From NCBI GenBank assembly GCA_038245785.1, contig JBBRSB010000017.1, positions 10,942 through 74,941 of the forward strand: a stretch of 64,000 nucleotides of DNA, given 5' to 3'. Both the position numbers and the translations under genes were made by a program. Shown here piece by piece: positions 1 to 64,000 of this stretch (its first letter is position 1; each line of letters starts with the position of its first letter). The notes under the pieces were generated by a model, which was given only the letters and a program-made list of their open reading frames with translations, was not told the DNA's origin and did no database searches. The stretch comes from Gloeobacterales cyanobacterium. Lineage in GTDB: Bacteria > Cyanobacteriota > Cyanobacteriia > Gloeobacterales > PMM-0068.

Positions 1-2
1 TT

Positions 3-179
3 GGCGACAGTCCCAATGACCAAAGCCTATTTGCAGAGCCCTTTCCTCATAGTGTCGCCGTTGCCAACATCCATGAATACTGGGACCAACTAGATTTCCA
101 CCCAAAATATTTAGCGACCCAGCAGGAAGGGCATGGATTCATCGAACTTGCAGAGTGCATCCTCAAAGCAAAGCTCTAA
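3..179 (+). CDS. HAD-IIB family hydrolase, C-terminal fragment (5' end outside window)
   Basis: Frame is open from the window edge to TAA at 177-179. The tail GDSPNDQSLF...ANIHEYW carries the GDxxND motif typical of Cof/sucrose-phosphatase-type HAD hydrolases. Confidence 0.6.
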   Translation, partial: GDSPNDQSLFAEPFPHSVAVANIHEYWDQLDFHPKYLATQQEGHGFIELAECILKAKL

Positions 180-181
180 GA

Positions 182-580
182 CTAAGGTAGCTCTAAAGAC
201 TCAGGTTGGAGGGATAAAGAAACCTCTGTTGCCATACCAGCCAACGCCGTGGCACTGCTAGGCGTTGCAAAGGCTACGTGTAACCAAACGGGCACCGCCA
301 CCATAGACACGAAGGCTAAAGCGCCTAAGCCACTCCGTAATGCCTGTAGATAGTTTTGTCGCTGTGCTTGCTGAACAATACCATCCACGGTGAGCGCCAA
401 GCTTGGGGTGCCTTGATCCACCAGATGGTCAAAACCTTGGCTGATTGCTGCTAACTGCCGATATAGATCCCTGGCCTTCGGGTCTTGGCGCAAGTGTTCC
501 TCTAGGGCCTCTTTTTCCGCAGGAGATAAAGCACCATCAAGATAGGCGCTAATTTGCTCAAAGAGTGGGGTTTCCGACAT
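182..580 (-). CDS. anti-sigma factor (zf-HC2-like N-terminus, single TM)
   Basis: The N-terminus ISAYLDGALSPAEKEALEEHLRQDPKARDLYRQL is the classic anti-sigma N-terminal helix. There is one hydrophobic segment (GALAFVSMVAVPVWLHVAF). The gene lies directly downstream of an ECF sigma gene. Confidence 0.7.
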   Translation of the reverse strand: MSETPLFEQISAYLDGALSPAEKEALEEHLRQDPKARDLYRQLAAISQGFDHLVDQGTPSLALTVDGIVQQAQRQNYLQALRSGLGALAFVSMVAVPVWLHVAFATPSSATALAGMATEVSLSLQPESLELP

Positions 581-589
581 AGCAGCTCA

Positions 590-664
590 GAAGATATCGG
601 TTCAGTAGTTATCCCAAGCCATGATTCAGCTTCTGGCCCAGAACCGATGAGAGGACACAGGAAT
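590..664 (+). repeat. 75-nt copy of a czcA-internal coding segment, filling the sigma/anti-sigma spacer
   Basis: 63/75 nt identical to 39122-39196. Seven of the 12 substitutions are synonymous in the czcA reading frame (EDIGSVVI[S/P][G/S]HDSASGPEPM...). Confidence 0.85.
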
Positions 665-667
665 CAA

Positions 668-1321
668 TCAGCTAAGGAAAGGAGCAAGGTGGTCTTGGAG
701 ACGACGACGAGCACGGGCAATACGTGACTTGACGGTGCCGACAGAAATTTGTTGCATCTGCGCAATTTCTTCATAGGCCAGACCTTCAATTTCCCTGAGC
801 ACTATAGTACTGCGGAAAACCTCAGGCAAGTCACGAATACCTTCTTGTAGATGTTCGTAAAACTCCTGGGTAGCCAGTGTATCGGCTGGACCAGGCTCAT
901 GACCTTCTAAATCCCAATCCAAGGTTCCATCGGCCGTGTTGAGGGGAGCATCCAAAGAGAGCGGCTTTTGGTGGCGGCGACGGCGACGCAGCTCGTCATA
1001 GAAAAGGTTCGTCGTAATCCGGCTTAACCAGCTGCGGAACTTGGCTGGCTCTTGCAGACGGTGGACGTAGCGATAAACCCGGATCCAAACTTCTTGGGCC
1101 AAATCCAGACGGTCTTGCCAATCTGGGGCCAGATGATGCAATAGACGATCCACATGGGACTGGTGACGGCGCAAGAGTTCACCAAAGGCTAGACGGTCGG
1201 GCTGAAATCCCTGTTGGCACCGCGTTACTAGCTCTTGAATACTCAACTGGTCTAGGGGAGTGGTCGCAGTCTCGTAGTTTTTTGATTCAACCCATGTATT
1301 TAAAGGTAGGCTGTAGGACAT
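668..1321 (-). CDS. ECF (sigma-70 family) RNA polymerase sigma factor
   Basis: Region 2 motif DLAQEVWIRVYR. Region 4 HTH LREIEGLAYEEIAQMQQISVGTVKSRIARARRRL. Confidence 0.9.
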   Translation of the reverse strand: MSYSLPLNTWVESKNYETATTPLDQLSIQELVTRCQQGFQPDRLAFGELLRRHQSHVDRLLHHLAPDWQDRLDLAQEVWIRVYRYVHRLQEPAKFRSWLSRITTNLFYDELRRRRRHQKPLSLDAPLNTADGTLDWDLEGHEPGPADTLATQEFYEHLQEGIRDLPEVFRSTIVLREIEGLAYEEIAQMQQISVGTVKSRIARARRRLQDHLAPFLS

Positions 1322-1525
1322 AAGTTATTCCCTTCAGGGGACTCTACTTGCCCCCACTAAACAGCAGTACTTAAGGCATCGTAACGTGCCATCAGAGAGA
1401 TTATATGCACAGAAAACAAGTTTGCGCTTTCGCGTAGTTCGTATTAGCAACCACCGCAATTTTTTGCTTAAGAAACGATAGAAAAAGCATTAATTTATAC
1501 ATTTTTTTATGAGAAAAGTGTCACG

Positions 1526-3397
1526 TTGTTTGTTAAAACAATAGACACCACACCCTGTTCCGTCTGTAAGGAAAGAGCTTCCCCCGTGATATCTAAAGAA
1601 ATAAATGCTAGCGCTCGGCAGGCTATTGAAGAGCGGAGTAAGCGCAATAATCTGCGTCGGACCAAAATTGTGGCAACAGTAGGGCCTGCTACGGATGATC
1701 CGAAGGTGCTCAAAGAACTGATTCAAGCCGGAGCCACTACCCTCCGCCTCAATTTTTCTCATGGCGTTCATGAGGAACACCGCAAGCGTATCAGCCGGAT
1801 CAGGCAGATTTCTTTTGAACTCAATCAGCCTGTAGCCATTTTGCAAGACCTGCAGGGACCGAAAATTCGCTTAGGCAAGTTCAATACGCCCATAGACCTG
1901 AAAGTGGGTGACCCCTATATTTTGACCAGTCGAGAAGTGGAGTGTGGGCCGGAAGTCGGCTGGATTTCCTACGATCGTCTGGCCGAAGAAGTTCCGGTCG
2001 GTTCTGCGATTCTGCTGGACGACGGCAAGGTGGAGATGCGCGTAGAGTCGATAGACCTTGTGCATAAAAATCTGCATTGCGTAACCGTCTGCCCTGGCAA
2101 GCTTTCAAGCAATAAAGGGGTTAATTTCCCCAATGTGTCGCTTTCGGTGCGGGCTCTGACCGATAAAGACCGAGAAGATCTGATTTTTGGACTCAATCAA
2201 GGGGTGGATTGGGTAGCCCTGAGCTTTGTGCGGGAAGCCAGCGATGTCTATGAACTCAAGGAACTGATTGCCCAGCAGAAAAAACGGGTCCCTGTCATTG
2301 TCAAAATTGAAAAGTTCGAAGCGATCCAGAATATTGACAGCATCCTTGCTGCTGCTGATGGTCTGATGGTCGCCCGTGGAGACTTAGGGGTCGAGATGCC
2401 CGCAGAAGAAGTTCCAATTTTGCAGAAGTTGCTGATTCGGATGGCGAACGGGGCGGGTAAGCCTGTGATTACCGCTACCCAGATGCTAGACAGCATGGTC
2501 AATAATCCAAGGCCGACGCGGGCAGAGGTTTCAGATGTAGCCAATGCCATCCTCGATGGGACCGATGCTGTCATGCTTTCCAATGAAACGGCTGTTGGTG
2601 CCTTCCCTGTCAATGCGGTGGAGACGATGGTTCGTATCGCTCTGCAAATTGAGCATAAACTGCCTCAACGCAGTCAAGTCACGCCTGGTCACTCGATTAC
2701 TGATGCCATTGCCAATGCCGTTGCTGGGGTCGCTGACCAGCTCAGTGCTGCAGCCATTGTCACCTTGACCAAGAGTGGAGCCACGGCCCGAAATGTAAGC
2801 AAGTTTAGACCCGCTAATTCTATTCTTGCTGTTACGCCGCTCACAGAAGTGGCCCGCCAACTACAACTCGTTTGGGGAGTGCGACCCTTGCTCGTTCTAG
2901 ATTTACCTTCCACCCGTCAAACCTTCCAGGCCGCTGTGTCCGTAGCCCTAGAAGAAGGTTTACTGCAGCAGGGCGATTTGGTCGTGATGACCGCAGGCAC
3001 TCTAACGGGCATCTCTGGCTCCACAGACCTTCTGAAAGTGGAAATTGTCACTACGATGCTGGGTCAGGGTACGCCCGTGGGTCGAGGGACCGTGAGTGGG
3101 CGTTCCCGCGTCTTCAAGGCTGGTTCTACGGTGGATGATGTTGCCAAAGGAGACATTCTAGTGGTGTCTCAGACCAATGCTGACTATATCGCAGCGATGC
3201 AAAATGCAGGCGGCATCATTGTGGAAGAGGATGGGTTCACATCCCATGCTGCGGTGGTGGGACTTCGCCTAGGGGTTCCTGTACTGCTTGGGGTCAGAGG
3301 CTGTACCCAGATTATTGCCGATGGCATTGTCATTACCCTGGATTCTCAGAGAGGGGTCGTTTACTCCGGTAGCACAGGAAAGGCAGGAGATTTCTAG
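1526..3397 (+). CDS. pyk: pyruvate kinase with C-terminal PEP-utilizer mobile domain
   Basis: Motifs RRTKIVATVGPA, LRLNFSHG, MVARGDLGVE and ATQMLDSM. The C-terminal GGIIVEEDGFTSHAAVVGLRLGVPVLLG is a PEP-utilizer swivel domain. The true start may be in-frame GTG 1586, preceded by GGAAAGAG, rather than TTG 1526. Confidence 0.95.
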   Translation: MFVKTIDTTPCSVCKERASPVISKEINASARQAIEERSKRNNLRRTKIVATVGPATDDPKVLKELIQAGATTLRLNFSHGVHEEHRKRISRIRQISFELNQPVAILQDLQGPKIRLGKFNTPIDLKVGDPYILTSREVECGPEVGWISYDRLAEEVPVGSAILLDDGKVEMRVESIDLVHKNLHCVTVCPGKLSSNKGVNFPNVSLSVRALTDKDREDLIFGLNQGVDWVALSFVREASDVYELKELIAQQKKRVPVIVKIEKFEAIQNIDSILAAADGLMVARGDLGVEMPAEEVPILQKLLIRMANGAGKPVITATQMLDSMVNNPRPTRAEVSDVANAILDGTDAVMLSNETAVGAFPVNAVETMVRIALQIEHKLPQRSQVTPGHSITDAIANAVAGVADQLSAAAIVTLTKSGATARNVSKFRPANSILAVTPLTEVARQLQLVWGVRPLLVLDLPSTRQTFQAAVSVALEEGLLQQGDLVVMTAGTLTGISGSTDLLKVEIVTTMLGQGTPVGRGTVSGRSRVFKAGSTVDDVAKGDILVVSQTNADYIAAMQNAGGIIVEEDGFTSHAAVVGLRLGVPVLLGVRGCTQIIADGIVITLDSQRGVVYSGSTGKAGDF

Positions 3398-3472
3398 AGG
3401 TTGGCCTATTCTCTGCACTTTGGTTGACGAAGTTGCATTTAATTCTTAGAATTGATTTAGTCAACTAATTGC

Positions 3473-4150
3473 TTGTTTTCCAAGCTGATAGAGGCTCAGA
3501 AAATGACTACTCCAATTTTAGAGAAGGCGCTTCGTGAGGCTCCCATTTCTGTGGTGGAAGCAGTAACCCGTGTCCTTGAAGAATCTCATCGGCAACCGAC
3601 TAAAGCTGCTTTCTTCGCCCGTAGTATCAATGCCCTAATGGAAGTCAGCGAGGGAACTTCTCTCGTGGATGTGATGGCTGCCCCCACAGACCCAGCGGTG
3701 TTGCTTGGAATTCTTGAACGTCCAGAGGTACTGAAGCAGCTTGCAGGGGTAGACCCCTTAATTCCAGCCCGCATTCGTGGAATCAGACTTAAGCAGGAAC
3801 TCCTCAGTATGGAAGGAGGCGTTGTTTCCAGTGAACAAGTGGCAAAGCTCCTCAATCTCACCCGTCAAGGGGTGGATAAGCGACGGGCCAGTGGCAAGCT
3901 AATTGGCATATCTATGGGTAGACGTGGTTACGCTTATCCCGTTTGGCAATTTCAGGATGGGCAGGTTCTGCCTGGGCTTGAGAATGTACTAAAAGCGATG
4001 AAAGAGCATGCCCCCTGGACTCAAGTGATGTTCATGCTCACAGGGGATCTCCGTCTCAAGGGGGAGACTCCTTTGGCACAGTTACGTCAGGGAGATATTG
4101 ATTCTGTAGTGCAGGCAGCGCGGTGCTATGGCGAACAAGGCGCAGCCTGA
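3473..4150 (+). CDS. Xre/MbcA/ParS-like antitoxin (HTH plus DUF2384-like C-terminus), extended N-terminus
   Basis: HTH-like SSEQVAKLLNLTRQGVDKRR and C-terminal ETPLAQLRQGDIDSVVQAARCYGEQG. It overlaps the downstream RES gene by 23 nt. The likely start is ATG 3503. Confidence 0.7.
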   Translation: MFSKLIEAQKMTTPILEKALREAPISVVEAVTRVLEESHRQPTKAAFFARSINALMEVSEGTSLVDVMAAPTDPAVLLGILERPEVLKQLAGVDPLIPARIRGIRLKQELLSMEGGVVSSEQVAKLLNLTRQGVDKRRASGKLIGISMGRRGYAYPVWQFQDGQVLPGLENVLKAMKEHAPWTQVMFMLTGDLRLKGETPLAQLRQGDIDSVVQAARCYGEQGAA

Positions 4151-4742
4151 CGAACCTTTGAATCCTCACCCAGAGCCACCAGAGAATCTGGCAGCGCAGG
4201 AACTGTCCATCAAGCAGTTGGACGGGCCGTGGTACCGCCTGCATTCGTCTTCGAGGCAAGCGTTGTACTTTGGATGTAGTGGAACCAATCGTTTCGATGC
4301 TCCTCAGCGGGAATATGGCATTCTCTACGTTGGAATAGATGAATATGGCCCGTTTATTGAGAGTTTTGGACGTGTGCATGGAAAGAGAGGAGTCGAACTC
4401 TCCTTGCTGAAAACTAAAAATCTTTCTCGAATTGAATCAGACAGAGCGCTCAACTTGGTGGATATGACAGGCAAGGGCTTGGTATTGCTGGGAGCCGATG
4501 CTCGGCTTGCTTCTGGAGACTACCGTGTAGCTCAACGGTGGGCACAAGCTTTATGGCAACATCCCAGTCAACCGGACGGATTAATCTATCACTCGCGCCA
4601 TGATGATGAACGGGTCTGCGGTGCCATCTTTGACCGAACTAGTAAGAATTTAAGTGAACATAACCTGGGCAGTCTTGCAGACCAACAAAATGCTCGATTA
4701 CTAGCGGCACTGCTCGACCACTATGAGTTTGCCTTGCTATAG
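4128..4742 (+). CDS. RES domain toxin (NAD+-targeting RES/MbcT family)
   Basis: R..E..S signature context: NRFDAPQREYGILYVG ... LIYHSRHDDERVCGAIFDR. It is translationally coupled to the upstream Xre-like gene. Confidence 0.85.
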   Translation: MANKAQPDEPLNPHPEPPENLAAQELSIKQLDGPWYRLHSSSRQALYFGCSGTNRFDAPQREYGILYVGIDEYGPFIESFGRVHGKRGVELSLLKTKNLSRIESDRALNLVDMTGKGLVLLGADARLASGDYRVAQRWAQALWQHPSQPDGLIYHSRHDDERVCGAIFDRTSKNLSEHNLGSLADQQNARLLAALLDHYEFALL

Positions 4743-4815
4743 CTTGCCGTAGCTCTCTGATACAATTAAGGTCATACGTTCACATCTCCGTGATGCGTAG
4801 CCTGTTCTCTAATCC

Positions 4816-7800
4816 ATGACTGAACATAACTACAATTGGAAACGCTTCTTTTGTCCACGTGAAGGTCGTCTCGACCTATTATCTGACGGAGGTTATCTTG
4901 TTGACCCAGAGGCAGACTGGGCGAAGTACCTTAGCCAGGATCTGAAAGAATTCAGCGCCATAATCGATGCTCCCTGCCTAATACTGCTCGGCGAACGTGG
5001 CATAGGGAAATCTCGATTTCTCAAAGCCCAAAAAAACAGTATTGATCAACGGGTTAAGGAAAGAGGAGGAACGCTTTTATGGCTAAACCTCAATTCATTT
5101 AGTAGTGATAGCACTCTAATAGATGAGCTATTTAAGAGCCGCGAATTCATCGATTGGACGACAGGATCTCATGAACTTCACCTCTGGCTGGATAGCTTTG
5201 ATGAGTGCCAATTACACATCAAAACTTTAGAGGGTCTGCTCATCCGTAAACTCGAGCCTCATACTGAAAAAATAGAGCGGTTATTCCTCCGTATTGCCTG
5301 TCGCACAGCTGGATGGCCCAAAAGTTTGGAACAGGAATTAAATCAATTATGGAAAGACAAAGCACTGAGAGTCTATGAATTAGCCCCTTTGCGCCGTATC
5401 GATGTGAGAGAAGCAGCAACTAAAAATAATTTAGTTCCAGAGGAGTTCTTCGTTGAAGTTAGGCGTACCCAAACTACACCTTTTGCTATAAAGCCTGTCA
5501 CTCTAGACTTTCTTATCGATCTCTACAAACAGAATCAGCATCTGCCACAGACCCAATCCGAATTGTACTTACAGGGATGTCAACTTCTATGTAAAGAGAG
5601 TCGCAACTTAGAATTAATGAGAAAGCTCACATTTCAAAAACGTATGGCTATAGCCTCACGTATTGCGGCACTTACCCTTTTCACTAACCGATCTGCAATC
5701 TGGACAGAAACAGAGCAAGGAAATATGCCTGATGGGGACATAACTATCGAGCAAATGTGTGGAGGTCAGGATAGTGCAGACATGAATGGACTCCCCAAAG
5801 AATTTGAGGTAGAGCGACCTGAGATTGAGGAAACTCTCGCTACAGGATTATTTTCAGCCCGTGGAGTAGGGCGCATAGGTTGGGCACACCAAAGCTATGC
5901 AGATTACCTCGCTGCAAAGTACCTCAAAGACCGCAAGCTAGAACTCCCCCAAATGATGTCTCTCATAACTCATCCAGATGATCCAGAGAAGCATTTAGTC
6001 CCACAACTTTATGAAGCCGCTGCTTGGCTTGGCACGATGGACTCAGGAGTATTTCAGGAAATCATGAGAACAGATCCTGATGTTTTACTCCTTAGTGATG
6101 TGGCATCAGTAGATGAAGCAAACCGTGCCGCTCTTGTAGAAGAGTTGTTGAAGTTAATTAATGAGGGGAAGATAAATACGTGGAGCTATAGGCAGTATTC
6201 AAAGTTAAAACACTCAAACATTGAACAGCAATTGCGCCTTTATCTGCGAGACAAGAGTAAAACGACTGATGCCCATAAAGTTGCGATCGAAATAGCAGAA
6301 TCCTGTAATGTTCGATTACTTCAACAATATTTAGTAGACATTGCATTAGAGACTACTGAGTCTATCGAAGTACGGGAGAACGCAGCTCGAGCAGTTAGTT
6401 CCATTGGAGATGAGCATACAAAAAAACTCTTGAAACCTCTGGCGACTGGTGATGCAGGAGAAGATCCACGTGATCAACTAAAGGGCTATGGGCTGAAAGC
6501 AATATGGCCCGAAGGCATAAGCGCCCAAGAGTTATTTACTTTACTTACACCACCTAAGCAAAATAACTATTTTGGAGCTTACAATAAATTTATTTATGAT
6601 GATTTAGTAGACGGTCTTCAACCAAAAGACTTACCTATTGCTCTCAACTGGATAGAAAATGAACCTGAATGCGTACATGATGCCTTGCATCTATTTAGCG
6701 ATCTCGCAGATGCTATCTTGACCTTAGCTTGGAAGCATCTACTAGCTGTTCATGATGTGTTGACAGGTTTTGCTAAAGTTGCACTAAAGCGCCTAAAAAG
6801 TGATGGCTATATCATTCAGAAAAATGGGGATTCATCATTTTATACTGAGTTGTATAATGATGAGACTAAGCGACTTACTCTTGTCAAAGAACTAGTTTCA
6901 TTAGTCTCAAGATCTGAGCGGGATAATGATGCCAATTATTCTTCCTTAGTACACAGTAGTGATATTCCTTGGATGATTGAATGTCTCCAGGCATCAAATG
7001 ATAATAAGGAGGAAAAGGTCTGGACTAGGCTTCTAAAAAGAGCATGGCTTGATGAATCTGATAATCCTAAATATTGTGATGCCATTATTAATGCATCTGA
7101 AATTAATCAAACTCTCAGAGATTTTTTTACTCTGCCTGCAGTTGTCTTCGACTCAGCGCAAGCCCAACAGATGATAGATGAGTACCAGCTTTTTGAGGCA
7201 TACGAAGAACAAGATAGACAGAGGAAAGCACGACTTCATATAGGCCGAAATCCCTCACAGAAAGTTGAAGAATGCCTGAATGCATTCGAGTCAGGAGATA
7301 TGGATGCTTGGTGGCACTTAAATTGGTTTTTGACCTTTAGTTTAGAGAGTAAATCTTGTAGTGAAATAGAACCTGATCTAACTACATATCCAGGGTGGAT
7401 AGCATCTACTACTGCTACTCAGAGAAGGATTATAAATGCAGCCCAGCGTTACATTTTAGAAGGAGAGCCACAAATAAGTGAATGGTTAGGCAAAAACAAA
7501 ATCCATCGACCCGCTTATGCAGGGTACAGAGCATTACAGCTTCTCATAAAAGAGAATTTTACTTCTATTGAGGCTATCCCTGCTGAAGTGTGGGAGAAGT
7601 GGGCATCAATTATTCTTAAGTACCCTACTGCGGAAAATTCAGATGCTGAAAAATTTCAAAAAGAACTGTTCAAGAAAGCGTATCAGTATGCTCCCAATAA
7701 TATACTTTCAACCTTAAAAATTCTAATCGATGAGGAGATTCAGGAAGGACATGGTTATATTTTTATCATTAATAGAGTGAAATTCTGTTGGGATAAACAG

Positions 7801-9078
7801 ATTGCCCAATTGTTATTAACAAAAGCTCAGGAAGATAACTTAAAAATTTCCCATCTGAAGTGTCTACTTGAGGTGCTTCTTGAACAAAATGATTTGGATG
7901 CTATTTCCTTCGGGGAATCTCTTGTACAGTTTAAACAACAAAAAGCTGGTCACCGAAAACGCAGACGAGGCTCTTTTCAAAAAGCAGTTATTGCATCACG
8001 TCTTCTAATAAGCCATTCATCTAAGATGCATTGGGAGACTATTTGGTCTGCTATCAGACAGGACATTTATCTAGGCAGAAAAATTGCTGAAGCTGTAGCG
8101 TCTTACTGTGATATGAATGGTTTTGCTAGTAATAGTCTTTGCTTCCAAGAAGAACAGAGTGCTGACTTGTATATCTGGCTTGGTCACCAATATCCTTACT
8201 TACAAGATCCTCAACGTGATAATGGAGTTTATACTCCTGGAGTAAGAGACTATATTACCCAATTGAAATACTCTTTACTTAACCAGCTAAAAGAGCGTGG
8301 CACAGTCCAAGCCATCGAGCAAATGCAGAGAATTATGCTGGAATTTACTGATCTTGATTGGCTAAAGTTGACTTTGAAGGAAACTAAGTACAAGACTTAT
8401 CAAAACATCTGGAGAGCACCTGAACCGCAAGATGTACTCAAGCTGACACAAGGCCAACACAAACGCTTGGTGCAAAACGGTGAACAACTTCTTGAAGTAT
8501 TGATTGAATCTCTGAAAAGGTTAGAACAGGAACTGCAGGGTGAGACGCCGCAAGCAATTGATCTATGGAATGAGATTGACAAGAATATTTTCAGACCTAA
8601 AGATGAGAATAGATTCTCTGATTACGTGAAGAGACATCTTGAAAAAGACCTCAAGTCAGCGCAGATATTAGTTAATCGAGAGGTCGAATTTCGCCGTGGT
8701 ACTGGTGGACAACCTGGAGAACGACTTGATATTAAAGTAGATGTTTTTATTCCAGATAATAATGGAGAAAAAATTAAAATCACTGCCATCATCGAAGTAA
8801 AAGGTTGCTGGAATACTGGTCTCAATTCTGCCATGAGAGATCAACTTGCAGGCCGCTATCTCGAAGAAAGCCAGTGTTATCATGGGCTCTACTTAGTTGG
8901 ATGGTATTTTTGCCCTCAATGGGATGAGAATCATCAACCGAACAAAAATGCTCTCCGGCTTACTACGGAGTTCCGTGATATCGACAGCGCACAGAGCCAC
9001 TTCGACGAACAGGCAGCAGCTCTATCTTCAGATGGTAAGCAGGTCCGAGCCTTTGTCATAAACACTGCATTGCGATAG
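4816..9078 (+). CDS. 1420-aa STAND (NACHT-like) P-loop NTPase with HEAT/helical repeat body and C-terminal PD-(D/E)xK nuclease-like domain
   Basis: Walker A LILLGERGIGKS (nt 4990-5013). NACHT-style Walker B LWLDSFDE (nt 5182-5205). HEAT-like IEVRENAARAVSSIGDEHTKKLLKPL. C-terminal E...D...ExK pattern: NREVEF (about 8673), LDIKVD (8725-8742), IIEVKG (8788-8805). It is a single uninterrupted ORF in an AT-rich segment. Confidence 0.8.
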   Translation: MTEHNYNWKRFFCPREGRLDLLSDGGYLVDPEADWAKYLSQDLKEFSAIIDAPCLILLGERGIGKSRFLKAQKNSIDQRVKERGGTLLWLNLNSFSSDSTLIDELFKSREFIDWTTGSHELHLWLDSFDECQLHIKTLEGLLIRKLEPHTEKIERLFLRIACRTAGWPKSLEQELNQLWKDKALRVYELAPLRRIDVREAATKNNLVPEEFFVEVRRTQTTPFAIKPVTLDFLIDLYKQNQHLPQTQSELYLQGCQLLCKESRNLELMRKLTFQKRMAIASRIAALTLFTNRSAIWTETEQGNMPDGDITIEQMCGGQDSADMNGLPKEFEVERPEIEETLATGLFSARGVGRIGWAHQSYADYLAAKYLKDRKLELPQMMSLITHPDDPEKHLVPQLYEAAAWLGTMDSGVFQEIMRTDPDVLLLSDVASVDEANRAALVEELLKLINEGKINTWSYRQYSKLKHSNIEQQLRLYLRDKSKTTDAHKVAIEIAESCNVRLLQQYLVDIALETTESIEVRENAARAVSSIGDEHTKKLLKPLATGDAGEDPRDQLKGYGLKAIWPEGISAQELFTLLTPPKQNNYFGAYNKFIYDDLVDGLQPKDLPIALNWIENEPECVHDALHLFSDLADAILTLAWKHLLAVHDVLTGFAKVALKRLKSDGYIIQKNGDSSFYTELYNDETKRLTLVKELVSLVSRSERDNDANYSSLVHSSDIPWMIECLQASNDNKEEKVWTRLLKRAWLDESDNPKYCDAIINASEINQTLRDFFTLPAVVFDSAQAQQMIDEYQLFEAYEEQDRQRKARLHIGRNPSQKVEECLNAFESGDMDAWWHLNWFLTFSLESKSCSEIEPDLTTYPGWIASTTATQRRIINAAQRYILEGEPQISEWLGKNKIHRPAYAGYRALQLLIKENFTSIEAIPAEVWEKWASIILKYPTAENSDAEKFQKELFKKAYQYAPNNILSTLKILIDEEIQEGHGYIFIINRVKFCWDKQIAQLLLTKAQEDNLKISHLKCLLEVLLEQNDLDAISFGESLVQFKQQKAGHRKRRRGSFQKAVIASRLLISHSSKMHWETIWSAIRQDIYLGRKIAEAVASYCDMNGFASNSLCFQEEQSADLYIWLGHQYPYLQDPQRDNGVYTPGVRDYITQLKYSLLNQLKERGTVQAIEQMQRIMLEFTDLDWLKLTLKETKYKTYQNIWRAPEPQDVLKLTQGQHKRLVQNGEQLLEVLIESLKRLEQELQGETPQAIDLWNEIDKNIFRPKDENRFSDYVKRHLEKDLKSAQILVNREVEFRRGTGGQPGERLDIKVDVFIPDNNGEKIKITAIIEVKGCWNTGLNSAMRDQLAGRYLEESQCYHGLYLVGWYFCPQWDENHQPNKNALRLTTEFRDIDSAQSHFDEQAAALSSDGKQVRAFVINTALR

Positions 9079-9084
9079 AAACTC

Positions 9085-9150
9085 ACAGAAAGATCTGTTT
9101 GCGAATGCTAGACCAACCTCATTAGGCCGCTATTAAAACCATACTGATCA
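9085..9150 (+). repeat. 66-nt direct repeat, copy 1 (non-coding, just after the STAND stop)
   Basis: 56/66 nt identical to 10364-10429 at a constant offset of 1279 nt. In one frame it reads QKDLFANARPTSLGRY-stop. Confidence 0.85.
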
Positions 9151-9470
9151 GCCAAAGCAATTGCCACGGCCAATATTTCGGCAATCCCAGGGGCCAGCGC
9201 AGACAATCGACGACTGGAGAAAGGGATAAGGCTTCCGCTAGATAACGGCTCACACCGAAGTCTCAGGAACCATGCAGCGGGGAGTGTCATCATACCGAGA
9301 GTAATAAGTAAGTCTCTACATCTAAAAAATAGCCTATGCAACCGAAAGATTCTCCCTTGTAGTAAAGAGGCCTCCTCTTTACAATTTTCCTATGAGAAAT
9401 CTGCTTAAGCATAGAACCATTCTGTGATGGACAAGAGCCTCTAGAAAACTTCAGTCAAAATTATAAAAAA

Positions 9471-10415
9471 ATGAAACATCAGCTTATTTTCATTCATGGA
9501 ATAGGGAATGGAGAATCTACAGAAGAGTATGAATCTCTTTTTCAAGGGATTTCGTGCGCCTATCAGCAAGAGACAGGTATCTCAAAGAAAGAATTTGGTC
9601 AATTATTCGAACCTGTCTTCGTCAACTGGCAAAAAGTCACCTATGACGCGGAACGACATGTATTCATAAATTCTTTTCCCGATTTAGCGGTTGGCGGAGG
9701 AATCCTTGGCAATGCCAGTGATTGGAATCCCATGGTTGTGCGTGAAGTTCGTGCATTGCGATATTTTATGACCTTCTTCCTAGGAGATATCATTGCCTAC
9801 ACTTCTCCAAAAGATAATGGCATTCGACAGGCTGTCTGGAATGATATGAGCACTCCCCTACAAACTAGAGATATTCCTTTCAGCATTATTGCTCATTCAC
9901 TAGGATCGGTTGTAGCCTTTGATTTTTTAACAACTCTCCTCAATCCTGACAATCAGGGCCGTGAGGCTATCTTTGTGACCAAAGGAGAAAGCCCTCGTAT
10001 CAATATCAGCCAGGAGAAAGTCAATCAAATTAAAAGAAACTTTCGTCATCTTTTTACCATGGGTGCACCGATTAATCTCTTTTTCCTAAAAAGCCTTCAA
10101 CAGGGTAATCTTGCATCTATCAAAAACCCTATCAGTGCGGATAAAAATCAGCAGTGGATTAATTTCTATGACTATCAAGATGTGGTAGCTTTTCCATTGA
10201 AACAGTTATTCTCTGCTGCGGATAATGACATCAGTTCTATTGAAGAAGTGGTGGTGCAGACAGGTTCCATGGTCATAGATTCTCACACCACCTACTGGCA
10301 AAACAAAACTGTAGCTAAGAAAATCGCCCAAACACTTAAAGATTCTGTGAGTACAGCACTATTACAGAAAGATCTGTCTGCGAGTAGTAGACCAACCTCA
10401 GTAGGCTGCTACTAA
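9471..10415 (+). CDS. alpha/beta-hydrolase fold serine esterase/lipase-like protein
   Basis: N-terminal LIFIHGIG. Nucleophile elbow IIAHSLGSVVAF (GxSxG type). Candidate acid YDYQDVVAF and histidine IDSHTTYW. Confidence 0.7.
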   Translation: MKHQLIFIHGIGNGESTEEYESLFQGISCAYQQETGISKKEFGQLFEPVFVNWQKVTYDAERHVFINSFPDLAVGGGILGNASDWNPMVVREVRALRYFMTFFLGDIIAYTSPKDNGIRQAVWNDMSTPLQTRDIPFSIIAHSLGSVVAFDFLTTLLNPDNQGREAIFVTKGESPRINISQEKVNQIKRNFRHLFTMGAPINLFFLKSLQQGNLASIKNPISADKNQQWINFYDYQDVVAFPLKQLFSAADNDISSIEEVVVQTGSMVIDSHTTYWQNKTVAKKIAQTLKDSVSTALLQKDLSASSRPTSVGCY

Positions 10416-10429
10416 AACCATGCTGACTA
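10364..10429 (+). repeat. 66-nt direct repeat, copy 2 (encodes the C-terminal 16 aa and stop of the hydrolase)
   Basis: Pairs with 9085-9150. Reads QKDLSASSRPTSVGCY-stop. Confidence 0.85.
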
Positions 10430-10515
10430 ACAGAAGATTGAGAGAGAAATAAACTAGATTCAATCGCTACTCTTTTGCGACGCGATGGGGAACGACAATG
10501 TAGCCTTCTTCGCTG

Positions 10516-11193
10516 TTACCCAAGACCTAGATTACGGGCCACGCCCCAATACCACCAGTAAGCGCCGATATAGGCACAAAGAATGCCATCTAACTGGTCT
10601 TCTAGGGCTTTCATCTGAACACCCTTTATCGGAATAGGGGGTAAGGCTGGTAACGACAGCCTAGGCGTGTGGAGGGTTAGTTCTTCTAAAATCAGGCTGC
10701 GGTAGCGCTCTAGTTCTAGCCGTCGCTCAGCCAAGGAGCCTTTTTTATACTTGAGAATTCGCGATAAATCGAAGAGATGAACCATGGCTGGATGGGGGAA
10801 GCATTCTATCTGATAACGTCCTGGGCGCAAGGGCTCTATGGCATCTGCATGTTTAAATTTCCGCGCTTCTAAGGCTTTACCTAAGGCTACAGTCCGTTTG
10901 GCAAAAGGTCTTTGCAAATTGGCCGGATAGCAGCCTGCATGATATTTTCCAAAATAACGATGGGTCAACTTATCGGGCAACCGCATCCCGGTTTCATTGG
11001 GAATAATCGTTGGCGCATCCACAGCCACCAGAGCAGGACCATCTCCCGTCACCCGGTCCACCCAAGCCAAAATGTCATCAAACGGTTGGTGACAAACCAT
11101 TTCTAAAAGCGTCAATTGCTCCCCATCCCATTCCAGTGCGGCTAATCCACTCGGTCCTGTACTCCAGCCAAAGTCAATGCCTAAAAACTTCAA
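10516..11193 (-). CDS. DUF429 domain protein (predicted RNase H-like nuclease)
   Basis: N-terminal MKFLGIDFGWS...ALVAVDAPTIIPN and C-terminal DQLDGILCAYIGAYWW resemble the DUF429 family. Confidence 0.7.
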   Translation of the reverse strand: MKFLGIDFGWSTGPSGLAALEWDGEQLTLLEMVCHQPFDDILAWVDRVTGDGPALVAVDAPTIIPNETGMRLPDKLTHRYFGKYHAGCYPANLQRPFAKRTVALGKALEARKFKHADAIEPLRPGRYQIECFPHPAMVHLFDLSRILKYKKGSLAERRLELERYRSLILEELTLHTPRLSLPALPPIPIKGVQMKALEDQLDGILCAYIGAYWWYWGVARNLGLG

Positions 11194-11270
11194 TCAAGCA
11201 TCTCCAAGATATTGCCCCACTGGTTCAATTCTGCCGTAGGCAGGAGGATAGAGACCGCTTACAAGTGAGC

Positions 11271-11321
11271 ATAACCCCCGGCTATCGCCCTCCCCCTTAA
11301 GGGGGACTATAGGGAGTCTTC
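11271..11321. repeat. G5/C5 palindromic dispersed repeat, short copy
   Basis: ATAACCCCCGGCTATCGCCCTCCCCC-TTAA-GGGGGACTATAGGGAGTCTTC. The arms match the reverse complement of 35755-35831 with few mismatches. Confidence 0.8.
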
Positions 11322-11401
11322 TAATTCCACCTAGCTATTTAGCCCCATTATGCAAATCTCGGATAGCGTGGAGTGCTGCAGAAAAAGGACCTCACTGTCT
11401 A

Positions 11402-12229
11402 ATGCCTGAAGGACCTGAGATTAAGTTGGCGGCGGATAAAATTGCCAAAGTGCTTGTGGCGCAACCGATTGCCGAAGTCTTTTTTGCCTTCGAGCAGCTT
11501 AAACCCTTTGAGCCTATGCTGTCTGCGGAAAAGGTCGTTGCCGTCACCCCAAGAGGCAAAGCGCTCCTGATTCGCTTCAGCAATCAACGGAGTATATACA
11601 CCCATAATCAGCTCTACGGAGTCTGGTATACCCGTCCGGTCTATGACTATCCATCCACCAAACGACAACTGCGTTTAGCAATCCACACAGCCAAAAAATC
11701 GGCGCTCCTCTATAGCGCTTCGGACATCCTGGTGCTCACGGATGAGGAAATCGCGGCCCATCCGTTCTTACAAAAACTAGGGCCAGATGTTTTGGAAGAA
11801 TCCACAACCGTTGAACATGGCCGCGACCGCCTCCTCGACAGACGATTCTACCGTCGCAGTTTTCCGACCTTGCTCCTGGACCAACAGTTCCTCTGTGGTT
11901 TAGGTAACTATTTGCGTAGTGAAGTTCTGTTCGTAGCAGGCATTCACCCGACGCTGCGTCCAATGGACTGCACCACAGAACAGATCCAGAGATTAGCAGA
12001 AGCGGTGATTGCACTCCCTCGGCAATCCTATGCCACTAGAGGGATTACCAATGATTTAGCCATCGCAAATGCGCTGAAAGCAGCGGGTAAACCGCGCTAT
12101 GTCTATCGCCATTGGGTATTCGGTCGTCAAAATCAGCCGTGCTACGTGTGCACCACTCCCATTGTTAAAGAGTCTGCCGGAGGTCGCCGCGTCTATTATT
12201 GCCCTCGCTGCCAACCTCCACGACGATAA
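11402..12229 (+). CDS. nei: endonuclease VIII (Nei) DNA glycosylase/AP lyase
   Basis: MPEGPEI N-terminus. Long collinear similarity to E. coli Nei (FAFEQLKP, RGKALL, HNQLYGVW, LLYSASDI, HPFLQ.GPDVL, LLLDQ.FL.GLGNYLR.E). C-terminal zinc finger CYVC...CPRC. Confidence 0.93.
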   Translation: MPEGPEIKLAADKIAKVLVAQPIAEVFFAFEQLKPFEPMLSAEKVVAVTPRGKALLIRFSNQRSIYTHNQLYGVWYTRPVYDYPSTKRQLRLAIHTAKKSALLYSASDILVLTDEEIAAHPFLQKLGPDVLEESTTVEHGRDRLLDRRFYRRSFPTLLLDQQFLCGLGNYLRSEVLFVAGIHPTLRPMDCTTEQIQRLAEAVIALPRQSYATRGITNDLAIANALKAAGKPRYVYRHWVFGRQNQPCYVCTTPIVKESAGGRRVYYCPRCQPPRR

Positions 12230-12253
12230 AAAAAACTTCAAGGCCGTCTCAAC

Positions 12254-12490
12254 TTGAGACGCGCTAGACTGGCAAACATGGGAGACAGTAAACGCAGAAA
12301 AGAACAACTTGGGGAAAAGTACGGGACGACGGGGAAGGACTACATCCTGCCTAATGTACCTATCACCAAAGCTCAAGCCCAAGCCGCTTACGACTTTACG
12401 AGTAAAGGGGCCTGGATTGGTATTGGGCTATTGGCCGCCATCTGGATCCTTGCCCGTATTGGGATTTCCATGGGCTGGTGGGGGCATTAA
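12254..12490 (+). CDS. small conserved cyanobacterial membrane protein (DUF2839-like)
   Basis: MGDSKRRKEQLGEKYG N-terminus (likely start ATG 12278) and a C-terminal TM (AWIGIGLLAAIWILARIG). Confidence 0.5.
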   Translation: MRRARLANMGDSKRRKEQLGEKYGTTGKDYILPNVPITKAQAQAAYDFTSKGAWIGIGLLAAIWILARIGISMGWWGH

Positions 12491-12493
12491 GAC

Positions 12494-13324
12494 CTAAGGC
12501 GTATTGCTGACGTCTGCAATGCGGCTTGATACTTTTCCATGCACTGTAACCCTGCGGTCCTTCAACCAGGCGGTGCCCGAAGTCCCTTGTACCTGAAGGT
12601 CAGCCGATTGGTACTGCACACCTTCTGAAGCAACTATTTCATCCTTACCCATATTCCAGGAAGCTTGCCCAGCCTGAACACTGACCACATCTGGTTTTGC
12701 TTGGTTATAGTTAACCTTGCCGACAGTCTTGAGTATCTTTTCAGGAACTTGCCATATAGCCTTATCGGTCAGAAGTTTGGATTGCCTCGGTTTAGAGGTA
12801 GCCGTGACGCCGCCATCTAGGGTCACAGCTTTGATGGCAATGTCGCCGATCATCCTTTTCCCCTTTACTTCTACCTGTTGCTTAGGGTCAAAAAGAACAA
12901 CCGATCCTTCCGCTGTGACTATCTTCTTCTCCGGCGTCCAAAGCATCTGCTCTGCATTCAAGGTTGTACCCCGCTCCAAAGCCAAGCCCTTGACCCCACC
13001 CTTCAATAGAACAGTCCGCTCATCCGTCCGAATTTCCCCTACCGGAGCCTGTACCCGCAGTACTTTTTTCCCCTCATCAAAGAATGTTCCTTCCAGGCCT
13101 GTAACCTGCGCTATCTTGCGGTCTCTGGAGTACTCTGCCCGCTTCGCCTTGATTTCCCACAGCGGCCCTTGGGTTTTGCGGTCTGATTCAGTCAAAACAA
13201 TGTTTTCATAGGTCAGATTGGCACGATTGGGGTCTGGCTTAGGGGGAGAGGGAGGAGTCGGGTTGCAAGCTGTTAACCATAGCGCTAGACCAGCACAGAC
13301 AAGACTAGGCCGCATCTGCACCAT
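12494..13324 (-). CDS. LptC/OstA-like periplasmic LPS-transport protein
   Basis: Lipoprotein-like signal (LALWLTAC). Repeated beta-jellyroll-type segments (WEIKAKRAEYSRD.KIAQVTGLEGTFFDEGK..., TVLLKGGVKG). Its start abuts the stop of the upstream TPR gene. Confidence 0.55.
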   Translation of the reverse strand: MVQMRPSLVCAGLALWLTACNPTPPSPPKPDPNRANLTYENIVLTESDRKTQGPLWEIKAKRAEYSRDRKIAQVTGLEGTFFDEGKKVLRVQAPVGEIRTDERTVLLKGGVKGLALERGTTLNAEQMLWTPEKKIVTAEGSVVLFDPKQQVEVKGKRMIGDIAIKAVTLDGGVTATSKPRQSKLLTDKAIWQVPEKILKTVGKVNYNQAKPDVVSVQAGQASWNMGKDEIVASEGVQYQSADLQVQGTSGTAWLKDRRVTVHGKVSSRIADVSNTP

Positions 13325-14239
13325 CTATTTACCCTCGGCCCGCAGTTTAAAGGCTATTTTCATCTGTTGCACAAATTCCTCGAGTTTCCCTTGATTTAGA
13401 TAAAACTGCCCTAGCGCATAGTGACTGATTGGATTTTGACTATCCAGGACCAGCGATTCTTGGATAAGCTTCTCTGCCCTTGCCATATCCCCTTGGTCAA
13501 AGCTCAAAAAAGCCAGATAGTTCTTAGCCCAAACATCTTTAGCATTTTGCTGAAGGATAGCCTCTAGCTGCTGTTGGGCCTCTTGGCGATGAGCCCGAAC
13601 TTCATCGAGCGAGCGGACAACCTGCGCATTCCCTAAATCATTGGCAAATTTTTTGTCTCCAGATTGCAGGTAGTTTTTGAAGTTATCCCACCAATCTTTG
13701 GGATAGGGAGTTCTTTGTTTTAGAGACTCCATATAGAGCGTGCGGGCCTGCTCTTTGACCTGTAGGCCTCGCGCAAAAGAAGCAATCGCCCTACGATAAC
13801 GGACTTCCAGATTTTTCGGCTCCGCTTTGATTTGTTGCGCCGTCTGGTCCAAAATCTTCAGCGTGTAGGCAGGGCTCAGTTTATCTATTTTCAGAGCAAT
13901 CGGCCAGGCTTTTTCTAAGAGGGAAGACCGACTGTAGGCCAGGAGGAGATCAAAGTTGGCCTCTACATTTTTGGGGTCTTTGGCGACGGCGGCTTCTAAT
14001 TGCTGGATGAACGGTGGGACCCGTAGTTTTGGACTGTCTGGTAAAAGCTTGGGCTGTTCTTCTAAGGTACCAATGCTGAAAAACTTAACAGGCTCTTCTG
14101 GAGAGCGCGGAGCGGAGTCAGGAGCAAGGTCATTGAATTGCGCAAGAACGGGGAAGGGCATAAGGCCTAAGCTAATGAAGAAAACCAACGCAGGGCAGGA
14201 GAAGGTCTTAACGTCAGGAAGATTCGCGGTAGGCTTCAT
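13325..14239 (-). CDS. TPR-repeat protein with signal peptide
   Basis: Signal peptide ALVFFISLGLMPFPVLA. TPR-like repeats (AKNYLAFLSFDQGDMARAEKLIQESLVLDSQN, HYALGQFYLNQGKLEEF). Confidence 0.8.
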   Translation of the reverse strand: MKPTANLPDVKTFSCPALVFFISLGLMPFPVLAQFNDLAPDSAPRSPEEPVKFFSIGTLEEQPKLLPDSPKLRVPPFIQQLEAAVAKDPKNVEANFDLLLAYSRSSLLEKAWPIALKIDKLSPAYTLKILDQTAQQIKAEPKNLEVRYRRAIASFARGLQVKEQARTLYMESLKQRTPYPKDWWDNFKNYLQSGDKKFANDLGNAQVVRSLDEVRAHRQEAQQQLEAILQQNAKDVWAKNYLAFLSFDQGDMARAEKLIQESLVLDSQNPISHYALGQFYLNQGKLEEFVQQMKIAFKLRAEGK

Positions 14240-15125
14240 AAACTCCTCGGACGTTATACCAATTCAAAAAGATCCGGGCAATTTCTAGAGCGAGTTGAGA
14301 ACGTCCCCGGTCAATTAAGTATTGCAGGAGCGGAGCCATTGTTTTTTCGTTTAAGGTGCCCCCCAAAGACAGCAGGCCCCACAAAACTTGATGCAGCGGT
14401 GTCATCTGAATCATCATCCGCACATCCCAGGTCGGATGCTTTTTGTAGAAGATAACGCCCATTTTGCCGCGTTCAAATTCTTTGCGGATCAATGAAGGCA
14501 GTTGGTCCATGCTGAAGGCGGGATGCCAATGGTAACCGATGGCCTGAGGGCACTGGATAATTTTCAGCCCTAGGTTTTTGAGGCGTACGCCCAATTCCAA
14601 ATCTTCCCAGCCATACAGGGAGAAAGCTTCATCAAAGGGGCCTGCCTGTATCAGCCAGTCTTTCGCAATCGCCACGTTCCCGGTCGCAAAGTAGGCCCTA
14701 GACATATCCGTAATTTTGTAGGGTTCACTGGTGGGGTTTTCAAAGTTTGCGGTATTGACTACCCGACCATAAGTAAATACTTTCTCTCCTGGATGCTGAT
14801 TGAGGATTTCAACATGGGAGCGTAGAAAAATTTCTGTGACGACCAAGTCCGAGTCAATAAAGATAACCGTATCGCCCTGAGCCTTCTCTATGCCCAGATT
14901 ACGGGCTGCCGCCGGACCTTTGTGGTCTTGAAGATAAAGCTTGGCATGGGGGAAACGATTGGCAGACTCTTTCAAGAACTCGACAGTGCCATCGGTAGAG
15001 CCATCGTCTACGACTACGACTTCATAGTCTCCTTGCCAGTCCTGCTTTTCGAGGGCGTCCAGGCATTGGATAAGAATCGGTTTGCGGTTATACGTTGGGA
15101 TAACAACACTAATTTTGGCGACCAT
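14214..15125 (-). CDS. family 2 glycosyltransferase
   Basis: ISVVIPTYNR, VVVDDGSTDGT and IFIDSDL (DxD) motifs. It overlaps the TPR gene start by 26 nt. Confidence 0.9.
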   Translation of the reverse strand: MVAKISVVIPTYNRKPILIQCLDALEKQDWQGDYEVVVVDDGSTDGTVEFLKESANRFPHAKLYLQDHKGPAAARNLGIEKAQGDTVIFIDSDLVVTEIFLRSHVEILNQHPGEKVFTYGRVVNTANFENPTSEPYKITDMSRAYFATGNVAIAKDWLIQAGPFDEAFSLYGWEDLELGVRLKNLGLKIIQCPQAIGYHWHPAFSMDQLPSLIRKEFERGKMGVIFYKKHPTWDVRMMIQMTPLHQVLWGLLSLGGTLNEKTMAPLLQYLIDRGRSQLALEIARIFLNWYNVRGVYEAYRESS

Positions 15126-15222
15126 AGGGCATTAAAGGGCACTGCACGTATCTTAACTCCCTGTGAGAACATCCTGATTCCGGGGTAGCCTCTGAGAATA
15201 AACATCCTGTTCGCGTAAAGAA

Positions 15223-15579
15223 ATGAAGACCTCTGCAAACACCGATTTATTCATTCGTGAAACCACCCGTTCGGTAATGACTTGGATCGGCTTGGAGATC
15301 ATGCTGGCCATCGTCCGCTATGCGCCGCACATCTCAGAGGCTGGGGCCAAAATGACCTACGACTATCTTCCTCTGGATGCTGTTTTGGGCATCGGTGGTG
15401 CTTTGTCTATCGGGATATCTGGTCTTTTCTTCCGCAATATCGAAAGTGAGGTCACCACCGGCAACTTTGAGCGGGCGAACTCGAAGAAGGGTGTAGGAGC
15501 CGTTCTATGGGCTCTGGGACTGATTGGGGTTTTGGTGCCTGTGGGCAGAGCCGTGCTAAGCATCACCAATTTCAATTAA
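15223..15579 (+). CDS. hypothetical membrane protein
   Basis: ORF with three hydrophobic segments. No recognised family. Confidence 0.45.
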   Translation: MKTSANTDLFIRETTRSVMTWIGLEIMLAIVRYAPHISEAGAKMTYDYLPLDAVLGIGGALSIGISGLFFRNIESEVTTGNFERANSKKGVGAVLWALGLIGVLVPVGRAVLSITNFN

Positions 15580-15693
15580 TTTCATATTATTGTCATATTA
15601 ACTCCACCAAATCTTCCAAATCCTTTCGCAATTGCTTTAAAATATAGGTAGTTAAAAGGGTTAAAACTTAGTAGGAAGAAACACAAATACCCT

Positions 15694-15945
15694 TTGGGGA
15701 GTGAAGTCGTGATTACACAATCCAAGCAGTACGCAACCAAGCTTTTTGCAACAGAATTCGGTCAAGTTTTCTACGCATACCAGGGCTTGATCAATGCTTG
15801 CGGTCCAGAGTGCCATTCCTGGCATGTGGTGCTGGAAACGCTTGATGGTAAGCTCGTTCGCACCAATCAGGCCATTCCTGTAGTAGCAGACCGGGAGCCC
15901 ACCTTTAAAGATGCCTGTGCTCTTGCTGAAATGCTGGCCGCTTAG
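15694..15945 (+). CDS. hypothetical small protein
   Basis: The translation looks protein-like compared with the Cys/Trp-rich antisense ORF. A possible GTG start at 15707 follows GGGGAG. Confidence 0.4.
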   Translation: MGSEVVITQSKQYATKLFATEFGQVFYAYQGLINACGPECHSWHVVLETLDGKLVRTNQAIPVVADREPTFKDACALAEMLAA

Positions 15946-16241
15946 TGTTCTCCAACAAAATCTAAGCAATCGATAGCCGCTTCTGTCAAAGCTGCCCGTG
16001 GATTCACAGGGCATTTTAGGTGATATTCGCCCGTGAAGTAGCGGCAGCGCGAACAAGGAATTTCGTGAAGCGTTTTAATGTCTTGGACGCCCTTACCCGC
16101 CCAAGCCAAGAAATCCACAATAATCATCACCGTTACGGTACTAATGGTGATGAAGGTAAAAAAGGCGTAAAGAGTCATTCTATATAGCTGTCCCACTCTG
16201 TCACAGAATAACAGAGTATGTATTCTGCCTAAATACGGCAA
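15942..16241 (-). CDS. small membrane protein with Cys-rich C-terminus
   Basis: TM FFTFITISTVTVMIIVDFLAW followed by CSRCRYFTGEYHLKCPVNP. The likely start is the internal Met at about 16178. Confidence 0.5.
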   Translation of the reverse strand: MPYLGRIHTLLFCDRVGQLYRMTLYAFFTFITISTVTVMIIVDFLAWAGKGVQDIKTLHEIPCSRCRYFTGEYHLKCPVNPRAALTEAAIDCLDFVGEH

Positions 16242-16349
16242 AATGTAACTTTACATATGTAGGATTGGTTGTCGCTCATCACTACTTTAAAGTTTTTAAG
16301 CCATGGCTGCTTATATCACAAGGTATAGATTAGCTCAGGCATTGGACAG

Positions 16350-16649
16350 TTATTTAATCAGCTCAACCGTTAAACGGAATCCAAGAGCATCTAGAATTGC
16401 ATTCAGACTTTTTAGCTCAGGGTTTCCCTTATCAGAGAGCATTCGATATAGATTTTCTCGATTTAGCTTTGTTACTTCTGCCAACTGTTTTATGCTACTG
16501 GATCTTGCTTGAGCAACATCTCGCAGAGCAAGTAAAAAGACTTCAAGGTCTTTATCTTCCAAAGTAGCATTTAGGTATTCTTGAGCCTCTAGTGGGTCTT
16601 CCAATGCTTTGATCAAATCTTCCTGATAGCCCTTGCTTCTAGTCATCAC
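16350..16649 (-). CDS. HigA-family addiction-module antidote protein
   Basis: EAQEYLNATLEDKD..VFLLALRDVAQARS..QLAEVTKLNRENLYRMLSDKGNPELKSLNAILDALGFRL matches the TIGR02684-type antidote architecture. Confidence 0.85.
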   Translation of the reverse strand: MMTRSKGYQEDLIKALEDPLEAQEYLNATLEDKDLEVFLLALRDVAQARSSSIKQLAEVTKLNRENLYRMLSDKGNPELKSLNAILDALGFRLTVELIK

Positions 16650-16737
16650 TTCTACTCCTGTAGTCCATCCAGTATTTCCTTGCTTTTTCTATGTCGCGAT
16701 TAACTAATACATCATCCAACGTGAATAATTTTATTAA
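16639..16737 (-). pseudogene. C-terminal relic of the cognate RelE/ParE-like killer gene
   Basis: A 32-codon open frame, LIKLFTLDDVLVNRDIEKARKYWMDYRSRSDD-stop, with no start codon. The stop overlaps the antidote start in the usual TA fashion. The DIEKA.K tail resembles killer-protein C-termini. An in-frame TAG lies immediately upstream. Confidence 0.45.
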
Positions 16738-16751
16738 CTACGTCAAACTGT

Positions 16752-17759
16752 TCATAGCTCACGGTATGCCTGCTCATCACCAGCTGAGTCCCATTCGCTT
16801 AATGTCGCGCAGACAGCCTTTAAGTATTCCTCATCGACTCTAGGCAAAGCGACGCTCTTCAGAACATTCATTGGGCCGTAATTTTTCAGTAGCTCCATCT
16901 CCGGCTCATTGCGGACAAGGAGAGCCCCTGCAAAGCCTAGGGAATTCACTGAAATAGACTCAAAATCTTCTTGGGAACGGGGGACCAGTAACATCCATTG
17001 CCGCGTAAGTAAAAGATTGTAGGCTCCTGACTGTTTATTCTCTGCTGTCCGAGCGCCCAAACCTACGGTATGAAGCAAAGTTTTATACTGCTCAAAAGTT
17101 GTAAGCGCTGCTTTTGAAGGGGACTCGGCCCAAGTGGGGTCTAGCTGTGCAAAGGCATGGCTGAACGGAAGTCCAGGGATGGTCCCGACAGGTCCTTGAA
17201 AAGTGGCCGTAGAAAATAAAGAAGCGATGGGAATTGGGGGACTTTCAGGAGTAGAGGCAGGAGCGAGCGGTAGAGGGACCAGTTGCAAATGCTTATGTCG
17301 CTGACTGGCACCAGCTTTTTTGCCCGCATTGTAGAAGGCTAAGCCTTCAAACTCAGCCATGCATGCCCAAAGCGCCTCAAAATCTTGCAGCGTGAGTAGG
17401 TTTTCCTGCTCCTCGAAGTCCCGTGTGATGATCAGCAGATGGTAGTTCGCCACGTTGTATTTATTGAGAAGACAGAGGTGGGTTTTGGAAATGTCAGCAA
17501 CGAAGAGGTCTTCTTCGTAGGGCAGAAAGGGATTGATTTTCTTGCCAGAAGCTTTAGCGGCTTTTTTTGCTTCACGCTTAAGGTTGAGATTGGCCAAGGT
17601 GCGAACCAGGAAATGGACCCCCCCTTGCTCTACAAACGTATGCTCCGTCGGTAACGACAGCAGGGCTCCACACGCCAGCGCATGACGGGTTTGCTCTATG
17701 ACTCTTGGCCATAAAGTGCCCGGTTTCAGCAAGAGCGTCTTCTCTTCAGTCATGGCCAT
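16752..17759 (-). CDS. ATP adenylyltransferase / Ap4A phosphorylase II-like protein
   Basis: HIT-like QRHKHLQLVPLP motif. NKYNVANYHLLIITRDFEEQ is typical of the family. Confidence 0.7.
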   Translation of the reverse strand: MAMTEEKTLLLKPGTLWPRVIEQTRHALACGALLSLPTEHTFVEQGGVHFLVRTLANLNLKREAKKAAKASGKKINPFLPYEEDLFVADISKTHLCLLNKYNVANYHLLIITRDFEEQENLLTLQDFEALWACMAEFEGLAFYNAGKKAGASQRHKHLQLVPLPLAPASTPESPPIPIASLFSTATFQGPVGTIPGLPFSHAFAQLDPTWAESPSKAALTTFEQYKTLLHTVGLGARTAENKQSGAYNLLLTRQWMLLVPRSQEDFESISVNSLGFAGALLVRNEPEMELLKNYGPMNVLKSVALPRVDEEYLKAVCATLSEWDSAGDEQAYREL

Positions 17760-17900
17760 ACGTCAAGATAGTTTGGAATCCTTAGTCTACCGATTTAAGC
17801 CTCCCAAATCTTTGGCATGGACTACGTTGTCTTATAGGCAAGGCTGAAGGCCCAGACCTATCTAATTCACCAATTTTTCACCCGCTCCACGTAGCATGAA

Positions 17901-19241
17901 TTGATGCGTTCAGGTGAAGAGCCATTGCTGTCAAACGTCCGTCCCTCTGGTTTGGCTATTCTCCTGGCGGCCTATCTGCTTATTGCTCCCACACCTGTCT
18001 TAGCCCAGAACGCCTCAGTGCCGTTGTTGAATCTGCGATTGGAAGAGGCGATGCGCCAAGCTGAGGCCAACAATCCGCAGTTACTGGCTGCCCGCCGTAA
18101 CCTTGTTGTTGCCGAGTCGGGTACAGTCACAGCTGCCGTTGGTCCTAATCCTCGTTTAGCCCTAGACGTGCCCATCGGTCTGGCGGAAACCAAGCGCACC
18201 CTGAGTCTGGAGCAACCAATTGAACTGGGAGGAAAGCGTCAGGCTCGTCTCGACTTAGCGAATGACCAGACTCAGGTGGCTCAGGTACAGCTTGAGCAGT
18301 TGCGGTGGCAGGTGCGTTCCGATGTGCGGCAAGCATACGTGGAACTAGCCATTGCTCAGGCTGCTCAAAAACAGACAGAAAACACGGTCAACTTAGCCCA
18401 ACAACTGGTTGAGATTGCCCGTAAACGTCTGAAAGCTGGAGACGTGGCCGAGGCAGAGCTTATCCAAACACGCTTTGTACTGGAACGTGCGCGTCAACGC
18501 CTCGAACCGACGACCAATCGGGTCCGGCAGTCCATGATCAAGCTGGATGCCTTATCGGGCCAGCCAACAGAAACGCTGATCGAGCCTGTAGACGCACAAG
18601 TATTCAATCTAGCGGTTGAAGCAAAGCAAATGACACCTAAAACCTTACTGTTGCTACCAGAACTTACCACGCTACAGAAAATAGCCCAGCAGCGCAGACT
18701 GGATTTGACCCTTGCCCAACAGCAGCAGAGGATCAGCAATGATCAGATAGCCTTAGCCCGTTCTGCTCAAGTTCCAGATGTTGCCCTGGCTGGCGCTTTC
18801 ATCTGGGATCCTGCTACCGAGACAACCGCAGCGCTCTTAGGTATCCGCATAGAGCTACCGATTTTCAATAATCGTCAAGGTGAGGTGAATCAGGCTCTGG
18901 CCAATCAATCCCTGGCAGCAGCTCAGCGATTGGTGCTTGAGCGTCAGGTAGAGAAGGAAGTGGCGGCGGCCTATCAGGATGTGCGTAGTACAGAGCGACT
19001 CTTGCAGCAGGACCGCACGGTGCTCTTACCTCAGTCCGAGCAGGTGCTAGATCTCGCCCGCAAGAGCTACCAGTTTGGTCAAACCGGACTGACCGATGTC
19101 TTGGTTGCTCAGCAGTCCGTTCAAGACCAGCGCGATGCTTACTACAACGATGTTCTTGCTTATCAGACCGCTCTGGGCACCTTAGAACGTGCCGTCAATC
19201 AGCCCCTTACCGGAAAGCCCGATGTCCCCGCCACTCCTTAA
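17901..19241 (+). CDS. TolC-family outer membrane efflux protein
   Basis: Signal peptide, two coiled-coil repeats and conserved LTDVL.AQ near the C-terminus. It is the first gene of the RND operon. Confidence 0.9.
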   Translation: MMRSGEEPLLSNVRPSGLAILLAAYLLIAPTPVLAQNASVPLLNLRLEEAMRQAEANNPQLLAARRNLVVAESGTVTAAVGPNPRLALDVPIGLAETKRTLSLEQPIELGGKRQARLDLANDQTQVAQVQLEQLRWQVRSDVRQAYVELAIAQAAQKQTENTVNLAQQLVEIARKRLKAGDVAEAELIQTRFVLERARQRLEPTTNRVRQSMIKLDALSGQPTETLIEPVDAQVFNLAVEAKQMTPKTLLLLPELTTLQKIAQQRRLDLTLAQQQQRISNDQIALARSAQVPDVALAGAFIWDPATETTAALLGIRIELPIFNNRQGEVNQALANQSLAAAQRLVLERQVEKEVAAAYQDVRSTERLLQQDRTVLLPQSEQVLDLARKSYQFGQTGLTDVLVAQQSVQDQRDAYYNDVLAYQTALGTLERAVNQPLTGKPDVPATP

Positions 19242-20358
19242 ATTATCCACGGGTTGCTGGGTACTGGTTTTGCTGGCAGGCTGCCAGAGTGCCAAGCCGG
19301 CGGAGGACCCTGCCCCACCCCCTGTCGTCCGTTTACCTATCACTCGCGTACAGCGGCAAGACCTTTCGAGCATTGCTCGTCTGACCGGAACGGTGAATGC
19401 TCTGCCGGACCATTCGGTCAAGGTAAGCCCCGCTGTGGCCGGGAAACTAACTGCGGTTCTCGTTGTGCCCGGTCAGCGCATTACCCGTGGACAGCTTATA
19501 GCGCGCCTTAATAATCGTCAGTCCACAGGCCAGCTCGCCCAGACGAATGCAGCTCTGCAGTTCACTACTATCGGAGTTGCTCAAGCACAGACAAATCTGC
19601 AGCTCGCCCGCGATACCCTGGATCGGGTACAGATGCTGTACAACGAGAAAATTGCTCCGCAGAAAGATTTGATTGCGGCCCAGAGTCAACTCGCTACCAG
19701 TAAAGAGCAACTGCAGGCTGCCAAGTCTCAGGTTGCCCAAGCCCAGGCAACCCGCTCTCAATCAGTGGCGCAGCTAGGATTTGCGGAAGTGCGTAGTCCT
19801 ATCTCAGGCGTAGTGGCCCGTCGCTTGCTCAATATCGGCGATACTACTGACCCTGCGACACCGATTGTGCAGGTGGTGGATCTCGCCACTGTCATCATCA
19901 ATGCCAGCCAGCCAGCCGATTCACCCGTCCAGATCCAGGTCGGGCAAAAAGGGTATATCCAGGGTCCATCTCAAGGCGGACCGGATCTAGTGGGAACCGT
20001 CACTGCTGTTAGTCCGATCGTCGATCCCCAAAGCAATACGCTCTCTATCCAGCTCCGTTGCCCAAATCCAAAAGGACAGCTCAAAGAGGGACAATCGGTT
20101 GCAGTCCAAGTGACAACCAGTGTTCATAGAGCCGCGCTCACAGTTCCTAAGACAGCTCTAGTCCCCGATCCAGATCAGCCTAACGCTCGCTTGGTGTACA
20201 AGCTTCAGGGCGGAAAGATTACGCGGGTTCCGGTACGCACAGGGCTTGAAGAGCGAGGGCGAATTGAGATCCTAAACGGTCTTTCCGCAGGCGAAATGAT
20301 TGCCGCTAGTGGAGCCTACGGCCTACCGGATGGTACGGCAGTGGAGGCTCTACCATGA
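19189..20358 (+). CDS. efflux RND transporter periplasmic adaptor subunit
   Basis: The lipobox LLAGC after the internal Met (likely start 19222), a coiled-coil hairpin and beta-barrel motifs (VRSPISGVVARR). An ATGA overlap couples it to the permease. Confidence 0.9.
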   Translation: MPSISPLPESPMSPPLLKLSTGCWVLVLLAGCQSAKPAEDPAPPPVVRLPITRVQRQDLSSIARLTGTVNALPDHSVKVSPAVAGKLTAVLVVPGQRITRGQLIARLNNRQSTGQLAQTNAALQFTTIGVAQAQTNLQLARDTLDRVQMLYNEKIAPQKDLIAAQSQLATSKEQLQAAKSQVAQAQATRSQSVAQLGFAEVRSPISGVVARRLLNIGDTTDPATPIVQVVDLATVIINASQPADSPVQIQVGQKGYIQGPSQGGPDLVGTVTAVSPIVDPQSNTLSIQLRCPNPKGQLKEGQSVAVQVTTSVHRAALTVPKTALVPDPDQPNARLVYKLQGGKITRVPVRTGLEERGRIEILNGLSAGEMIAASGAYGLPDGTAVEALP

Positions 20359-23300
20359 TTCGTTTTACCAAACTCCTGCAATCACAGGCTCGGGCCATCT
20401 ATTTAGTCTTCGCCCTCGTTGCCGTTGGTGGTTTGCTGGCCTACTTGAACTTGCCTTCAGACGTCTACCCAGAACTGTCCTTCCCCCGCATTGCCGTGAT
20501 TGCTGAAGTGGGAGACACTTCTCCAGAGCGGGTGGTAGTTACAGTGACACGACCCCTGGAGGAAGCGGTCGGCCAGGTTTATCGGGTGCGCTGGGTCCGA
20601 TCAAAGACGATTCGCGGCTCGACGGAACTTTCGATTGAGTTCCAACCCGGTACGGACATGCAGTCGGCCTTGCAGCAACTGCAAACACGCATTGCTGAAG
20701 TGCGCTCCAATTTACCTCCAAACGTTAACCTAACCGTTGAGCGGATTACCCCGGCTATTTTTCCAGTTCTCGGCTATAACGTCAGTGCCCCAGCGCTCAC
20801 GCAAGCAGACCTCTATACGATTGCCCGCTATCAAATCCAGCCACGCCTGACACGGGTGCCGGGCGTGGCCCGTGTGCAAATTCAAGGGGGAGATATTCCC
20901 CAAGTCGCGATCGAAATCGATCCAGCCAAACTCAAAAGCTATGGTCTGAGCCTGACCCAAATCGCTGATGCGCTGACCCGCACTAATCAAATTCAGGTGG
21001 TGGGCAAACTCGACGAACGCTATCAACAAAATTTGGTAGTAGCGACCAACGAAGCCGCTGAGCCTTCCCAGCTTGGGGGCATTGTCGTAGCTACTCGCGC
21101 AGGCGGAGTTCCTATCTTCCTCCGAGACTTAGGACGTATTCAGTCAGGAGCTGCTGACCGAACCCGCCTTGTCAGCGTGGATGGTAAGCCGGGTCTAACC
21201 CTGAATATCTTTCGTCAACCGAACAGCAACGTGGTCGATGTCTCTACAGGAGTACAGACAGAACTGGCGGAGATCAAGAAAAGCTTGCCGCCTGGGGTGG
21301 TGATCAAGCCCGCTTATAACGAATCGGGTCTGGTGGTCGATGCCATTGCCAATGTGCGCGATGCCATCGGCATTGGGATTGTACTAATTATTATCGTCCT
21401 CTACTTTTTCCTGCGCGAGTGGCGTAGCACCGTCATTGCCGCTCTAACTATTCCTTTATCTGCCTTGGCCGCCTTCGCTGTGCTCTATCTCGTTGGTCAG
21501 AGCCTGAATTTAATGTCTTTGGGAGGGCTAGCCGTCGCCATTGGCCTCGTGATTGATGATGCCATCGTTGTCATCGAGAACATCGACCGACAGATGCAAG
21601 GTGGGCTTAACCCATCAGCAGCGGTGGCAGCAGCAGCCACAGAACTGGCTGGACCCGTCACCAGTTCTACAATAACGACGGTGGTGGTATTTCTTCCTCT
21701 AGGACTCCTATCAGGCGTGGCGGGGCAGTTCTTTATCAGCCTAACCCTCACGCTTTCAGCTGCTGTCATTTTCTCGCTATTGCTTGCCCTCAGCTTAACA
21801 CCCCTCCTTTCGGCTCGCTGGCTGCGCAATGAGCAGCTCGCAACAGAGTCTGCGGATCTGACACGGCTGGACAGTGCTTATACGAGCGTGCTGGGCAAAG
21901 TGCTCAACCAACCCTTGCTAGTCGCGCTTGTCTCCCTGATACTCCTGCTTGGGGGCAGTTTACTCTTCAGTCAATTGGGGTCAGATTTTTTACCCGCTGT
22001 CGATGAAGGTAGCTATATCCTGGACTACCTGACTCCGCCGGGAACTGCTCTTGCAGAGACAGATATCTTGGCCCACAGGCTTGAAAATATCCTCGCTAAA
22101 ACGCCTGAAGTGGTGGCTTGGACCCGACGCACGGGGGCAGAAAATGGTCTGTTTGCCACTGAACCGAACAAAGGCGATATCCTTGTGGTCCTGAAACCTG
22201 CAAGTGAGCGGAAGCGCAGTGTTTCGGACATCATCGAAGAGCAGCGTCAGCAAATTGCGCAGCAGTTACCTCAAGTGGAAAGTGATTTTCACCAGATTCT
22301 GCAGGACGAACTCAATGATCTCTCTGGAACCGCTAGCCCAATTGAAGTGAGACTGTTTGGCGAAGACCCGATTATTCTGCGCAAGCTGGCTGCCCAAGCG
22401 GAGGAGAAGATCAAGGACACGCCAGGGTTAGTAGATCTCGTCACTACAGGCAGAGTCGGTGCCCCGCAGATCGATATCCAGGTGGACTCCCAGCAAGCCG
22501 GGCGCATCGGCCTCACGGCGGCAGAGGTGACGACGCAGGTGCAGAATTCCCTTTTAGGAGGAATCGCTACTCAATTACGGCAGGCGGATCGGTTGATCGA
22601 TGTGCGCGTCCGCTTGCTGGATTCGGTACGGCGCGACCCCCAACAGCTGGCTCAGGTGCCAATCATTGGCTCAAATGGTCAGGTGCTTCCCCTCTCAGCC
22701 CTTGCGTCTCTTAAATCAAACGCAGGTGAAGGCGAGATCTCCCGTGAAAATCAACAGCGATACGTATCACTCAAGGCCAACCTGGAAGGCCGTGACCTGG
22801 GCTCAGCAGTGCAAGAGGTGCGAGGAAAACTGGCTGGACTAAAGCTGCCCGCAGGCTACACCCTTGTCCTCGGCGGCCTTTACGCCAGCCAGCAGGAGAC
22901 CTTTGGCCAACTGCTCGCCGTTCTAGTACTGGCGATTGTGCTGGTCTATCTCGTCTTAGTGGTGCAATTTCGTTCCTTCAGCCAGCCTCTGGCTATCTTC
23001 ACGGCGATTCCCCTAGCTCTGTTTGGAGTGGTGGTCGCTCTCTGGATTACCCACACTCCGATCAACGTTTCTTCGTTTATGGGAATCATTCTGCTGATTG
23101 GTCTAGTGGTCAAAAACGGGATCATCTTACTGGAATATACCAATCGACTACGAGAAGAAGGTTTGTCCCTAGATGAAGCTTTGATTGAAGCAGGGCGGGT
23201 ACGACTGCGACCAATTCTGATGACCACTTTGTGCACCATCCTTGGTCTACTGCCGCTGGCGTTGGGTCTAGGGGCAGGGGCTGAACTGCAAAAACCGCTG

Positions 23301-23417
23301 GCCATTGCTGTCATCGGCGGTCTATCCCTCTCCACAATTTTTACCCTCATCTTCGTACCCGTTGTCTTTCGGGCCATCAATCAGGGAACCATTCGCAATC
23401 AAGAGGCCGTACCGTGA
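20355..23417 (+). CDS. efflux RND transporter permease subunit (AcrB/CzcA superfamily)
   Basis: 1020 aa, 12-TM architecture, GLVIDDAIVVIENI motif. Confidence 0.95.
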   Translation: MIRFTKLLQSQARAIYLVFALVAVGGLLAYLNLPSDVYPELSFPRIAVIAEVGDTSPERVVVTVTRPLEEAVGQVYRVRWVRSKTIRGSTELSIEFQPGTDMQSALQQLQTRIAEVRSNLPPNVNLTVERITPAIFPVLGYNVSAPALTQADLYTIARYQIQPRLTRVPGVARVQIQGGDIPQVAIEIDPAKLKSYGLSLTQIADALTRTNQIQVVGKLDERYQQNLVVATNEAAEPSQLGGIVVATRAGGVPIFLRDLGRIQSGAADRTRLVSVDGKPGLTLNIFRQPNSNVVDVSTGVQTELAEIKKSLPPGVVIKPAYNESGLVVDAIANVRDAIGIGIVLIIIVLYFFLREWRSTVIAALTIPLSALAAFAVLYLVGQSLNLMSLGGLAVAIGLVIDDAIVVIENIDRQMQGGLNPSAAVAAAATELAGPVTSSTITTVVVFLPLGLLSGVAGQFFISLTLTLSAAVIFSLLLALSLTPLLSARWLRNEQLATESADLTRLDSAYTSVLGKVLNQPLLVALVSLILLLGGSLLFSQLGSDFLPAVDEGSYILDYLTPPGTALAETDILAHRLENILAKTPEVVAWTRRTGAENGLFATEPNKGDILVVLKPASERKRSVSDIIEEQRQQIAQQLPQVESDFHQILQDELNDLSGTASPIEVRLFGEDPIILRKLAAQAEEKIKDTPGLVDLVTTGRVGAPQIDIQVDSQQAGRIGLTAAEVTTQVQNSLLGGIATQLRQADRLIDVRVRLLDSVRRDPQQLAQVPIIGSNGQVLPLSALASLKSNAGEGEISRENQQRYVSLKANLEGRDLGSAVQEVRGKLAGLKLPAGYTLVLGGLYASQQETFGQLLAVLVLAIVLVYLVLVVQFRSFSQPLAIFTAIPLALFGVVVALWITHTPINVSSFMGIILLIGLVVKNGIILLEYTNRLREEGLSLDEALIEAGRVRLRPILMTTLCTILGLLPLALGLGAGAELQKPLAIAVIGGLSLSTIFTLIFVPVVFRAINQGTIRNQEAVP

Positions 23418-23451
23418 TAGGGCGGAGATAAGTAATTGCGGAGATTAGACT

Positions 23452-25137
23452 TTGACGAGCGTACCATCCACCTCAAAGCGCACGCACCTTAGCCTCTGGG
23501 TCACTTTTTTTCTGATAGCGAGTGTAGGTATTGTCGATCTTTTGTCCGCCGTTACCCCCAGCCTGCCAGAAAGAGTTCGGTGGCTTGCAAAGTTTTTTCC
23601 TATAGAGCTAAGGAGTTCAGGGCATCTATTTTCTGCGCTTATTGGATTTTTCCTGCTGACCTTGGCAACCAGCTTATTGCGGCGAAAGCGTTCGGCCTGG
23701 CTGCTGACGATTGCGCTCCTCATTGCTTCCATTTTTTCTCATTTGATTAAGGGACTGGACTATGAGGAAAGTTTTTTGACCTTGGGACTACTGATTCAGC
23801 TCATTCTGACGCGCAAAGCGTTCACGGCCAAGTCAGATCGACCTTCTATGGCTCAAGGCGTGCGCGTCCTCATCGGAGCTTTAGTGTTCACTTTGGCCTA
23901 TGGCACGGCGGGCTTCTTTCTGCTGGACCGAGCCTACAAGGTCAATTTTGATCTGCCAGGAGCCATTTTTCAGACCCTGTCCATGTTTTTTACCGAGGAC
24001 AATGCAGGGCTACAACCACAGACAAGATTCGGACGCTTCTTTGCGAATTCTATTTACTTGGTCGGTGGAGTTACCTTGGCCTATGCATTGCTGATGCTCC
24101 TGCGGCCCGTTCTGCTCCGTGGAGAACCAGCCCTTTCAGCCGAGCGACAAAGGGCCAAGAAGATTGTTGAAAAGTATGGGTGTTCCTCTTTAGCAAGATT
24201 CACGTTGCTGGATGACAAAGCCTATTACTTCAGTCCATCAGGAGAGAGTTTTATCGCCTATGTTCCCAAAGGTCGGGGAGCTATTGCGCTAGGTGATCCG
24301 ATTGGTCCCATCGCAGACTATCCTCAGGCCATTATTGGTTTTCAGCAGCGCTGTGAACGCAATGATTGGTATCCGGCTTTTTATCAGACTCAGCCTGCTT
24401 ATTTGGACTTATATCAATCGCTTGGTTTTCGAGTATTGCACATTGGTGAAGAAGGCATTGTAGACCTGAGAGCCTTCTCGTTGAAGGGCAAAGCTGGGCA
24501 AAATCTAAGAACGACGATGAATCGGTTTGCAAAGTTGCAGTATCAGGTCAAGTTTTATCAGCCACCGATTGATTCTTCTTTACTCCAGCAACTCCGTAGC
24601 GTCAGTGATGAATGGCTTTATATGATGCATGGCTCTGAGAAGAAGTTTTCTCTGGGCTGGTTTGACGAGGACTATCTTAAATCGTGTGAGATCGCTGTCG
24701 TTGAGACCTCCTCTGGTGAGATCAGTGCCTTTGCTAATCTAGTGAGCGGCTATCAGGCAAAGATGATCACGGTTGATTTGATGCGGCAACGAACTGAAGT
24801 TGAGCCAGGCACGATGGACTTTTTGTTTATTTCGATGTTTGAGAAGTTTAAAGCAGAAGGCTATGAAGGATTTAACCTCGGCCTGTCCGCACTCTCAGGA
24901 GTGGGTAATACGGATGATTCTCCCCAGCTAGAGAAGGTCGTTAGCTATCTCTATGAGCACCTCAATCAGTTCTATAACTTTAAGGGCGTACACCAGTACA
25001 AAGAGAAATTTTACCCACAGTGGGAACCCCGCTATTTGATCTATCCCAATTTGACTACGCTCCCCGATGTTATTTTTGCCCTTGTTAGAGCAGACTCCGG
25101 CGATCGCCTTCTGGATTACTTAAAACCAGGTGCTTAA
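23452..25137 (+). CDS. MprF-like membrane protein with C-terminal DUF2156 (aminoacyl-phosphatidylglycerol synthase) domain
   Basis: N-terminal TM bundle, then a DUF2156-like region (YYFSPSGESFIAYV..GRGAIALGDPIGP ... FNLGLSALSGVG ... FYNFKGVHQYKEKF.PQWEPRYL). Confidence 0.8.
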   Translation: MTSVPSTSKRTHLSLWVTFFLIASVGIVDLLSAVTPSLPERVRWLAKFFPIELRSSGHLFSALIGFFLLTLATSLLRRKRSAWLLTIALLIASIFSHLIKGLDYEESFLTLGLLIQLILTRKAFTAKSDRPSMAQGVRVLIGALVFTLAYGTAGFFLLDRAYKVNFDLPGAIFQTLSMFFTEDNAGLQPQTRFGRFFANSIYLVGGVTLAYALLMLLRPVLLRGEPALSAERQRAKKIVEKYGCSSLARFTLLDDKAYYFSPSGESFIAYVPKGRGAIALGDPIGPIADYPQAIIGFQQRCERNDWYPAFYQTQPAYLDLYQSLGFRVLHIGEEGIVDLRAFSLKGKAGQNLRTTMNRFAKLQYQVKFYQPPIDSSLLQQLRSVSDEWLYMMHGSEKKFSLGWFDEDYLKSCEIAVVETSSGEISAFANLVSGYQAKMITVDLMRQRTEVEPGTMDFLFISMFEKFKAEGYEGFNLGLSALSGVGNTDDSPQLEKVVSYLYEHLNQFYNFKGVHQYKEKFYPQWEPRYLIYPNLTTLPDVIFALVRADSGDRLLDYLKPGA

Positions 25138-25159
25138 TTAGACTTCTTGCCCGATCCCG

Positions 25160-25255
25160 GACGCCCCCTAAATCCCCCATAGCGAAGCTTCTCGGAGAGT
25201 ATTCTGGGGGACTTTGAAGTCAGAACCCCCTAAAGTTGGGGGGCAGGGGGGCTTC
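25160..25255. repeat. G5/C5 palindromic dispersed repeat, composite copy
   Basis: CCCCCATAGCGAAGCTTCTCGGAGAGTATTCTGGGGGA shares the AGCGAAGC.TT.CGGAG core and the C5/G5 stems with 35770-35810. Additional C5/G5-G6 tracts follow. Confidence 0.7.
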
Positions 25256-25391
25256 CGATATTCATGCAGGAGCTTAGTTGCTTTCTTCACCAAAATCGCA
25301 CTAGTACTATCTATTCTTTATCTAGGTAGAGTTCGCTCATCGAAAAGGACTCTTACTCAAAAAACTCCAAACATTACGAAGGACTTTAACC

Positions 25392-25736
25392 ATGTTGGCC
25401 TTTAACCGAAAACTTCTCACGCTTAGTATGTTCAGTCTTCTTGGACTAGCAGGCATGATTCCTATCTTCGTTCAGGCCGCTCCGCTAAAAAGCAGCATCC
25501 AGATTCCCTACCAAAAAGTTGCAGAGAGTAAAGAAGAAATTAACACGCCTCGTCTCAAAAAGCTCGCTAAAATATCTAAAGCTGAGGCTATTCAAATTGC
25601 TCGTAAGCAATACCAAGGCAAGCTTGGCGCTGTAGATCTTGAGAATGAAGATGGCAATCTTATCTATTCTGTAGAGATAGGGAAGAAAGAGTTAGCTATT
25701 GATGCAGGTAATGGCAAGATTTTACAGGTGGAATGA
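25392..25736 (+). CDS. PepSY domain-containing secreted protein
   Basis: Signal peptide plus ISKAEAIQIARKQYQGKLGAVDLENEDGNLIYSVEI...IDAGNGKIL. Confidence 0.85.
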   Translation: MLAFNRKLLTLSMFSLLGLAGMIPIFVQAAPLKSSIQIPYQKVAESKEEINTPRLKKLAKISKAEAIQIARKQYQGKLGAVDLENEDGNLIYSVEIGKKELAIDAGNGKILQVE

Positions 25737-25861
25737 GGTTTGCCACGATTGAGTACAAACTTCGGCGCTTAAGCACTGCTTTGTCATAACTAACCAGAAG
25801 TACACTTGTACACGTGAGTCTTTAGAACACATCTATTAGGCTATAGCCCTCAGGTTCTGTT

Positions 25862-26539
25862 ATGACGAAGATTCTTCTAGTTGAAGATGATGAGCGTATC
25901 GTCCGGCCCCTCAAACGGGAATTGGAGCGAGAGCACTACCTGATTGATGTGGCTAGCGATGGCGAAGAGGGCTGGCATTACCTCAGCCTGCATGAATACG
26001 ACTTGGTCATCCTAGATGTAATGCTGCCTAAGCTCGACGGTATGGGCTTATGTCGCCGTTTACGTCAGCACGTGATCGGTGTGCCCGTACTTATGCTCAC
26101 GGCGCGCGATACTACCTCCGATAAAGTCCAGGGGCTGGATGCTGGAGCAGACGATTATCTAGTCAAACCCTTTGAAATCGAGGAACTGCATGCGCGCCTG
26201 CGTTCCCTCCTGCGTCGCCCAGATCCCAACCGTCAGCCTCTGCTGCAGCATGGGCTCATTTGCTTGAACCCGGCCAGTCAGAGCGTGACGGTTGAAAGCC
26301 GAAAGGTGGATCTAACGCCAAAGGAGTACCAGCTCCTGGAGTGCTTCCTGCGCCATCCTACGCAGCTCTTCAACCGGGAACGCCTTATCGAACGACTATG
26401 GGGCTGGGACGAAAGTCCCGAAAGCAATGTGATCAAGGCTCATGTCAAAGGACTGCGCCGCAAACTAAAAGAGGCAGGGGCCTCTGACCCGATAGAGACC
26501 GTTTTTGGTTTTGGCTACCGTTTGAATAGCCATGTTTAG
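25862..26539 (+). CDS. OmpR-family response regulator
   Basis: Receiver (ILLVEDD, LVILDVMLPKLDG, LTARD) plus winged helix (LTPKEYQLLECF, GFGYRL). Confidence 0.95.
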   Translation: MTKILLVEDDERIVRPLKRELEREHYLIDVASDGEEGWHYLSLHEYDLVILDVMLPKLDGMGLCRRLRQHVIGVPVLMLTARDTTSDKVQGLDAGADDYLVKPFEIEELHARLRSLLRRPDPNRQPLLQHGLICLNPASQSVTVESRKVDLTPKEYQLLECFLRHPTQLFNRERLIERLWGWDESPESNVIKAHVKGLRRKLKEAGASDPIETVFGFGYRLNSHV

Positions 26540-27809
26540 CAACGTTGAGAGACGCTTGCTCTGGAACAACCTGGCCGTGCTGGGAGGGATTCTGCTGGTT
26601 TTTACCTTGGCTGTATACGCTCTTTTTGCCCAAAGTACCGCAGCTCAACTTGATGAGCGTCTAGTCTCGCTGGCTCGGGCTGTTTCCCTCTCCGTGGAGC
26701 GTGAAGACGGCGAATCTAAGTTTGATGAATCGATCTACCTGGGGAGTGGAAAAGAGCGGGTTGTCCTCGGAGAGACTGCTGTTGCACAGTGGCTGGATCT
26801 AAATGGTCGGGTTGTGCGCGCCCGTGGCCGCTTGCTCCTCAAAGCCGATCCCCTGCATCTTAATCTTCCCTTTAGCCAGAACACGCCCCAAAGAGCGAGG
26901 GTTTTTAGCCAATCCGTGCGCGATCCTGAAACAGGTAAACTGCTTGGATATGTTCGCGTGGCCCTTGCGCTCGCTCCTCTGGAAAATACGCTGAATCAAC
27001 TGCGCTGGGGACTGGCGGGCGGTGTTGTCCTCGCCCTTTCTCTGGCCGCTTTGGGCAGCTTCTGGCTTACGCGCCAAGCCATGACTCCGGTAGAAGCAGG
27101 ATACCAGCGACTCCAACAATTCACCGCCGATGCCTCCCACGAATTACGCAGCCCACTGACGGCGATCAAGCTCAACACGGGCACTTTCTTGCGCCATCCT
27201 CAGCAGCTTAGTCTGGACGAAATTCAGGACAGCTTTTTGCAGATTCAAGAAGCTGCTGACCAGATGATCCAATTGACCAACGACTTGTTATGGCTAGCCC
27301 GAGCGGATGAAGGGTCCGACCAGCAGACCAATCAAGCGCCTTTGTCCTTAGACAAGTTGCTGCTGGATCTAATCCAAGAGATGGAGATACTCGCTCAGAA
27401 AAAACAGATTGACCTCCGCTACCGAAACGAGGCGAGTGCAACGGTATTGGCTGACGTCCATCAACTAAATCGTTTGTTTCGCAACTTGATTGAAAATGCC
27501 ATCCAGTACACTGCCCCTAACGGTCAAGTCACAGTCCTTTTACAAAAACAAGAACAAATGGCTTTGGTCTCTGTTAGCGATACGGGAATTGGGATTGCAC
27601 CAGAAAATATGGAGCGGGTTTTCGACCGCTTCTGGAGAGCAGACAAAGCCCGCTCTCGGCATGGTGGGGGTGCTGGCTTGGGTCTAGCCATTGCGAAAAG
27701 CATCGCTCGTGTCCACGGTGGCGATATCTATGCCACCAGTCAAGAAAACGAAGGGAGTAGCTTTGTGGTCAAACTACCTTTGTGGAAAGTCAAAACAGAT
27801 ATGGCATGA
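26532..27809 (+). CDS. sensor histidine kinase (HAMP-HisKA-HATPase)
   Basis: H-box ADASHELRSPLTAI, N-box LIENAIQYT, G-boxes DTGIGI and GGAGLGLAIAKS. It overlaps the regulator by 8 nt. Confidence 0.93.
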   Translation: MFSNVERRLLWNNLAVLGGILLVFTLAVYALFAQSTAAQLDERLVSLARAVSLSVEREDGESKFDESIYLGSGKERVVLGETAVAQWLDLNGRVVRARGRLLLKADPLHLNLPFSQNTPQRARVFSQSVRDPETGKLLGYVRVALALAPLENTLNQLRWGLAGGVVLALSLAALGSFWLTRQAMTPVEAGYQRLQQFTADASHELRSPLTAIKLNTGTFLRHPQQLSLDEIQDSFLQIQEAADQMIQLTNDLLWLARADEGSDQQTNQAPLSLDKLLLDLIQEMEILAQKKQIDLRYRNEASATVLADVHQLNRLFRNLIENAIQYTAPNGQVTVLLQKQEQMALVSVSDTGIGIAPENMERVFDRFWRADKARSRHGGGAGLGLAIAKSIARVHGGDIYATSQENEGSSFVVKLPLWKVKTDMA

Positions 27810-27916
27810 CCTAAAGAGTAAGTTGCGCCCTCTTTCAAATACTCACCAAGCTTTACCTTGCTTTTACCTTGGGGCACTAAGCTAAGCCAAAAACGCGTGA
27901 GACATCAGGCTTTCCA

Positions 27917-28561
27917 ATGTCTCACCCTAATCGAGGTTTGTGCATGTTTTGTCATCAGAGCTCGCTTGAACTTCTGGAAAAGATCTATCAAGACCGTAAA
28001 CTTCAGCACTACGCCGCCAAGCAGAATATCCACCTCTACGGAGATGATGTTTTGATTCTCTATCGTGGGATTGTCCAAGTACAAACCTTTCATCATTCAG
28101 GCGATGAAACGATCTTAGGTTTACTGGGGCCGATGATGCCGATTAGCAGAGCTTTTAGTGACCTCGCTTCCCATGAGATTTATACCCTGTCCGATGTGTA
28201 CCTTTTGCGTTTGAGTTGGCAAGATATCGAAAAGTCTCCTGCTTTGGCACTGGAGATGAACCAATTATTAACTCGACGCTTACAGCAAATGGAAATTTTG
28301 TTGACTCTGAGGAATAAAAGTCAGGTTGATGAACGGTTACTGGGGCTATTAGCTTTTCTGGCACATGAATTTGGGAAAGAAACTTCCGAAGGGATTGATA
28401 TCGATATTCGCTTAACCCATCAGCAAATGGCCAATATGGTGGGTTCTACACGCGTTACGGTCACCCGGTGCATGGGGGCACTTAGGAAAACAGGTTTACT
28501 GTCCAAGAAGAAAGGTAGATATTTATCTGTTCATCGAGATGTGCTCAGTCTGTCTGAATAA
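27917..28561 (+). CDS. Crp/Fnr family transcriptional regulator
   Basis: cNMP-binding-like N-domain and C-terminal HTH THQQMANMVGSTRVTVTRCMGALRKTGL. Confidence 0.85.
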   Translation: MSHPNRGLCMFCHQSSLELLEKIYQDRKLQHYAAKQNIHLYGDDVLILYRGIVQVQTFHHSGDETILGLLGPMMPISRAFSDLASHEIYTLSDVYLLRLSWQDIEKSPALALEMNQLLTRRLQQMEILLTLRNKSQVDERLLGLLAFLAHEFGKETSEGIDIDIRLTHQQMANMVGSTRVTVTRCMGALRKTGLLSKKKGRYLSVHRDVLSLSE

Positions 28562-28674
28562 TATCCATAGGGGAACAATCCAGCGGAGAAAAAATACGGT
28601 TTGCACTGCTGCTCAAGATACAAGAGATGGTTCACCAAGAACTCAACTAAACAGTATCAATGGAGACAGGAGTA

Positions 28675-29904
28675 TCAATTGATAGAGGGAACCTCAAGAG
28701 TCATTCCTGCCTTGCGCAGCCGTTCTATGAGCACATCTCCGAGGCCCGTAGCTGGGGTTAGGATGCCGCCGCGTTGTTGTCCGCCCGGCAATTTATCCGT
28801 GTGCAAGGCTAAGCTCAGCGCCGACTCACACAGAAATTTGACCGTGGCGCGATTCCCTGGATCGCCTTGGTCGCTAATCAGTCCCTTCACCCTGCGTCCA
28901 TCCTCCGTTAGCCCCAGGAGTTCACAGCGAAACCAACCTTCATTCATCGTTTTCTCAGATGGACCACTTCCAGGTTGAGGAAGGAAGGGTTGCAGTAGGC
29001 TGCTCAGGGGAGCTTGTTGCATTACCCCTGCAAATAGGGCCATGCCTGCGGTGACACCAGCCGCTTGCAGCCATGCGAAGGGCGGATTGAATTTCAAATA
29101 TTCCTGGTAGGTGAAATCTGGACCGTACGGTTCCTGCCATGCTTCATATAGAGCACTGCTGCGGCGCACAATACGGGTATTAATCGGGCTCATAAAGAAT
29201 GGACCAACCCAGGTGGCCAGGTCGGCATCATATTGCGGTTCTTCTGGGTCTTGATTGCGCTGAACTTCCTGCCTAGCGTGTTCAACGGGTGGGTTAAGCA
29301 GGAAAGGATTGCCGATCTGGTCTGCTTGGCCAGAGCTATATAGGTTGAATCCAGAGGCTAGAGTGCCACCATTAAGGCCACCGTACATCTGAAAATACGC
29401 TTTCACGGCTCGGCAGGCCACTCCTAGTTCTTTCTGCATATGCCGGACCACAAGATAAGTCCCCAAATCCGATGGGATGGAATCAAAACCGCAGAAGGGA
29501 ATAATCCGGGTGCCATCGGATGATGCCTGAGCGTGATAGCGATCGATCAGCCGCTTAACCCAGGGGGTTTCGCCCGTAATGTCCACATAGTGCGTTCGTA
29601 ACCGTACGCAGGCATCGACGATCGTGTCGCCATAAAGGGCAAAAGGGCCTGCGGTGGTTAGCAAAACGCCTGTCTGAGCCACCACTGCATCGATAGCGCC
29701 TTGGTCTTGACTGTCTGCTACCAAAATGTCTACCCCAACACCTACCTCTGCCTTGACCAGTTCCAGTTTCTGTCGATTACGGCCCGCGATCGCCCAACGA
29801 ACTTCACTTGGGCGGGTATGCTGCGCGAAATATTGCACGGTCTGCTTCCCGACGAAGCCAGTGGCCCCATAGAGTACGACATCATAGCGACGGTTCGTCA
29901 TCAA
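28675..29904 (-). CDS. saccharopine dehydrogenase-like NAD(P)-binding oxidoreductase
   Basis: Rossmann motif VVLYGATGFVGKQ. Length and architecture fit the saccharopine dehydrogenase / trans-acting enoyl reductase family. Confidence 0.8.
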   Translation of the reverse strand: MMTNRRYDVVLYGATGFVGKQTVQYFAQHTRPSEVRWAIAGRNRQKLELVKAEVGVGVDILVADSQDQGAIDAVVAQTGVLLTTAGPFALYGDTIVDACVRLRTHYVDITGETPWVKRLIDRYHAQASSDGTRIIPFCGFDSIPSDLGTYLVVRHMQKELGVACRAVKAYFQMYGGLNGGTLASGFNLYSSGQADQIGNPFLLNPPVEHARQEVQRNQDPEEPQYDADLATWVGPFFMSPINTRIVRRSSALYEAWQEPYGPDFTYQEYLKFNPPFAWLQAAGVTAGMALFAGVMQQAPLSSLLQPFLPQPGSGPSEKTMNEGWFRCELLGLTEDGRRVKGLISDQGDPGNRATVKFLCESALSLALHTDKLPGGQQRGGILTPATGLGDVLIERLRKAGMTLEVPSIN

Positions 29905-30084
29905 GACCTCTCCAAGGTGGAGTTAATTTCGGGACCATGGCAGAATTTCAGCAGCATTTGAGCTTGGGTCTGCTGGAGCGTCATTTGGCTTCTTCTAAGA
30001 CTCTTAGGATCTAGCTTCTTAAGTCTGCCTCAAACTGTGACCAGTTATCTACACTGTAACCTGGCTGGCCAAGAGCACAGCCTG

Positions 30085-31171
30085 TTAAGGAAACTCCAAA
30101 GTCAATTGGTCTGTGTGTATAGTGCTTTGATCTTCGTTGGGAAAGTTGGAGATGGACAAACCCAACAAACGGATGCGACGCTCATCTGCTGGTAAGGATT
30201 TAAGCAATTGATGCCCTAAAAGAAAGAGACTTTCGGCCTTATGCAAAAGCTCTGGCACTGTCCGGCTGCGGGTCAACTGTTGCAGATCCGCATATTTGAG
30301 TTTCAGAACCAGGGTATGTCCCGTTAACTGGTTTTTTTCAAGGCGTTCCTGCAATACCTGAGACAACATGCATAGTTGTTCTACAAGAACGTCGAAGTCT
30401 GACAGATCTTCAAGAAAAGAGGTTTCAACGCCTATAGACTTTCGGCTGCGATTTGGAATGACCGGGCGGCTATCTTGCCCATGAGCCATTTGATAGTAGA
30501 AGTGCCCATGCTTCCCGAAGTGACGAGCTAAATCTATTGCAGTCCATTGCTTGAGGTCAGCGCCCGTTCGAATGCCCAGGGTGTACATCCTTATCTGCAG
30601 TAGCCTTTCCCACTCCATAGAATTTCTCAATTACTAAGGCCTCAATCAGGGCCTCGGCTTCATCGGGTTGGATAATGCGTAGTCCATCAGGTTTGTTCAA
30701 TCCAGAAGCAAGCTTTGCCAGGAATTTATTGTAGGAAACTCCTGCTGAAGCCGTGAGGCCCGTTTGTTCAAAGATAGCTGCTCTTATCTTGCGAGCAATA
30801 AGGGTAGCGGAGGGAATACCAAGCTTATTTGTGGTTACCTCTAAGTAGGCTTCGTCCAAGGCCAGCGGTTCAACCAAGTCTGTGTAGCGGAGGAAGATTT
30901 GATGAATCTGCTCGGAGATGGCTTTGTATACATCGAATCGAGGTGGGGCGAAGATCAGGTCCTTACACTTTTGGATAGCCAGACGTGAGGGCATTGCAGA
31001 GTGGATACCGTAGCGACGGGCTTCATAACTGGCGGCAGCTACCGCTCCCCGTTGCTGAGGTGTACCACCAACCACCAACGGTTTACCCCGGAAGGCTGGA
31101 TTATCGCGCTGCTCTACAGAGGCGTAGAAAGCGTCCATATCCAGGTGAATGATTTTGCGGAGGGTTGGCAT
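30085..31171 (-). pseudogene. dinB: DNA polymerase IV (dinB) interrupted by a +1 frameshift
   Basis: The N-terminal ORF (IIHLDMDAFYASVEQRDNP...IEKFYGVGKATADK) and the C-terminal ORF (MYTLGIRTGADLKQWT...) are collinear with DinB. They sit in different frames, and the junction GATAAG-G-ATGTAC at about 30589-30590 carries one extra base. Confidence 0.85.
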
Positions 31172-31267
31172 CTTTCATCCCCAGACCGCCTTCAGTGTGA
31201 CGCTTAAGATGGACATTTGTCCAGAAAAGAATGAGTTATAGCTCTGCAGGAACATACTCATGAGTTG

Positions 31268-31483
31268 TCATGCGGCGCGCACTTCGACATATTCGATGCT
31301 GGAAGAAGGCCCAGGAATGGGATGACCGTCTTCGCGTAATCCTTCGATATGAAACTCAATTGCCTCTTGGATCAATTCCAACACTTCTTCTTTCGTATCT
31401 GCTACAGCAACACAACCCGGCAAATCTGGCACATAAGCACCAAAACTATTTTCACCCTCTTCCACAATCACGGCGTATTTCAT
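31268..31483 (-). CDS. hicB: HicB family antitoxin
   Basis: MKYAVIVEEGENSFGAYVPDLPGCVAVADTKEEVLELIQEAIEFHIEGL is a canonical HicB N-domain. Confidence 0.9.
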   Translation of the reverse strand: MKYAVIVEEGENSFGAYVPDLPGCVAVADTKEEVLELIQEAIEFHIEGLREDGHPIPGPSSSIEYVEVRAA

Positions 31484-31499
31484 ATTTTGCCTCTCTCGC

Positions 31500-31685
31500 C
31501 TATTTCAAGCCTGCTTGCTTTAAGATGCTGTTGAGCGTTCCGGGTGGAACATCAATATTCGGCTTGCCAGAAACCGTCACAGTCCCAGATTTACTCGAAT
31601 GCTTAAATTGGCGATGACTGCCCTTCGTTCTCGCCAGGTACCAACCATCTTTTTCAAGAAGCTTGATTACCTCCTTAACTTTCAT
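31500..31685 (-). CDS. hicA: HicA family mRNA interferase toxin
   Basis: KVKEVIKLLEKDGWYLARTKGSHRQFKH...GTLNSILKQAGL is canonical HicA. Confidence 0.92.
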   Translation of the reverse strand: MKVKEVIKLLEKDGWYLARTKGSHRQFKHSSKSGTVTVSGKPNIDVPPGTLNSILKQAGLK

Positions 31686-31842
31686 AGGAGAATAATAAGA
31701 TGTTTTCTATGCAAGGGGAAGAGGCCTAACGTCGGAAATGAGCGGCGGCTGGTTAGCCGTCACGCTCTTGCGCCGGCCCTTGCGCGCTTGCTCCACGAGT
31801 GCACTGACCTTTGAGGTGAGGCGGTTCAGCACTGCACTGTCT

Positions 31843-32133
31843 CTAGTGCCAAACCAACGAAGGGCCGAGCTTCGACTCTGCCAACAATTCAGCTTCTGCA
31901 AGACTGAGCGCTGCTCCGCCACCAACCCATTCGGGTTGTCCGGTCGGCGTACGAAAGAGCAGGTAGAAGCACTCGACCGCTCGGTCTTCAGCGATCTCCG
32001 GCGGGTCTTCATAGTCGCCCGAGCCGTACAACGTGTGACGCCTGACGATACGCACTTCGCATAGAACGTTGTCGGCGTACAGCCATGTACCCGTCTTCTC
32101 CGGCACAATGGACTCAATTTGCTTCACGTCCAA
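31843..32133 (-). CDS. hypothetical protein in GC-rich segment
   Basis: This is the most protein-like of three overlapping frames. It starts at TTG/GTG. No family recognised. Confidence 0.4.
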   Translation of the reverse strand: MDVKQIESIVPEKTGTWLYADNVLCEVRIVRRHTLYGSGDYEDPPEIAEDRAVECFYLLFRTPTGQPEWVGGGAALSLAEAELLAESKLGPSLVWH

Positions 32134-32246
32134 TGACTTGTTGGGTGCGGCGTTATATTCCTCACAAGTCTATCAAAGTTGCGCTTTCGTTTTTCATCGG
32201 GCGAAGCGAAAGAACTTGTATTTCTTTGTGAATCTTTATAAAGACT

Positions 32247-33074
32247 TTATTGGGGCGCGAATCTGGAGTTCGCCCATTCAATGTACTCTTCGGTCGAAGT
32301 ACGGCGCATCCGATCCCCAAGCTCTGAATCCTGCCCGACCATAAAGCGTAGTTTATTAGTATTGTCCGTCGCGGCGGCGAGTACCGCTTCGGCGATATCA
32401 TTCTCGGTCGCAAAGTAATCCTTCGGTGGTTCACTCATATAGACGGCGAGCCTTTGATCGACATATGCTTGATATGAAGGCGGAACCGGAATTGATTGCG
32501 CGGCTTGTTGAGTGTGCTGAGCAAATTGCGTACTCGCTACGAATCCCGGCTCAACGATTTTTACCTTCACATTTTGAGTCTGCAACTCGTATTGGAGAGC
32601 TTCAGTAAAGCCACGCAGAGCAGCCTTACTAGCGCTGTAGATCGACATCAGCGGTTCAGGCACAGTCGCCGATCCCGAAGTAATGTTAATAATGCGCCCG
32701 CCGCCGTTTTGTCGAAAATGCGGAAGGACTGCTTGCGTGAGCAGCATTGCACCGAAGACGTTTGTGTCGAAAAGCGATTTGACCATTTCCATCGGAGTTG
32801 CCTCGAATACGGAAAGTAAACCCATGCCCGCATTGTTGACGATGCAATCAATGCGACCAAATCGCTTGACTCCGAGATTGATGGCTTGGTCAATCGTCGC
32901 TTTGTCTTGGACATCGAGCCGAGTAACCAGAAGATTATCAGAGTTCTCGGTTTCTTCCCAATGATCTGCATTCCGCATAGTCGCCACAACATTCCAACCT
33001 GCGCTCAGGAATTTCAGAACTGATGCCTTTCCAAAGCCGGATGAGCATCCCGTAATAAGTACCGTTTGATTCAT
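32247..33074 (-). CDS. SDR family oxidoreductase
   Basis: TGCSSGFGKA (TGxxxGxG), NNAG and YSASKAAL (YxxxK). Confidence 0.92.
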   Translation of the reverse strand: MNQTVLITGCSSGFGKASVLKFLSAGWNVVATMRNADHWEETENSDNLLVTRLDVQDKATIDQAINLGVKRFGRIDCIVNNAGMGLLSVFEATPMEMVKSLFDTNVFGAMLLTQAVLPHFRQNGGGRIINITSGSATVPEPLMSIYSASKAALRGFTEALQYELQTQNVKVKIVEPGFVASTQFAQHTQQAAQSIPVPPSYQAYVDQRLAVYMSEPPKDYFATENDIAEAVLAAATDNTNKLRFMVGQDSELGDRMRRTSTEEYIEWANSRFAPQ

Positions 33075-33177
33075 ATTTTCTCCTATGACCGAATAATAAA
33101 GATGCTTGAAAAAGCGTGTTATCTATCGGCGCATCCGTGTAACCGATAGCCGCCCAACTACCTATTGGACTGAATCG

Positions 33178-33213
33178 AATCCGCCTAACACACTCAACAG
33201 AGATCTTAGGTAG
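33178..33213 (+). repeat. imperfect direct repeat, copy 1
   Basis: CCGCCTAACACACTCAACAGAGATCTTAG versus 33273-33301 CCACCTAACACCCCTAATAGGGATCTTAG: 23/29 identical. A third partial copy, TTCCACCTA, is at about 33220. Confidence 0.6.
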
Positions 33214-33269
33214 ATTCATTTCCACCTATCTCATCCAAACAGGTGATTATGTAGAAAAATTCATACTCT

Positions 33270-33306
33270 AATTCCACCTAACACCCCTAATAGGGATCTT
33301 AGACTG
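33270..33306 (+). repeat. imperfect direct repeat, copy 2
   Basis: See 33178-33213. Confidence 0.6.
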
Positions 33307-33412
33307 AAGCGTTTCGGTATAACCACCGATCCGACTCCACACTATACTTTCACAAAAGTTTAATTAAATCAGGGGGATAATTCTTTACTTTACTCAAGCA
33401 GCTATAGAAACC

Positions 33413-33499
33413 CCACCTAAAAAATTGTTGGAGCAAGTTCGGGACGCGATTCGCCTCAAGCACTACTCCTATCGAACCGAATAAACCCATGTTCAGCAG
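33413..33499 (+). pseudogene. decayed N-terminal fragment of an integron-integrase-like tyrosine recombinase
   Basis: The frame reads PPKKLLEQVRDAIRLKHYSYRTE-stop-THVQQ. This matches the conserved N-terminus (PKKLLDQVRD.IRLKHYS.RTEQTYVQWI) of cyanobacterial IntI-like integrases. There is no start codon, TAA replaces the expected Gln codon, and the rest of the gene is absent. Confidence 0.6.
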
Positions 33500-33703
33500 T
33501 CCACTTGATTTGTGACCTGAGTATCGATTTATTGAATTAATAAAAGCACAAAAAATCCTAAAGAATTCAGTTAGAATAACCCTACAAATTGAGAATGATT
33601 ATTACATTCACAAAGGCAATGATTACGCAAACATTATTTGTTTTCAACTCTTTTTATTTGCAACTCGTAGAAACTAATATAGAAGAAATAGACCCTCTGT
33701 TCC

Positions 33704-34633
33704 TTGGTGATACTTAACGAAATGGCACATAACCATGAGCATGCTCACGTACACAGCGCCAGTGACTACAATCGCATTTTTGTGATAGCAGTCGCTCTCA
33801 ACCTGGGCTTTGTTGGTGTAGAGGCTACCTATGGTTTTCTTGCTAATTCTCTGGCGCTGTTGGCAGATGCAGGCCATAACCTGAGTGATGTGCTGGGTCT
33901 GGCTTTGGCGTGGGGAGGCAGTGTGCTAGCCCGTCGACAGCCCTCTCTTCGGCGCACCTATGGACTGCGGCGTTCGTCTATCCTCGCTGCTCTCTTAAAT
34001 GCTTTTCTTATTTTGGTCGCAGTGGGAGCGATTGCTTTGGAAGCAGTCCAGCGCTTTAGCAGCCCTGGTCCGGTAGGGGGGGAAACGATCATCTGGGTAG
34101 CAGCTATTGGGGTAGTGATTAACACGATCAGTGCACTTCTCTTCATGGCGGGTCAAAAAGAAGACCTGAACCTACGTGCGGCCTTCCAGCACTTGGCCTC
34201 TGATGCAGCAGTATCCCTGGGAACGGTGTTGGCTGGAGTAACTTTACTGGCTACAGGGTGGACATGGTTAGACCCCGTAATGAGCCTGGTGATTTCTGTG
34301 ATCATCCTGGCAGGAACTTGGGGATTGCTGGTTGATTCGCTCAATCTGGTTTTGGACGGTGTGCCTGAGAGCATTGAACCGAAAGCGGTAAAAAGTTACC
34401 TCGCCAGTCTTCCGGGAGTGACAGAAGTTCATGACTTGCATATCTGGGCGATGAGCACTACCGAAACTGCTCTAACCGCTCACTTGGTCATTCCGGCGGG
34501 GGCTCCGGGGGATGCTTTCATCGCTATGACCTGTGAAGCGCTCCATGACCAGTTCGCAATTGAACATGCCACACTCCAAATAGAAATGGGGGACGGCCAT
34601 CCCTGTGCCTTGGCTCCAGACCATTTGGTTTAA
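33704..34633 (+). CDS. czcD: cation diffusion facilitator (CzcD/ZitB-type) transporter
   Basis: His-rich N-terminus MAHNHEHAHVH (likely start ATG 33722). CDF motifs HNLSDVLGL and HLASDAAVSLG. C-terminal cytoplasmic domain VHDLHIW. Confidence 0.9.
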   Translation: MVILNEMAHNHEHAHVHSASDYNRIFVIAVALNLGFVGVEATYGFLANSLALLADAGHNLSDVLGLALAWGGSVLARRQPSLRRTYGLRRSSILAALLNAFLILVAVGAIALEAVQRFSSPGPVGGETIIWVAAIGVVINTISALLFMAGQKEDLNLRAAFQHLASDAAVSLGTVLAGVTLLATGWTWLDPVMSLVISVIILAGTWGLLVDSLNLVLDGVPESIEPKAVKSYLASLPGVTEVHDLHIWAMSTTETALTAHLVIPAGAPGDAFIAMTCEALHDQFAIEHATLQIEMGDGHPCALAPDHLV

Positions 34634-34663
34634 CAAAAAACTCGACCTAACCGTACAGGTCAT

Positions 34664-35350
34664 TCAGACGGATTTCTGAGTTTGCATTTTCAGCAAAGTG
34701 ATACAGGTCATCAGCCAAAGAAAGCCAACAGAATAGCCTGCCAGTATATCTGTGGGCCAGTGGACGCCCAAATACAGACGACTAAATCCAATCGCGGCAA
34801 TAATTCCGATGGCTGCAACATAAATCCAGCGGGAAAACTTAGGTAATTGGGTTGCCAGAAGATAGGCTAAAAACCCATATATCACGATTGACCCTAGCGC
34901 GTGACCGCTGGGAAAGCTAAAAGAGGTTTCATTAATGAGTTGCTGCCAAAGAATAGGACGTGGCTTAGCAAAGAGAAGCTTTAGACCTTGATTAAGCACC
35001 AAGGCCCCTAAGCAGGCGACCGCGAACATCTTCGCTTGGAGATAGCATTGCTTCCACCAAAGCCAAATCAGGCTAGCCAGTACGACCCCGACAATGAATC
35101 CAGGATTACCCAAGTTCGTGATCCGTAGCATTAAATAATCAAGAACTGGATTGGCCCACTGACGTATTCCTAAGAGCAGGGTTTTGTCGAGGCTAAACGT
35201 TTCTTTTTCCCATACCTCTTTAAATAGCCAACGCAAGGTAAGCAGAATGATTAAGTAGAGGGCCAGACTCGTTACACCAATGCTGGCAGTCAATGAGCTT
35301 ATCTGAGGACTGACACGATGTATCCAGAAATTGACCAGTTTTTTCATCAC
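34664..35350 (-). CDS. PAP2 family phosphatase (membrane)
   Basis: KPRP, PSGH and SRLYLGVHWPTD acid-phosphatase motifs. Confidence 0.88.
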   Translation of the reverse strand: MMKKLVNFWIHRVSPQISSLTASIGVTSLALYLIILLTLRWLFKEVWEKETFSLDKTLLLGIRQWANPVLDYLMLRITNLGNPGFIVGVVLASLIWLWWKQCYLQAKMFAVACLGALVLNQGLKLLFAKPRPILWQQLINETSFSFPSGHALGSIVIYGFLAYLLATQLPKFSRWIYVAAIGIIAAIGFSRLYLGVHWPTDILAGYSVGFLWLMTCITLLKMQTQKSV

Positions 35351-35476
35351 AGCTCGTAAATCTAAGCGCCGATCTCAATGTAGCCAATTAAGACGGGAAG
35401 ATCTCTTTAGGCTTTTGGTCTCTAGATTTCACGATGGTTTCATCTTTGTGTATCAGTATGTAAACCAATCCAGCTC

Positions 35477-35755
35477 GTGAGTGTATTTGCCATGAAGAGA
35501 GTAGCCCTGATCGCTATGGTTCTCCTTCTCCAGTTTTCTTATCTGCCCCTAGTTGCTCAAGCTAGTCCTGAAGAAAAGGCTGTGGGAAAAGCAGCACTCT
35601 TCTACCGTCATCTACATATTGCTAGAGGCGATTTTATGAAATCCGCGCCCGTTGAAACAGCTAAGGCTTGTGAAACGGCACCTCCACAGACACAGCCTGA
35701 ACCTGTGAAAGCCAATCCCGCAGCGCCTAATAGGTACCCAGGTGGACTTAAATAG
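35477..35755 (+). CDS. small secreted protein upstream of czcCBA
   Basis: Signal peptide MKRVALIAMVLLLQFSYLPLVAQA (likely start about 35492). No family recognised. Confidence 0.5.
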   Translation: MSVFAMKRVALIAMVLLLQFSYLPLVAQASPEEKAVGKAALFYRHLHIARGDFMKSAPVETAKACETAPPQTQPEPVKANPAAPNRYPGGLK

Positions 35756-35831
35756 AAGACCCCCTGTAGTCCCCCTTGCCACTAAGCGAAGCCTTCCCGG
35801 AGGGTGGGGGACGGCGATAGCCGGGGGTTAT
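35755..35831. repeat. G5/C5 palindromic dispersed repeat, long copy
   Basis: GAAGACCCCCTGTAGTCCCCC...AGCGAAGCCTTCCCGGAGGGTGGGGGACGGCGATAGCCGGGGGTTAT. The terminal 26 nt are the reverse complement of 11271-11296 with one mismatch. Confidence 0.8.
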
Positions 35832-35850
35832 ATTTGCTTGAATTTGTTTA

Positions 35851-37092
35851 TTGAATCTTGAGGAGTGTCCATTGAGCAGTCAGACGTGGTTGAGGTATTG
35901 GCTGGTTGGTGTCTGTATTTCCGCCTTGGGATTCAGCGTCAGCCCTGTACATGCAGAGCGTTTGGATTTGAAGCAAGCCGTGGGGCGAGCTTTAGAAAAA
36001 GCGCCTGCGCTGCAAGTCAATCAGGCTCAGCTGCGCGTACGCAAGGGGGAGCAACGCAGTTCTCAGGTTTATCCCTATCAACCGACTTTGGATATCAATA
36101 CAGGACTGAGGCGCTTGGATGGCGAAGATATTACCCGAGCAGACCTGGGACTGGGCATTTCCTATGAGATAGAAACGGGAAGTCAGCAACAGGCTCGTCA
36201 GGCCCGTGCCAATGCTGGCTTAGAAGCAGGAACACAACGCTTGGCGGTGGGGAGAGCGCAGGTGGTGCGGGATGCCGCTACGGCCTACACCAAGCTCTGG
36301 GCCGCAGAACAATCCTTAGCGCTAGCCCAAAAACGCACTGAGATTGCCCAAAAAATTCTTCAAGCCCAGCAAGAACAATTTAAAGTCGGTAAAGTCAGCC
36401 AGATTCCCGTAAATCTGGCCCAAATCGAGCGGCAACGCGCTGAGGCAGAACGAACCTCGCGGACGGCGGAGATTAGTCGCTCCCAGCAACTTTTGAAAGC
36501 GGCGATTGGAGATTTGAAGGCAGAAGTAATCGAAACTACAGACCTGCCTGCACTTCCTGCTGTTTCTGTAGATCCGAATAAGAAAGTTCCTGCCCTACTC
36601 AGCGCCGAAGCGGAAGTTAATCAAGCCCAGGCAGAACTGCTGTTGGCTAGAGGTCGCACTAGTCCGAATATCACGCCAACGCTTAGCTACCGTCGAGAAG
36701 GGTTAGACAACGTTTTCTTTGCGGGCGTTTCCTTTCCGCTCACTTCGGTCAACTTCAACCAGGGAGCCTTAGATACAGCCCAAGCGCAGATTGAACAAGC
36801 CCAAGCCCAAGTGCAAGTGGTGAACAATAGTATCGTCAGCCAAGCTCAGGAAGCACAGATTAATCTGCAAGCAGCCCAAAAAGCAACGGAGACTTACCAG
36901 GCTTTGAGTGCAACCAGTGAGCAAAACTTCAATCTGGTGCAAGAGGGTTTCCGCTTTGGCAAGGTTAGCCTTTTTGAATTATTGCTGGCCCAACGGGACA
37001 ATCTTGATATTCAAAATGCCCTGATCCAAAGTCGTGCCGATGCCTACCTTGCCTATATCAATTTGCGTAATGCTCAGGGAGAAGACTTATGA
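35851..37092 (+). CDS. TolC/CzcC-family outer membrane efflux protein
   Basis: Signal sequence and two TolC-type repeats. It is the first gene of the HME-RND operon. The start codon is uncertain. Confidence 0.85.
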   Translation: MNLEECPLSSQTWLRYWLVGVCISALGFSVSPVHAERLDLKQAVGRALEKAPALQVNQAQLRVRKGEQRSSQVYPYQPTLDINTGLRRLDGEDITRADLGLGISYEIETGSQQQARQARANAGLEAGTQRLAVGRAQVVRDAATAYTKLWAAEQSLALAQKRTEIAQKILQAQQEQFKVGKVSQIPVNLAQIERQRAEAERTSRTAEISRSQQLLKAAIGDLKAEVIETTDLPALPAVSVDPNKKVPALLSAEAEVNQAQAELLLARGRTSPNITPTLSYRREGLDNVFFAGVSFPLTSVNFNQGALDTAQAQIEQAQAQVQVVNNSIVSQAQEAQINLQAAQKATETYQALSATSEQNFNLVQEGFRFGKVSLFELLLAQRDNLDIQNALIQSRADAYLAYINLRNAQGEDL

Positions 37093-38336
37093 AACGAATT
37101 TTTGTCCCTTTGGCTCTTACTCTGCTGCTAGTCAGTTGCGGCCAATCCAAAGACTCGATGAAAGCGGAGAATCCTTCTGAGGCGGGTAAGACTCCAGAAG
37201 CTGCTGCCGCTGCTACTGCTAAGCCGAAAGGTAGGGTTACCTTAACGGAACAGATGAAGAAAAACGCCAATATCCATGTAGAACCTGTCATCCGCCAACC
37301 GCTTAGCCAATCCGCCACCTACAGCGCGGTGATCCAACCGTCAGAAACCAGATCTGGAGCCGTTTCTCCCTTGGTCGGAGGAGTCGTCACCCAGATGCTG
37401 GCCGATATTGGAGATCCGGTCCGCAAAGGTCAACCCGTTGCCCTGATCAACACGACCGAAATAGGCAAGTACCAAGAACAGATTCTTTCCGCTCAGTCAC
37501 AAGTGCAAGCCGCTCAGTCAGCGCTTAAACTCGCTCAAGGCCGTCGGGAATTGGTACGTCAAGAAGTCAAGCGCGAAACCTATTTGGTCCAAAAAGGGAT
37601 TAGTGCCCTGCAAGACCAGCAGCAGGCTCAGGGCAAGCTATCCCTCGCTGAAGTCGATGTCAGTAATGCCCAGGCGCAAGTGCGTCAGGCTAGAGTCACT
37701 GAACAGTCTGCCAAAAGTCAATTGCAAGCCTTGGGGTTCTCGGTAGGGTCTAGCATTTCGTCAACTCTGACCTTAAGAAGTCCAATCAGTGGCGTAGTCG
37801 TCACCCGCAATATTCAACCGGGTCAAGTCGTCAATCCGGGCCAGAGCTTATTTACGATTGCAGACCTTAGAGAAGTGTGGGTTGTGCTCCAAGTCCCTCA
37901 AGCCCAGGCCAGTGCTTTGCCTGATGGCACGCTTATCACTTTCACGACCGAAGCCGCTCCAGGCAAAGTATTTCGAGGTCGAATCACTGGACGGGCTCAA
38001 GATTTTGACCCCCAGACGCGCAACATTGGTATCCGAGCGACGGTCGTCAGTTCTAATCAACTTCTCAAGCCAGGTTTAGCGGTCCTTGCTAAGGCTGAAA
38101 CGAAAGGCACCCCTGCTCTAACTATCCCGACCAGTGCGCTGCAAGAAGTAGAGAAGAAAGATGTGGTCTTTGTCCAAAAAGGCGATCTCTATCAGCTCAA
38201 AAATGTAACCGTAGGTCAGCGTACGCCTCAACGGGTCGAAATCACCCAGGGATTACAGGCGGGGGAACAGGTGGTGATAGACGGTTCCTTTGTCTTGAAA
38301 TCAGAACTCCTCAAATCTAGTCTGGGAGGCGAATAG
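37089..38336 (+). CDS. efflux RND periplasmic adaptor subunit (CzcB-like)
   Basis: Lipobox LLVSCG, coiled-coil region and LRSPISGVVVTRN. An ATGA overlap links it to the upstream gene. Confidence 0.9.
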   Translation: MKRIFVPLALTLLLVSCGQSKDSMKAENPSEAGKTPEAAAAATAKPKGRVTLTEQMKKNANIHVEPVIRQPLSQSATYSAVIQPSETRSGAVSPLVGGVVTQMLADIGDPVRKGQPVALINTTEIGKYQEQILSAQSQVQAAQSALKLAQGRRELVRQEVKRETYLVQKGISALQDQQQAQGKLSLAEVDVSNAQAQVRQARVTEQSAKSQLQALGFSVGSSISSTLTLRSPISGVVVTRNIQPGQVVNPGQSLFTIADLREVWVVLQVPQAQASALPDGTLITFTTEAAPGKVFRGRITGRAQDFDPQTRNIGIRATVVSSNQLLKPGLAVLAKAETKGTPALTIPTSALQEVEKKDVVFVQKGDLYQLKNVTVGQRTPQRVEITQGLQAGEQVVIDGSFVLKSELLKSSLGGE

Positions 38337-38338
38337 GA

Positions 38339-41300
38339 ATGAAGGTTGCTCCTAAATCAGTGGTTCGGCCTGTAGACGCTGTACGTCCTGAAACAACATA
38401 TAAAGGTGTTGAAAAATGGGTCTCAGGAGCGCTGCGGCAGCGCGTATTGGTCGTGGTTGCCCTGGTCCTGGCCGCTGGGATAGGGGCCTATACGTTTTTT
38501 CAGCTACGCATTGATGCCGTACCAGATATCTCCAATATCCAAGTTACGGTAACGGCCAATGCACGGGGAATGGCTCCTCAGGAATCGGAGCAATACATTA
38601 CCTATCCGATTGAGAATGCACTCCAGGGGATGCCCCGATTGGTGGAGCTGCGTTCGATTTCCAAATACGCCCTGTCGCAAGTGACGGCTGTCTTTGAAGA
38701 TGGGACCGATATCTACTGGGCGAGACAACAGGTTTCTGAGCGCCTGGCTAAAGCTCGAGACCAGATGCCTAAGACAGGGGTTTCTGTTGACCTGGGGCCA
38801 ATTGCGACGGGTTTAGGAGAAATCTATCAATTTGAAGTGCGCGGACCGGGCTACTCTCTGGCAGAGCTGCGGGATATCCTCGACTGGCAGATTAAGCCTG
38901 TCCTCAAATCCTCTGCTGGCGTGGAAGAAGTCCAGTCTATGGGTGGCCAACCCAAGGAGTATCAAGTCCAGATAGATCCGGACAAGTTGCGCAGTTACGG
39001 CTTGACGCTCCATCAGGTGATGACTTCCCTGGAAATGAACAATGCTAACTCTGGGGGCGGCTATACCGTCGTCAATGGCAACCAGATTCTGCTGAGAGCG
39101 GAGGGGTTACTGAAAACTCCGGAAGATATCGGTTCTGTCGTGATCTCAGGCCATGATTCAGCTTCTGGTCCAGAACCAATGGCTGGACGAAGGAATGACC
39201 CAAACATCAGTTCCCAAGTAACCAGTCACGGTGGCGTTATTCGCGTTCAAGATATTGGTTCTGTCGTTATCGGCAAGAAGCTTTCTCAGAGTGTCGTTAC
39301 CCAGAACGGTCAGGGTGAAACCACGATTGGCATCGTCGTCATGCGCAAGGGCGAGAACTCTGAACAGGTCGTCCGAGGGGTTAAGGAAAAGCTCGCAGAA
39401 CTCGCTCCTAGTTTGCCCAAAGGCGTGAAGATTGTTCCTTTCTATGACCGTTCTGTTCTGATTGACAAAACGATTGAAACGGTCTGGCACAACTTGGTAG
39501 AAGGGGCGATTCTCGTCGTTCTAGTCCTCTTACTGCTTCTGGGCAATCTCCGAGGTGGGATTATCGCGGCTTCTGCTATTCCACTGGCGATGATGGGTGC
39601 GGTTGGTTTCCTCGTTTTGACCAATACTTCAGGAAATTTACTTTCTCTGGGAGCGATTGACTTCGGGATTTTGATCGATGGTTCGGTCGTCATGGTGGAG
39701 AATATTCTGCGCCGTTTGGCCGAAGAAAAACCGGAGCCAGAAGACCGCCTAGCGGTGGTTCAAGAGGCGGCGACGGAAGTAGCCCGTCCGATTCTGTTTG
39801 CGGTTGGCATCATCATCGTTGTTTACCTGCCGATTCTCTTTCTCACCGGAGTGGCGGGTAAAACCTTCCAGCCGATGGCGCTTACGGTCGTTTTTGGTCT
39901 GATCACGGCATTGTTTATTGCGCTGTTCATCACGCCTGTCATGGCGTACTTCTTGATTCGCAAAGCCCCAGAGGAGAAAGAGACTTTTATCCTCAGAGCT
40001 GTCCGGCCTGCCTATGAACGAGCCTTGCGATTCTGCACGGGGCATCCTTTGTTGACCGCTTTGGTGGCTTTGGGCGTTTTTGTTATTAGCCTCTTGCCCA
40101 TCCCCTTCTTAGGCTCAGAATTTATCCCTAACTTAAAAGAAGGGTCTTTAGTGCTCACGGTCAATCGCCCGATCTCCGTATCTCTTGCAGAATCGGCCAA
40201 ACAGACTACGCTCATGGAAAAAGTGGTACGTGAATTTCCGGAAGTGGAGTCTGCCGTGGCGCGAACAGGTCACTCTGAAGAGGCCTTTGACCCAATGGGA
40301 CCCGATGAAACAGACTTTTTCATCATGCTCAAACCTCAGTCTGAATGGAAGAATGCTAAGACGCAGCAGGAACTGGAAGACCTCCTCAGTAAGCGTTTGG
40401 CTGAAACCGTACCCGGAGCCGCTATCGCTTTTGGTCAGCCGATTGAGCAACGGATGAATGAGTTGATTGCTGGAGCAAAGGGAGATGTGGCAGTTCGTGT
40501 CTTTGGACCGGATTTAAAGGTCCTCGCAGAGGTGGGCAATAAGGTCAGTAGGGTCTTGTCTAAAGTTCAAGGGAGCAGCGACCTGAAAGTCAGTCAGGTA
40601 GAAGGCTTGCCTGTGGTCACGACCCGTCTCAATCGCCCCGCTTTGAGTGCCTATGGCGTGGATGCTCAGGAAGTTTTGGATACTATTTCTTCTGCCGTCG
40701 CTGGCAACGTAGTCGGTACGATCTATCAAGGTAAGCCCCGCTATGACCTGAGTGTGCGCTTTGCACCCCAGAGTGTGACCCAGCTTGATGACTTGAAAAA
40801 ACTCCCAGTTAGTACGCGCTCTGGGCAAACCATTCCTTTGAGCCAGGTGGCAACGGTAACGCTAGAAGATGCTCCAGCCGAGATCGCTCACCAGTCGGGA
40901 GACCGGAATCTTCTGGTACAGCTCAACGTGGCCAATCGTGACCTGGGCGGATATATAACGGAAGCGCAAAAAGTAGTAAATGAACAAGTGCAGCTGCCTG
41001 CTGGTTATCGTTTGCAATGGGGCGGACAGTTTAAAAACCTCCAGGAAGCGCAAGCCCGTCTCTTTGTTCTAGTCCCTGTGGCCCTCCTCCTGATTTTCAC
41101 TCTGTTGTATGCCACCTATGGCAGTTTCCGTCCAGGGCTTCTAATCTTCCTCAACATTCCGCTGGCGCTGTCCGGTGGTTTGATTGCCCTTGCCCTTCGG
41201 GGAATGCCTTTATCGGTTACTGCAGGAGTCGGTTTTATCGCGCTCTTTGGTGTAGCCGTTCTCAACGGTGTGGTCTTGGTTTCTACGATTCGCAAGTATG

Positions 41301-41581
41301 AGCAAGAAGAGGGCCTGACGCCAGCACAAGCAGCCTACAAGGGAGCTAGTCTCAGATTGCGTCCTGTCCTGATGACGGCACTGGTCGCTTCTCTGGGCTT
41401 TCTGCCGATGGCCGTAGCTACCAGCCTTGGAGCAGAAGTCCAGCGTCCTTTAGCCACGGTAGTTATCGGTGGATTGATCACCGCTACAGCGTTGACACTG
41501 CTGGTTCTGCCTACTTTGTACCCGGTCATCTGCGGTAGAGATGGTTTTAGGACTCTCTTTTCCAAGCGTGAGCAAGCGTAA
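38339..41581 (+). CDS. czcA: CusA/CzcA family heavy-metal efflux RND permease
   Basis: IDAVPDISNIQVTVT, ITYPIENALQGMP.LVELRSISKYALSQVTAVFEDGTDIYWARQQVSERL and GAIDFGILIDGSVVMVENI are hallmark CzcA/CusA motifs. Confidence 0.95.
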   Translation: MKVAPKSVVRPVDAVRPETTYKGVEKWVSGALRQRVLVVVALVLAAGIGAYTFFQLRIDAVPDISNIQVTVTANARGMAPQESEQYITYPIENALQGMPRLVELRSISKYALSQVTAVFEDGTDIYWARQQVSERLAKARDQMPKTGVSVDLGPIATGLGEIYQFEVRGPGYSLAELRDILDWQIKPVLKSSAGVEEVQSMGGQPKEYQVQIDPDKLRSYGLTLHQVMTSLEMNNANSGGGYTVVNGNQILLRAEGLLKTPEDIGSVVISGHDSASGPEPMAGRRNDPNISSQVTSHGGVIRVQDIGSVVIGKKLSQSVVTQNGQGETTIGIVVMRKGENSEQVVRGVKEKLAELAPSLPKGVKIVPFYDRSVLIDKTIETVWHNLVEGAILVVLVLLLLLGNLRGGIIAASAIPLAMMGAVGFLVLTNTSGNLLSLGAIDFGILIDGSVVMVENILRRLAEEKPEPEDRLAVVQEAATEVARPILFAVGIIIVVYLPILFLTGVAGKTFQPMALTVVFGLITALFIALFITPVMAYFLIRKAPEEKETFILRAVRPAYERALRFCTGHPLLTALVALGVFVISLLPIPFLGSEFIPNLKEGSLVLTVNRPISVSLAESAKQTTLMEKVVREFPEVESAVARTGHSEEAFDPMGPDETDFFIMLKPQSEWKNAKTQQELEDLLSKRLAETVPGAAIAFGQPIEQRMNELIAGAKGDVAVRVFGPDLKVLAEVGNKVSRVLSKVQGSSDLKVSQVEGLPVVTTRLNRPALSAYGVDAQEVLDTISSAVAGNVVGTIYQGKPRYDLSVRFAPQSVTQLDDLKKLPVSTRSGQTIPLSQVATVTLEDAPAEIAHQSGDRNLLVQLNVANRDLGGYITEAQKVVNEQVQLPAGYRLQWGGQFKNLQEAQARLFVLVPVALLLIFTLLYATYGSFRPGLLIFLNIPLALSGGLIALALRGMPLSVTAGVGFIALFGVAVLNGVVLVSTIRKYEQEEGLTPAQAAYKGASLRLRPVLMTALVASLGFLPMAVATSLGAEVQRPLATVVIGGLITATALTLLVLPTLYPVICGRDGFRTLFSKREQA
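39122..39196 (+). repeat. czcA-internal segment duplicated at 590-664
   Basis: See 590-664. It encodes EDIGSVVISGHDSASGPEPMAGRRN. Confidence 0.85.
39248..39271 (+). repeat. 24-nt internal direct repeat within czcA
   Basis: CAAGATATTGGTTCTGTCGTTATC versus 39122-39145 GAAGATATCGGTTCTGTCGTGATC: 21/24 identical, exactly 126 nt apart. Both encode DIGSVVI. Confidence 0.8.
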
Positions 41582-41598
41582 AAAATCTCAGAAAAGTT

Positions 41599-42381
41599 TT
41601 GGAGTTTGCTATGCCGATTATTACCCTCCTCAGTGATTACGGAATTGATAACAGTACAGTCGGTCTGCTCAAAGGGGTCATTCTTTCTGGGGCTCTTCAG
41701 ACGATTTTGGTTGACCTGACCCATCAATTGCCCTCCCAAGACCTGATGACGGCTCAATTTGAGTTGGGCAGGGCCTATCGGTCATTTCCAAAAGGTACCG
41801 TTCACTTGGCCGTTGTAGACCCTGGAATTTCTAGCAAAGCGCGACCGGTCGCTTTTCAGGCAGGAGACTACTTTTTTGTTGGACCGGATAATGGCCTGTT
41901 TGAGACGGTTTTACGCCAGGAAGTTGTTTACAAAGCTGTTGTTCTAGAACCATCGCCCCGTCCAGAGACATTGGGCGTATTCCACGGGCGAGACTGTTAT
42001 GCTCCGGCTGCTGCTCATCTAAGTCTGGGAAAATCGTTGCAAGATCTTGGTCAGTTTATAGATTCTCTATCTCTAAAACGTCTAGAAAAATATGCGCCGC
42101 AGCAGGAATCTGGCCATCTCGTGGGCTGGGTACAGCGGGTAGACCCTTTTGGCAATCTGATTACCAATGTCCCCAATGCTTGGGTTTTGGTCGAAGAGCA
42201 CTGGCGGATCCGCCTTGCAGGGCATACCCTGCTCTTTGATCCCGGCAAGATTTACCCTGAAAGTAGATTGCAGGTTCGCTTAGGAAGTATGGGGTTTATG
42301 GAAATTGCCTTTGAGGGAGAATCCGCATCCGACCATCTCAAGGCTGGGACTGGGTGCAAAGTCGAATGCTTCAAAGCATGA
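41599..42381 (+). CDS. SAM hydrolase / SAM-dependent halogenase family protein (DUF62)
   Basis: ITLLSDYGIDNSTVGLLKGVI N-terminus, VVDPGI and VDPFGNLITN. The likely start is ATG 41611 after GGAG. Confidence 0.85.
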   Translation: MEFAMPIITLLSDYGIDNSTVGLLKGVILSGALQTILVDLTHQLPSQDLMTAQFELGRAYRSFPKGTVHLAVVDPGISSKARPVAFQAGDYFFVGPDNGLFETVLRQEVVYKAVVLEPSPRPETLGVFHGRDCYAPAAAHLSLGKSLQDLGQFIDSLSLKRLEKYAPQQESGHLVGWVQRVDPFGNLITNVPNAWVLVEEHWRIRLAGHTLLFDPGKIYPESRLQVRLGSMGFMEIAFEGESASDHLKAGTGCKVECFKA

Positions 42382-42542
42382 CCTAAGGCCCGAAGCTTTA
42401 GGCATATAGGCTCAGCCAGTGCCTGAAAGGAGGCTGTAGCCTGTATATAAGAACTTTTGCATTGTTGACCACGGCGCAGTGCTTTTAATTTATAACTAAA
42501 TAACGATATAGTAGTAGAAGGACAGGGATTTGGAGGTCGAAG

Positions 42543-43250
42543 ATGAACACGCTACTGTTTCGCCAATTGTTCGATGCTGAATCCAGTACCTACACGTATC
42601 TGATTGCAGATATACCGACCAAGTCAGCCATTCTTGTAGACCCTGTGCTAGAGCAAGTAGACCGGGACCTGAAGCTGCTTCAGGAACTGGGTCTTACCCT
42701 GCGCTACTGTCTAGAAACCCATGTTCATGCTGACCATATCACGGGAACGGCTCGGCTACGCGAGGCCACGGGCTGTAAAGGGATTGTCCCTGAGCATGCC
42801 CATAATGACTGTGCTGACCGCTTCATCCGAGATGCAGAGAAGTTAGTGCTTGGGCAAATCACGATTGAAGCGATAGCCACTCCAGGACATACCGATAGTC
42901 ATATGGCCTATCTCCTTAATGGTGACCGAGTATTAACGGGAGATGCCCTGCTCATCAGAGGCTGTGGTCGTACAGATTTTCAAAGTGGCGATGCCGGAAC
43001 GTTGTTTGACTCCGTAACCAAGAAACTGTTCACCTTGCCCGATGACACGCTAGTCTATCCGGCTCATGACTATCGAGGCCATACGGTTTCTACCATCGGC
43101 GAAGAAAAGCAGTGGAACGCTCGATTTGCCGGTCGTGACCGCCCTGATTTCATCGAGTTTATGACGCATCTCGTCTTGCCACAGCCCAAAAAAATTATGG
43201 AAGCGGTTCCTGCCAATGAGCACTGCGGGAATGTTCCAGTCTCTAAATGA
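42543..43250 (+). CDS. MBL-fold metallo-hydrolase, ETHE1/persulfide dioxygenase-like
   Basis: HVHADHITG (HxHxDH), TPGHTDSH and RGCGRTDFQ.GD are typical of ETHE1/Blh-type enzymes. Confidence 0.85.
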   Translation: MNTLLFRQLFDAESSTYTYLIADIPTKSAILVDPVLEQVDRDLKLLQELGLTLRYCLETHVHADHITGTARLREATGCKGIVPEHAHNDCADRFIRDAEKLVLGQITIEAIATPGHTDSHMAYLLNGDRVLTGDALLIRGCGRTDFQSGDAGTLFDSVTKKLFTLPDDTLVYPAHDYRGHTVSTIGEEKQWNARFAGRDRPDFIEFMTHLVLPQPKKIMEAVPANEHCGNVPVSK

Positions 43251-43296
43251 TCCATTTCCAAAATCAACGGTTAATCAGAAGAGGTAGAAAGCAAAA

Positions 43297-43509
43297 ATGA
43301 ACATTCTCCAGGAGCAAAGAGTCCATGAAGTTGATGCCCCAACTCTAAAACAGTGGCTAGAGCAACAAGCAGTTGTGCTCTTGGATGTACGAGAAGCAGC
43401 TGAACATGCCAGAGAGAAGATTCCAGGAGCTATCCATAGCGCTTTGTCCGCCTTCAATCCAGCGCAGTTGCCGCAAGACCGAAAAGTGGTGTCGGTTAAC
43501 TCCTTTTGA
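43297..43509 (+). CDS. rhodanese-like domain protein, apparently truncated before the catalytic Cys loop
   Basis: LLDVREAAEHAREKIPGAIH is the rhodanese N-half. The ORF stops at RKVVSVNSF, where the CxxGxR loop would be expected. Confidence 0.55.
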   Translation: MNILQEQRVHEVDAPTLKQWLEQQAVVLLDVREAAEHAREKIPGAIHSALSAFNPAQLPQDRKVVSVNSF

Positions 43510-43515
43510 GGGGAA

Positions 43516-44310
43516 ATGATGACTTCGCTCTGGTTTATTGGCCATGTCCTAGCTACATTTATTGGCCTGAGTTTGGGACTAATTGGCGGAGGTGGATCAA
43601 TTCTCGCTTTGCCAATCTTGGTCTATGTCATGGGAGTCCCCCTCAAACCAGCGGTGGCGATGACGCTTATGATTGTGGGGACTGTTAGCTTGCTGGGGAT
43701 GATTCCTCACTGGCGAGCTGGTAATGTCAACCTCAAAAAAGCTGCTCTGTTTGGCCCTGCGACTATGGTTGGTGCTTTTTTGGGAGCCCGGCTAGCTGGC
43801 CTGGTTACGGATACGTTCCAGATGCTGTTATTTGCGGCGGTGATGCTCATCGCTGCCGCTCTGATGCTCCGTGACAAAAAAGCGCTCGTACCAACAGGAA
43901 CTTTAGAAGAGGGCGTCTATGTTGAACCTGTGTGCAAGTACTGCTGGCTATGGCTACTAACGGAAGGGGTCGCGGTTGGTGTCCTGACTGGATTGGTTGG
44001 GGTCGGAGGTGGTTTTGCCGTGGTTCCGGCCCTGGTCCTTTTGGGAAATACCTCAATGAAAGAAGCGATTGGTACTTCGCTGTTAATTATTGCCCTGACC
44101 TCTATTACAGGTTTTCTGGGCTATCTCGGTCGTGTGGACTTGAACTGGGGACTGATGGGCTCATTTATCGTGGCTGCAAGTCTCGGGACCGTAGGCGGTG
44201 CTTATCTATCTCAGTTTGTCCGAGCGAGTCAACTGCGCAAGGGTTTCGCCTTCTTTCTGCTGGCGATGGGAGCCTTTATCCTATTCCAAAACCGAACTAT
44301 ATTTTTGTAA
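43516..44310 (+). CDS. TauE/SafE (TSUP) family sulfite/anion exporter
   Basis: Two repeated halves with GGGGSILALPILV and GVGGGFAVVPALVL. Confidence 0.9.
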   Translation: MMTSLWFIGHVLATFIGLSLGLIGGGGSILALPILVYVMGVPLKPAVAMTLMIVGTVSLLGMIPHWRAGNVNLKKAALFGPATMVGAFLGARLAGLVTDTFQMLLFAAVMLIAAALMLRDKKALVPTGTLEEGVYVEPVCKYCWLWLLTEGVAVGVLTGLVGVGGGFAVVPALVLLGNTSMKEAIGTSLLIIALTSITGFLGYLGRVDLNWGLMGSFIVAASLGTVGGAYLSQFVRASQLRKGFAFFLLAMGAFILFQNRTIFL

Positions 44311-44756
44311 TCAACCTGGGCCGAAAACTACTCATTGAGATAGCAAGATCACAATAAAATTCACAAGATTCGCGCAAAGAAGGTAGCCATTTTTTATTCA
44401 TATCTAAATGACTTAGATGCTTATTTTTCATGAAAGATAGTGATCTGTAATTTCACATAATGCCACTAGCATAGACTGGGACAAGTTATATGATTTTATC
44501 TTGAAGATCTACTGATATGCTGACAATTCGCTTTAATAAAGCTATCTGCGAGATAGTCTGAAATGCTTTCTCCAAAAGCTTTTTGCTTGTTTTAATATAT
44601 GGATTCTATGCATTTTTTTCTTAGCGTAATGCATGCATCTGACCTTCTGAAAAGCATGTTATTCCTGATCTTGCGATTTGAATAATTAAAGAGTTCTGAT
44701 TAAACTCCTCAGTTATTCCTATACAAGTCTGGAAGGTCCGGGATCAATGATAAGGT

Positions 44757-44770
44757 GTATCACGTGATAC
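44757..44770. promoter_or_regulatory. perfect 14-bp palindrome GTATCACGTGATAC, candidate operator
   Basis: It lies about 95 nt upstream of ATG 44863, inside a 550-nt AT-rich leader. Confidence 0.3.
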
Positions 44771-44862
44771 CTGATATTTGTTCATCCTATACCATTCAAT
44801 GGCTATGGGCTGACAAGTGTTGGGTAGTTTCGCTTGTCAATCTAAACGTGAAAGAGTGAAAA

Positions 44863-46683
44863 ATGCTTAGACAAAAACTTGTTCTTCTCGGTTCTGCTTT
44901 CTTTCTACAAACCATGCTTTCAGGACAGCTCGCTAGCGCTGCAACCTATTATGTTTCTCCTAGTGGGAGTGACAGTAATCCAGGCACAGAGTCCTCTCCT
45001 TTCCAGACATTTGGGAAGGCCAAAGACGTAGTTCGCTCAACACCTAAGACTGAGCAGATTACCGTTTACATCAGACAGGGAACCTATAGCCTGACTCAGC
45101 CTTTGGCTTTCAATGAAAGTGATAGTGGTCAGCCGGGGGCTAAAGTCCGCTGGCAGGGTTATCCGGGTGAAAGTGCAGTGATCAGCGGAGGACGTTCCCT
45201 GACAGGGTGGACTGCTGTTGGTGATGGCAGCTATAAGGCCAGTGCCCAAGGTCTGAATTTCCGACAGCTCTATATCAATGGCAAGCGAGCCATACGGGCC
45301 AGAAACCCAAATTTAGGCAGTGGGAGCGACTATTTCAGACTGAAAGGACCTAATCCGAATGATCCATACTCTGCCTATAACAAGACCGACAAACTGGTTG
45401 GCGTAAACTGTGCGGATATTGCAGGCGTTCCCAAAGGGGCCGAACAGATTATTCAACGCTCATGGAATGAAGCTCGAGTGAGACTTATGGCCTCCACCTG
45501 TTATGGAGATTTTGCATGGGTTGCTCATCAAAGCCCAGATAGAGATATTCTCTTTGCAAATGCAGACGATAGCACTAGCTACAGTAGCCAGCCTTATCAC
45601 TGGGAGGGTGCCAAAGCATTCCTCGATAGTCCTGGTGAATGGTTTTTAGATAATAACGCCGACACTGTTTACTATCGCCCTCTGTCTGGGGAATCCATTA
45701 CGCAAGCTACGGCTCCAGTCTTAGAAACTCTACTGGAACTGAAAGGGTTAAATCGTGCTTATGATGGGCCATCTTCCCCTGTCCATGACCTGGAATTTGC
45801 TGGCTTGGTCTTTCAGGATACAGGATGGACTTTTCCAGATACCCAAGGGTACCAAGGAGTTCAGGCAGGAATAATCCAATTTAGCCAGGGAGGACAAATT
45901 GTTAATAGCACTACGCAACGAAACCCCACTACGAGTGCCGTCAAACTGTCTTTCACTCAGGATGTCTTATTCGAAGGCAACCAATTCCAGCATATGGGTG
46001 GTGATGCCATTAATCTCTTCCTTGGCAATCTCCGGACCAATCTAAATGCAAATACGATTTCTGATGTTAGCGGTAATTGCATCACGGTAGAAGGTGGAAT
46101 TATTAACTCTGGAGCAGATAGCGAGAAGGTCGTCGACAACACGATCTCGAACAATCGGATATCTCGTTGTGCTCAGGATTACTATGGCTCCGTAGGCATC
46201 GCCGGGTACTTTGTGAATGGACTGAAAATTGTTCACAATGAAATCTCTGATATGCCCTTCTCCGGCATTAGTTTGGGATGGGGACATACGACCTCAAAAA
46301 CCAATTTGCAAGACAATTTGGTGAGTCAAAACAATATCCATGATGTGATGAAGTTATTGAATGATGGCGGAGGTATTTATACCATCTCTTACCAGCCAGG
46401 GACCGTCATCGAGAAAAACTGGATTCATAATATTGAGCGCTCTGTTTGGGCTCATGTCTATCCGATTGCCGGGATCTATCTGGATAATGGCTCTAGTGGA
46501 ATCACTGTTAGAGACAACATCCTTCAAGGGAGCACCGCAACGAGAGCACAAGGAGGACTACCTGCTGTGCGACTCTTTGAAACGGTATATCAACAAACAA
46601 GAGGACTTCCTGCTCAGAATAATTCGATTAGCAATAACGAAGGATCTGACCAGAATATGATCAACAGCGCTGGCCCGCAGTAA
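44863..46683 (+). CDS. secreted right-handed parallel beta-helix repeat protein (pectate-lyase/glycanase-like)
   Basis: Signal peptide LLGSAFFLQTMLSGQLASA. N-terminal YYVSPSGSDSNPGT motif. Repeated short N/G/I-rich turns (ISNNRISRC, IVHNEISDMPFSGISLGWG, NWIHNI, ITVRDNIL). Confidence 0.75.
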   Translation: MLRQKLVLLGSAFFLQTMLSGQLASAATYYVSPSGSDSNPGTESSPFQTFGKAKDVVRSTPKTEQITVYIRQGTYSLTQPLAFNESDSGQPGAKVRWQGYPGESAVISGGRSLTGWTAVGDGSYKASAQGLNFRQLYINGKRAIRARNPNLGSGSDYFRLKGPNPNDPYSAYNKTDKLVGVNCADIAGVPKGAEQIIQRSWNEARVRLMASTCYGDFAWVAHQSPDRDILFANADDSTSYSSQPYHWEGAKAFLDSPGEWFLDNNADTVYYRPLSGESITQATAPVLETLLELKGLNRAYDGPSSPVHDLEFAGLVFQDTGWTFPDTQGYQGVQAGIIQFSQGGQIVNSTTQRNPTTSAVKLSFTQDVLFEGNQFQHMGGDAINLFLGNLRTNLNANTISDVSGNCITVEGGIINSGADSEKVVDNTISNNRISRCAQDYYGSVGIAGYFVNGLKIVHNEISDMPFSGISLGWGHTTSKTNLQDNLVSQNNIHDVMKLLNDGGGIYTISYQPGTVIEKNWIHNIERSVWAHVYPIAGIYLDNGSSGITVRDNILQGSTATRAQGGLPAVRLFETVYQQTRGLPAQNNSISNNEGSDQNMINSAGPQ

Positions 46684-46700
46684 TATCTACTGGATCTAAA

Positions 46701-46733
46701 CAAGCCTGATTATCATGCAGATAATTGGGCTTG
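46701..46733. terminator. hairpin between convergent genes (possible bidirectional terminator)
   Basis: CAAGCCTGATTATC-ATGC-AGATAATTGGGCTTG: a 6-bp outer stem plus an imperfect inner stem, between the stops at 46683 and 46753. Confidence 0.4.
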
Positions 46734-46752
46734 ATTAACAGTGGAAACGAGT

Positions 46753-47115
46753 CTAAGAACCTAACCAATCTCGTAGTGAGTGATCCAAATTCGTAGCATC
46801 TGTGTTCGACAGGATGCCAATAGTTCTAATAATCAAATTTTGTTGTATTGTGTATAGCCCCCGTTTCACAGCCGAAGGGACATTCAACCCAGAAGTCTCC
46901 CAATTTTCCAGCACAAATTCACCAGACAAAAGAGGCGATAACTTACTAGTTAAGGGAACTATAAAAACATCTTGAGAAAGATGGGGCGCACTAACGACAA
47001 TGGCAGGCCTAACCTTGGAGTCTGATAAATCAGAAAAAGGATAGCGGACTAAAACAATGTCATGTTTCGAGTAATTTTGCATAGACATTGTCTTCTGTAT
47101 TATCCCAAATTGCAT
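46753..47115 (-). CDS. mazF: PemK/MazF family toxin
   Basis: HDIVLVRYPFSDLSDSKVRPAIVVS...FIVPLTS... fits the MazF/PemK fold signature. The likely start is the internal MSMQ. Confidence 0.85.
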   Translation of the reverse strand: MQFGIIQKTMSMQNYSKHDIVLVRYPFSDLSDSKVRPAIVVSAPHLSQDVFIVPLTSKLSPLLSGEFVLENWETSGLNVPSAVKRGLYTIQQNLIIRTIGILSNTDATNLDHSLRDWLGS

Positions 47116-47275
47116 CTAGAGAATTTTGACTGACCTGCTGCCAAAGCTCTCTTTCGCTAGAAGGTAATGTTACAAGTACTTCTGTTCCCTCAGGGATTTC
47201 AACATTTTCCAACAGCTCAACTTTGCCTGCTCTTACGATTGCGCGAATAGTATTCAACATTTTTACACCTCCCAT
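47060..47275 (-). CDS. putative antitoxin (AbrB/SpoVT-like swapped-hairpin N-terminus)
   Basis: IRAIVRAGKVELLENVEIPEGTEVLVTL. It sits upstream of, and overlaps, the MazF-like gene. Confidence 0.6.
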   Translation of the reverse strand: MGGVKMLNTIRAIVRAGKVELLENVEIPEGTEVLVTLPSSERELWQQVSQNSLDAIWDNTEDNVYAKLLET

Positions 47276-47313
47276 AGCGCTCCAAATTATTAGCCTTGTG
47301 CATGTACGAGGCT

Positions 47314-49611
47314 CTAACTCGCTTCTTCCTGACCGACCAAACTGGGGTCAAATTCTCCAGCCGGAGCTTTAAATCCGCACTCTTTATTGGAGCACTGGAC
47401 CATATCTCCCCGTTTCAAGGGCTTGAATACCAGAATCGAGGCACATTCCGGACAGGGTTTCTGAATCGGTTTACTCCAGAGTACAAAGTTGCAGCTATTC
47501 GGGTCTTTCGAACTGTATTCACTGCAGCCATAGAACAAGCCACGACGGCCCTTACGCTCGACGATTTGGCCCTTGTGGCATACTGGGCACTCCAGGCCCA
47601 CCTTCTTGAGGATAGGTTGGTTGTGACCGCATTCAGAGCACTTGAGGTATTCGCCAAAACGACCGTATTTGGCAATCATTGGCTCGTGTTGGCACTGACT
47701 ACAGACTTCGCCGGGAACAGGCCGTTCTTTGGGAGCAGGCTCATTCTGAGGCGTTAGCGGGTGAGTATGCTTGCATTCCGGATAGCCGGAGCAACCGAGA
47801 AAGTTTCCATACTTGCTGGATTTCTGGAGCATCGGCAGACCACATTCCGCGCACAGATACTTTGTGACGATTAGAATGCGGTCCATTTCCTCGGTGGCCG
47901 TTTCCAGCGTCTTTAGGAAAGGCTCATAGAAACTAGCCAAGAGTTCACCCCAAGGCCGTCCTCCCTTCTCCACTTCGTCCAACTGGGTTTCCATGTTAGC
48001 GGTGAAGTCGGTGTCTACAATATTGGGGAAGTGCTGAACCAATTGACCATTGACGCCCATGCCCAGTTCGGTTGGCTGTAGCATCCGTCCTTCTTTCTTG
48101 ACATAGCCCCGGTCTTGAATCGTGGCAATTGTAGGCGCATAGGTAGATGGGCGACCAATGCCCAACTCCTCCATCACCTTGACTAATGTAGCTTCGGAGT
48201 AGCGGCTCGGAGGCTGGGTAAAGTGCTGCTTAGGAAGCAACTCTTTCAGGTCCACCACTTCCCCTTCTTCCAAAATAGGCACTTGCTGCTTTTTCTCTTC
48301 CTCTTCGGTACTGTCTTCTTCTTTGGCTTCCAGATAGACCCGCTGATAGCCATCAAATTTGATTTGGGTGCTGGAAAGGCGGAAGAGCGGATCTTTTTTG
48401 CCTTTGAGGTTGCCTGCAATCTCAATCGTTTGGATCGCTAGAATTGCTGCGGTCATCTGAGAACTGACAAAACGCTGCCAGATCAGGCGATAGAGGCGAT
48501 ACTGGTCAGAGCTGAGGAAGGGCTTAAGATCGTCTGGCGTACGGCCGATTTCTGAGGGACGAATCGCTTCGTGGGCGTCCTGGCCACCCTTCGCTGCTTT
48601 TCCCTGACGACGAGTTTTCGGCAAATATTGCTTGCCGTACTGGGCTTGAATGTATTCAGCCGCAGTGTCCTGCGCCGATTCTGCCACCCGCGTAGAGTCT
48701 GTCCGCATGTAGGTGATCAAACCCACCGGACCTTCGCTGCCCAGCTCAATCCCTTCATAGAGCTGCTGGGCGGCGATCATCGTCCGCTTCACCGAGAAGT
48801 TGAGAACGGTGGAAGCTTCCCGCTGCAGACTGCTGGTGATGAACGGAAACTGCGGTTCTTGCTTGCGGTCCTTGGTTTTAATCGAGCTAACCTTGTACTC
48901 CGTCACACCCTTGAGCGATGCAATCACTTCATCCATTGCCTGCTGGGTCTCAATTTCTGGCTTCTTGTCATTCAGACGGGCAAACTCTGCTTCAAAAGCA
49001 CGCTTCTGCTTATCTTTGACAAACTGCGCGGCTAGGGTCCAGTATTCCTTGCTCTGGAAGTCTTGAATCGCCTGCTCTCGGTCACAAATCAGCCGCACCG
49101 AAACCGACTGTACCCGTCCGGCTGAAAGACCCCGTTTAATCTTCTTCCAGAGCAGAGGGCTGAGCTTGTAACCAACCAAGCGGTCTAAGACTCTGCGGGC
49201 CTGCTGGGCATCCACCCGATTCTGGTCTATTTCGCGGGGATTGTTGACGGCATTCTGTACCGCCTCTTTTGTAATTTCGTTAAATTGGATCCGCTTCATT
49301 TTCTCCGGAGGGAGCTGGAGAATATGAGCCAGATGCCAAGCGATGGCTTCCCCTTCCCGGTCCGGGTCAGGGGCTAGGAGTACTTGGTCTACGCCTTTAG
49401 CAGAGTTCTGTAGTTCCTTGACGACTTCTTCTTTGTCAGGAATGACTACATATTTAGGAATGAACCCCTTAGCGATATCCACCCCTATCTCTTTGGTGGG
49501 GAGATCGCGAATATGGCCAGCTGAAGCTCTGACCACATAGCCTTTGCCCAAGATCTTGCTGATGGTCTTGGCTTTAGCGGGGGATTCAACAATGACGAGA
49601 GATTTACTCAT
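47314..49611 (-). CDS. topA: DNA topoisomerase I
   Basis: Toprim domain LVIVESPAKAKTISKILG, active-site GLITYMRTDS, and C-terminal tandem C4 zinc ribbons. Confidence 0.97.
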   Translation of the reverse strand: MSKSLVIVESPAKAKTISKILGKGYVVRASAGHIRDLPTKEIGVDIAKGFIPKYVVIPDKEEVVKELQNSAKGVDQVLLAPDPDREGEAIAWHLAHILQLPPEKMKRIQFNEITKEAVQNAVNNPREIDQNRVDAQQARRVLDRLVGYKLSPLLWKKIKRGLSAGRVQSVSVRLICDREQAIQDFQSKEYWTLAAQFVKDKQKRAFEAEFARLNDKKPEIETQQAMDEVIASLKGVTEYKVSSIKTKDRKQEPQFPFITSSLQREASTVLNFSVKRTMIAAQQLYEGIELGSEGPVGLITYMRTDSTRVAESAQDTAAEYIQAQYGKQYLPKTRRQGKAAKGGQDAHEAIRPSEIGRTPDDLKPFLSSDQYRLYRLIWQRFVSSQMTAAILAIQTIEIAGNLKGKKDPLFRLSSTQIKFDGYQRVYLEAKEEDSTEEEEKKQQVPILEEGEVVDLKELLPKQHFTQPPSRYSEATLVKVMEELGIGRPSTYAPTIATIQDRGYVKKEGRMLQPTELGMGVNGQLVQHFPNIVDTDFTANMETQLDEVEKGGRPWGELLASFYEPFLKTLETATEEMDRILIVTKYLCAECGLPMLQKSSKYGNFLGCSGYPECKHTHPLTPQNEPAPKERPVPGEVCSQCQHEPMIAKYGRFGEYLKCSECGHNQPILKKVGLECPVCHKGQIVERKGRRGLFYGCSEYSSKDPNSCNFVLWSKPIQKPCPECASILVFKPLKRGDMVQCSNKECGFKAPAGEFDPSLVGQEEAS

Positions 49612-49772
49612 CGGGCCTGCTCTTAAATAGGTAATAGAGTCCTTAGTCCATTATTTAGCATGCAAATAACCCGCTGTATGACAAGCCCCCTTCCTCGCAC
49701 CCTTAGGTGCACAGCCACAAGACTCAAGCGCTGAGGAGGTTTGAGCCTGCTAAAAAATCATTTATGAATTTA

Positions 49773-50801
49773 TTATTTTGTCTGTAAAAAAGCTTGACGG
49801 CGTAGTTGTCCGCAGGCAGCACTTTGTTCTACCCCTCGCGTCTGTCGTACCGAGACAGCGACCCCGGCTCGTTCCAACGTAGAACGAAAAATTTCTACCT
49901 GTTTGGGCGTCGGACGGTCAAACCGAGCTTCGTCCACAGGATTAAAAGGAATCAGGTTGACATGACTTTGGAACCCTTTGACCCTCGTGGCTAGTTCTTC
50001 TGCGTGTCTAGCCAAATCGTTGAAGCCCGCCAGGAGAACATATTCAAAACTAATGCGACGGCCCGTAATTTTCACGTATTCCCGACAATCTGCCAAAAGT
50101 TCTCCGTAAGGATAGTTTTTGGCGGTCGGTACAATCTGTTCGCGCAGGGTCTGGTTGGGAGCGTGGAGGCTGACGGCCAGAGTGACCTGTAGAAGTTCCT
50201 GGGCAAATTGCTGAATTTTACCGGGAATGCCTACGGTCGAGACGGTCATCTGTCGCTGACCAATGCCGATGTCCTGGTTGAGTACTCTCAGGGATTTCAG
50301 GACACGGGGCAAATTATGCATTGGTTCCCCCATGCCCATATAGACGATATGGGAAACGCGCTGACCCATTTCTTCTTGCACCGTGAGCACCTGGTCCACA
50401 ATTTCATGGACTTCTAGATGTCGTGCAAAGCCAGAAAATCCAGTGGCGCAAAACGTGCAGCCCATGGCACAGCCCACCTGAGAAGAGACGCAGACCGTCA
50501 GATGGTTTCGGCTGGGAATGCCCACGGTTTCGACCGTTTGACCATCGGCAAGCGTCAGCAGAAACTTGACGGTGCCATCGGTTGTAGGGGTCTTCAAGGC
50601 AATGGTAGAGCGGCCTACCGTCGTTGTATTCTGCTCTCTCCAGCTTTTAGGAAAAACCGTCACCTCATCCAGAGAACGAATATTGCGGGTATAGAGCCAT
50701 TGATGGAGTTGTTTGGCACGGTAAGAAGGCTGACCTTGTTCAATAACCCAGCGGGTGAGTTCTTCTGAAGAAAGGCCTAAAAGAGGAGTGATGCTATTCA
50801 T
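49773..50801 (-). CDS. rlmN: 23S rRNA/tRNA (adenine-C2)-methyltransferase RlmN (radical SAM)
   Basis: [22 protein letters not shown] and C-terminal SAACGQL. Confidence 0.95.
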
Positions 50802-50917
50802 GAACCCATTCTAGTAAAGATGCACCCTAAATATTTTTTCAGAGGATAATTGGTAGTAAGTGAAGTGAGCAGTGTGCATTCCAAATTGATATAACCCGTT
50901 AGATACAATCATTACCG

Positions 50918-50950
50918 CCGCAGGGGCGCAAGGTCTTGCGCCCTTACAAG
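50918..50950. repeat. short GC hairpin (GGGCGCAA-GGTC-TTGCGCCC) of a type recurrent in cyanobacterial intergenic DNA
   Basis: Perfect 8-bp stem at 50924-50931 / 50936-50943, in the divergent promoter region between rlmN and the crtI-like gene. Confidence 0.5.
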
Positions 50951-51079
50951 GCAATCAGATCATCTAGCTAAGCCATGGTCAATCAACGCAAAAGACCAAA
51001 ACAGTTTGTAGCTTTACAGATTCAAAAAAGTACAATAGTTCCAGTCAAAGAAGTTGCTCCCTCAGGAGGATGAGCAGTC

Positions 51080-52627
51080 ATGGAAATTTTTGATTATGTG
51101 ATTTTGGGCGCAGGATTAGGGGGACTTTCAGCCGCCGCTTGTCTTACTAAACAGGGATACCGAGTAGCAGTGCTCGAGCAGCATTACTTAGCCGGTGGCG
51201 CTTGCCACAGTTTTGACTATGGCGATTACACTTTCTGCGCTGATGTTCACTACATTTCACAATGTGGCCCTGGCCAAACTATTCACCAATTTTTAGACTA
51301 CATCGGAGCAGAAATTCCCTTTAATGCCTTGGGCTCTGATTGCATTGATCGCGTGATTACGCCGGATCTGGATTTCAGAATTCCTTTAGGATGGGAAAAT
51401 CTCCGGGCTCGCTTGCTTTTGACATTCCCTGAGGAAACAGGTCCGATCAATCGGTACTGCGATGAAATCAAGCACCTTCATCAAGAGATGCGTACTATCC
51501 TGTCTGAAGTGACTTGGTATAAACAGAAATGGTCTGATTGGCTGAAATTACCTAAATATTGGCATCTCTACTTTAGAAGAAACTGGACCTTGCAAGATCT
51601 CTATGACTATGTTGGTCTATCTCCGAAGCTCCAAGATTTACTAGCAGGCCAGAGCGGTGACTATGCCTTACCTCCTGACCAAATCGCTCTATTTACCCAT
51701 GTTTCTTTAGTGAGCGATTATGCGGAGGGTGCGTACTATCCCAAGCACCACTTCAAGTCCTTTGTCGATATTATTGTTGAATCGATTAGAGCTGGTGGTA
51801 GCGTGATTGAATACAGCACTCCGGTCCAGCGGATTCAAGTGGTCAATCATCAAATTTCGTACGTTATGGCTGGTGATAAATCCTATCAAGCGACGAGGGC
51901 TTACATTAGTGATTTAGACCCTAAAAAAACGGTTCAATTGATGGAAGAAAAAGCTTTAAGTAAAGATGAACGGCATCGACTGACGGACTATGAATATTCT
52001 GCCAGTGCTTTCAATATTTATCTAGGCTTAGACCACACGTTTGAACCGGAAAAGTATGGCATTGGCAACTGGAATGTCTGGTATTATCCGACGGGCAATC
52101 TCAATGCCTCCTATCAACGTCAATTTGAAGGCGACCTCCACCATCCCTGGATTTTCCTATCTTGCCCAACGATGAAATCCCATGAACCCGGCATGGCTCC
52201 TGATGGGAATCACGTTCTAGAGATTGCTACGGTTTGCCCTTATGAAGCTTTTAAAGATCTACATGAAAGCGACCCCACGGCCTACAAAGCTAAAAAACGA
52301 GAAGTCTATCAAGAAGTGATGCACAGCGTGCAAGACCTTATCCCCGATATCAATAGCTACACGCGGATGAAGATCTACGGCACCCCCACCACCAGCGAGT
52401 ACTATCTAGGCCAACCCCAGGGCAATATTTACGGAGCTAAACTGATTCCCAAACAAGTAGGTCTTAACCGTTTGGGCTACCGCACCGAGATCCTAAATCT
52501 TTTCCTGGTAGGAGCTTCTGCAGGTTATCCGAGCGTGCCTGGGGTGATTGGCAATGGAATGGATGTGGCTGAATTGGTTACAGGTCAATCTTTCCGCAAG
52601 CCTTCTCGTGTTGCTGAGTTGGTCTAG
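51080..52627 (+). CDS. phytoene desaturase (CrtI) family FAD-dependent oxidoreductase
   Basis: DYVILGAGLGGLSAAACL...VLEQHYLAGG dinucleotide-binding motif. C-terminal LFLVGASAGYPSVPGV. Confidence 0.8.
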   Translation: MEIFDYVILGAGLGGLSAAACLTKQGYRVAVLEQHYLAGGACHSFDYGDYTFCADVHYISQCGPGQTIHQFLDYIGAEIPFNALGSDCIDRVITPDLDFRIPLGWENLRARLLLTFPEETGPINRYCDEIKHLHQEMRTILSEVTWYKQKWSDWLKLPKYWHLYFRRNWTLQDLYDYVGLSPKLQDLLAGQSGDYALPPDQIALFTHVSLVSDYAEGAYYPKHHFKSFVDIIVESIRAGGSVIEYSTPVQRIQVVNHQISYVMAGDKSYQATRAYISDLDPKKTVQLMEEKALSKDERHRLTDYEYSASAFNIYLGLDHTFEPEKYGIGNWNVWYYPTGNLNASYQRQFEGDLHHPWIFLSCPTMKSHEPGMAPDGNHVLEIATVCPYEAFKDLHESDPTAYKAKKREVYQEVMHSVQDLIPDINSYTRMKIYGTPTTSEYYLGQPQGNIYGAKLIPKQVGLNRLGYRTEILNLFLVGASAGYPSVPGVIGNGMDVAELVTGQSFRKPSRVAELV

Positions 52628-52741
52628 GCTGAAAGACAGCAAGCTATGAGGAGCACCTTGGATAGAAAAATCTGCGCCTCGCTATTCGGTGAAGAGTAGC
52701 CCAAGCTCCTTCTTTGTTAAATCTTTAAACCTTTGGGACGG

Positions 52742-54481
52742 TTACTTAAGAAGTTTGATTTCCTGCGAGGAGCCTGTCTGTAAAGGCAGCTTGATAGTCG
52801 AAGACTGATAATGAGCTAATCCGCCTGGATTCTCAGACTGAACCTTATCGATCACACACAGCCGACCTTTAGCATCATCTTTTAGCCATCCCTGAAGTTC
52901 AGGAGCTGTCATCGGACGATACCGACTTTTTTCGTTTGTCTTACCTTCTTTTCCTGGATAGTTGGGAGGGGATCCCCCTGAATAGCCGTTTACTACGGGT
53001 ACACCTGCTCGTAGACCTGCCCACATAGCAGAAACCTCATCAGGATAACCAGCCCAATAAGGTTCGTCTTTGTTGACCGCTGGTAAGACGTAGGCTAAGT
53101 CACATCCTTTCCCCATCAGTCCTTGTAGCTCAGTTTCTACGTTTAAAAATGAACCCTTCTCATAGCTAACAGGGTTAATCAAGATCTGTTCTGAGAGCGC
53201 AAGAACACAGACTAAACTTGATAATAGAAGCCGCCATTTTGAATTAGATATCTTTGCTTTCAAAAAAGAATCAAGACTCAACAGAACGGCAATTAACAAG
53301 AAGAAATATAGAACTAAGGAAATCCTCGCAACAGATCTGATTGCTTTCCCCCCTGGGACGAACCAGTACACTAGCTTCCAAAGGCCAAGTCCACTGAGAA
53401 AGACGACAAAAATCACCAACGAGACAAATAGACAAGCTTTAACTACATCAGCTCTTTCTTTTCCTAAAATATCATTTTTTTTAAAAACTATATAGACTGA
53501 CAAAACTGTTAGAGCCAGCACAGTAAATCCCATGAATAAACGGTGCTCATAGGACATGAGCAAATTTTTAGAGAGCGGCTCTAATAGAGGGGACCAAAGA
53601 CTATTGGGGGGGGGTAATAGCCAGGAAGACCATCGGGGTACCATTGTTGAGACTTCATATGTAGAATAACCGCCGCTAAGCAAACGACTCGTCTCTACGT
53701 AGGGTAAAAGTAGCGCAATGATCGAAGCGAACCAAACCAAAAATACTACTACTGTAGTTTTTTTGTTTTTAGTAAAATAGTCTTTGAGACCTACCCTGAC
53801 AGCCTGGTCACGATATAGAGAAACTGCCAAAAGAATGGGTAAACTCACCAGTAAAAACCAGCCTAAATAAATACCCGCAAGCAGTTGGAGATAGATAAAG
53901 ATCAATGCTAGGATAAGCCGACTATTATTTGGCTTATGGATGAATTGCCAAACGAACAAAAAGGCAAACGGCATATAAAACTGAGGAAGCAACTGTGGAC
54001 GGGCTAGCTGCACCATTCTAGGCATCCCGAATGCAAATAGGAAGCCACCTGTGGCCGATAGGATAGGACTCACCTTAAAGTGTCGCAATACATACACAAA
54101 ACTAGCGAAACAAAGTAGAGTTATGCCGATCATCCAAAGCTGTAAAGATACATCAACGGGTGAAAATCCTCTGAACAACCAATACAAAGGAGCAGAACCC
54201 CACAAATTGTCGGATAAAGTAAGTGCTTTCTTAAATGGATAGAAAAAGTTGGGCGACCAAAGACTGCCCGTATAATCTCGGTTAAAAGCTAATTGAAATG
54301 AATGCTCTAGAAAATAGTTGTTGAGCCGAGTATCTGTAGGATCCGATTGCATCTTAGAAAACCCACTTGTAATAGTGGGATAAAATGCCATAAAAACACC
54401 CAGAAGACTAATAAATGAATAGAATAAAAAAGAGATGAAAAGATTGAATATCGTTATATTATTTCTATTTGCTTTAGTCAT
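52742..54481 (-). CDS. polytopic membrane protein, GT-C-like glycosyltransferase candidate
   Basis: 579 aa with more than 10 predicted TM segments and a C-terminal soluble domain. The gene is AT-rich and clusters with a GT2 and a flippase-like gene. Confidence 0.45.
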   Translation of the reverse strand: MTKANRNNITIFNLFISFLFYSFISLLGVFMAFYPTITSGFSKMQSDPTDTRLNNYFLEHSFQLAFNRDYTGSLWSPNFFYPFKKALTLSDNLWGSAPLYWLFRGFSPVDVSLQLWMIGITLLCFASFVYVLRHFKVSPILSATGGFLFAFGMPRMVQLARPQLLPQFYMPFAFLFVWQFIHKPNNSRLILALIFIYLQLLAGIYLGWFLLVSLPILLAVSLYRDQAVRVGLKDYFTKNKKTTVVVFLVWFASIIALLLPYVETSRLLSGGYSTYEVSTMVPRWSSWLLPPPNSLWSPLLEPLSKNLLMSYEHRLFMGFTVLALTVLSVYIVFKKNDILGKERADVVKACLFVSLVIFVVFLSGLGLWKLVYWFVPGGKAIRSVARISLVLYFFLLIAVLLSLDSFLKAKISNSKWRLLLSSLVCVLALSEQILINPVSYEKGSFLNVETELQGLMGKGCDLAYVLPAVNKDEPYWAGYPDEVSAMWAGLRAGVPVVNGYSGGSPPNYPGKEGKTNEKSRYRPMTAPELQGWLKDDAKGRLCVIDKVQSENPGGLAHYQSSTIKLPLQTGSSQEIKLLK

Positions 54482-54542
54482 CGGCTTCTCCAGAAGGGGT
54501 AATAAAGTCAGTAGATTAAGTTACATGCTTTGATAACCGTCT

Positions 54543-55493
54543 TCATCCTTCTTTACTTGTTCTCGCAAGATTAAGAAACAAATACAGCCCCATGCCTAGT
54601 ATGGTCACGCTCCCCAACAAGAAAATCTGAATAGCTGTTGCCGCTGCAACACCTCGTGCCGACTCATAACCAAAGAGCTGTACGGTAAAAGCAAAGGCAT
54701 ACTGGTACGTCCCTACGAAGCCTGGGGCAGAGGGGATTAGGGTGCTCAAGCTGGCTACTCCAATCACCGTCAATATCTCCTTCCACCCCAAAGATATATC
54801 GACAGCTTTTAATACTGACCAAAACATCATTCCTTCTAAGAACCAAACAATTAAGGAAAGACTTAAAACTCTTCCAAAACCTGCTCCGCGCATTACACTC
54901 AGGCCTTGGCGAAAATTCAGCATTCGTTTAGTTATGGCTGGAGGCAAGCGTTTAACCCATTCCAGCCCAGCCTTTCTACTCAAAAGCCAAAGGGCTACAA
55001 AAATTCCGCCAAAAACCAGTGCAGCGATTGCCGTCAGGCTACTCAGAACTGCTTGTTCAGGTACGAACAGCCTGCCAAGTCCTAGGCAGAGTACTACAAT
55101 CAATCCATCCAAAACGCGTTCTACAAAAATAGACCCAACGACTGCAGAGCGAGAGAGGTAATACCGACGTCCTGCAAAATCTGCGCGGAACAACTCACCT
55201 AAACGAGCAGGCAAGATATTGTTCGCTGCATATCCGACTAGGAGCGCTACTCCTACCGATTTGAAAGAGAGCATTTTGACATCGCTAAGCAAGACTCGCC
55301 AGCGTGACACTCTCACTAAAAGATCGGCAGCGTAAAAGCTTAGTGCAACAAGTAGCCATCCCTGATTAGATTTGGAAAGTATTATGCTTACTTGTTCCCA
55401 ACTGGTTTGCCGCAGGACCAACCATAAAAAAAACACTCCAATAGAAATGCCTAATATTCCACGTGCAAAAGTACCCCAACGACCAACTGGCAT
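54543..55493 (-). CDS. UPF0104 / lysyl-PG synthase TM-region (flippase-like) membrane protein
   Basis: 8-TM protein with WRVLL, NNILPARLGELFR and PSAPGFVGTYQ motifs typical of the family. Confidence 0.75.
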   Translation of the reverse strand: MPVGRWGTFARGILGISIGVFFLWLVLRQTSWEQVSIILSKSNQGWLLVALSFYAADLLVRVSRWRVLLSDVKMLSFKSVGVALLVGYAANNILPARLGELFRADFAGRRYYLSRSAVVGSIFVERVLDGLIVVLCLGLGRLFVPEQAVLSSLTAIAALVFGGIFVALWLLSRKAGLEWVKRLPPAITKRMLNFRQGLSVMRGAGFGRVLSLSLIVWFLEGMMFWSVLKAVDISLGWKEILTVIGVASLSTLIPSAPGFVGTYQYAFAFTVQLFGYESARGVAAATAIQIFLLGSVTILGMGLYLFLNLARTSKEG

Positions 55494-55766
55494 GAATAGA
55501 ATGTGTCCCCATTACTTGCGTTTTCAGAAGGCTACAGAAGAAGCTGGGCCAACTCAAATCTGAAGTGCATAGCCTAGCATATCGTTGTTAATTAGTGTAA
55601 TGTAATCAGGCTAAACACATCTTGTTTCTAGAATACTTGCTAGGCAAGGTTTCCAGAGTTTAGATGCATTGACTCTTGACTCACTAGCAGACAAGCCAGA
55701 CTTACTTTGAGAAGAACATCAAAATTAGTTTGCAGGCTCGATTTGTTATCACAATGCGGTTTTTTC

Positions 55767-56468
55767 TTATTTGTAATTTGGTGAAAATAAATTGTATTTT
55801 AAAATACAATAAATAGCTTGGAATCCATCTTTCCAGCCTATTTTTTTCCCTTCCTTATAGGTGCGTCCATAATAAGAAATTCCAACTTCATAAATACGAC
55901 ATCCTGTTTTAGCTACTTTTGCGGTAATTTCGGGTTCAAAGCCAAAACGATTCTCCTGGATTTTGATTGATTGAATGATCTCTTTTCGAAAGGCTTTATA
56001 GCAGGTTTCCATATCAGTAAGGTTTATGTTAGTAAGCATATTGGATAAGGTCGTTAAAAATCTGTTGCCCAACATATGCCAATAATAAACTACTCTATGA
56101 GGCCTACTTCCTTGAAATCGAGAACCGAAAACTACATCCGCTTTGTTTTTCAGGATAGGTTCTATCATTAGCGCATATTCTTGAGGATCGTATTCCAAAT
56201 CAGCATCTTGGACAATAACTATATCTCCACTTGCTGCGGAGAATCCAGTTCGTAATGCAGCACCCTTTCCTTGATTGACACTATGATAAATAATCTTATC
56301 AACTTGCAACTCCATAGTTGATTTTAGAAGATCTCTAGTTCCATCAGTTGAACAATCATCCACAATGATAATTTCACAATTCTCGATAGGAGATGCTTTA
56401 ATAGCTTCAACAACTTGAGCAATTGTTCCAAGTTCGTTAAAGCAAGGAATAACAACAGATAATTTCAT
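55767..56468 (-). CDS. GT2 polyprenyl-phosphate glycosyltransferase (Dpm1/ArnC/GtrB-like)
   Basis: [30 protein letters not shown] and FGFEPE motifs. Confidence 0.9.
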
Positions 56469-56831
56469 TATTTTTGGCCCTTAATTATAATGTAGAATTA
56501 TTCATCTCAAACTGGCATTGCAGCCATTCTAGTTAATAGATCATATAGGTGAATCGCCAACATGATTACCCTTTCAAGGACGGTAAAGTGTTCCACTGAG
56601 GTGGGAAACTCTAGTAGCCTCGATCCCCACTTGAGGTAAGCTAAGCCAAACTATACCCTGTCAAAAAAGTGAATACAAGATGCTGATTACCGACGGCCAT
56701 TCTAAACCATGTTTGCGATTCCCACATACTTTGGCCTCAAGATATGAGGTTGCAGGAGAGCAGCTGAGATCCAAAAACCGTCGAAACTACTCTGCATAGA
56801 CCAAGTCATTATTCGGAGATACAGGTTCATT

Positions 56832-57083
56832 TTATTGAACTTGGCTAAGGTTAGCGCTCTTTAATATTGAAGGATACAGTATTTTTACAGAGTAAGCGCA
56901 CCTTGTTATAAGAGTGGCACCTGCAACATGACTGGCCAAGGCCAAACGTTTCACGACCCATTCTGGCTTGCTCTCGGTTGCTGTAATTGCCATGCGCAGG
57001 GTTTTTATGACCAAGCCCTTTTTCTTCCTATCTAAAATGACTGCGTCACGTAAGCTAGGAGGGGCTAACTCCAAGATGTGCAT
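56832..57083 (-). CDS. hypothetical protein (weak call)
   Basis: The ORF starts 18 nt downstream of the metallophosphoesterase stop on the same strand. No family recognised. Confidence 0.25.
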   Translation of the reverse strand: MHILELAPPSLRDAVILDRKKKGLVIKTLRMAITATESKPEWVVKRLALASHVAGATLITRCAYSVKILYPSILKSANLSQVQ

Positions 57084-57101
57084 ACACAGCCAAGTTTTTC
57101 T

Positions 57102-57815
57102 CTAACTAAAAACGCGCTCAAAATACATAGTCTGTTCTTCGGTATCCAGTACGGCACAGACCGAAGGTAAGCGGTCAAAGAGCAACTGCGAGGTATTGCC
57201 GCAGGAGATGACGTATTTATTTTGGCTCCAGTCCATTTGCTGTGTCCAACTACGTTCCGCCTGCTGCCAAGGATCAATCATTTCTAATCCCTCTGGCGTT
57301 TGGATATGAATCCGGGTGCAGTGGACATGGCCTGAAAGAGTCAAAGGGGTGGGTGCAAGGGCTAAGGTGCGCTGCACATTCGTTGCGTTGTGGAGGAGCG
57401 TATAGCGGTCTTCATAGCAAGCATGGACCGCCGTTACTTCTGGATGAGGCATGAGTTGCTCCGGTAGATTATCTAAAAATTCTTGGTGCTCAGGCGTAAG
57501 GCATTGTTGCGTTAGACGAGTATGCAACTCTGATTTAGGATTGAAAAAAACAATCTTGTCATCCTTCCCATAGTTGACCGCTCCGTGGTCATGATTACCG
57601 CCTACGGTAGGGATAGCCCACTGCTGGATTGTCTGGACAACTTCATTGGGCCGCTGACCATGAACAACGAGATCGCCAAGGCACAGCAACCGATCCACGC
57701 TCAATTTTTCTAAGCGCTTCAAGACCTGCACCAAAGATGCGAAGTCGCCATGTACGTCCGTAAAGATCCCTAGTTTCACAGCTCTAGTGTGCCCTACCTT
57801 TCTTCCGCTCGCCAT
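57102..57815 (-). CDS. metallophosphoesterase (calcineurin-like)
   Basis: GIFTDVHGD, CLGDLVVHG, GGNHDH and SGHVH motifs. Confidence 0.85.
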   Translation of the reverse strand: MASGRKVGHTRAVKLGIFTDVHGDFASLVQVLKRLEKLSVDRLLCLGDLVVHGQRPNEVVQTIQQWAIPTVGGNHDHGAVNYGKDDKIVFFNPKSELHTRLTQQCLTPEHQEFLDNLPEQLMPHPEVTAVHACYEDRYTLLHNATNVQRTLALAPTPLTLSGHVHCTRIHIQTPEGLEMIDPWQQAERSWTQQMDWSQNKYVISCGNTSQLLFDRLPSVCAVLDTEEQTMYFERVFS

Positions 57816-57831
57816 AGCTAAAGGAGAAAAG

Positions 57832-58521
57832 TTATTTAGGCAGGCGATCCAAATCCCGGTTCGCCCCGATCAAAACGATCAGATCTCCGGCTCGCATAAT
57901 ATCTTTAGGCCCTGGGTTGATATTAAATTTGTCTTCATGCCGGATAGCCAATACATTTACTCCGTAGCGATTTCGTAGCTCCAATTCTTGCAGCGGTATG
58001 TCTGTAAACTTTTCCGGTGCGATCACTTCTACAATGCTGTGTTCATTATCTAGCTGCAGAGATTCCAGGATGCCATTGGAAGTTAGAGAAAGAGCGACAT
58101 TTCTGCCCATATCGCTCTCAGGATAGACCACTCGGTCTGCTCCTACTTTTTGGAGGACTATCCCTTGAATAGGGCTAATCGCTTTAGCGACCACATGGGC
58201 GACGCCTAAAGATTTGGCATTGAGCGTCGTGAGAATACTTTGTTCCAAAGCGCTCCCGATGGCCACAACGACAACGCCAAACTCACAAATTCCCGTCTGG
58301 CGTAAAGCTTCTGGATCGGTGGCATCCACCTGAAGCACCTGAGTCGCGAGGTCTTCTCCTGCCGCTTGACGAACCCGCTCCTCGTCCTTGTCCAAACCGA
58401 GTACGTCATACCCCAGTTGATGGAGGGTGCGCGCTACCGCCGTACCAAAACGCCCCAACCCAATCACTACAAACTGATGTCGCTGATCCGTTTTAAACCA
58501 ATTTTTAAAGGAAAGTTCCAT
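57832..58521 (-). CDS. ktrA: potassium uptake protein KtrA/TrkA (RCK N and C domains)
   Basis: FVVIGLGRFG Rossmann motif and a C-terminal TrkA-C domain (GDLIVLIG). It is adjacent to a TrkH-family gene. Confidence 0.9.
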   Translation of the reverse strand: MELSFKNWFKTDQRHQFVVIGLGRFGTAVARTLHQLGYDVLGLDKDEERVRQAAGEDLATQVLQVDATDPEALRQTGICEFGVVVVAIGSALEQSILTTLNAKSLGVAHVVAKAISPIQGIVLQKVGADRVVYPESDMGRNVALSLTSNGILESLQLDNEHSIVEVIAPEKFTDIPLQELELRNRYGVNVLAIRHEDKFNINPGPKDIMRAGDLIVLIGANRDLDRLPK

Positions 58522-58530
58522 GCTTATTTT

Positions 58531-59892
58531 CTAGCCTATTAGGATCGGTTCTTCGGGCTGTCGATAGAGGGCAGCAGGCTTGCGGGTCAAGAGTGATTCT
58601 GCCAAAAGGAGAAAACCTACTCTTCCTACATACATCGTGAGAATAAGGATAAGCTGCCCGCCTGACGATATTTGGGCCGTGATCCCTGTGGAAAGACCAA
58701 CGGTACAGAAGCCGGAAACCACTTCGAATAAAAGTTTAACGAAGGATATATGGGGGTCCGTGAGGGTTAGGCCCATGACGGCAAAGGCCATAGTAGCGGT
58801 GGAACCGAGGAGTACGGCGCTGGCTTTGCGAATAGTGGCAGCACTGAGTCTACGGTCCAGGAGCATCACATCTTCTTTACCTCCTACTACGGCGAACACA
58901 TTACTCACCAGAATGGCAAAGGTTGTTGTTTTCAAACCACCGCCTGTGGAAGCGGGAGAGGCCCCAATCAGCATCAGGAGAATCAGCCAAAACCAGTCTG
59001 CCTCTTGCATTCCATCTAAGGGAACGGCATTAAACCCTGCCGTCCGAGCGCTAATCGAATGAAAAATGGCATTACTCAACTGACGAGAAGTATCTAAGCC
59101 CCCTAGCGTTTTCGGATTGTTGAATTCAATCAGGAAAATGCCTATCGCTCCGACCACAATCAGAATAGCGGAAGTAAGCGTGACAACCCTCGTGTGCAGA
59201 GAAAATTTTGTGGTTTTAAAATTTCTGCGCCATCTTAAGGTGCCTGGTTCATGCGTCCATAGACTTTGATACAGCTCAATCCAGACCTGATAGCCCAGTC
59301 CGCCTGCGACGACAAGAAAGCCTAGAACAGCCAAGAGCCAGAAATTATTTTGAAAAGGAATCAAATTATCCACTAGGAGGCCAAACCCGGCGTTATTGAA
59401 AGCGCTGACGCTATGAAATACAGAAAACCATAGCCCTACCGTCAATCCCATCTTGTCGATCATCATCGGTGCCATTAAGAGGGCTCCGATTATTTCGAAG
59501 CCGAGGGTCAGCGCAGCAACTCGACCTAGTAAACGCACCACCTCAATTCCTCCAAGACCGCCCAAAGTTTCTTTGAGGGCCAAACGGTCTCGAAAACTAA
59601 GGCGTTTCCCAACCAATAAGAGGAGAAAAGTAGTAGCGGTCATGTATCCCAATCCGCCTAGTTGGATCAGCAGACAGATAACCGCTTGACCAAAGAAGGA
59701 ATAATAGCTTCCCGTATCCACAACCACCAAGCCCGTTACACAGATGGCTGAAGTACTGGTAAATAGAGCAATCAGAAAAGTATTCCATTCTCCTGAAGCC
59801 GTCGCCCAAGGCAGCATCAAAAGCAGCGTTCCCGCCAGGATGAAGGCTACAAAGCCAAGACAAATAGTACGGGCAGGAGAGAGGGTGAGCAC
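58531..59892 (-). CDS. ktrB: TrkH/KtrB family potassium transporter
   Basis: 453 aa with four MPM repeats and glycine filter motifs (TGLVVVDT, NNAGFG, RTAGFN, CTVGLSTG). Confidence 0.92.
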   Translation of the reverse strand: MLTLSPARTICLGFVAFILAGTLLLMLPWATASGEWNTFLIALFTSTSAICVTGLVVVDTGSYYSFFGQAVICLLIQLGGLGYMTATTFLLLLVGKRLSFRDRLALKETLGGLGGIEVVRLLGRVAALTLGFEIIGALLMAPMMIDKMGLTVGLWFSVFHSVSAFNNAGFGLLVDNLIPFQNNFWLLAVLGFLVVAGGLGYQVWIELYQSLWTHEPGTLRWRRNFKTTKFSLHTRVVTLTSAILIVVGAIGIFLIEFNNPKTLGGLDTSRQLSNAIFHSISARTAGFNAVPLDGMQEADWFWLILLMLIGASPASTGGGLKTTTFAILVSNVFAVVGGKEDVMLLDRRLSAATIRKASAVLLGSTATMAFAVMGLTLTDPHISFVKLLFEVVSGFCTVGLSTGITAQISSGGQLILILTMYVGRVGFLLLAESLLTRKPAALYRQPEEPILIG

Positions 59893-59961
59893 CGAAGGGC
59901 CTTATCTCATTGGTTTTACCCAATTTAACTAGGACGAACTTTGAGCTGCCACTTTTTCCCC

Positions 59962-60315
59962 TTAATCCTCAACCTCCTCAGGTTCTCTATCAGAGCCGCC
60001 TTCCTCAGGCCAGATGATCTCTGAACCGAGGACCTCTCTCAAGAGGTCTTGGAAATCAGCTTCGTCGTTGAGAAGGTAGATATCCATGAGTTCCACTTGA
60101 GCAAAAACTCCTGGAGAACGGTCTTGGGCATAGACATTCGCCTCAAACTCCACCTCATCCCCAACCAGTTCTAATCGGACCTCAATTTTTCCGTGTTGTT
60201 CAATCGGGAAGCGCCCCACACAGCGGGTTGGTTCTTGGTCACACTGGGGAGTCCGGCGGGCCAGTATACGGGAGACAGACTGGAATAGTTCTTCAGAAGA
60301 TGAGGACATGAGCAC
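59962..60315 (-). CDS. hypothetical acidic protein
   Basis: Clean ORF. No recognised family. Confidence 0.45.
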   Translation of the reverse strand: MLMSSSSEELFQSVSRILARRTPQCDQEPTRCVGRFPIEQHGKIEVRLELVGDEVEFEANVYAQDRSPGVFAQVELMDIYLLNDEADFQDLLREVLGSEIIWPEEGGSDREPEEVED

Positions 60316-60366
60316 GTGATAGGTAATTCTTGGCCTATCTTAGAAGGTGTAGCGCACCTCTAGACC

Positions 60367-60567
60367 GTGGACGATTTTTTTAAGGCAGTTTCTAAATATC
60401 CCTTTTTTCTGGCAAGCGTCATCCTTGGCGTATTTTTTGATGCTTGGAACACTAGGGTCAAACCCCTCCTCGCTAACCCTCTGTCAGCAACCTTTGTCAT
60501 CGTCGCTTTAGGGTTAGGAGGAGCTGGTTTGGTGTTTACCTTAAGGGCTATGCTGCGACTCGGTTGA
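60367..60567 (+). CDS. small membrane protein (DUF751-like)
   Basis: The DFFKAVSKYPFFLASVILGVF pattern plus a second TM. GTG start. Confidence 0.5.
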   Translation: MDDFFKAVSKYPFFLASVILGVFFDAWNTRVKPLLANPLSATFVIVALGLGGAGLVFTLRAMLRLG

Positions 60568-60571
60568 CGGG

Positions 60572-60769
60572 CTATGCAGCTCTTTTGTGGTCAGAAGAGT
60601 CTTGAGAGGCCTGCTGTCCATCGTTATGGCCCATGCTATAGGCCATGTCTACGAGTCCCACAGTCATATTGGTGATTTTCAATGCCTCCAGAGCGTCTAA
60701 GGGCTCTGTAACATTGATCATGAATTTCTCTACTGCGCTACGCAACATTTCGGGAGAAGTGATTTTCAT
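60572..60769 (-). CDS. hypothetical small protein
   Basis: ORF only. Confidence 0.3.
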   Translation of the reverse strand: MKITSPEMLRSAVEKFMINVTEPLDALEALKITNMTVGLVDMAYSMGHNDGQQASQDSSDHKRAA

Positions 60770-60915
60770 GGCATTCCTTTTGGTCTCAGTATATTTATTG
60801 TAGCTCGCAATATTAAGAAACGTTAAGCCTTAAACCCTCGCCATGGCGTGAAGGGTTCGTAAGGCAAGGGTTTGAGCTAAGATCTGGATGCGTAACATTT
60901 GGATATAAAAAACCT

Positions 60916-61071
60916 ATGAGCCCGTTAATATTTTTTGGTGCCATCATCGTCCTTATTGGCCTCCTGGCATCTACTGCCCTCTTTTTTATCGGCAAGAGTG
61001 GACAACCTCTATTCCCTAATTTGCAGAATCTACCCGACGCTCTCCCTTTTGGCAAAAAGAAAAGTTCTTAG
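60916..61071 (+). CDS. unlisted 51-aa single-TM ORF
   Basis: Reads MSPLIFFGAIIVLIGLLASTALFFIGKSGQPLFPNLQNLPDALPFGKKKSS. It falls below the ORF-track cutoff. The translation is more protein-like than the 80-aa antisense ORF. Confidence 0.35.
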   Translation: MSPLIFFGAIIVLIGLLASTALFFIGKSGQPLFPNLQNLPDALPFGKKKSS

Positions 61072-61121
61072 GTTGAACGTGGAACTCTTTATAGTGTGAT
61101 TTCTGCTCTGAACTTACGTTT

Positions 61122-62246
61122 GTGAGATATCGTTTTGTGAATGCTTCTGCCTCGCATCCTCTGAATTCTGTCATTGCACCGGCCCAAGTTCTTAGAGGAT
61201 GGAAGATTCTAGAACAGCTAGAACATCATCTCTCTGCTTTAGGAGAGCGGCCTTTAGTCATTGGCGGCAAGATAGGCGTTGACCTTTTCAAAGAGCAGGT
61301 TCCTCATCTTGCGCACCTGGCTTACGCTTCCTACGGCATAGATTGCACGTATCAAACTATTGATGCTCTGGCCCAAGCGGGGCATGAACACCATGCTGGG
61401 GTAATCCTAGGTGTAGGTGGAGGTAAGGCCTTAGATGCCGCTAAATTGGTCGCCTATCGTCTGGGCGTTCCCGTTGTGACCATTCCCACCAGTGCTGCTA
61501 CCTGTGCGGCTTGGGCACCCTTGTCGAATCTTTATTCGGAGCAAGGGACCTGGCTAGAAGGGGTGGAAATCCCAAGGGCTCCTGAACTTTTGCTCTTGGA
61601 CTATGCTCTGATTCAAAAGGCTCCTGTGCGTACGCTCGTGGCGGGTATCGGGGATGCTCTGGCCAAATGGTACGAATCTTCCGTCAGTAGTGGCGTGAGT
61701 GCTACAGGGGGAGGACAGAGTGATGTGCTGGTGATTGCAGCAGTCCAGCAAGCCAGAATTCTCCGGGATATTTTGTTCTTGAAAGGGGAAGAAGCGGTCC
61801 GAGATCCTCAAAGTAAGTCTTGGGAACAGGTGGTGGATGCCAATGTGCTCTTGGCTGGTTTGGTTGGAGGATTAGGAGGCGAGCGGTGCCGGACCGTCGC
61901 TGCCCATGCGGTGCATAATGCCTTGACCACGCTTCCTACGACTCGCGCTAGTCTGCATGGAGAGAAGGTCGCCCTTGGAATCTTGGTGCAGCTGCGCTTG
62001 GAAGAAACTTTATCAGGTAACCGTCTCGCGGAGATTGCCCGTCAGCAGTTGATTCAGTTTTACCGGGCCGTTGGTTTACCCTTGACTTTGACCGATTTAA
62101 ACCTAGGCCCCCTTACGCCAGAGATGCTCTTAGCGGTGGCTCGCCATGCCTGTGCACCTGGGTCAGATCTTCACTATCTTCCCTTTAGTGTTCCTCCAGA
62201 ATCACTGGTCCAGGCGCTGGTTGCTGAAGAGCTGGCTTTGTTATAG
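61122..62246 (+). CDS. iron-containing alcohol dehydrogenase / glycerol dehydrogenase family protein
   Basis: ILGVGGGKALDAAK, PTSAATCA, DALAKW and HAVHNAL are motifs of the Fe-ADH/GldA fold. Confidence 0.85.
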   Translation: MRYRFVNASASHPLNSVIAPAQVLRGWKILEQLEHHLSALGERPLVIGGKIGVDLFKEQVPHLAHLAYASYGIDCTYQTIDALAQAGHEHHAGVILGVGGGKALDAAKLVAYRLGVPVVTIPTSAATCAAWAPLSNLYSEQGTWLEGVEIPRAPELLLLDYALIQKAPVRTLVAGIGDALAKWYESSVSSGVSATGGGQSDVLVIAAVQQARILRDILFLKGEEAVRDPQSKSWEQVVDANVLLAGLVGGLGGERCRTVAAHAVHNALTTLPTTRASLHGEKVALGILVQLRLEETLSGNRLAEIARQQLIQFYRAVGLPLTLTDLNLGPLTPEMLLAVARHACAPGSDLHYLPFSVPPESLVQALVAEELALL

Positions 62247-62936
62247 TCATAGCGGCACGGTGGGGAATAGGGGTGCCAGAAGCACTTGCACCTGGTTATC
62301 CCAGCCAAGCAGAATCGCTATTGCTGAAGCTGCGATTAGGATGCCAGAAGTCCGTTGAATCGTCTCCGTATGGGGATAGAGCCAGCGAAGTTTTTGGGCT
62401 GCATTTTTGCTGCCGTAGGCGATGGCAAGCATCGGGACGCCCGCCCCTAGAGAATAAGCAAGCAGGGCCAGAAACCCAGGCAAAACAGCTTGTTTAACGG
62501 CTATCAAAGTGATGATCGAACCTAGAATCGGCCCAGCACAGGGCACCCAGACTAAACCTAGTTGGGTGCCCACCCAGAATTCTCCCCATAGCCCTTGCCG
62601 CTTCGGTTCTGGAGCATGGATATTCAGGAATGACAAGCGAGCAAAAGCCCAGTAGCCCAACTTAGGAAAAGCTGAGCTAAGGCCCAAGAGAAAGAGGAGG
62701 ACGATAGACCCTTGGCGCAAAGCAGACGTCAAGGGACCGAGAAACTGAGCTGATAATCCGAGGAGGCTACCCGTCAGGGCAAAAGAAAGGGCTAATCCAA
62801 GAACAAGGGCCAGTGGACCATGACGATGACTTTGCAGAGCCCTACCGACCAGAATCGGCAGAATCGGTAGGATACAGGGTGACAGGATTGTGACCAGACC
62901 TGCCAAAAGAGCAAGACCGAACAAGGAGAGACTCAT
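62247..62936 (-). CDS. ccdA: cytochrome c biogenesis protein CcdA/DsbD-family thiol-disulfide transporter
   Basis: LSPCILPILP and WVPCAGPILG Cys motifs, 6-TM protein. Confidence 0.88.
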   Translation of the reverse strand: MSLSLFGLALLAGLVTILSPCILPILPILVGRALQSHRHGPLALVLGLALSFALTGSLLGLSAQFLGPLTSALRQGSIVLLFLLGLSSAFPKLGYWAFARLSFLNIHAPEPKRQGLWGEFWVGTQLGLVWVPCAGPILGSIITLIAVKQAVLPGFLALLAYSLGAGVPMLAIAYGSKNAAQKLRWLYPHTETIQRTSGILIAASAIAILLGWDNQVQVLLAPLFPTVPL

Positions 62937-62937
62937 T

Positions 62938-63507
62938 TTAAGCTTCAGCTAAGAGTTTTTGGACCATCCGGTCTGTCTCTTTATAACCGCCTTCGCCAAT
63001 GTGGTCATAGCGCAGACGACCTGTTTTATCAGCAATGAATAAATGAGGCCAATACTCATTTTGATAGGCCCGCCAGGTTTGAAATCCGTTGTCAACAGGC
63101 ACCGCATAGGTTATGCCATGCTTCTTGATTGCCTCTTTGATGTTGTTGATATCCCGTTCGTAGGGAAACTCAGGCGTATGAACGCCAACGATCACCAGGC
63201 CCTGGTCTGCATACTTTTGATTCAGACTAACGATGCTCGGTAGGGTCCGCTGACAATTAATGCAGCCCAACGTCCAGAATTGAACCGCCACCACCCTGCC
63301 TTTTAGTTTTTGGGTCGTGAGCGGTTGCCCGTTCAGCCAGGCTTCAATGCCTTGAAACTCTGGCAGGCTATCTCCATTACTAATTGCCTGCGCGGATGAC
63401 GTAGCCCACGAGGTAGCCAGTCCCACTCCCAATAGACCAAGGGTTTGACGACGGGAAAATAAGTTCACAGAAATCTCCGTAGGTCTCGTGTTTATAATAC
63501 GCAGCAC
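62938..63507 (-). CDS. thioredoxin-like (redoxin/TlpA-ResA type) periplasmic protein
   Basis: Signal/Tat-like N-terminus. FWTLGCINCQ CxxC motif. Coupled to ccdA with a 1-nt gap. Confidence 0.88.
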   Translation of the reverse strand: MLRIINTRPTEISVNLFSRRQTLGLLGVGLATSWATSSAQAISNGDSLPEFQGIEAWLNGQPLTTQKLKGRVVAVQFWTLGCINCQRTLPSIVSLNQKYADQGLVIVGVHTPEFPYERDINNIKEAIKKHGITYAVPVDNGFQTWRAYQNEYWPHLFIADKTGRLRYDHIGEGGYKETDRMVQKLLAEA

Positions 63508-63637
63508 GAAGAAGGACAGATTTCTATAACCCTAAAGTGCTTGCGCAGGAAGGTCGCCTTCCCACGAAAAAGCCTGACACGGGCTAGCTAAGACACAGTA
63601 TCAGGCTTCACAAAGTAGAAAGAGTGCCCAGTTAGCT

Positions 63638-64000
63638 CTACGGCTTAGTAGGAGTGGTAGGGGAAGGGGCAGTGGGGTCAGTTGCGCCACCACTTGGGGC
63701 AGTAGGCGAAGTCGTGGCGCCACCGCTAGGTGAAGTGGAGCTACCAGGTGCTGACATTGAATCGCCAGCGCTGCCAGAACTGCTACCAGCACTACCAGGT
63801 GCTGTTGGGGAGCTGGAGCCACTAGGTGAGTTAGAGGGAGCGCTCTTCATCATAGAAGAGTCCTCACCTGCGGGCGTCTTCATAGAATCACCACTTGCGG
63901 GCGCCTTCATAGAATCGCTAGCAGGAGCTTTCTTCTTCATTGCATCACCGCTTTTCTTCTTCTTCTCAGCAGGCTTTGCCGTGGGGCTTGCTTGAGTCAG
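63638..64000 (-). CDS. low-complexity Ser/Pro/Gly/Lys-rich protein (5' end may lie outside window)
   Basis: The frame stays open to the window edge. It contains DSMK[AT]PA repeats and a long S/P/G/T-rich tail. Confidence 0.45.
   Translation of the reverse strand: MTQASPTAKPAEKKKKSGDAMKKKAPASDSMKAPASGDSMKTPAGEDSSMMKSAPSNSPSGSSSPTAPGSAGSSSGSAGDSMSAPGSSTSPSGGATTSPTAPSGGATDPTAPSPTTPTKP
63845..63931. repeat. three imperfect tandem 27-33-nt repeats
   Basis: The units begin with CTTCAT(CAT)AGAA at 63845, 63878 and 63905. They encode DSSMMK/DSMKTPAGE/DSMKAPASG on the minus strand. Confidence 0.7.

Follow-up and report, generated by a model that had tools for sequence, protein, structure and literature searches.

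The product of a 1420-aa gene in the window (the whole stretch of 64,000 nucleotides analysed here, from a Gloeobacterales cyanobacterium) is probably an antiviral STAND protein of NLR/Avs type that acts on its own, with a NACHT NTPase, a diverging sensor and a C-terminal PD-(D/E)xK-type nuclease. According to the same reading, the gene arrived in a 5.87-kb block along with an independent Xre-like/RES gene pair, and the hydrolase gene that follows is a resident of the locus. The features are collected in Table 1.

The open reading frame of 1420 aa and its P-loop are as an earlier note on this DNA had described them, with Walker A (GERGIGKS) at aa 59-66 (nt 4990-5013) and Walker B (LWLDSFDE) at aa 123-130 (nt 5182-5205). 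A conserved leader of about 50 aa (YNWKRFxCPR...DGGYLxDP) precedes the NTPase module, which consists of nucleotide-binding, helical and winged-helix subdomains. In an alignment of 35 full-length sequences, G59, E60, G62, G64, K65, L125, D126, D129 and E130 are invariant and S127 nearly so, and each of these residues recurs in 90% or more of 120 homologues. R163 (in CRTA) and H358 (in AHQSYAxxLAA) are also invariant among the NACHT homologues. The Pfam NACHT match fell below threshold (14.9 versus 26.7 bits). When aa 1-460 were modelled with AF2 (pLDDT 83.4) and compared with the PDB by Foldseek, the 15 best matches were to NOD2, NLRC4, NAIP, NLRP1, NLRP3 and NLRP7 (E 1.3e-8 to 5e-5). The modelled fold bears out the proposed STAND NTPase and supports its placement in the NACHT clade.

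The middle of the protein, aa 461-1200, is its fastest-evolving part: identity to the closest relative drops to 41-55%, compared with about 70% for the NTPase and 75% for the C-terminal domain. The description of this region as HEAT-like repeats stands only in part: one HEAT_2 match in Pfam (aa 488-552) speaks for it, itself sub-threshold (E 0.002, 18.8 bits versus a cut-off of 27.7). That single weak match suggests that aa 461-1200 may contain helical repeats.

The E...D...ExK motifs that had been picked out in the tail are real and conserved across 35-120 homologues: D1305 (LDIKVD; nt 8728-8730), E1327 and K1329 (IIEVKG; nt 8794-8796 and 8800-8802), Q1343 and Y1348 are invariant, and E1289 (NREVEF) is nearly so. 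The other key residues are E1264, D1269, K1272 and Cys1331/1354/1366. An AF2 model of the domain (pLDDT 85) has an alpha-beta-beta-beta-alpha-beta core in which D1305 begins strand 2, the ExK closes strand 3 and Q...Y belongs to the helix that follows. Comparison with known nucleases gave no significant match of sequence or fold, and searches of Pfam, PDB sequences and PHROGs with this domain returned nothing. The weak fold matches are mostly PD-(D/E)xK-type proteins, the best being PspGI in the PDB (E 0.064) and viral PD-(D/E)xK-type proteins in BFVD (E 3.5e-3 and weaker). One homologue carries a helix-hairpin-helix DNA-binding motif appended after the domain. Judged by conservation and the AF2 model, with fold matches that are weak, the nuclease-fold tail of the earlier note holds up as a conserved domain of PD-(D/E)xK type, and a nuclease is its probable, predicted identity. 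Because relatives carry quite different tails at the same junction, namely CHAT (E 3.3e-12), TIR_2 (E 1e-14), SIR2_2 (E 1.6e-18), an alpha/beta-hydrolase or a transmembrane tail, the C-terminus is an effector slot.

The NACHT family is found in many bacterial phyla and in archaea, is common in filamentous cyanobacteria, and occupies variable neighbourhoods enriched in defence genes. The 137 genes that neighbour its relatives gave 142 PADLOC family matches (PbeA, BrxH, DruE, Dpd, DrmD, PsyrT and others), compared with 5 for the window's 51 remaining ORFs, a crude control given the redundant families and different genomes. A PglZ gene lies upstream of the NACHT homologue in L004. Of 2.9 million viral contigs, on the other hand, only one carries a relative. 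No neighbour family recurs across 85 loci, which suggests that the protein acts alone. A defence role is the best reading of the 1420-aa protein, and the proposal is supported by the defence-rich neighbours of its relatives, the swapping of death effectors and homology to EruA and HyoA (see below).

Might this STAND NTPase instead serve as a transcription or signalling regulator, or, in multicellular cyanobacteria, as a factor in self/non-self recognition or programmed death, with a C-terminal domain that binds or regulates and is no active nuclease? Many clades of STAND proteins lack an immune role (Lee et al. 2026, PMC13581612), and such a role would fit both the abundance of the family in filamentous cyanobacteria and a C-terminal domain without significant match to characterised nucleases. 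We consider it unlikely, however, since the catalytic-type D/ExK residues are invariant, CHAT, TIR and SIR2 death effectors fill the same slot in relatives, the family spans many phyla and archaea in variable, defence-enriched surroundings, and the homology is to models that NCBI names antiphage proteins.

How did the putative defence gene come to lie where it does? In the sister genome L005, pyruvate kinase, hydrolase, DUF429 and nei follow one another in the same order as in the window (nucleotide identity 92-95%), and neither the gene list nor blastn places an Xre, RES or NACHT gene between pyruvate kinase and hydrolase; window positions 3399-9271 are therefore a 5.87-kb indel. Junction alignments leave about 25 bp in the sister genome in place of this block, which holds the Xre-like, RES and NACHT genes and, at its right end, a scrap of an ABC-2 permease gene. 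A second, shorter permease remnant is present in the sister genome too; its core, 10364-10426, is repeated directly at 9085-9147 (63 nt, 87%). A promoter-like site lies ahead of the Xre-like gene, just inside the block's left end, and the sequence around it aligns as conserved in L001 and L002. The NACHT and hydrolase genes are indeed AT-rich, as claimed earlier (GC 0.411 and GC3 0.345; GC 0.408 and GC3 0.371), versus GC 0.49-0.52 in the adjoining genes, and the lowest GC of any gene-length (4.26 kb) segment of the window begins at 6001, within the NACHT gene. The neighbours had also been named correctly: RES (Pfam E 4.9e-11), DUF429 (E 1.6e-22) and Fpg/Nei. Signs of mobility support the view that the NACHT gene sits in horizontally acquired DNA: the indel with respect to L005, the low GC and the occurrence of NACHT homologues on plasmids.

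Table 1. Features of the inserted block and its right flank, in window positions
Feature	Position	Strand	Basis or remarks
Inserted block, 5.87 kb	3399..9271	+	blastn of window against L005, junction alignments, L005 gene list
Promoter-like site TTGACG-17-TAGAAT	3424..3452	+	consensus scan, not above shuffled expectation
Putative antitoxin (Xre/AbiEi-like), 225 aa	3473..4150	+	weak Pfam matches: AbiEi_4 E 0.0056, Xre-MbcA-ParS_M E 0.022
RES-domain toxin (predicted), 204 aa	4128..4742	+	Pfam RES E 4.9e-11, 43.3 bits versus cut-off 23.2
NACHT-sensor-effector protein, 1420 aa, putative stand-alone Avs-like STAND	4816..9078	+
Leader and NACHT NTPase module, aa 1-460	4816..6195	+	AF2 model, Foldseek, conservation
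Presumed sensor, aa 461-1200 (740 aa)	6196..8415	+	identity profile, HEAT_2 match
Predicted PD-(D/E)xK-type effector domain, aa ~1255-1420	8578..9075	+	conservation, AF2, weak fold matches
ABC-2 permease fragment, last 57 aa	9086..9256	-	tblastn 77% identity, E 1.5e-22; junction alignment
Terminator-like hairpin, then T-run	9362..9382	+	consensus scan, not above shuffled expectation
Ser-Asp-His alpha/beta-hydrolase, 314 aa, resident	9471..10415	+	L005 copy, triad conservation
Second, shorter ABC-2 permease 3' end remnant	10364..10436	-	repeat search, tblastn

It is the upstream Xre-like/RES pair, not the hydrolase, that travels with the NACHT gene. The end of the putative antitoxin gene overlaps the RES start by 23 nt, and of 14 metagenome loci, 12 keep an Xre-like homologue upstream of RES and two contain only partial RES matches; no solved relative of the pair was found by sequence. 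A functional three-gene system, in which the pair might for example regulate or back up the NACHT protein, would account for the presence of all three genes in one inserted block, their co-linearity in the closest relatives L001 and L002, the RES-NACHT gap of just 73 bp, and a Granulicella contig that repeats the triad (identity to the window 29% for NACHT, 29% for Xre-like and 40% for RES). Nevertheless, its probability is low: Xre/RES is missing near NACHT relatives at 81 of 84 other loci, none of the 14 metagenome loci of the pair has a NACHT match (including all four with more than 1 kb downstream of RES), the L002 RES gene is split in pieces beside an intact NACHT ORF, and composition differs sharply (GC 0.50-0.52 for Xre/RES versus 0.41 for NACHT).

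The 314-aa ORF downstream is the serine hydrolase that had been described, with AHSLGS present and S143, D237 and H272 invariant among 99 family members (H9-G10 is kept in 96%). Its proposed union with the NACHT protein in a two-gene defence module did not survive. The hydrolase and NACHT genes do lie side by side in one orientation and are about equally rich in AT, and an alpha/beta-hydrolase domain is fused in the C-terminal effector slot of the distant relatives L056 and L066, but such a module is very improbable: those fused domains match the window hydrolase only at the nucleophile-elbow motif (2.6 bits); in the sister genome a hydrolase copy with 94% aa identity occupies the corresponding position, flanked by pyruvate kinase and DUF429, and the NACHT gene is absent; none of the 84 loci of NACHT relatives has a hydrolase homologue within the available flanks, the closest, L001 and L002, included; the intergenic gap is 392 bp and holds the gene scrap and, in resident DNA, the terminator-like hairpin; and homologues of the window hydrolase lie in unrelated gene contexts. 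On these genome comparisons, the hydrolase belongs to the resident genes, has its own origin and stands outside the system.

How might the stand-alone NACHT protein act? It is probably an Avs-like abortive-infection protein, a phenotype that we infer. By analogy with Avs proteins that have been characterised, the sensor would bind a conserved phage protein, binding would release autoinhibition, the NACHT module would oligomerise in a nucleotide-dependent manner, and the clustered C-terminal nuclease domains would become active, degrade DNA and abort the infection. Nuclease activity, trigger, oligomerisation and defence phenotype are all predicted elements of this scheme.

Several known systems invite comparison. 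The accompanying pair resembles RES-Xre type II toxin-antitoxins (MbcTA/ParST type) in its RES match above the Pfam cut-off and in its upstream, overlapping partner gene, a pairing kept at most metagenome loci; it differs in that the partner has 225 aa and weak Xre/AbiEi-type matches. With the animal NLRs NOD2, NLRC4 and NLRP3, the 1420-aa protein shares the NACHT fold over about 420-520 aligned columns, a D-[GS]-x-D-E Walker B and the winged-helix histidine motif, whereas sequence identity is 10-15%, the LRR sensor, CARD and PYD domains are absent, and the effector is C-terminal in the same polypeptide. The canonical Avs1-5 and bNACHT proteins (Gao et al. 2022; Kibby et al. 2023) likewise combine a STAND NTPase, a large repeat sensor and an exchangeable death effector (among them nuclease, TIR, SIR2 and protease) in a single, horizontally mobile gene of defence islands. 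In those proteins the effector is usually N-terminal, the NTPase sits in the centre and the sensor comes last (Lee et al. 2026, PMC13581612), whereas the window protein runs NTPase, sensor, C-terminal effector. PADLOC 2023 left the protein unrecognised, and no Avs or bNACHT model in it matches.

The earlier note took this order for an architecture outside the named systems. The protein is, however, collinear with two named NCBIfam antiphage models, NF058535 ('NACHT domain-containing antiphage protein EruA') and NF058534 ('HyoA'), and the order NTPase-repeats-C-terminal domain is therefore already found among named systems. The homology is full-length, collinear from just after the P-loop into the C-terminal domain (EruA, aa 109-1364, E 1e-69; HyoA, aa 174-1373, E 1.5e-49), with profiles of comparable size (1318 and 1430 positions versus 1420 aa), the same single-gene organisation, and an NTPase at the extreme N-terminus that leaves no space for an N-terminal effector. 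The scores lie far under the equivalog cut-offs (236 bits versus 1000 and 169 versus 1200), so the window's protein is not one of those proteins; moreover, seven further members of its family score alike, and the family is therefore a separate sister family of EruA/HyoA. EruA and HyoA are presumably Erebus and Hypnos (van den Berg et al. 2024). Erebus and Hypnos have been grouped with bNACHT64 as 'Avs10', a reported sensor of the HK97-fold phage major capsid protein (Lee et al. 2026, Nature 657:735, PMC13581612). By its profile matches, the window protein is a distant relative of named antiphage proteins: it adds, from a sister family, a member to a kind that is already known.

The two open reading frames (ORFs) that an earlier note had proposed as a two-gene defence module are present as called, one encoding a 1420-aa protein and the other, downstream on the same strand, a 314-aa alpha/beta-hydrolase. 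In the larger protein, the claimed Walker A (G59-E-R-G-I-G-K65-S, aa 59-66) conforms to GxxGxGK[ST] and the claimed Walker B (L-W-L-D126-S-F-D129-E130, aa 123-130) to hhhhD[GS]xDE. The Walker glycines, K65, D126, D129 and E130 are invariant in an alignment of 35 full-length homologues, and among 120 homologues at least 90% retain the key Walker residues. Two further marks of the NACHT clade, as known from NLRs, are a sensor-1 arginine that follows strand 4 and a winged-helix histidine motif (similar to hxHxSxxEFLAA); R163, within L-R-I-A-C-R-T-A, and H358, within G-W-A-H-Q-S-Y-A-D-Y-L-A-A, are both invariant. With 17 homologues as input, AlphaFold2 (AF2) gave a model of aa 1-460 (pLDDT 83.4) whose top 15 Foldseek matches in the PDB are the NACHT modules of NOD2, NLRC4, NAIP, NLRP7, NLRP3 and NLRP1 (E 1.3e-8 to 5e-5), with ORC, Cdc6 and RFC ranking lower at E 1e-4 or weaker. 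Taken with R163, the winged-helix motif around H358 and a Walker B of the form D-S-x-D-E, these fold matches identify the protein, on its predicted structure, as a NACHT-clade STAND NTPase, as had been suspected. The Pfam NACHT model PF05729 reaches 14.9 bits against a gathering score of 26.7, the family having diverged too far for it; the newer PF28130 is carried by some of the relatives, and the N-terminal profile found nothing among PDB sequences. Ahead of the P-loop there is only a leader of about 50 aa (YNWKRFxCPR...L-x-D-G-G-Y-L-x-D-P), strongly conserved in nearly all homologues, which leaves no space for an N-terminal effector.

The C-terminal region had been read as a nuclease from an E...D...ExK pattern. 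The pattern is real and strongly conserved, with D1305, E1327, K1329, Q1343 and Y1348 invariant and E1289 nearly so. An AF2 model of aa 1200-1420 (pLDDT 85; model residue n is protein residue n+1199) has a helix at 65-83, strands at 85-88, 107-114 and 120-131, a helix at 140-152 and a strand at 157-164, an alpha-beta-beta-beta-alpha-beta order. D1305 lies at the start of strand 2, E1327-x-K1329 at the end of strand 3 and Q1343...Y1348 on the next helix, so that the model has the defining features of a PD-(D/E)xK core, in which strand 2 opens with an Asp and strand 3 carries (D/E)xK; the D/ExK plus Q...Y arrangement recalls nucleases of the RecB/Cas4 type. A significant match to a known nuclease, however, did not emerge. 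Foldseek searches of the domain against the PDB and BFVD returned nothing at E 0.001 or better: the best PDB match was the restriction endonuclease PspGI (E 0.064, probability 0.41), and the BFVD matches, at E 3.5e-3 and weaker, included a DUF2726 protein (E 4e-3), a restriction endonuclease, an Mrr-like protein and the PD-(D/E)XK nuclease of HGTV-1 (probability 0.94, E 0.06). The C-terminal profile gave only spurious matches to PDB sequences (E 0.087 and 1.9), Pfam searches with the window segment and 25 family members a single match, to PDDEXK_3 (E 0.14), and PHROGs unnamed weak matches. Because no database match is significant, we rate the nuclease assignment, drawn from the modelled fold and the conserved residues, as probable, if with good confidence. 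Three cysteines (Cys1331, Cys1354 and Cys1366), one of them directly after ExKG, are also invariant or nearly so and may make a metal or Fe-S site, and in one homologue (P0080) a helix-hairpin-helix DNA-binding motif (HHH_3, E 6.7e-13, aa 1385-1442) is fused after the C-terminal domain.

Between these two domains the protein evolves quickly. Identity to the closest relative is about 70% in the NTPase module, 41-55% over aa 461-1200 and 75% over aa 1201-1420, and a fast middle between constrained ends is the pattern that diversifying pressure on a sensor would be expected to leave, with engine and effector domains on either side. The middle had been labelled HEAT-like repeats; a single Pfam match, below threshold, is what stands behind that label.

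The C-terminal domain is itself exchangeable. Several relatives match the window protein over aa 1-1210/1220 only, and reading of their ORFs places the start of the differing tails at one junction, just after a conserved RRxTWxP motif. The tails comprise a CHAT protease (loci L018, L030 and L064; Pfam E 3.3e-12), a TIR domain (L035; TIR_2, E 1e-14), a SIR2 domain (L059; SIR2_2, E 1.6e-18) and an alpha/beta-hydrolase (L056 and L066; Hydrolase_4, E 5.7e-5, below the cut-off). Two others have no Pfam match: the last 85 aa or so of L037 and L054, predicted to be transmembrane with one helix, and a conserved helical domain of about 135 aa at the C-terminus of L020, L023, L027 and L083 that ends ...GGKAFIFEALQKASDQWWVAPFVKAIEAG. 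The family clearly has a C-terminal effector slot. NLR-like defence proteins typically exchange death effectors in this way, and the swapping is the strongest evidence, albeit indirect, for an immune role in this analysis.

Over 1100 homologues, the majority with a length near 1400 aa, came from a protein search. Genome scanning located relatives in Cyanobacteria, Bacteroidota, Chloroflexota, Acidobacteriota, Planctomycetota, Firmicutes, Actinobacteria, Proteobacteria and Myxococcota, and among archaea in methanogenic or ANME lineages; tblastn added plasmid homologues in Nostoc PCC 7120, Dolichospermum, Bradyrhizobium and Bacillus cereus, whose annotation is uninformative, and IMG/VR a single viral contig. 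The scan, at one genome per species, contributed 80 loci of relatives, and 4 found earlier bring them to 84. Across 85 loci no neighbour family recurred outside close lineages, which makes the NACHT gene a stand-alone unit. The genes around the relatives are rich in defence families: 137 flanking genes yielded 142 matches to PADLOC families (E 1e-8 or better) and the window's 51 other ORFs 5, a rough control in which family matches are redundant. The flanking matches include PbeA, BrxH, DruE, DpdF/J, DrmD, HmaA, PsyrT and PDC families, and in locus L004 a PglZ gene immediately precedes the NACHT homologue. Among the window's own ORFs outside the present finding, one matches DpdF (E 4.2e-22) and one PDC-M43B (E 9.2e-11).

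The history of the locus is visible in a sister-genome contig (L005) that has 92-95% DNA identity to the window. Its gene order is ECF sigma/anti-sigma, pyruvate kinase, hydrolase, DUF429, Fpg/Nei and LptC, without the Xre-like, RES and NACHT genes, and 5,873 bp in the window stand in place of about 25 bp of the sister genome (see the table for breakpoints, by blastn, and other coordinates).

Coordinates of features in the window and in related loci
Feature	Locus	Position	Strand	Detail
Pyruvate kinase 3' end	window	3233-3400		about 170 bp; copy precedes block in L001 and L002
Breakpoints against L005	window	3398/3399 and 9271/9272		ends of inserted block
NACHT gene	window	4816-9078	+	
Conserved leader	window	4816-4965	+	aa 1-50
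Cys1331, Cys1354, Cys1366	window	8806-8808, 8875-8877, 8911-8913	+	
ABC-2 permease, last 57 aa	window	9086-9256	-	77% identity, E 1.5e-22
ABC-2 permease 3'-end copies	window	9085-9147 and 10364-10426		63-nt direct repeats, 87% identity; flank hydrolase
Terminator-like hairpin	window	9362-9382		between NACHT gene and hydrolase
Hydrolase gene	window	9471-10415	+	
DUF429 gene	window	10516-11193	-	resident
AT-rich stretch	window	about 15600-17000		
AT-rich stretch	window	52742-56468		
ABC-2 permease 3'-end copies	L001	5888-6054 and 12077-12250		flank Xre-RES-NACHT
ABC-2 permease 3'-end copies	L002	843-1018 and 8149-8315		flank Xre-RES-NACHT plus DUF433 and GFA genes
RES, split	L002	2107-2719		
DUF429 gene, shorter	L004	10304-10783		
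Hydrolase homologue and neighbours	L006	3935-9146		Mastigocladopsis repens
Xre-like, RES and NACHT genes	L077	88-1841 and 2308-5880		Granulicella

Could the NACHT protein nevertheless work with one of its neighbours? The best candidate is the pair of genes that shares the inserted block. The RES domain scores 43.3 bits against a Pfam cut-off of 23.2, and the gene upstream, which overlaps it by 23 nt, encodes a 225-aa protein with weak Pfam matches to AbiEi_4 (E 0.0056) and Xre-MbcA-ParS_M (E 0.022); neither protein found anything in PDB sequences, PADLOC or NCBIfam. In 12 of 14 metagenome loci with RES relatives the partner gene precedes RES, and the remaining two contain partial RES matches only. 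With a RES toxin, a co-oriented upstream partner and a conserved pairing, the two genes conform to a RES-Xre type II toxin-antitoxin pair whose antitoxin is putatively of Xre type. The same two genes precede the closest NACHT relatives, in L001 and L002 (225-aa protein 88-89% and RES 86-90% identical), and a distant Granulicella locus (L077) has a 29%-identical NACHT gene preceded by Xre-like and RES genes (29% and 40% identical). That triad, however, is the single recurrence in a distant lineage: of the 84 NACHT loci other than the window's, 81 lack the pair, and none of the 14 metagenome RES loci has a NACHT gene, including all four with more than 1 kb downstream. Moreover, RES in L002 is broken (two called genes of 88 and 92 aa, matched by the window RES in three pieces) beside an intact 1415-aa NACHT ORF, and the pair differs in composition from the NACHT gene. 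Functional coupling of the pair to the NACHT protein is thus quite unlikely, and we take the two genes to be a toxin-antitoxin module in its own right that shares the islet.

The DUF429 gene was considered as a partner, being found by Pfam beside the L004 homologue, but tblastn recovered it in 0 of 84 loci and it is resident in the sister genome. It matches the PADLOC candidate defence family PDC-S44 (E 4.5e-90), and the shorter DUF429 gene of L004 lies by PglZ and immediately downstream of the NACHT homologue, so that the insertion site may already have been a small defence hotspot. Taken singly, the locus is an ordinary small defence islet.

The hydrolase, which the earlier note had taken as the second component, fares worst. 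As a serine hydrolase it stands: S143 (in AHSLGS), D237 and H272 are kept in all 99 family members and H9-G10 in 96%, while searches of PDB sequences, PADLOC and NCBIfam found nothing. It is also as AT-rich as had been said, with GC 0.408 (GC3 0.371), next to 0.411 (GC3 0.345) for the NACHT gene and against 0.49-0.52 in the neighbours; the lowest-GC gene-length stretch of the 64-kb window falls within the NACHT gene. But the predicted co-location fails. By tblastn a hydrolase homologue was found in 0 of 84 loci, including those of the closest relatives, L001 and L002 (NACHT 57-58% identical in aa), and the sister genome (assembly GCA_965194235.1) keeps a 94%-identical hydrolase (P0121) but has no NACHT gene. 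The other homologues are mostly cyanobacterial and lie in unrelated gene contexts, and a terminator-like hairpin separates the two genes in the window. The two-gene hypothesis is refuted, and comparison with a sister genome proves a quick way to decide, and here to correct, such plausible-looking predictions. A 'Rosetta-stone' link to the fused hydrolase domains of L056 and L066 fails as well, since only a GxSxG-type elbow is common and those domains have no specific relation to the window hydrolase. In Mastigocladopsis repens (L006), a 44%-identical hydrolase homologue lies between two Ser/Thr-kinase-WD40 (Pkinase-WD40) genes, near a trypsin-TPR gene, which suggests that the hydrolase family might itself occur in conflict or signalling contexts. 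Elsewhere in the window two further AT-rich stretches (GC 0.36-0.42) are found: one, with a 579-aa ORF without a Pfam match, an LPG_synthase_TM gene and a family-2 glycosyltransferase (52742-56468), is probably a cell-envelope island; the other has small ORFs with no Pfam match.

How did the block arrive? A transposon or integrase origin was rejected: the block has no integrase, transposase or target-site duplication, and its ends are scraps of neighbouring genes. DNA homology to L001 and L002 extends from window 3233 through the first 580 NACHT codons (78%), and scraps of former neighbours have been carried along: in the window the end of an ABC-2 permease, and in L001 and L002 a copy of the 3' end of pyruvate kinase ahead of the block. 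In L001 and L002 two permease 3'-end copies also flank the block, the right-hand one belonging to an intact gene. The second copy in the window, which places the hydrolase between direct repeats, is found in the sister genome too. Integration of a circularised window-like fragment into a resident ABC-2 gene by one crossover would be expected to give the layout of L001 and L002. The islet looks to have moved by recombination through flanking DNA that came along with it, and no integrase is evident.

Judged by its folds, conservation, domain swapping and genomic context, the NACHT protein is fairly likely to cause abortive infection as a stand-alone protein of Avs-like type. Its trigger, its activity as a nuclease and its phenotype are proposed by analogy: the sensor would bind a phage protein, the NACHT module would undergo nucleotide-dependent oligomerisation, and the C-terminal PD-(D/E)xK domains would be brought together to cut DNA. 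The analysis flags a large NACHT immune family, spread over many bacterial phyla and some archaea, with a C-terminal effector slot and a fast-evolving sensor.

How does this family relate to known systems? Two equivalog models in NCBIfam (June 2026), 'NACHT domain-containing antiphage protein EruA' and 'HyoA', match the protein, EruA in a single stretch over aa 109-1364 (profile positions 56-1272 of 1318; E 1e-69) and HyoA over aa 174-1373 (E 1.5e-49). The scores are far below the equivalog cut-offs (236 against 1000 bits and 168.6 against 1200 bits), and since seven other members also fall far short (199-322 bits for EruA, 126-195 for HyoA), the family is a sister group and not EruA/HyoA itself. 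PADLOC 2023 misses the family, and the EruA/HyoA models likewise fail to capture its members. The likeness is collinear through N-terminal NACHT, long sensor and C-terminal domain, residues 22-1340 of the L084 relative corresponding to profile positions 15-1297, and from the alignment offsets the P-loop falls close to the beginning of either profile, so that EruA and HyoA have the same order of NTPase, sensor and C-terminal domain. Our literature search found no paper with the names EruA or HyoA; we infer that they are the Erebus and Hypnos of van den Berg et al. 2024, and a link of the window family to Avs10 would follow from that identification of the names. Lee et al. 2026 (PMC13581612) place Erebus, Hypnos and bNACHT64 together as Avs10, for which the HK97-fold major capsid protein is the reported activator; by the same account Avs10 gives phage protection, and its effector domain is required for cell death.

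The earlier suggestion of an inverted domain order holds against the usual STAND layout of N-terminal effector, central NTPase and C-terminal sensor (Lee et al. 2026), but the order is not new, being that of EruA and HyoA. Kaur et al. 2020 contains nothing specific to an NTPase-sensor-C-terminal effector architecture. Compared with Avs1-5, the window protein differs in having its P-loop at aa 59-66 and variable effectors at the C-terminus. Because the swappable effector follows the sensor and does not precede the NTPase, the activation geometry may be unlike that of solved Avs complexes. Perhaps the family is a distinct Avs-type sister of Erebus/Hypnos with its own phage trigger (capsid or other), possibly a new activation geometry and Xre/RES wiring in a minority of lineages, but this fuller reading is tentative and rather doubtful. 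If characterised, the family would extend the catalogue of phage-protein-sensing Avs systems into cyanobacteria and archaea, and would test whether a C-terminal effector activates like the N-terminal ones of solved Avs structures. The locus itself is a sister-family addition to a kind of system already described.
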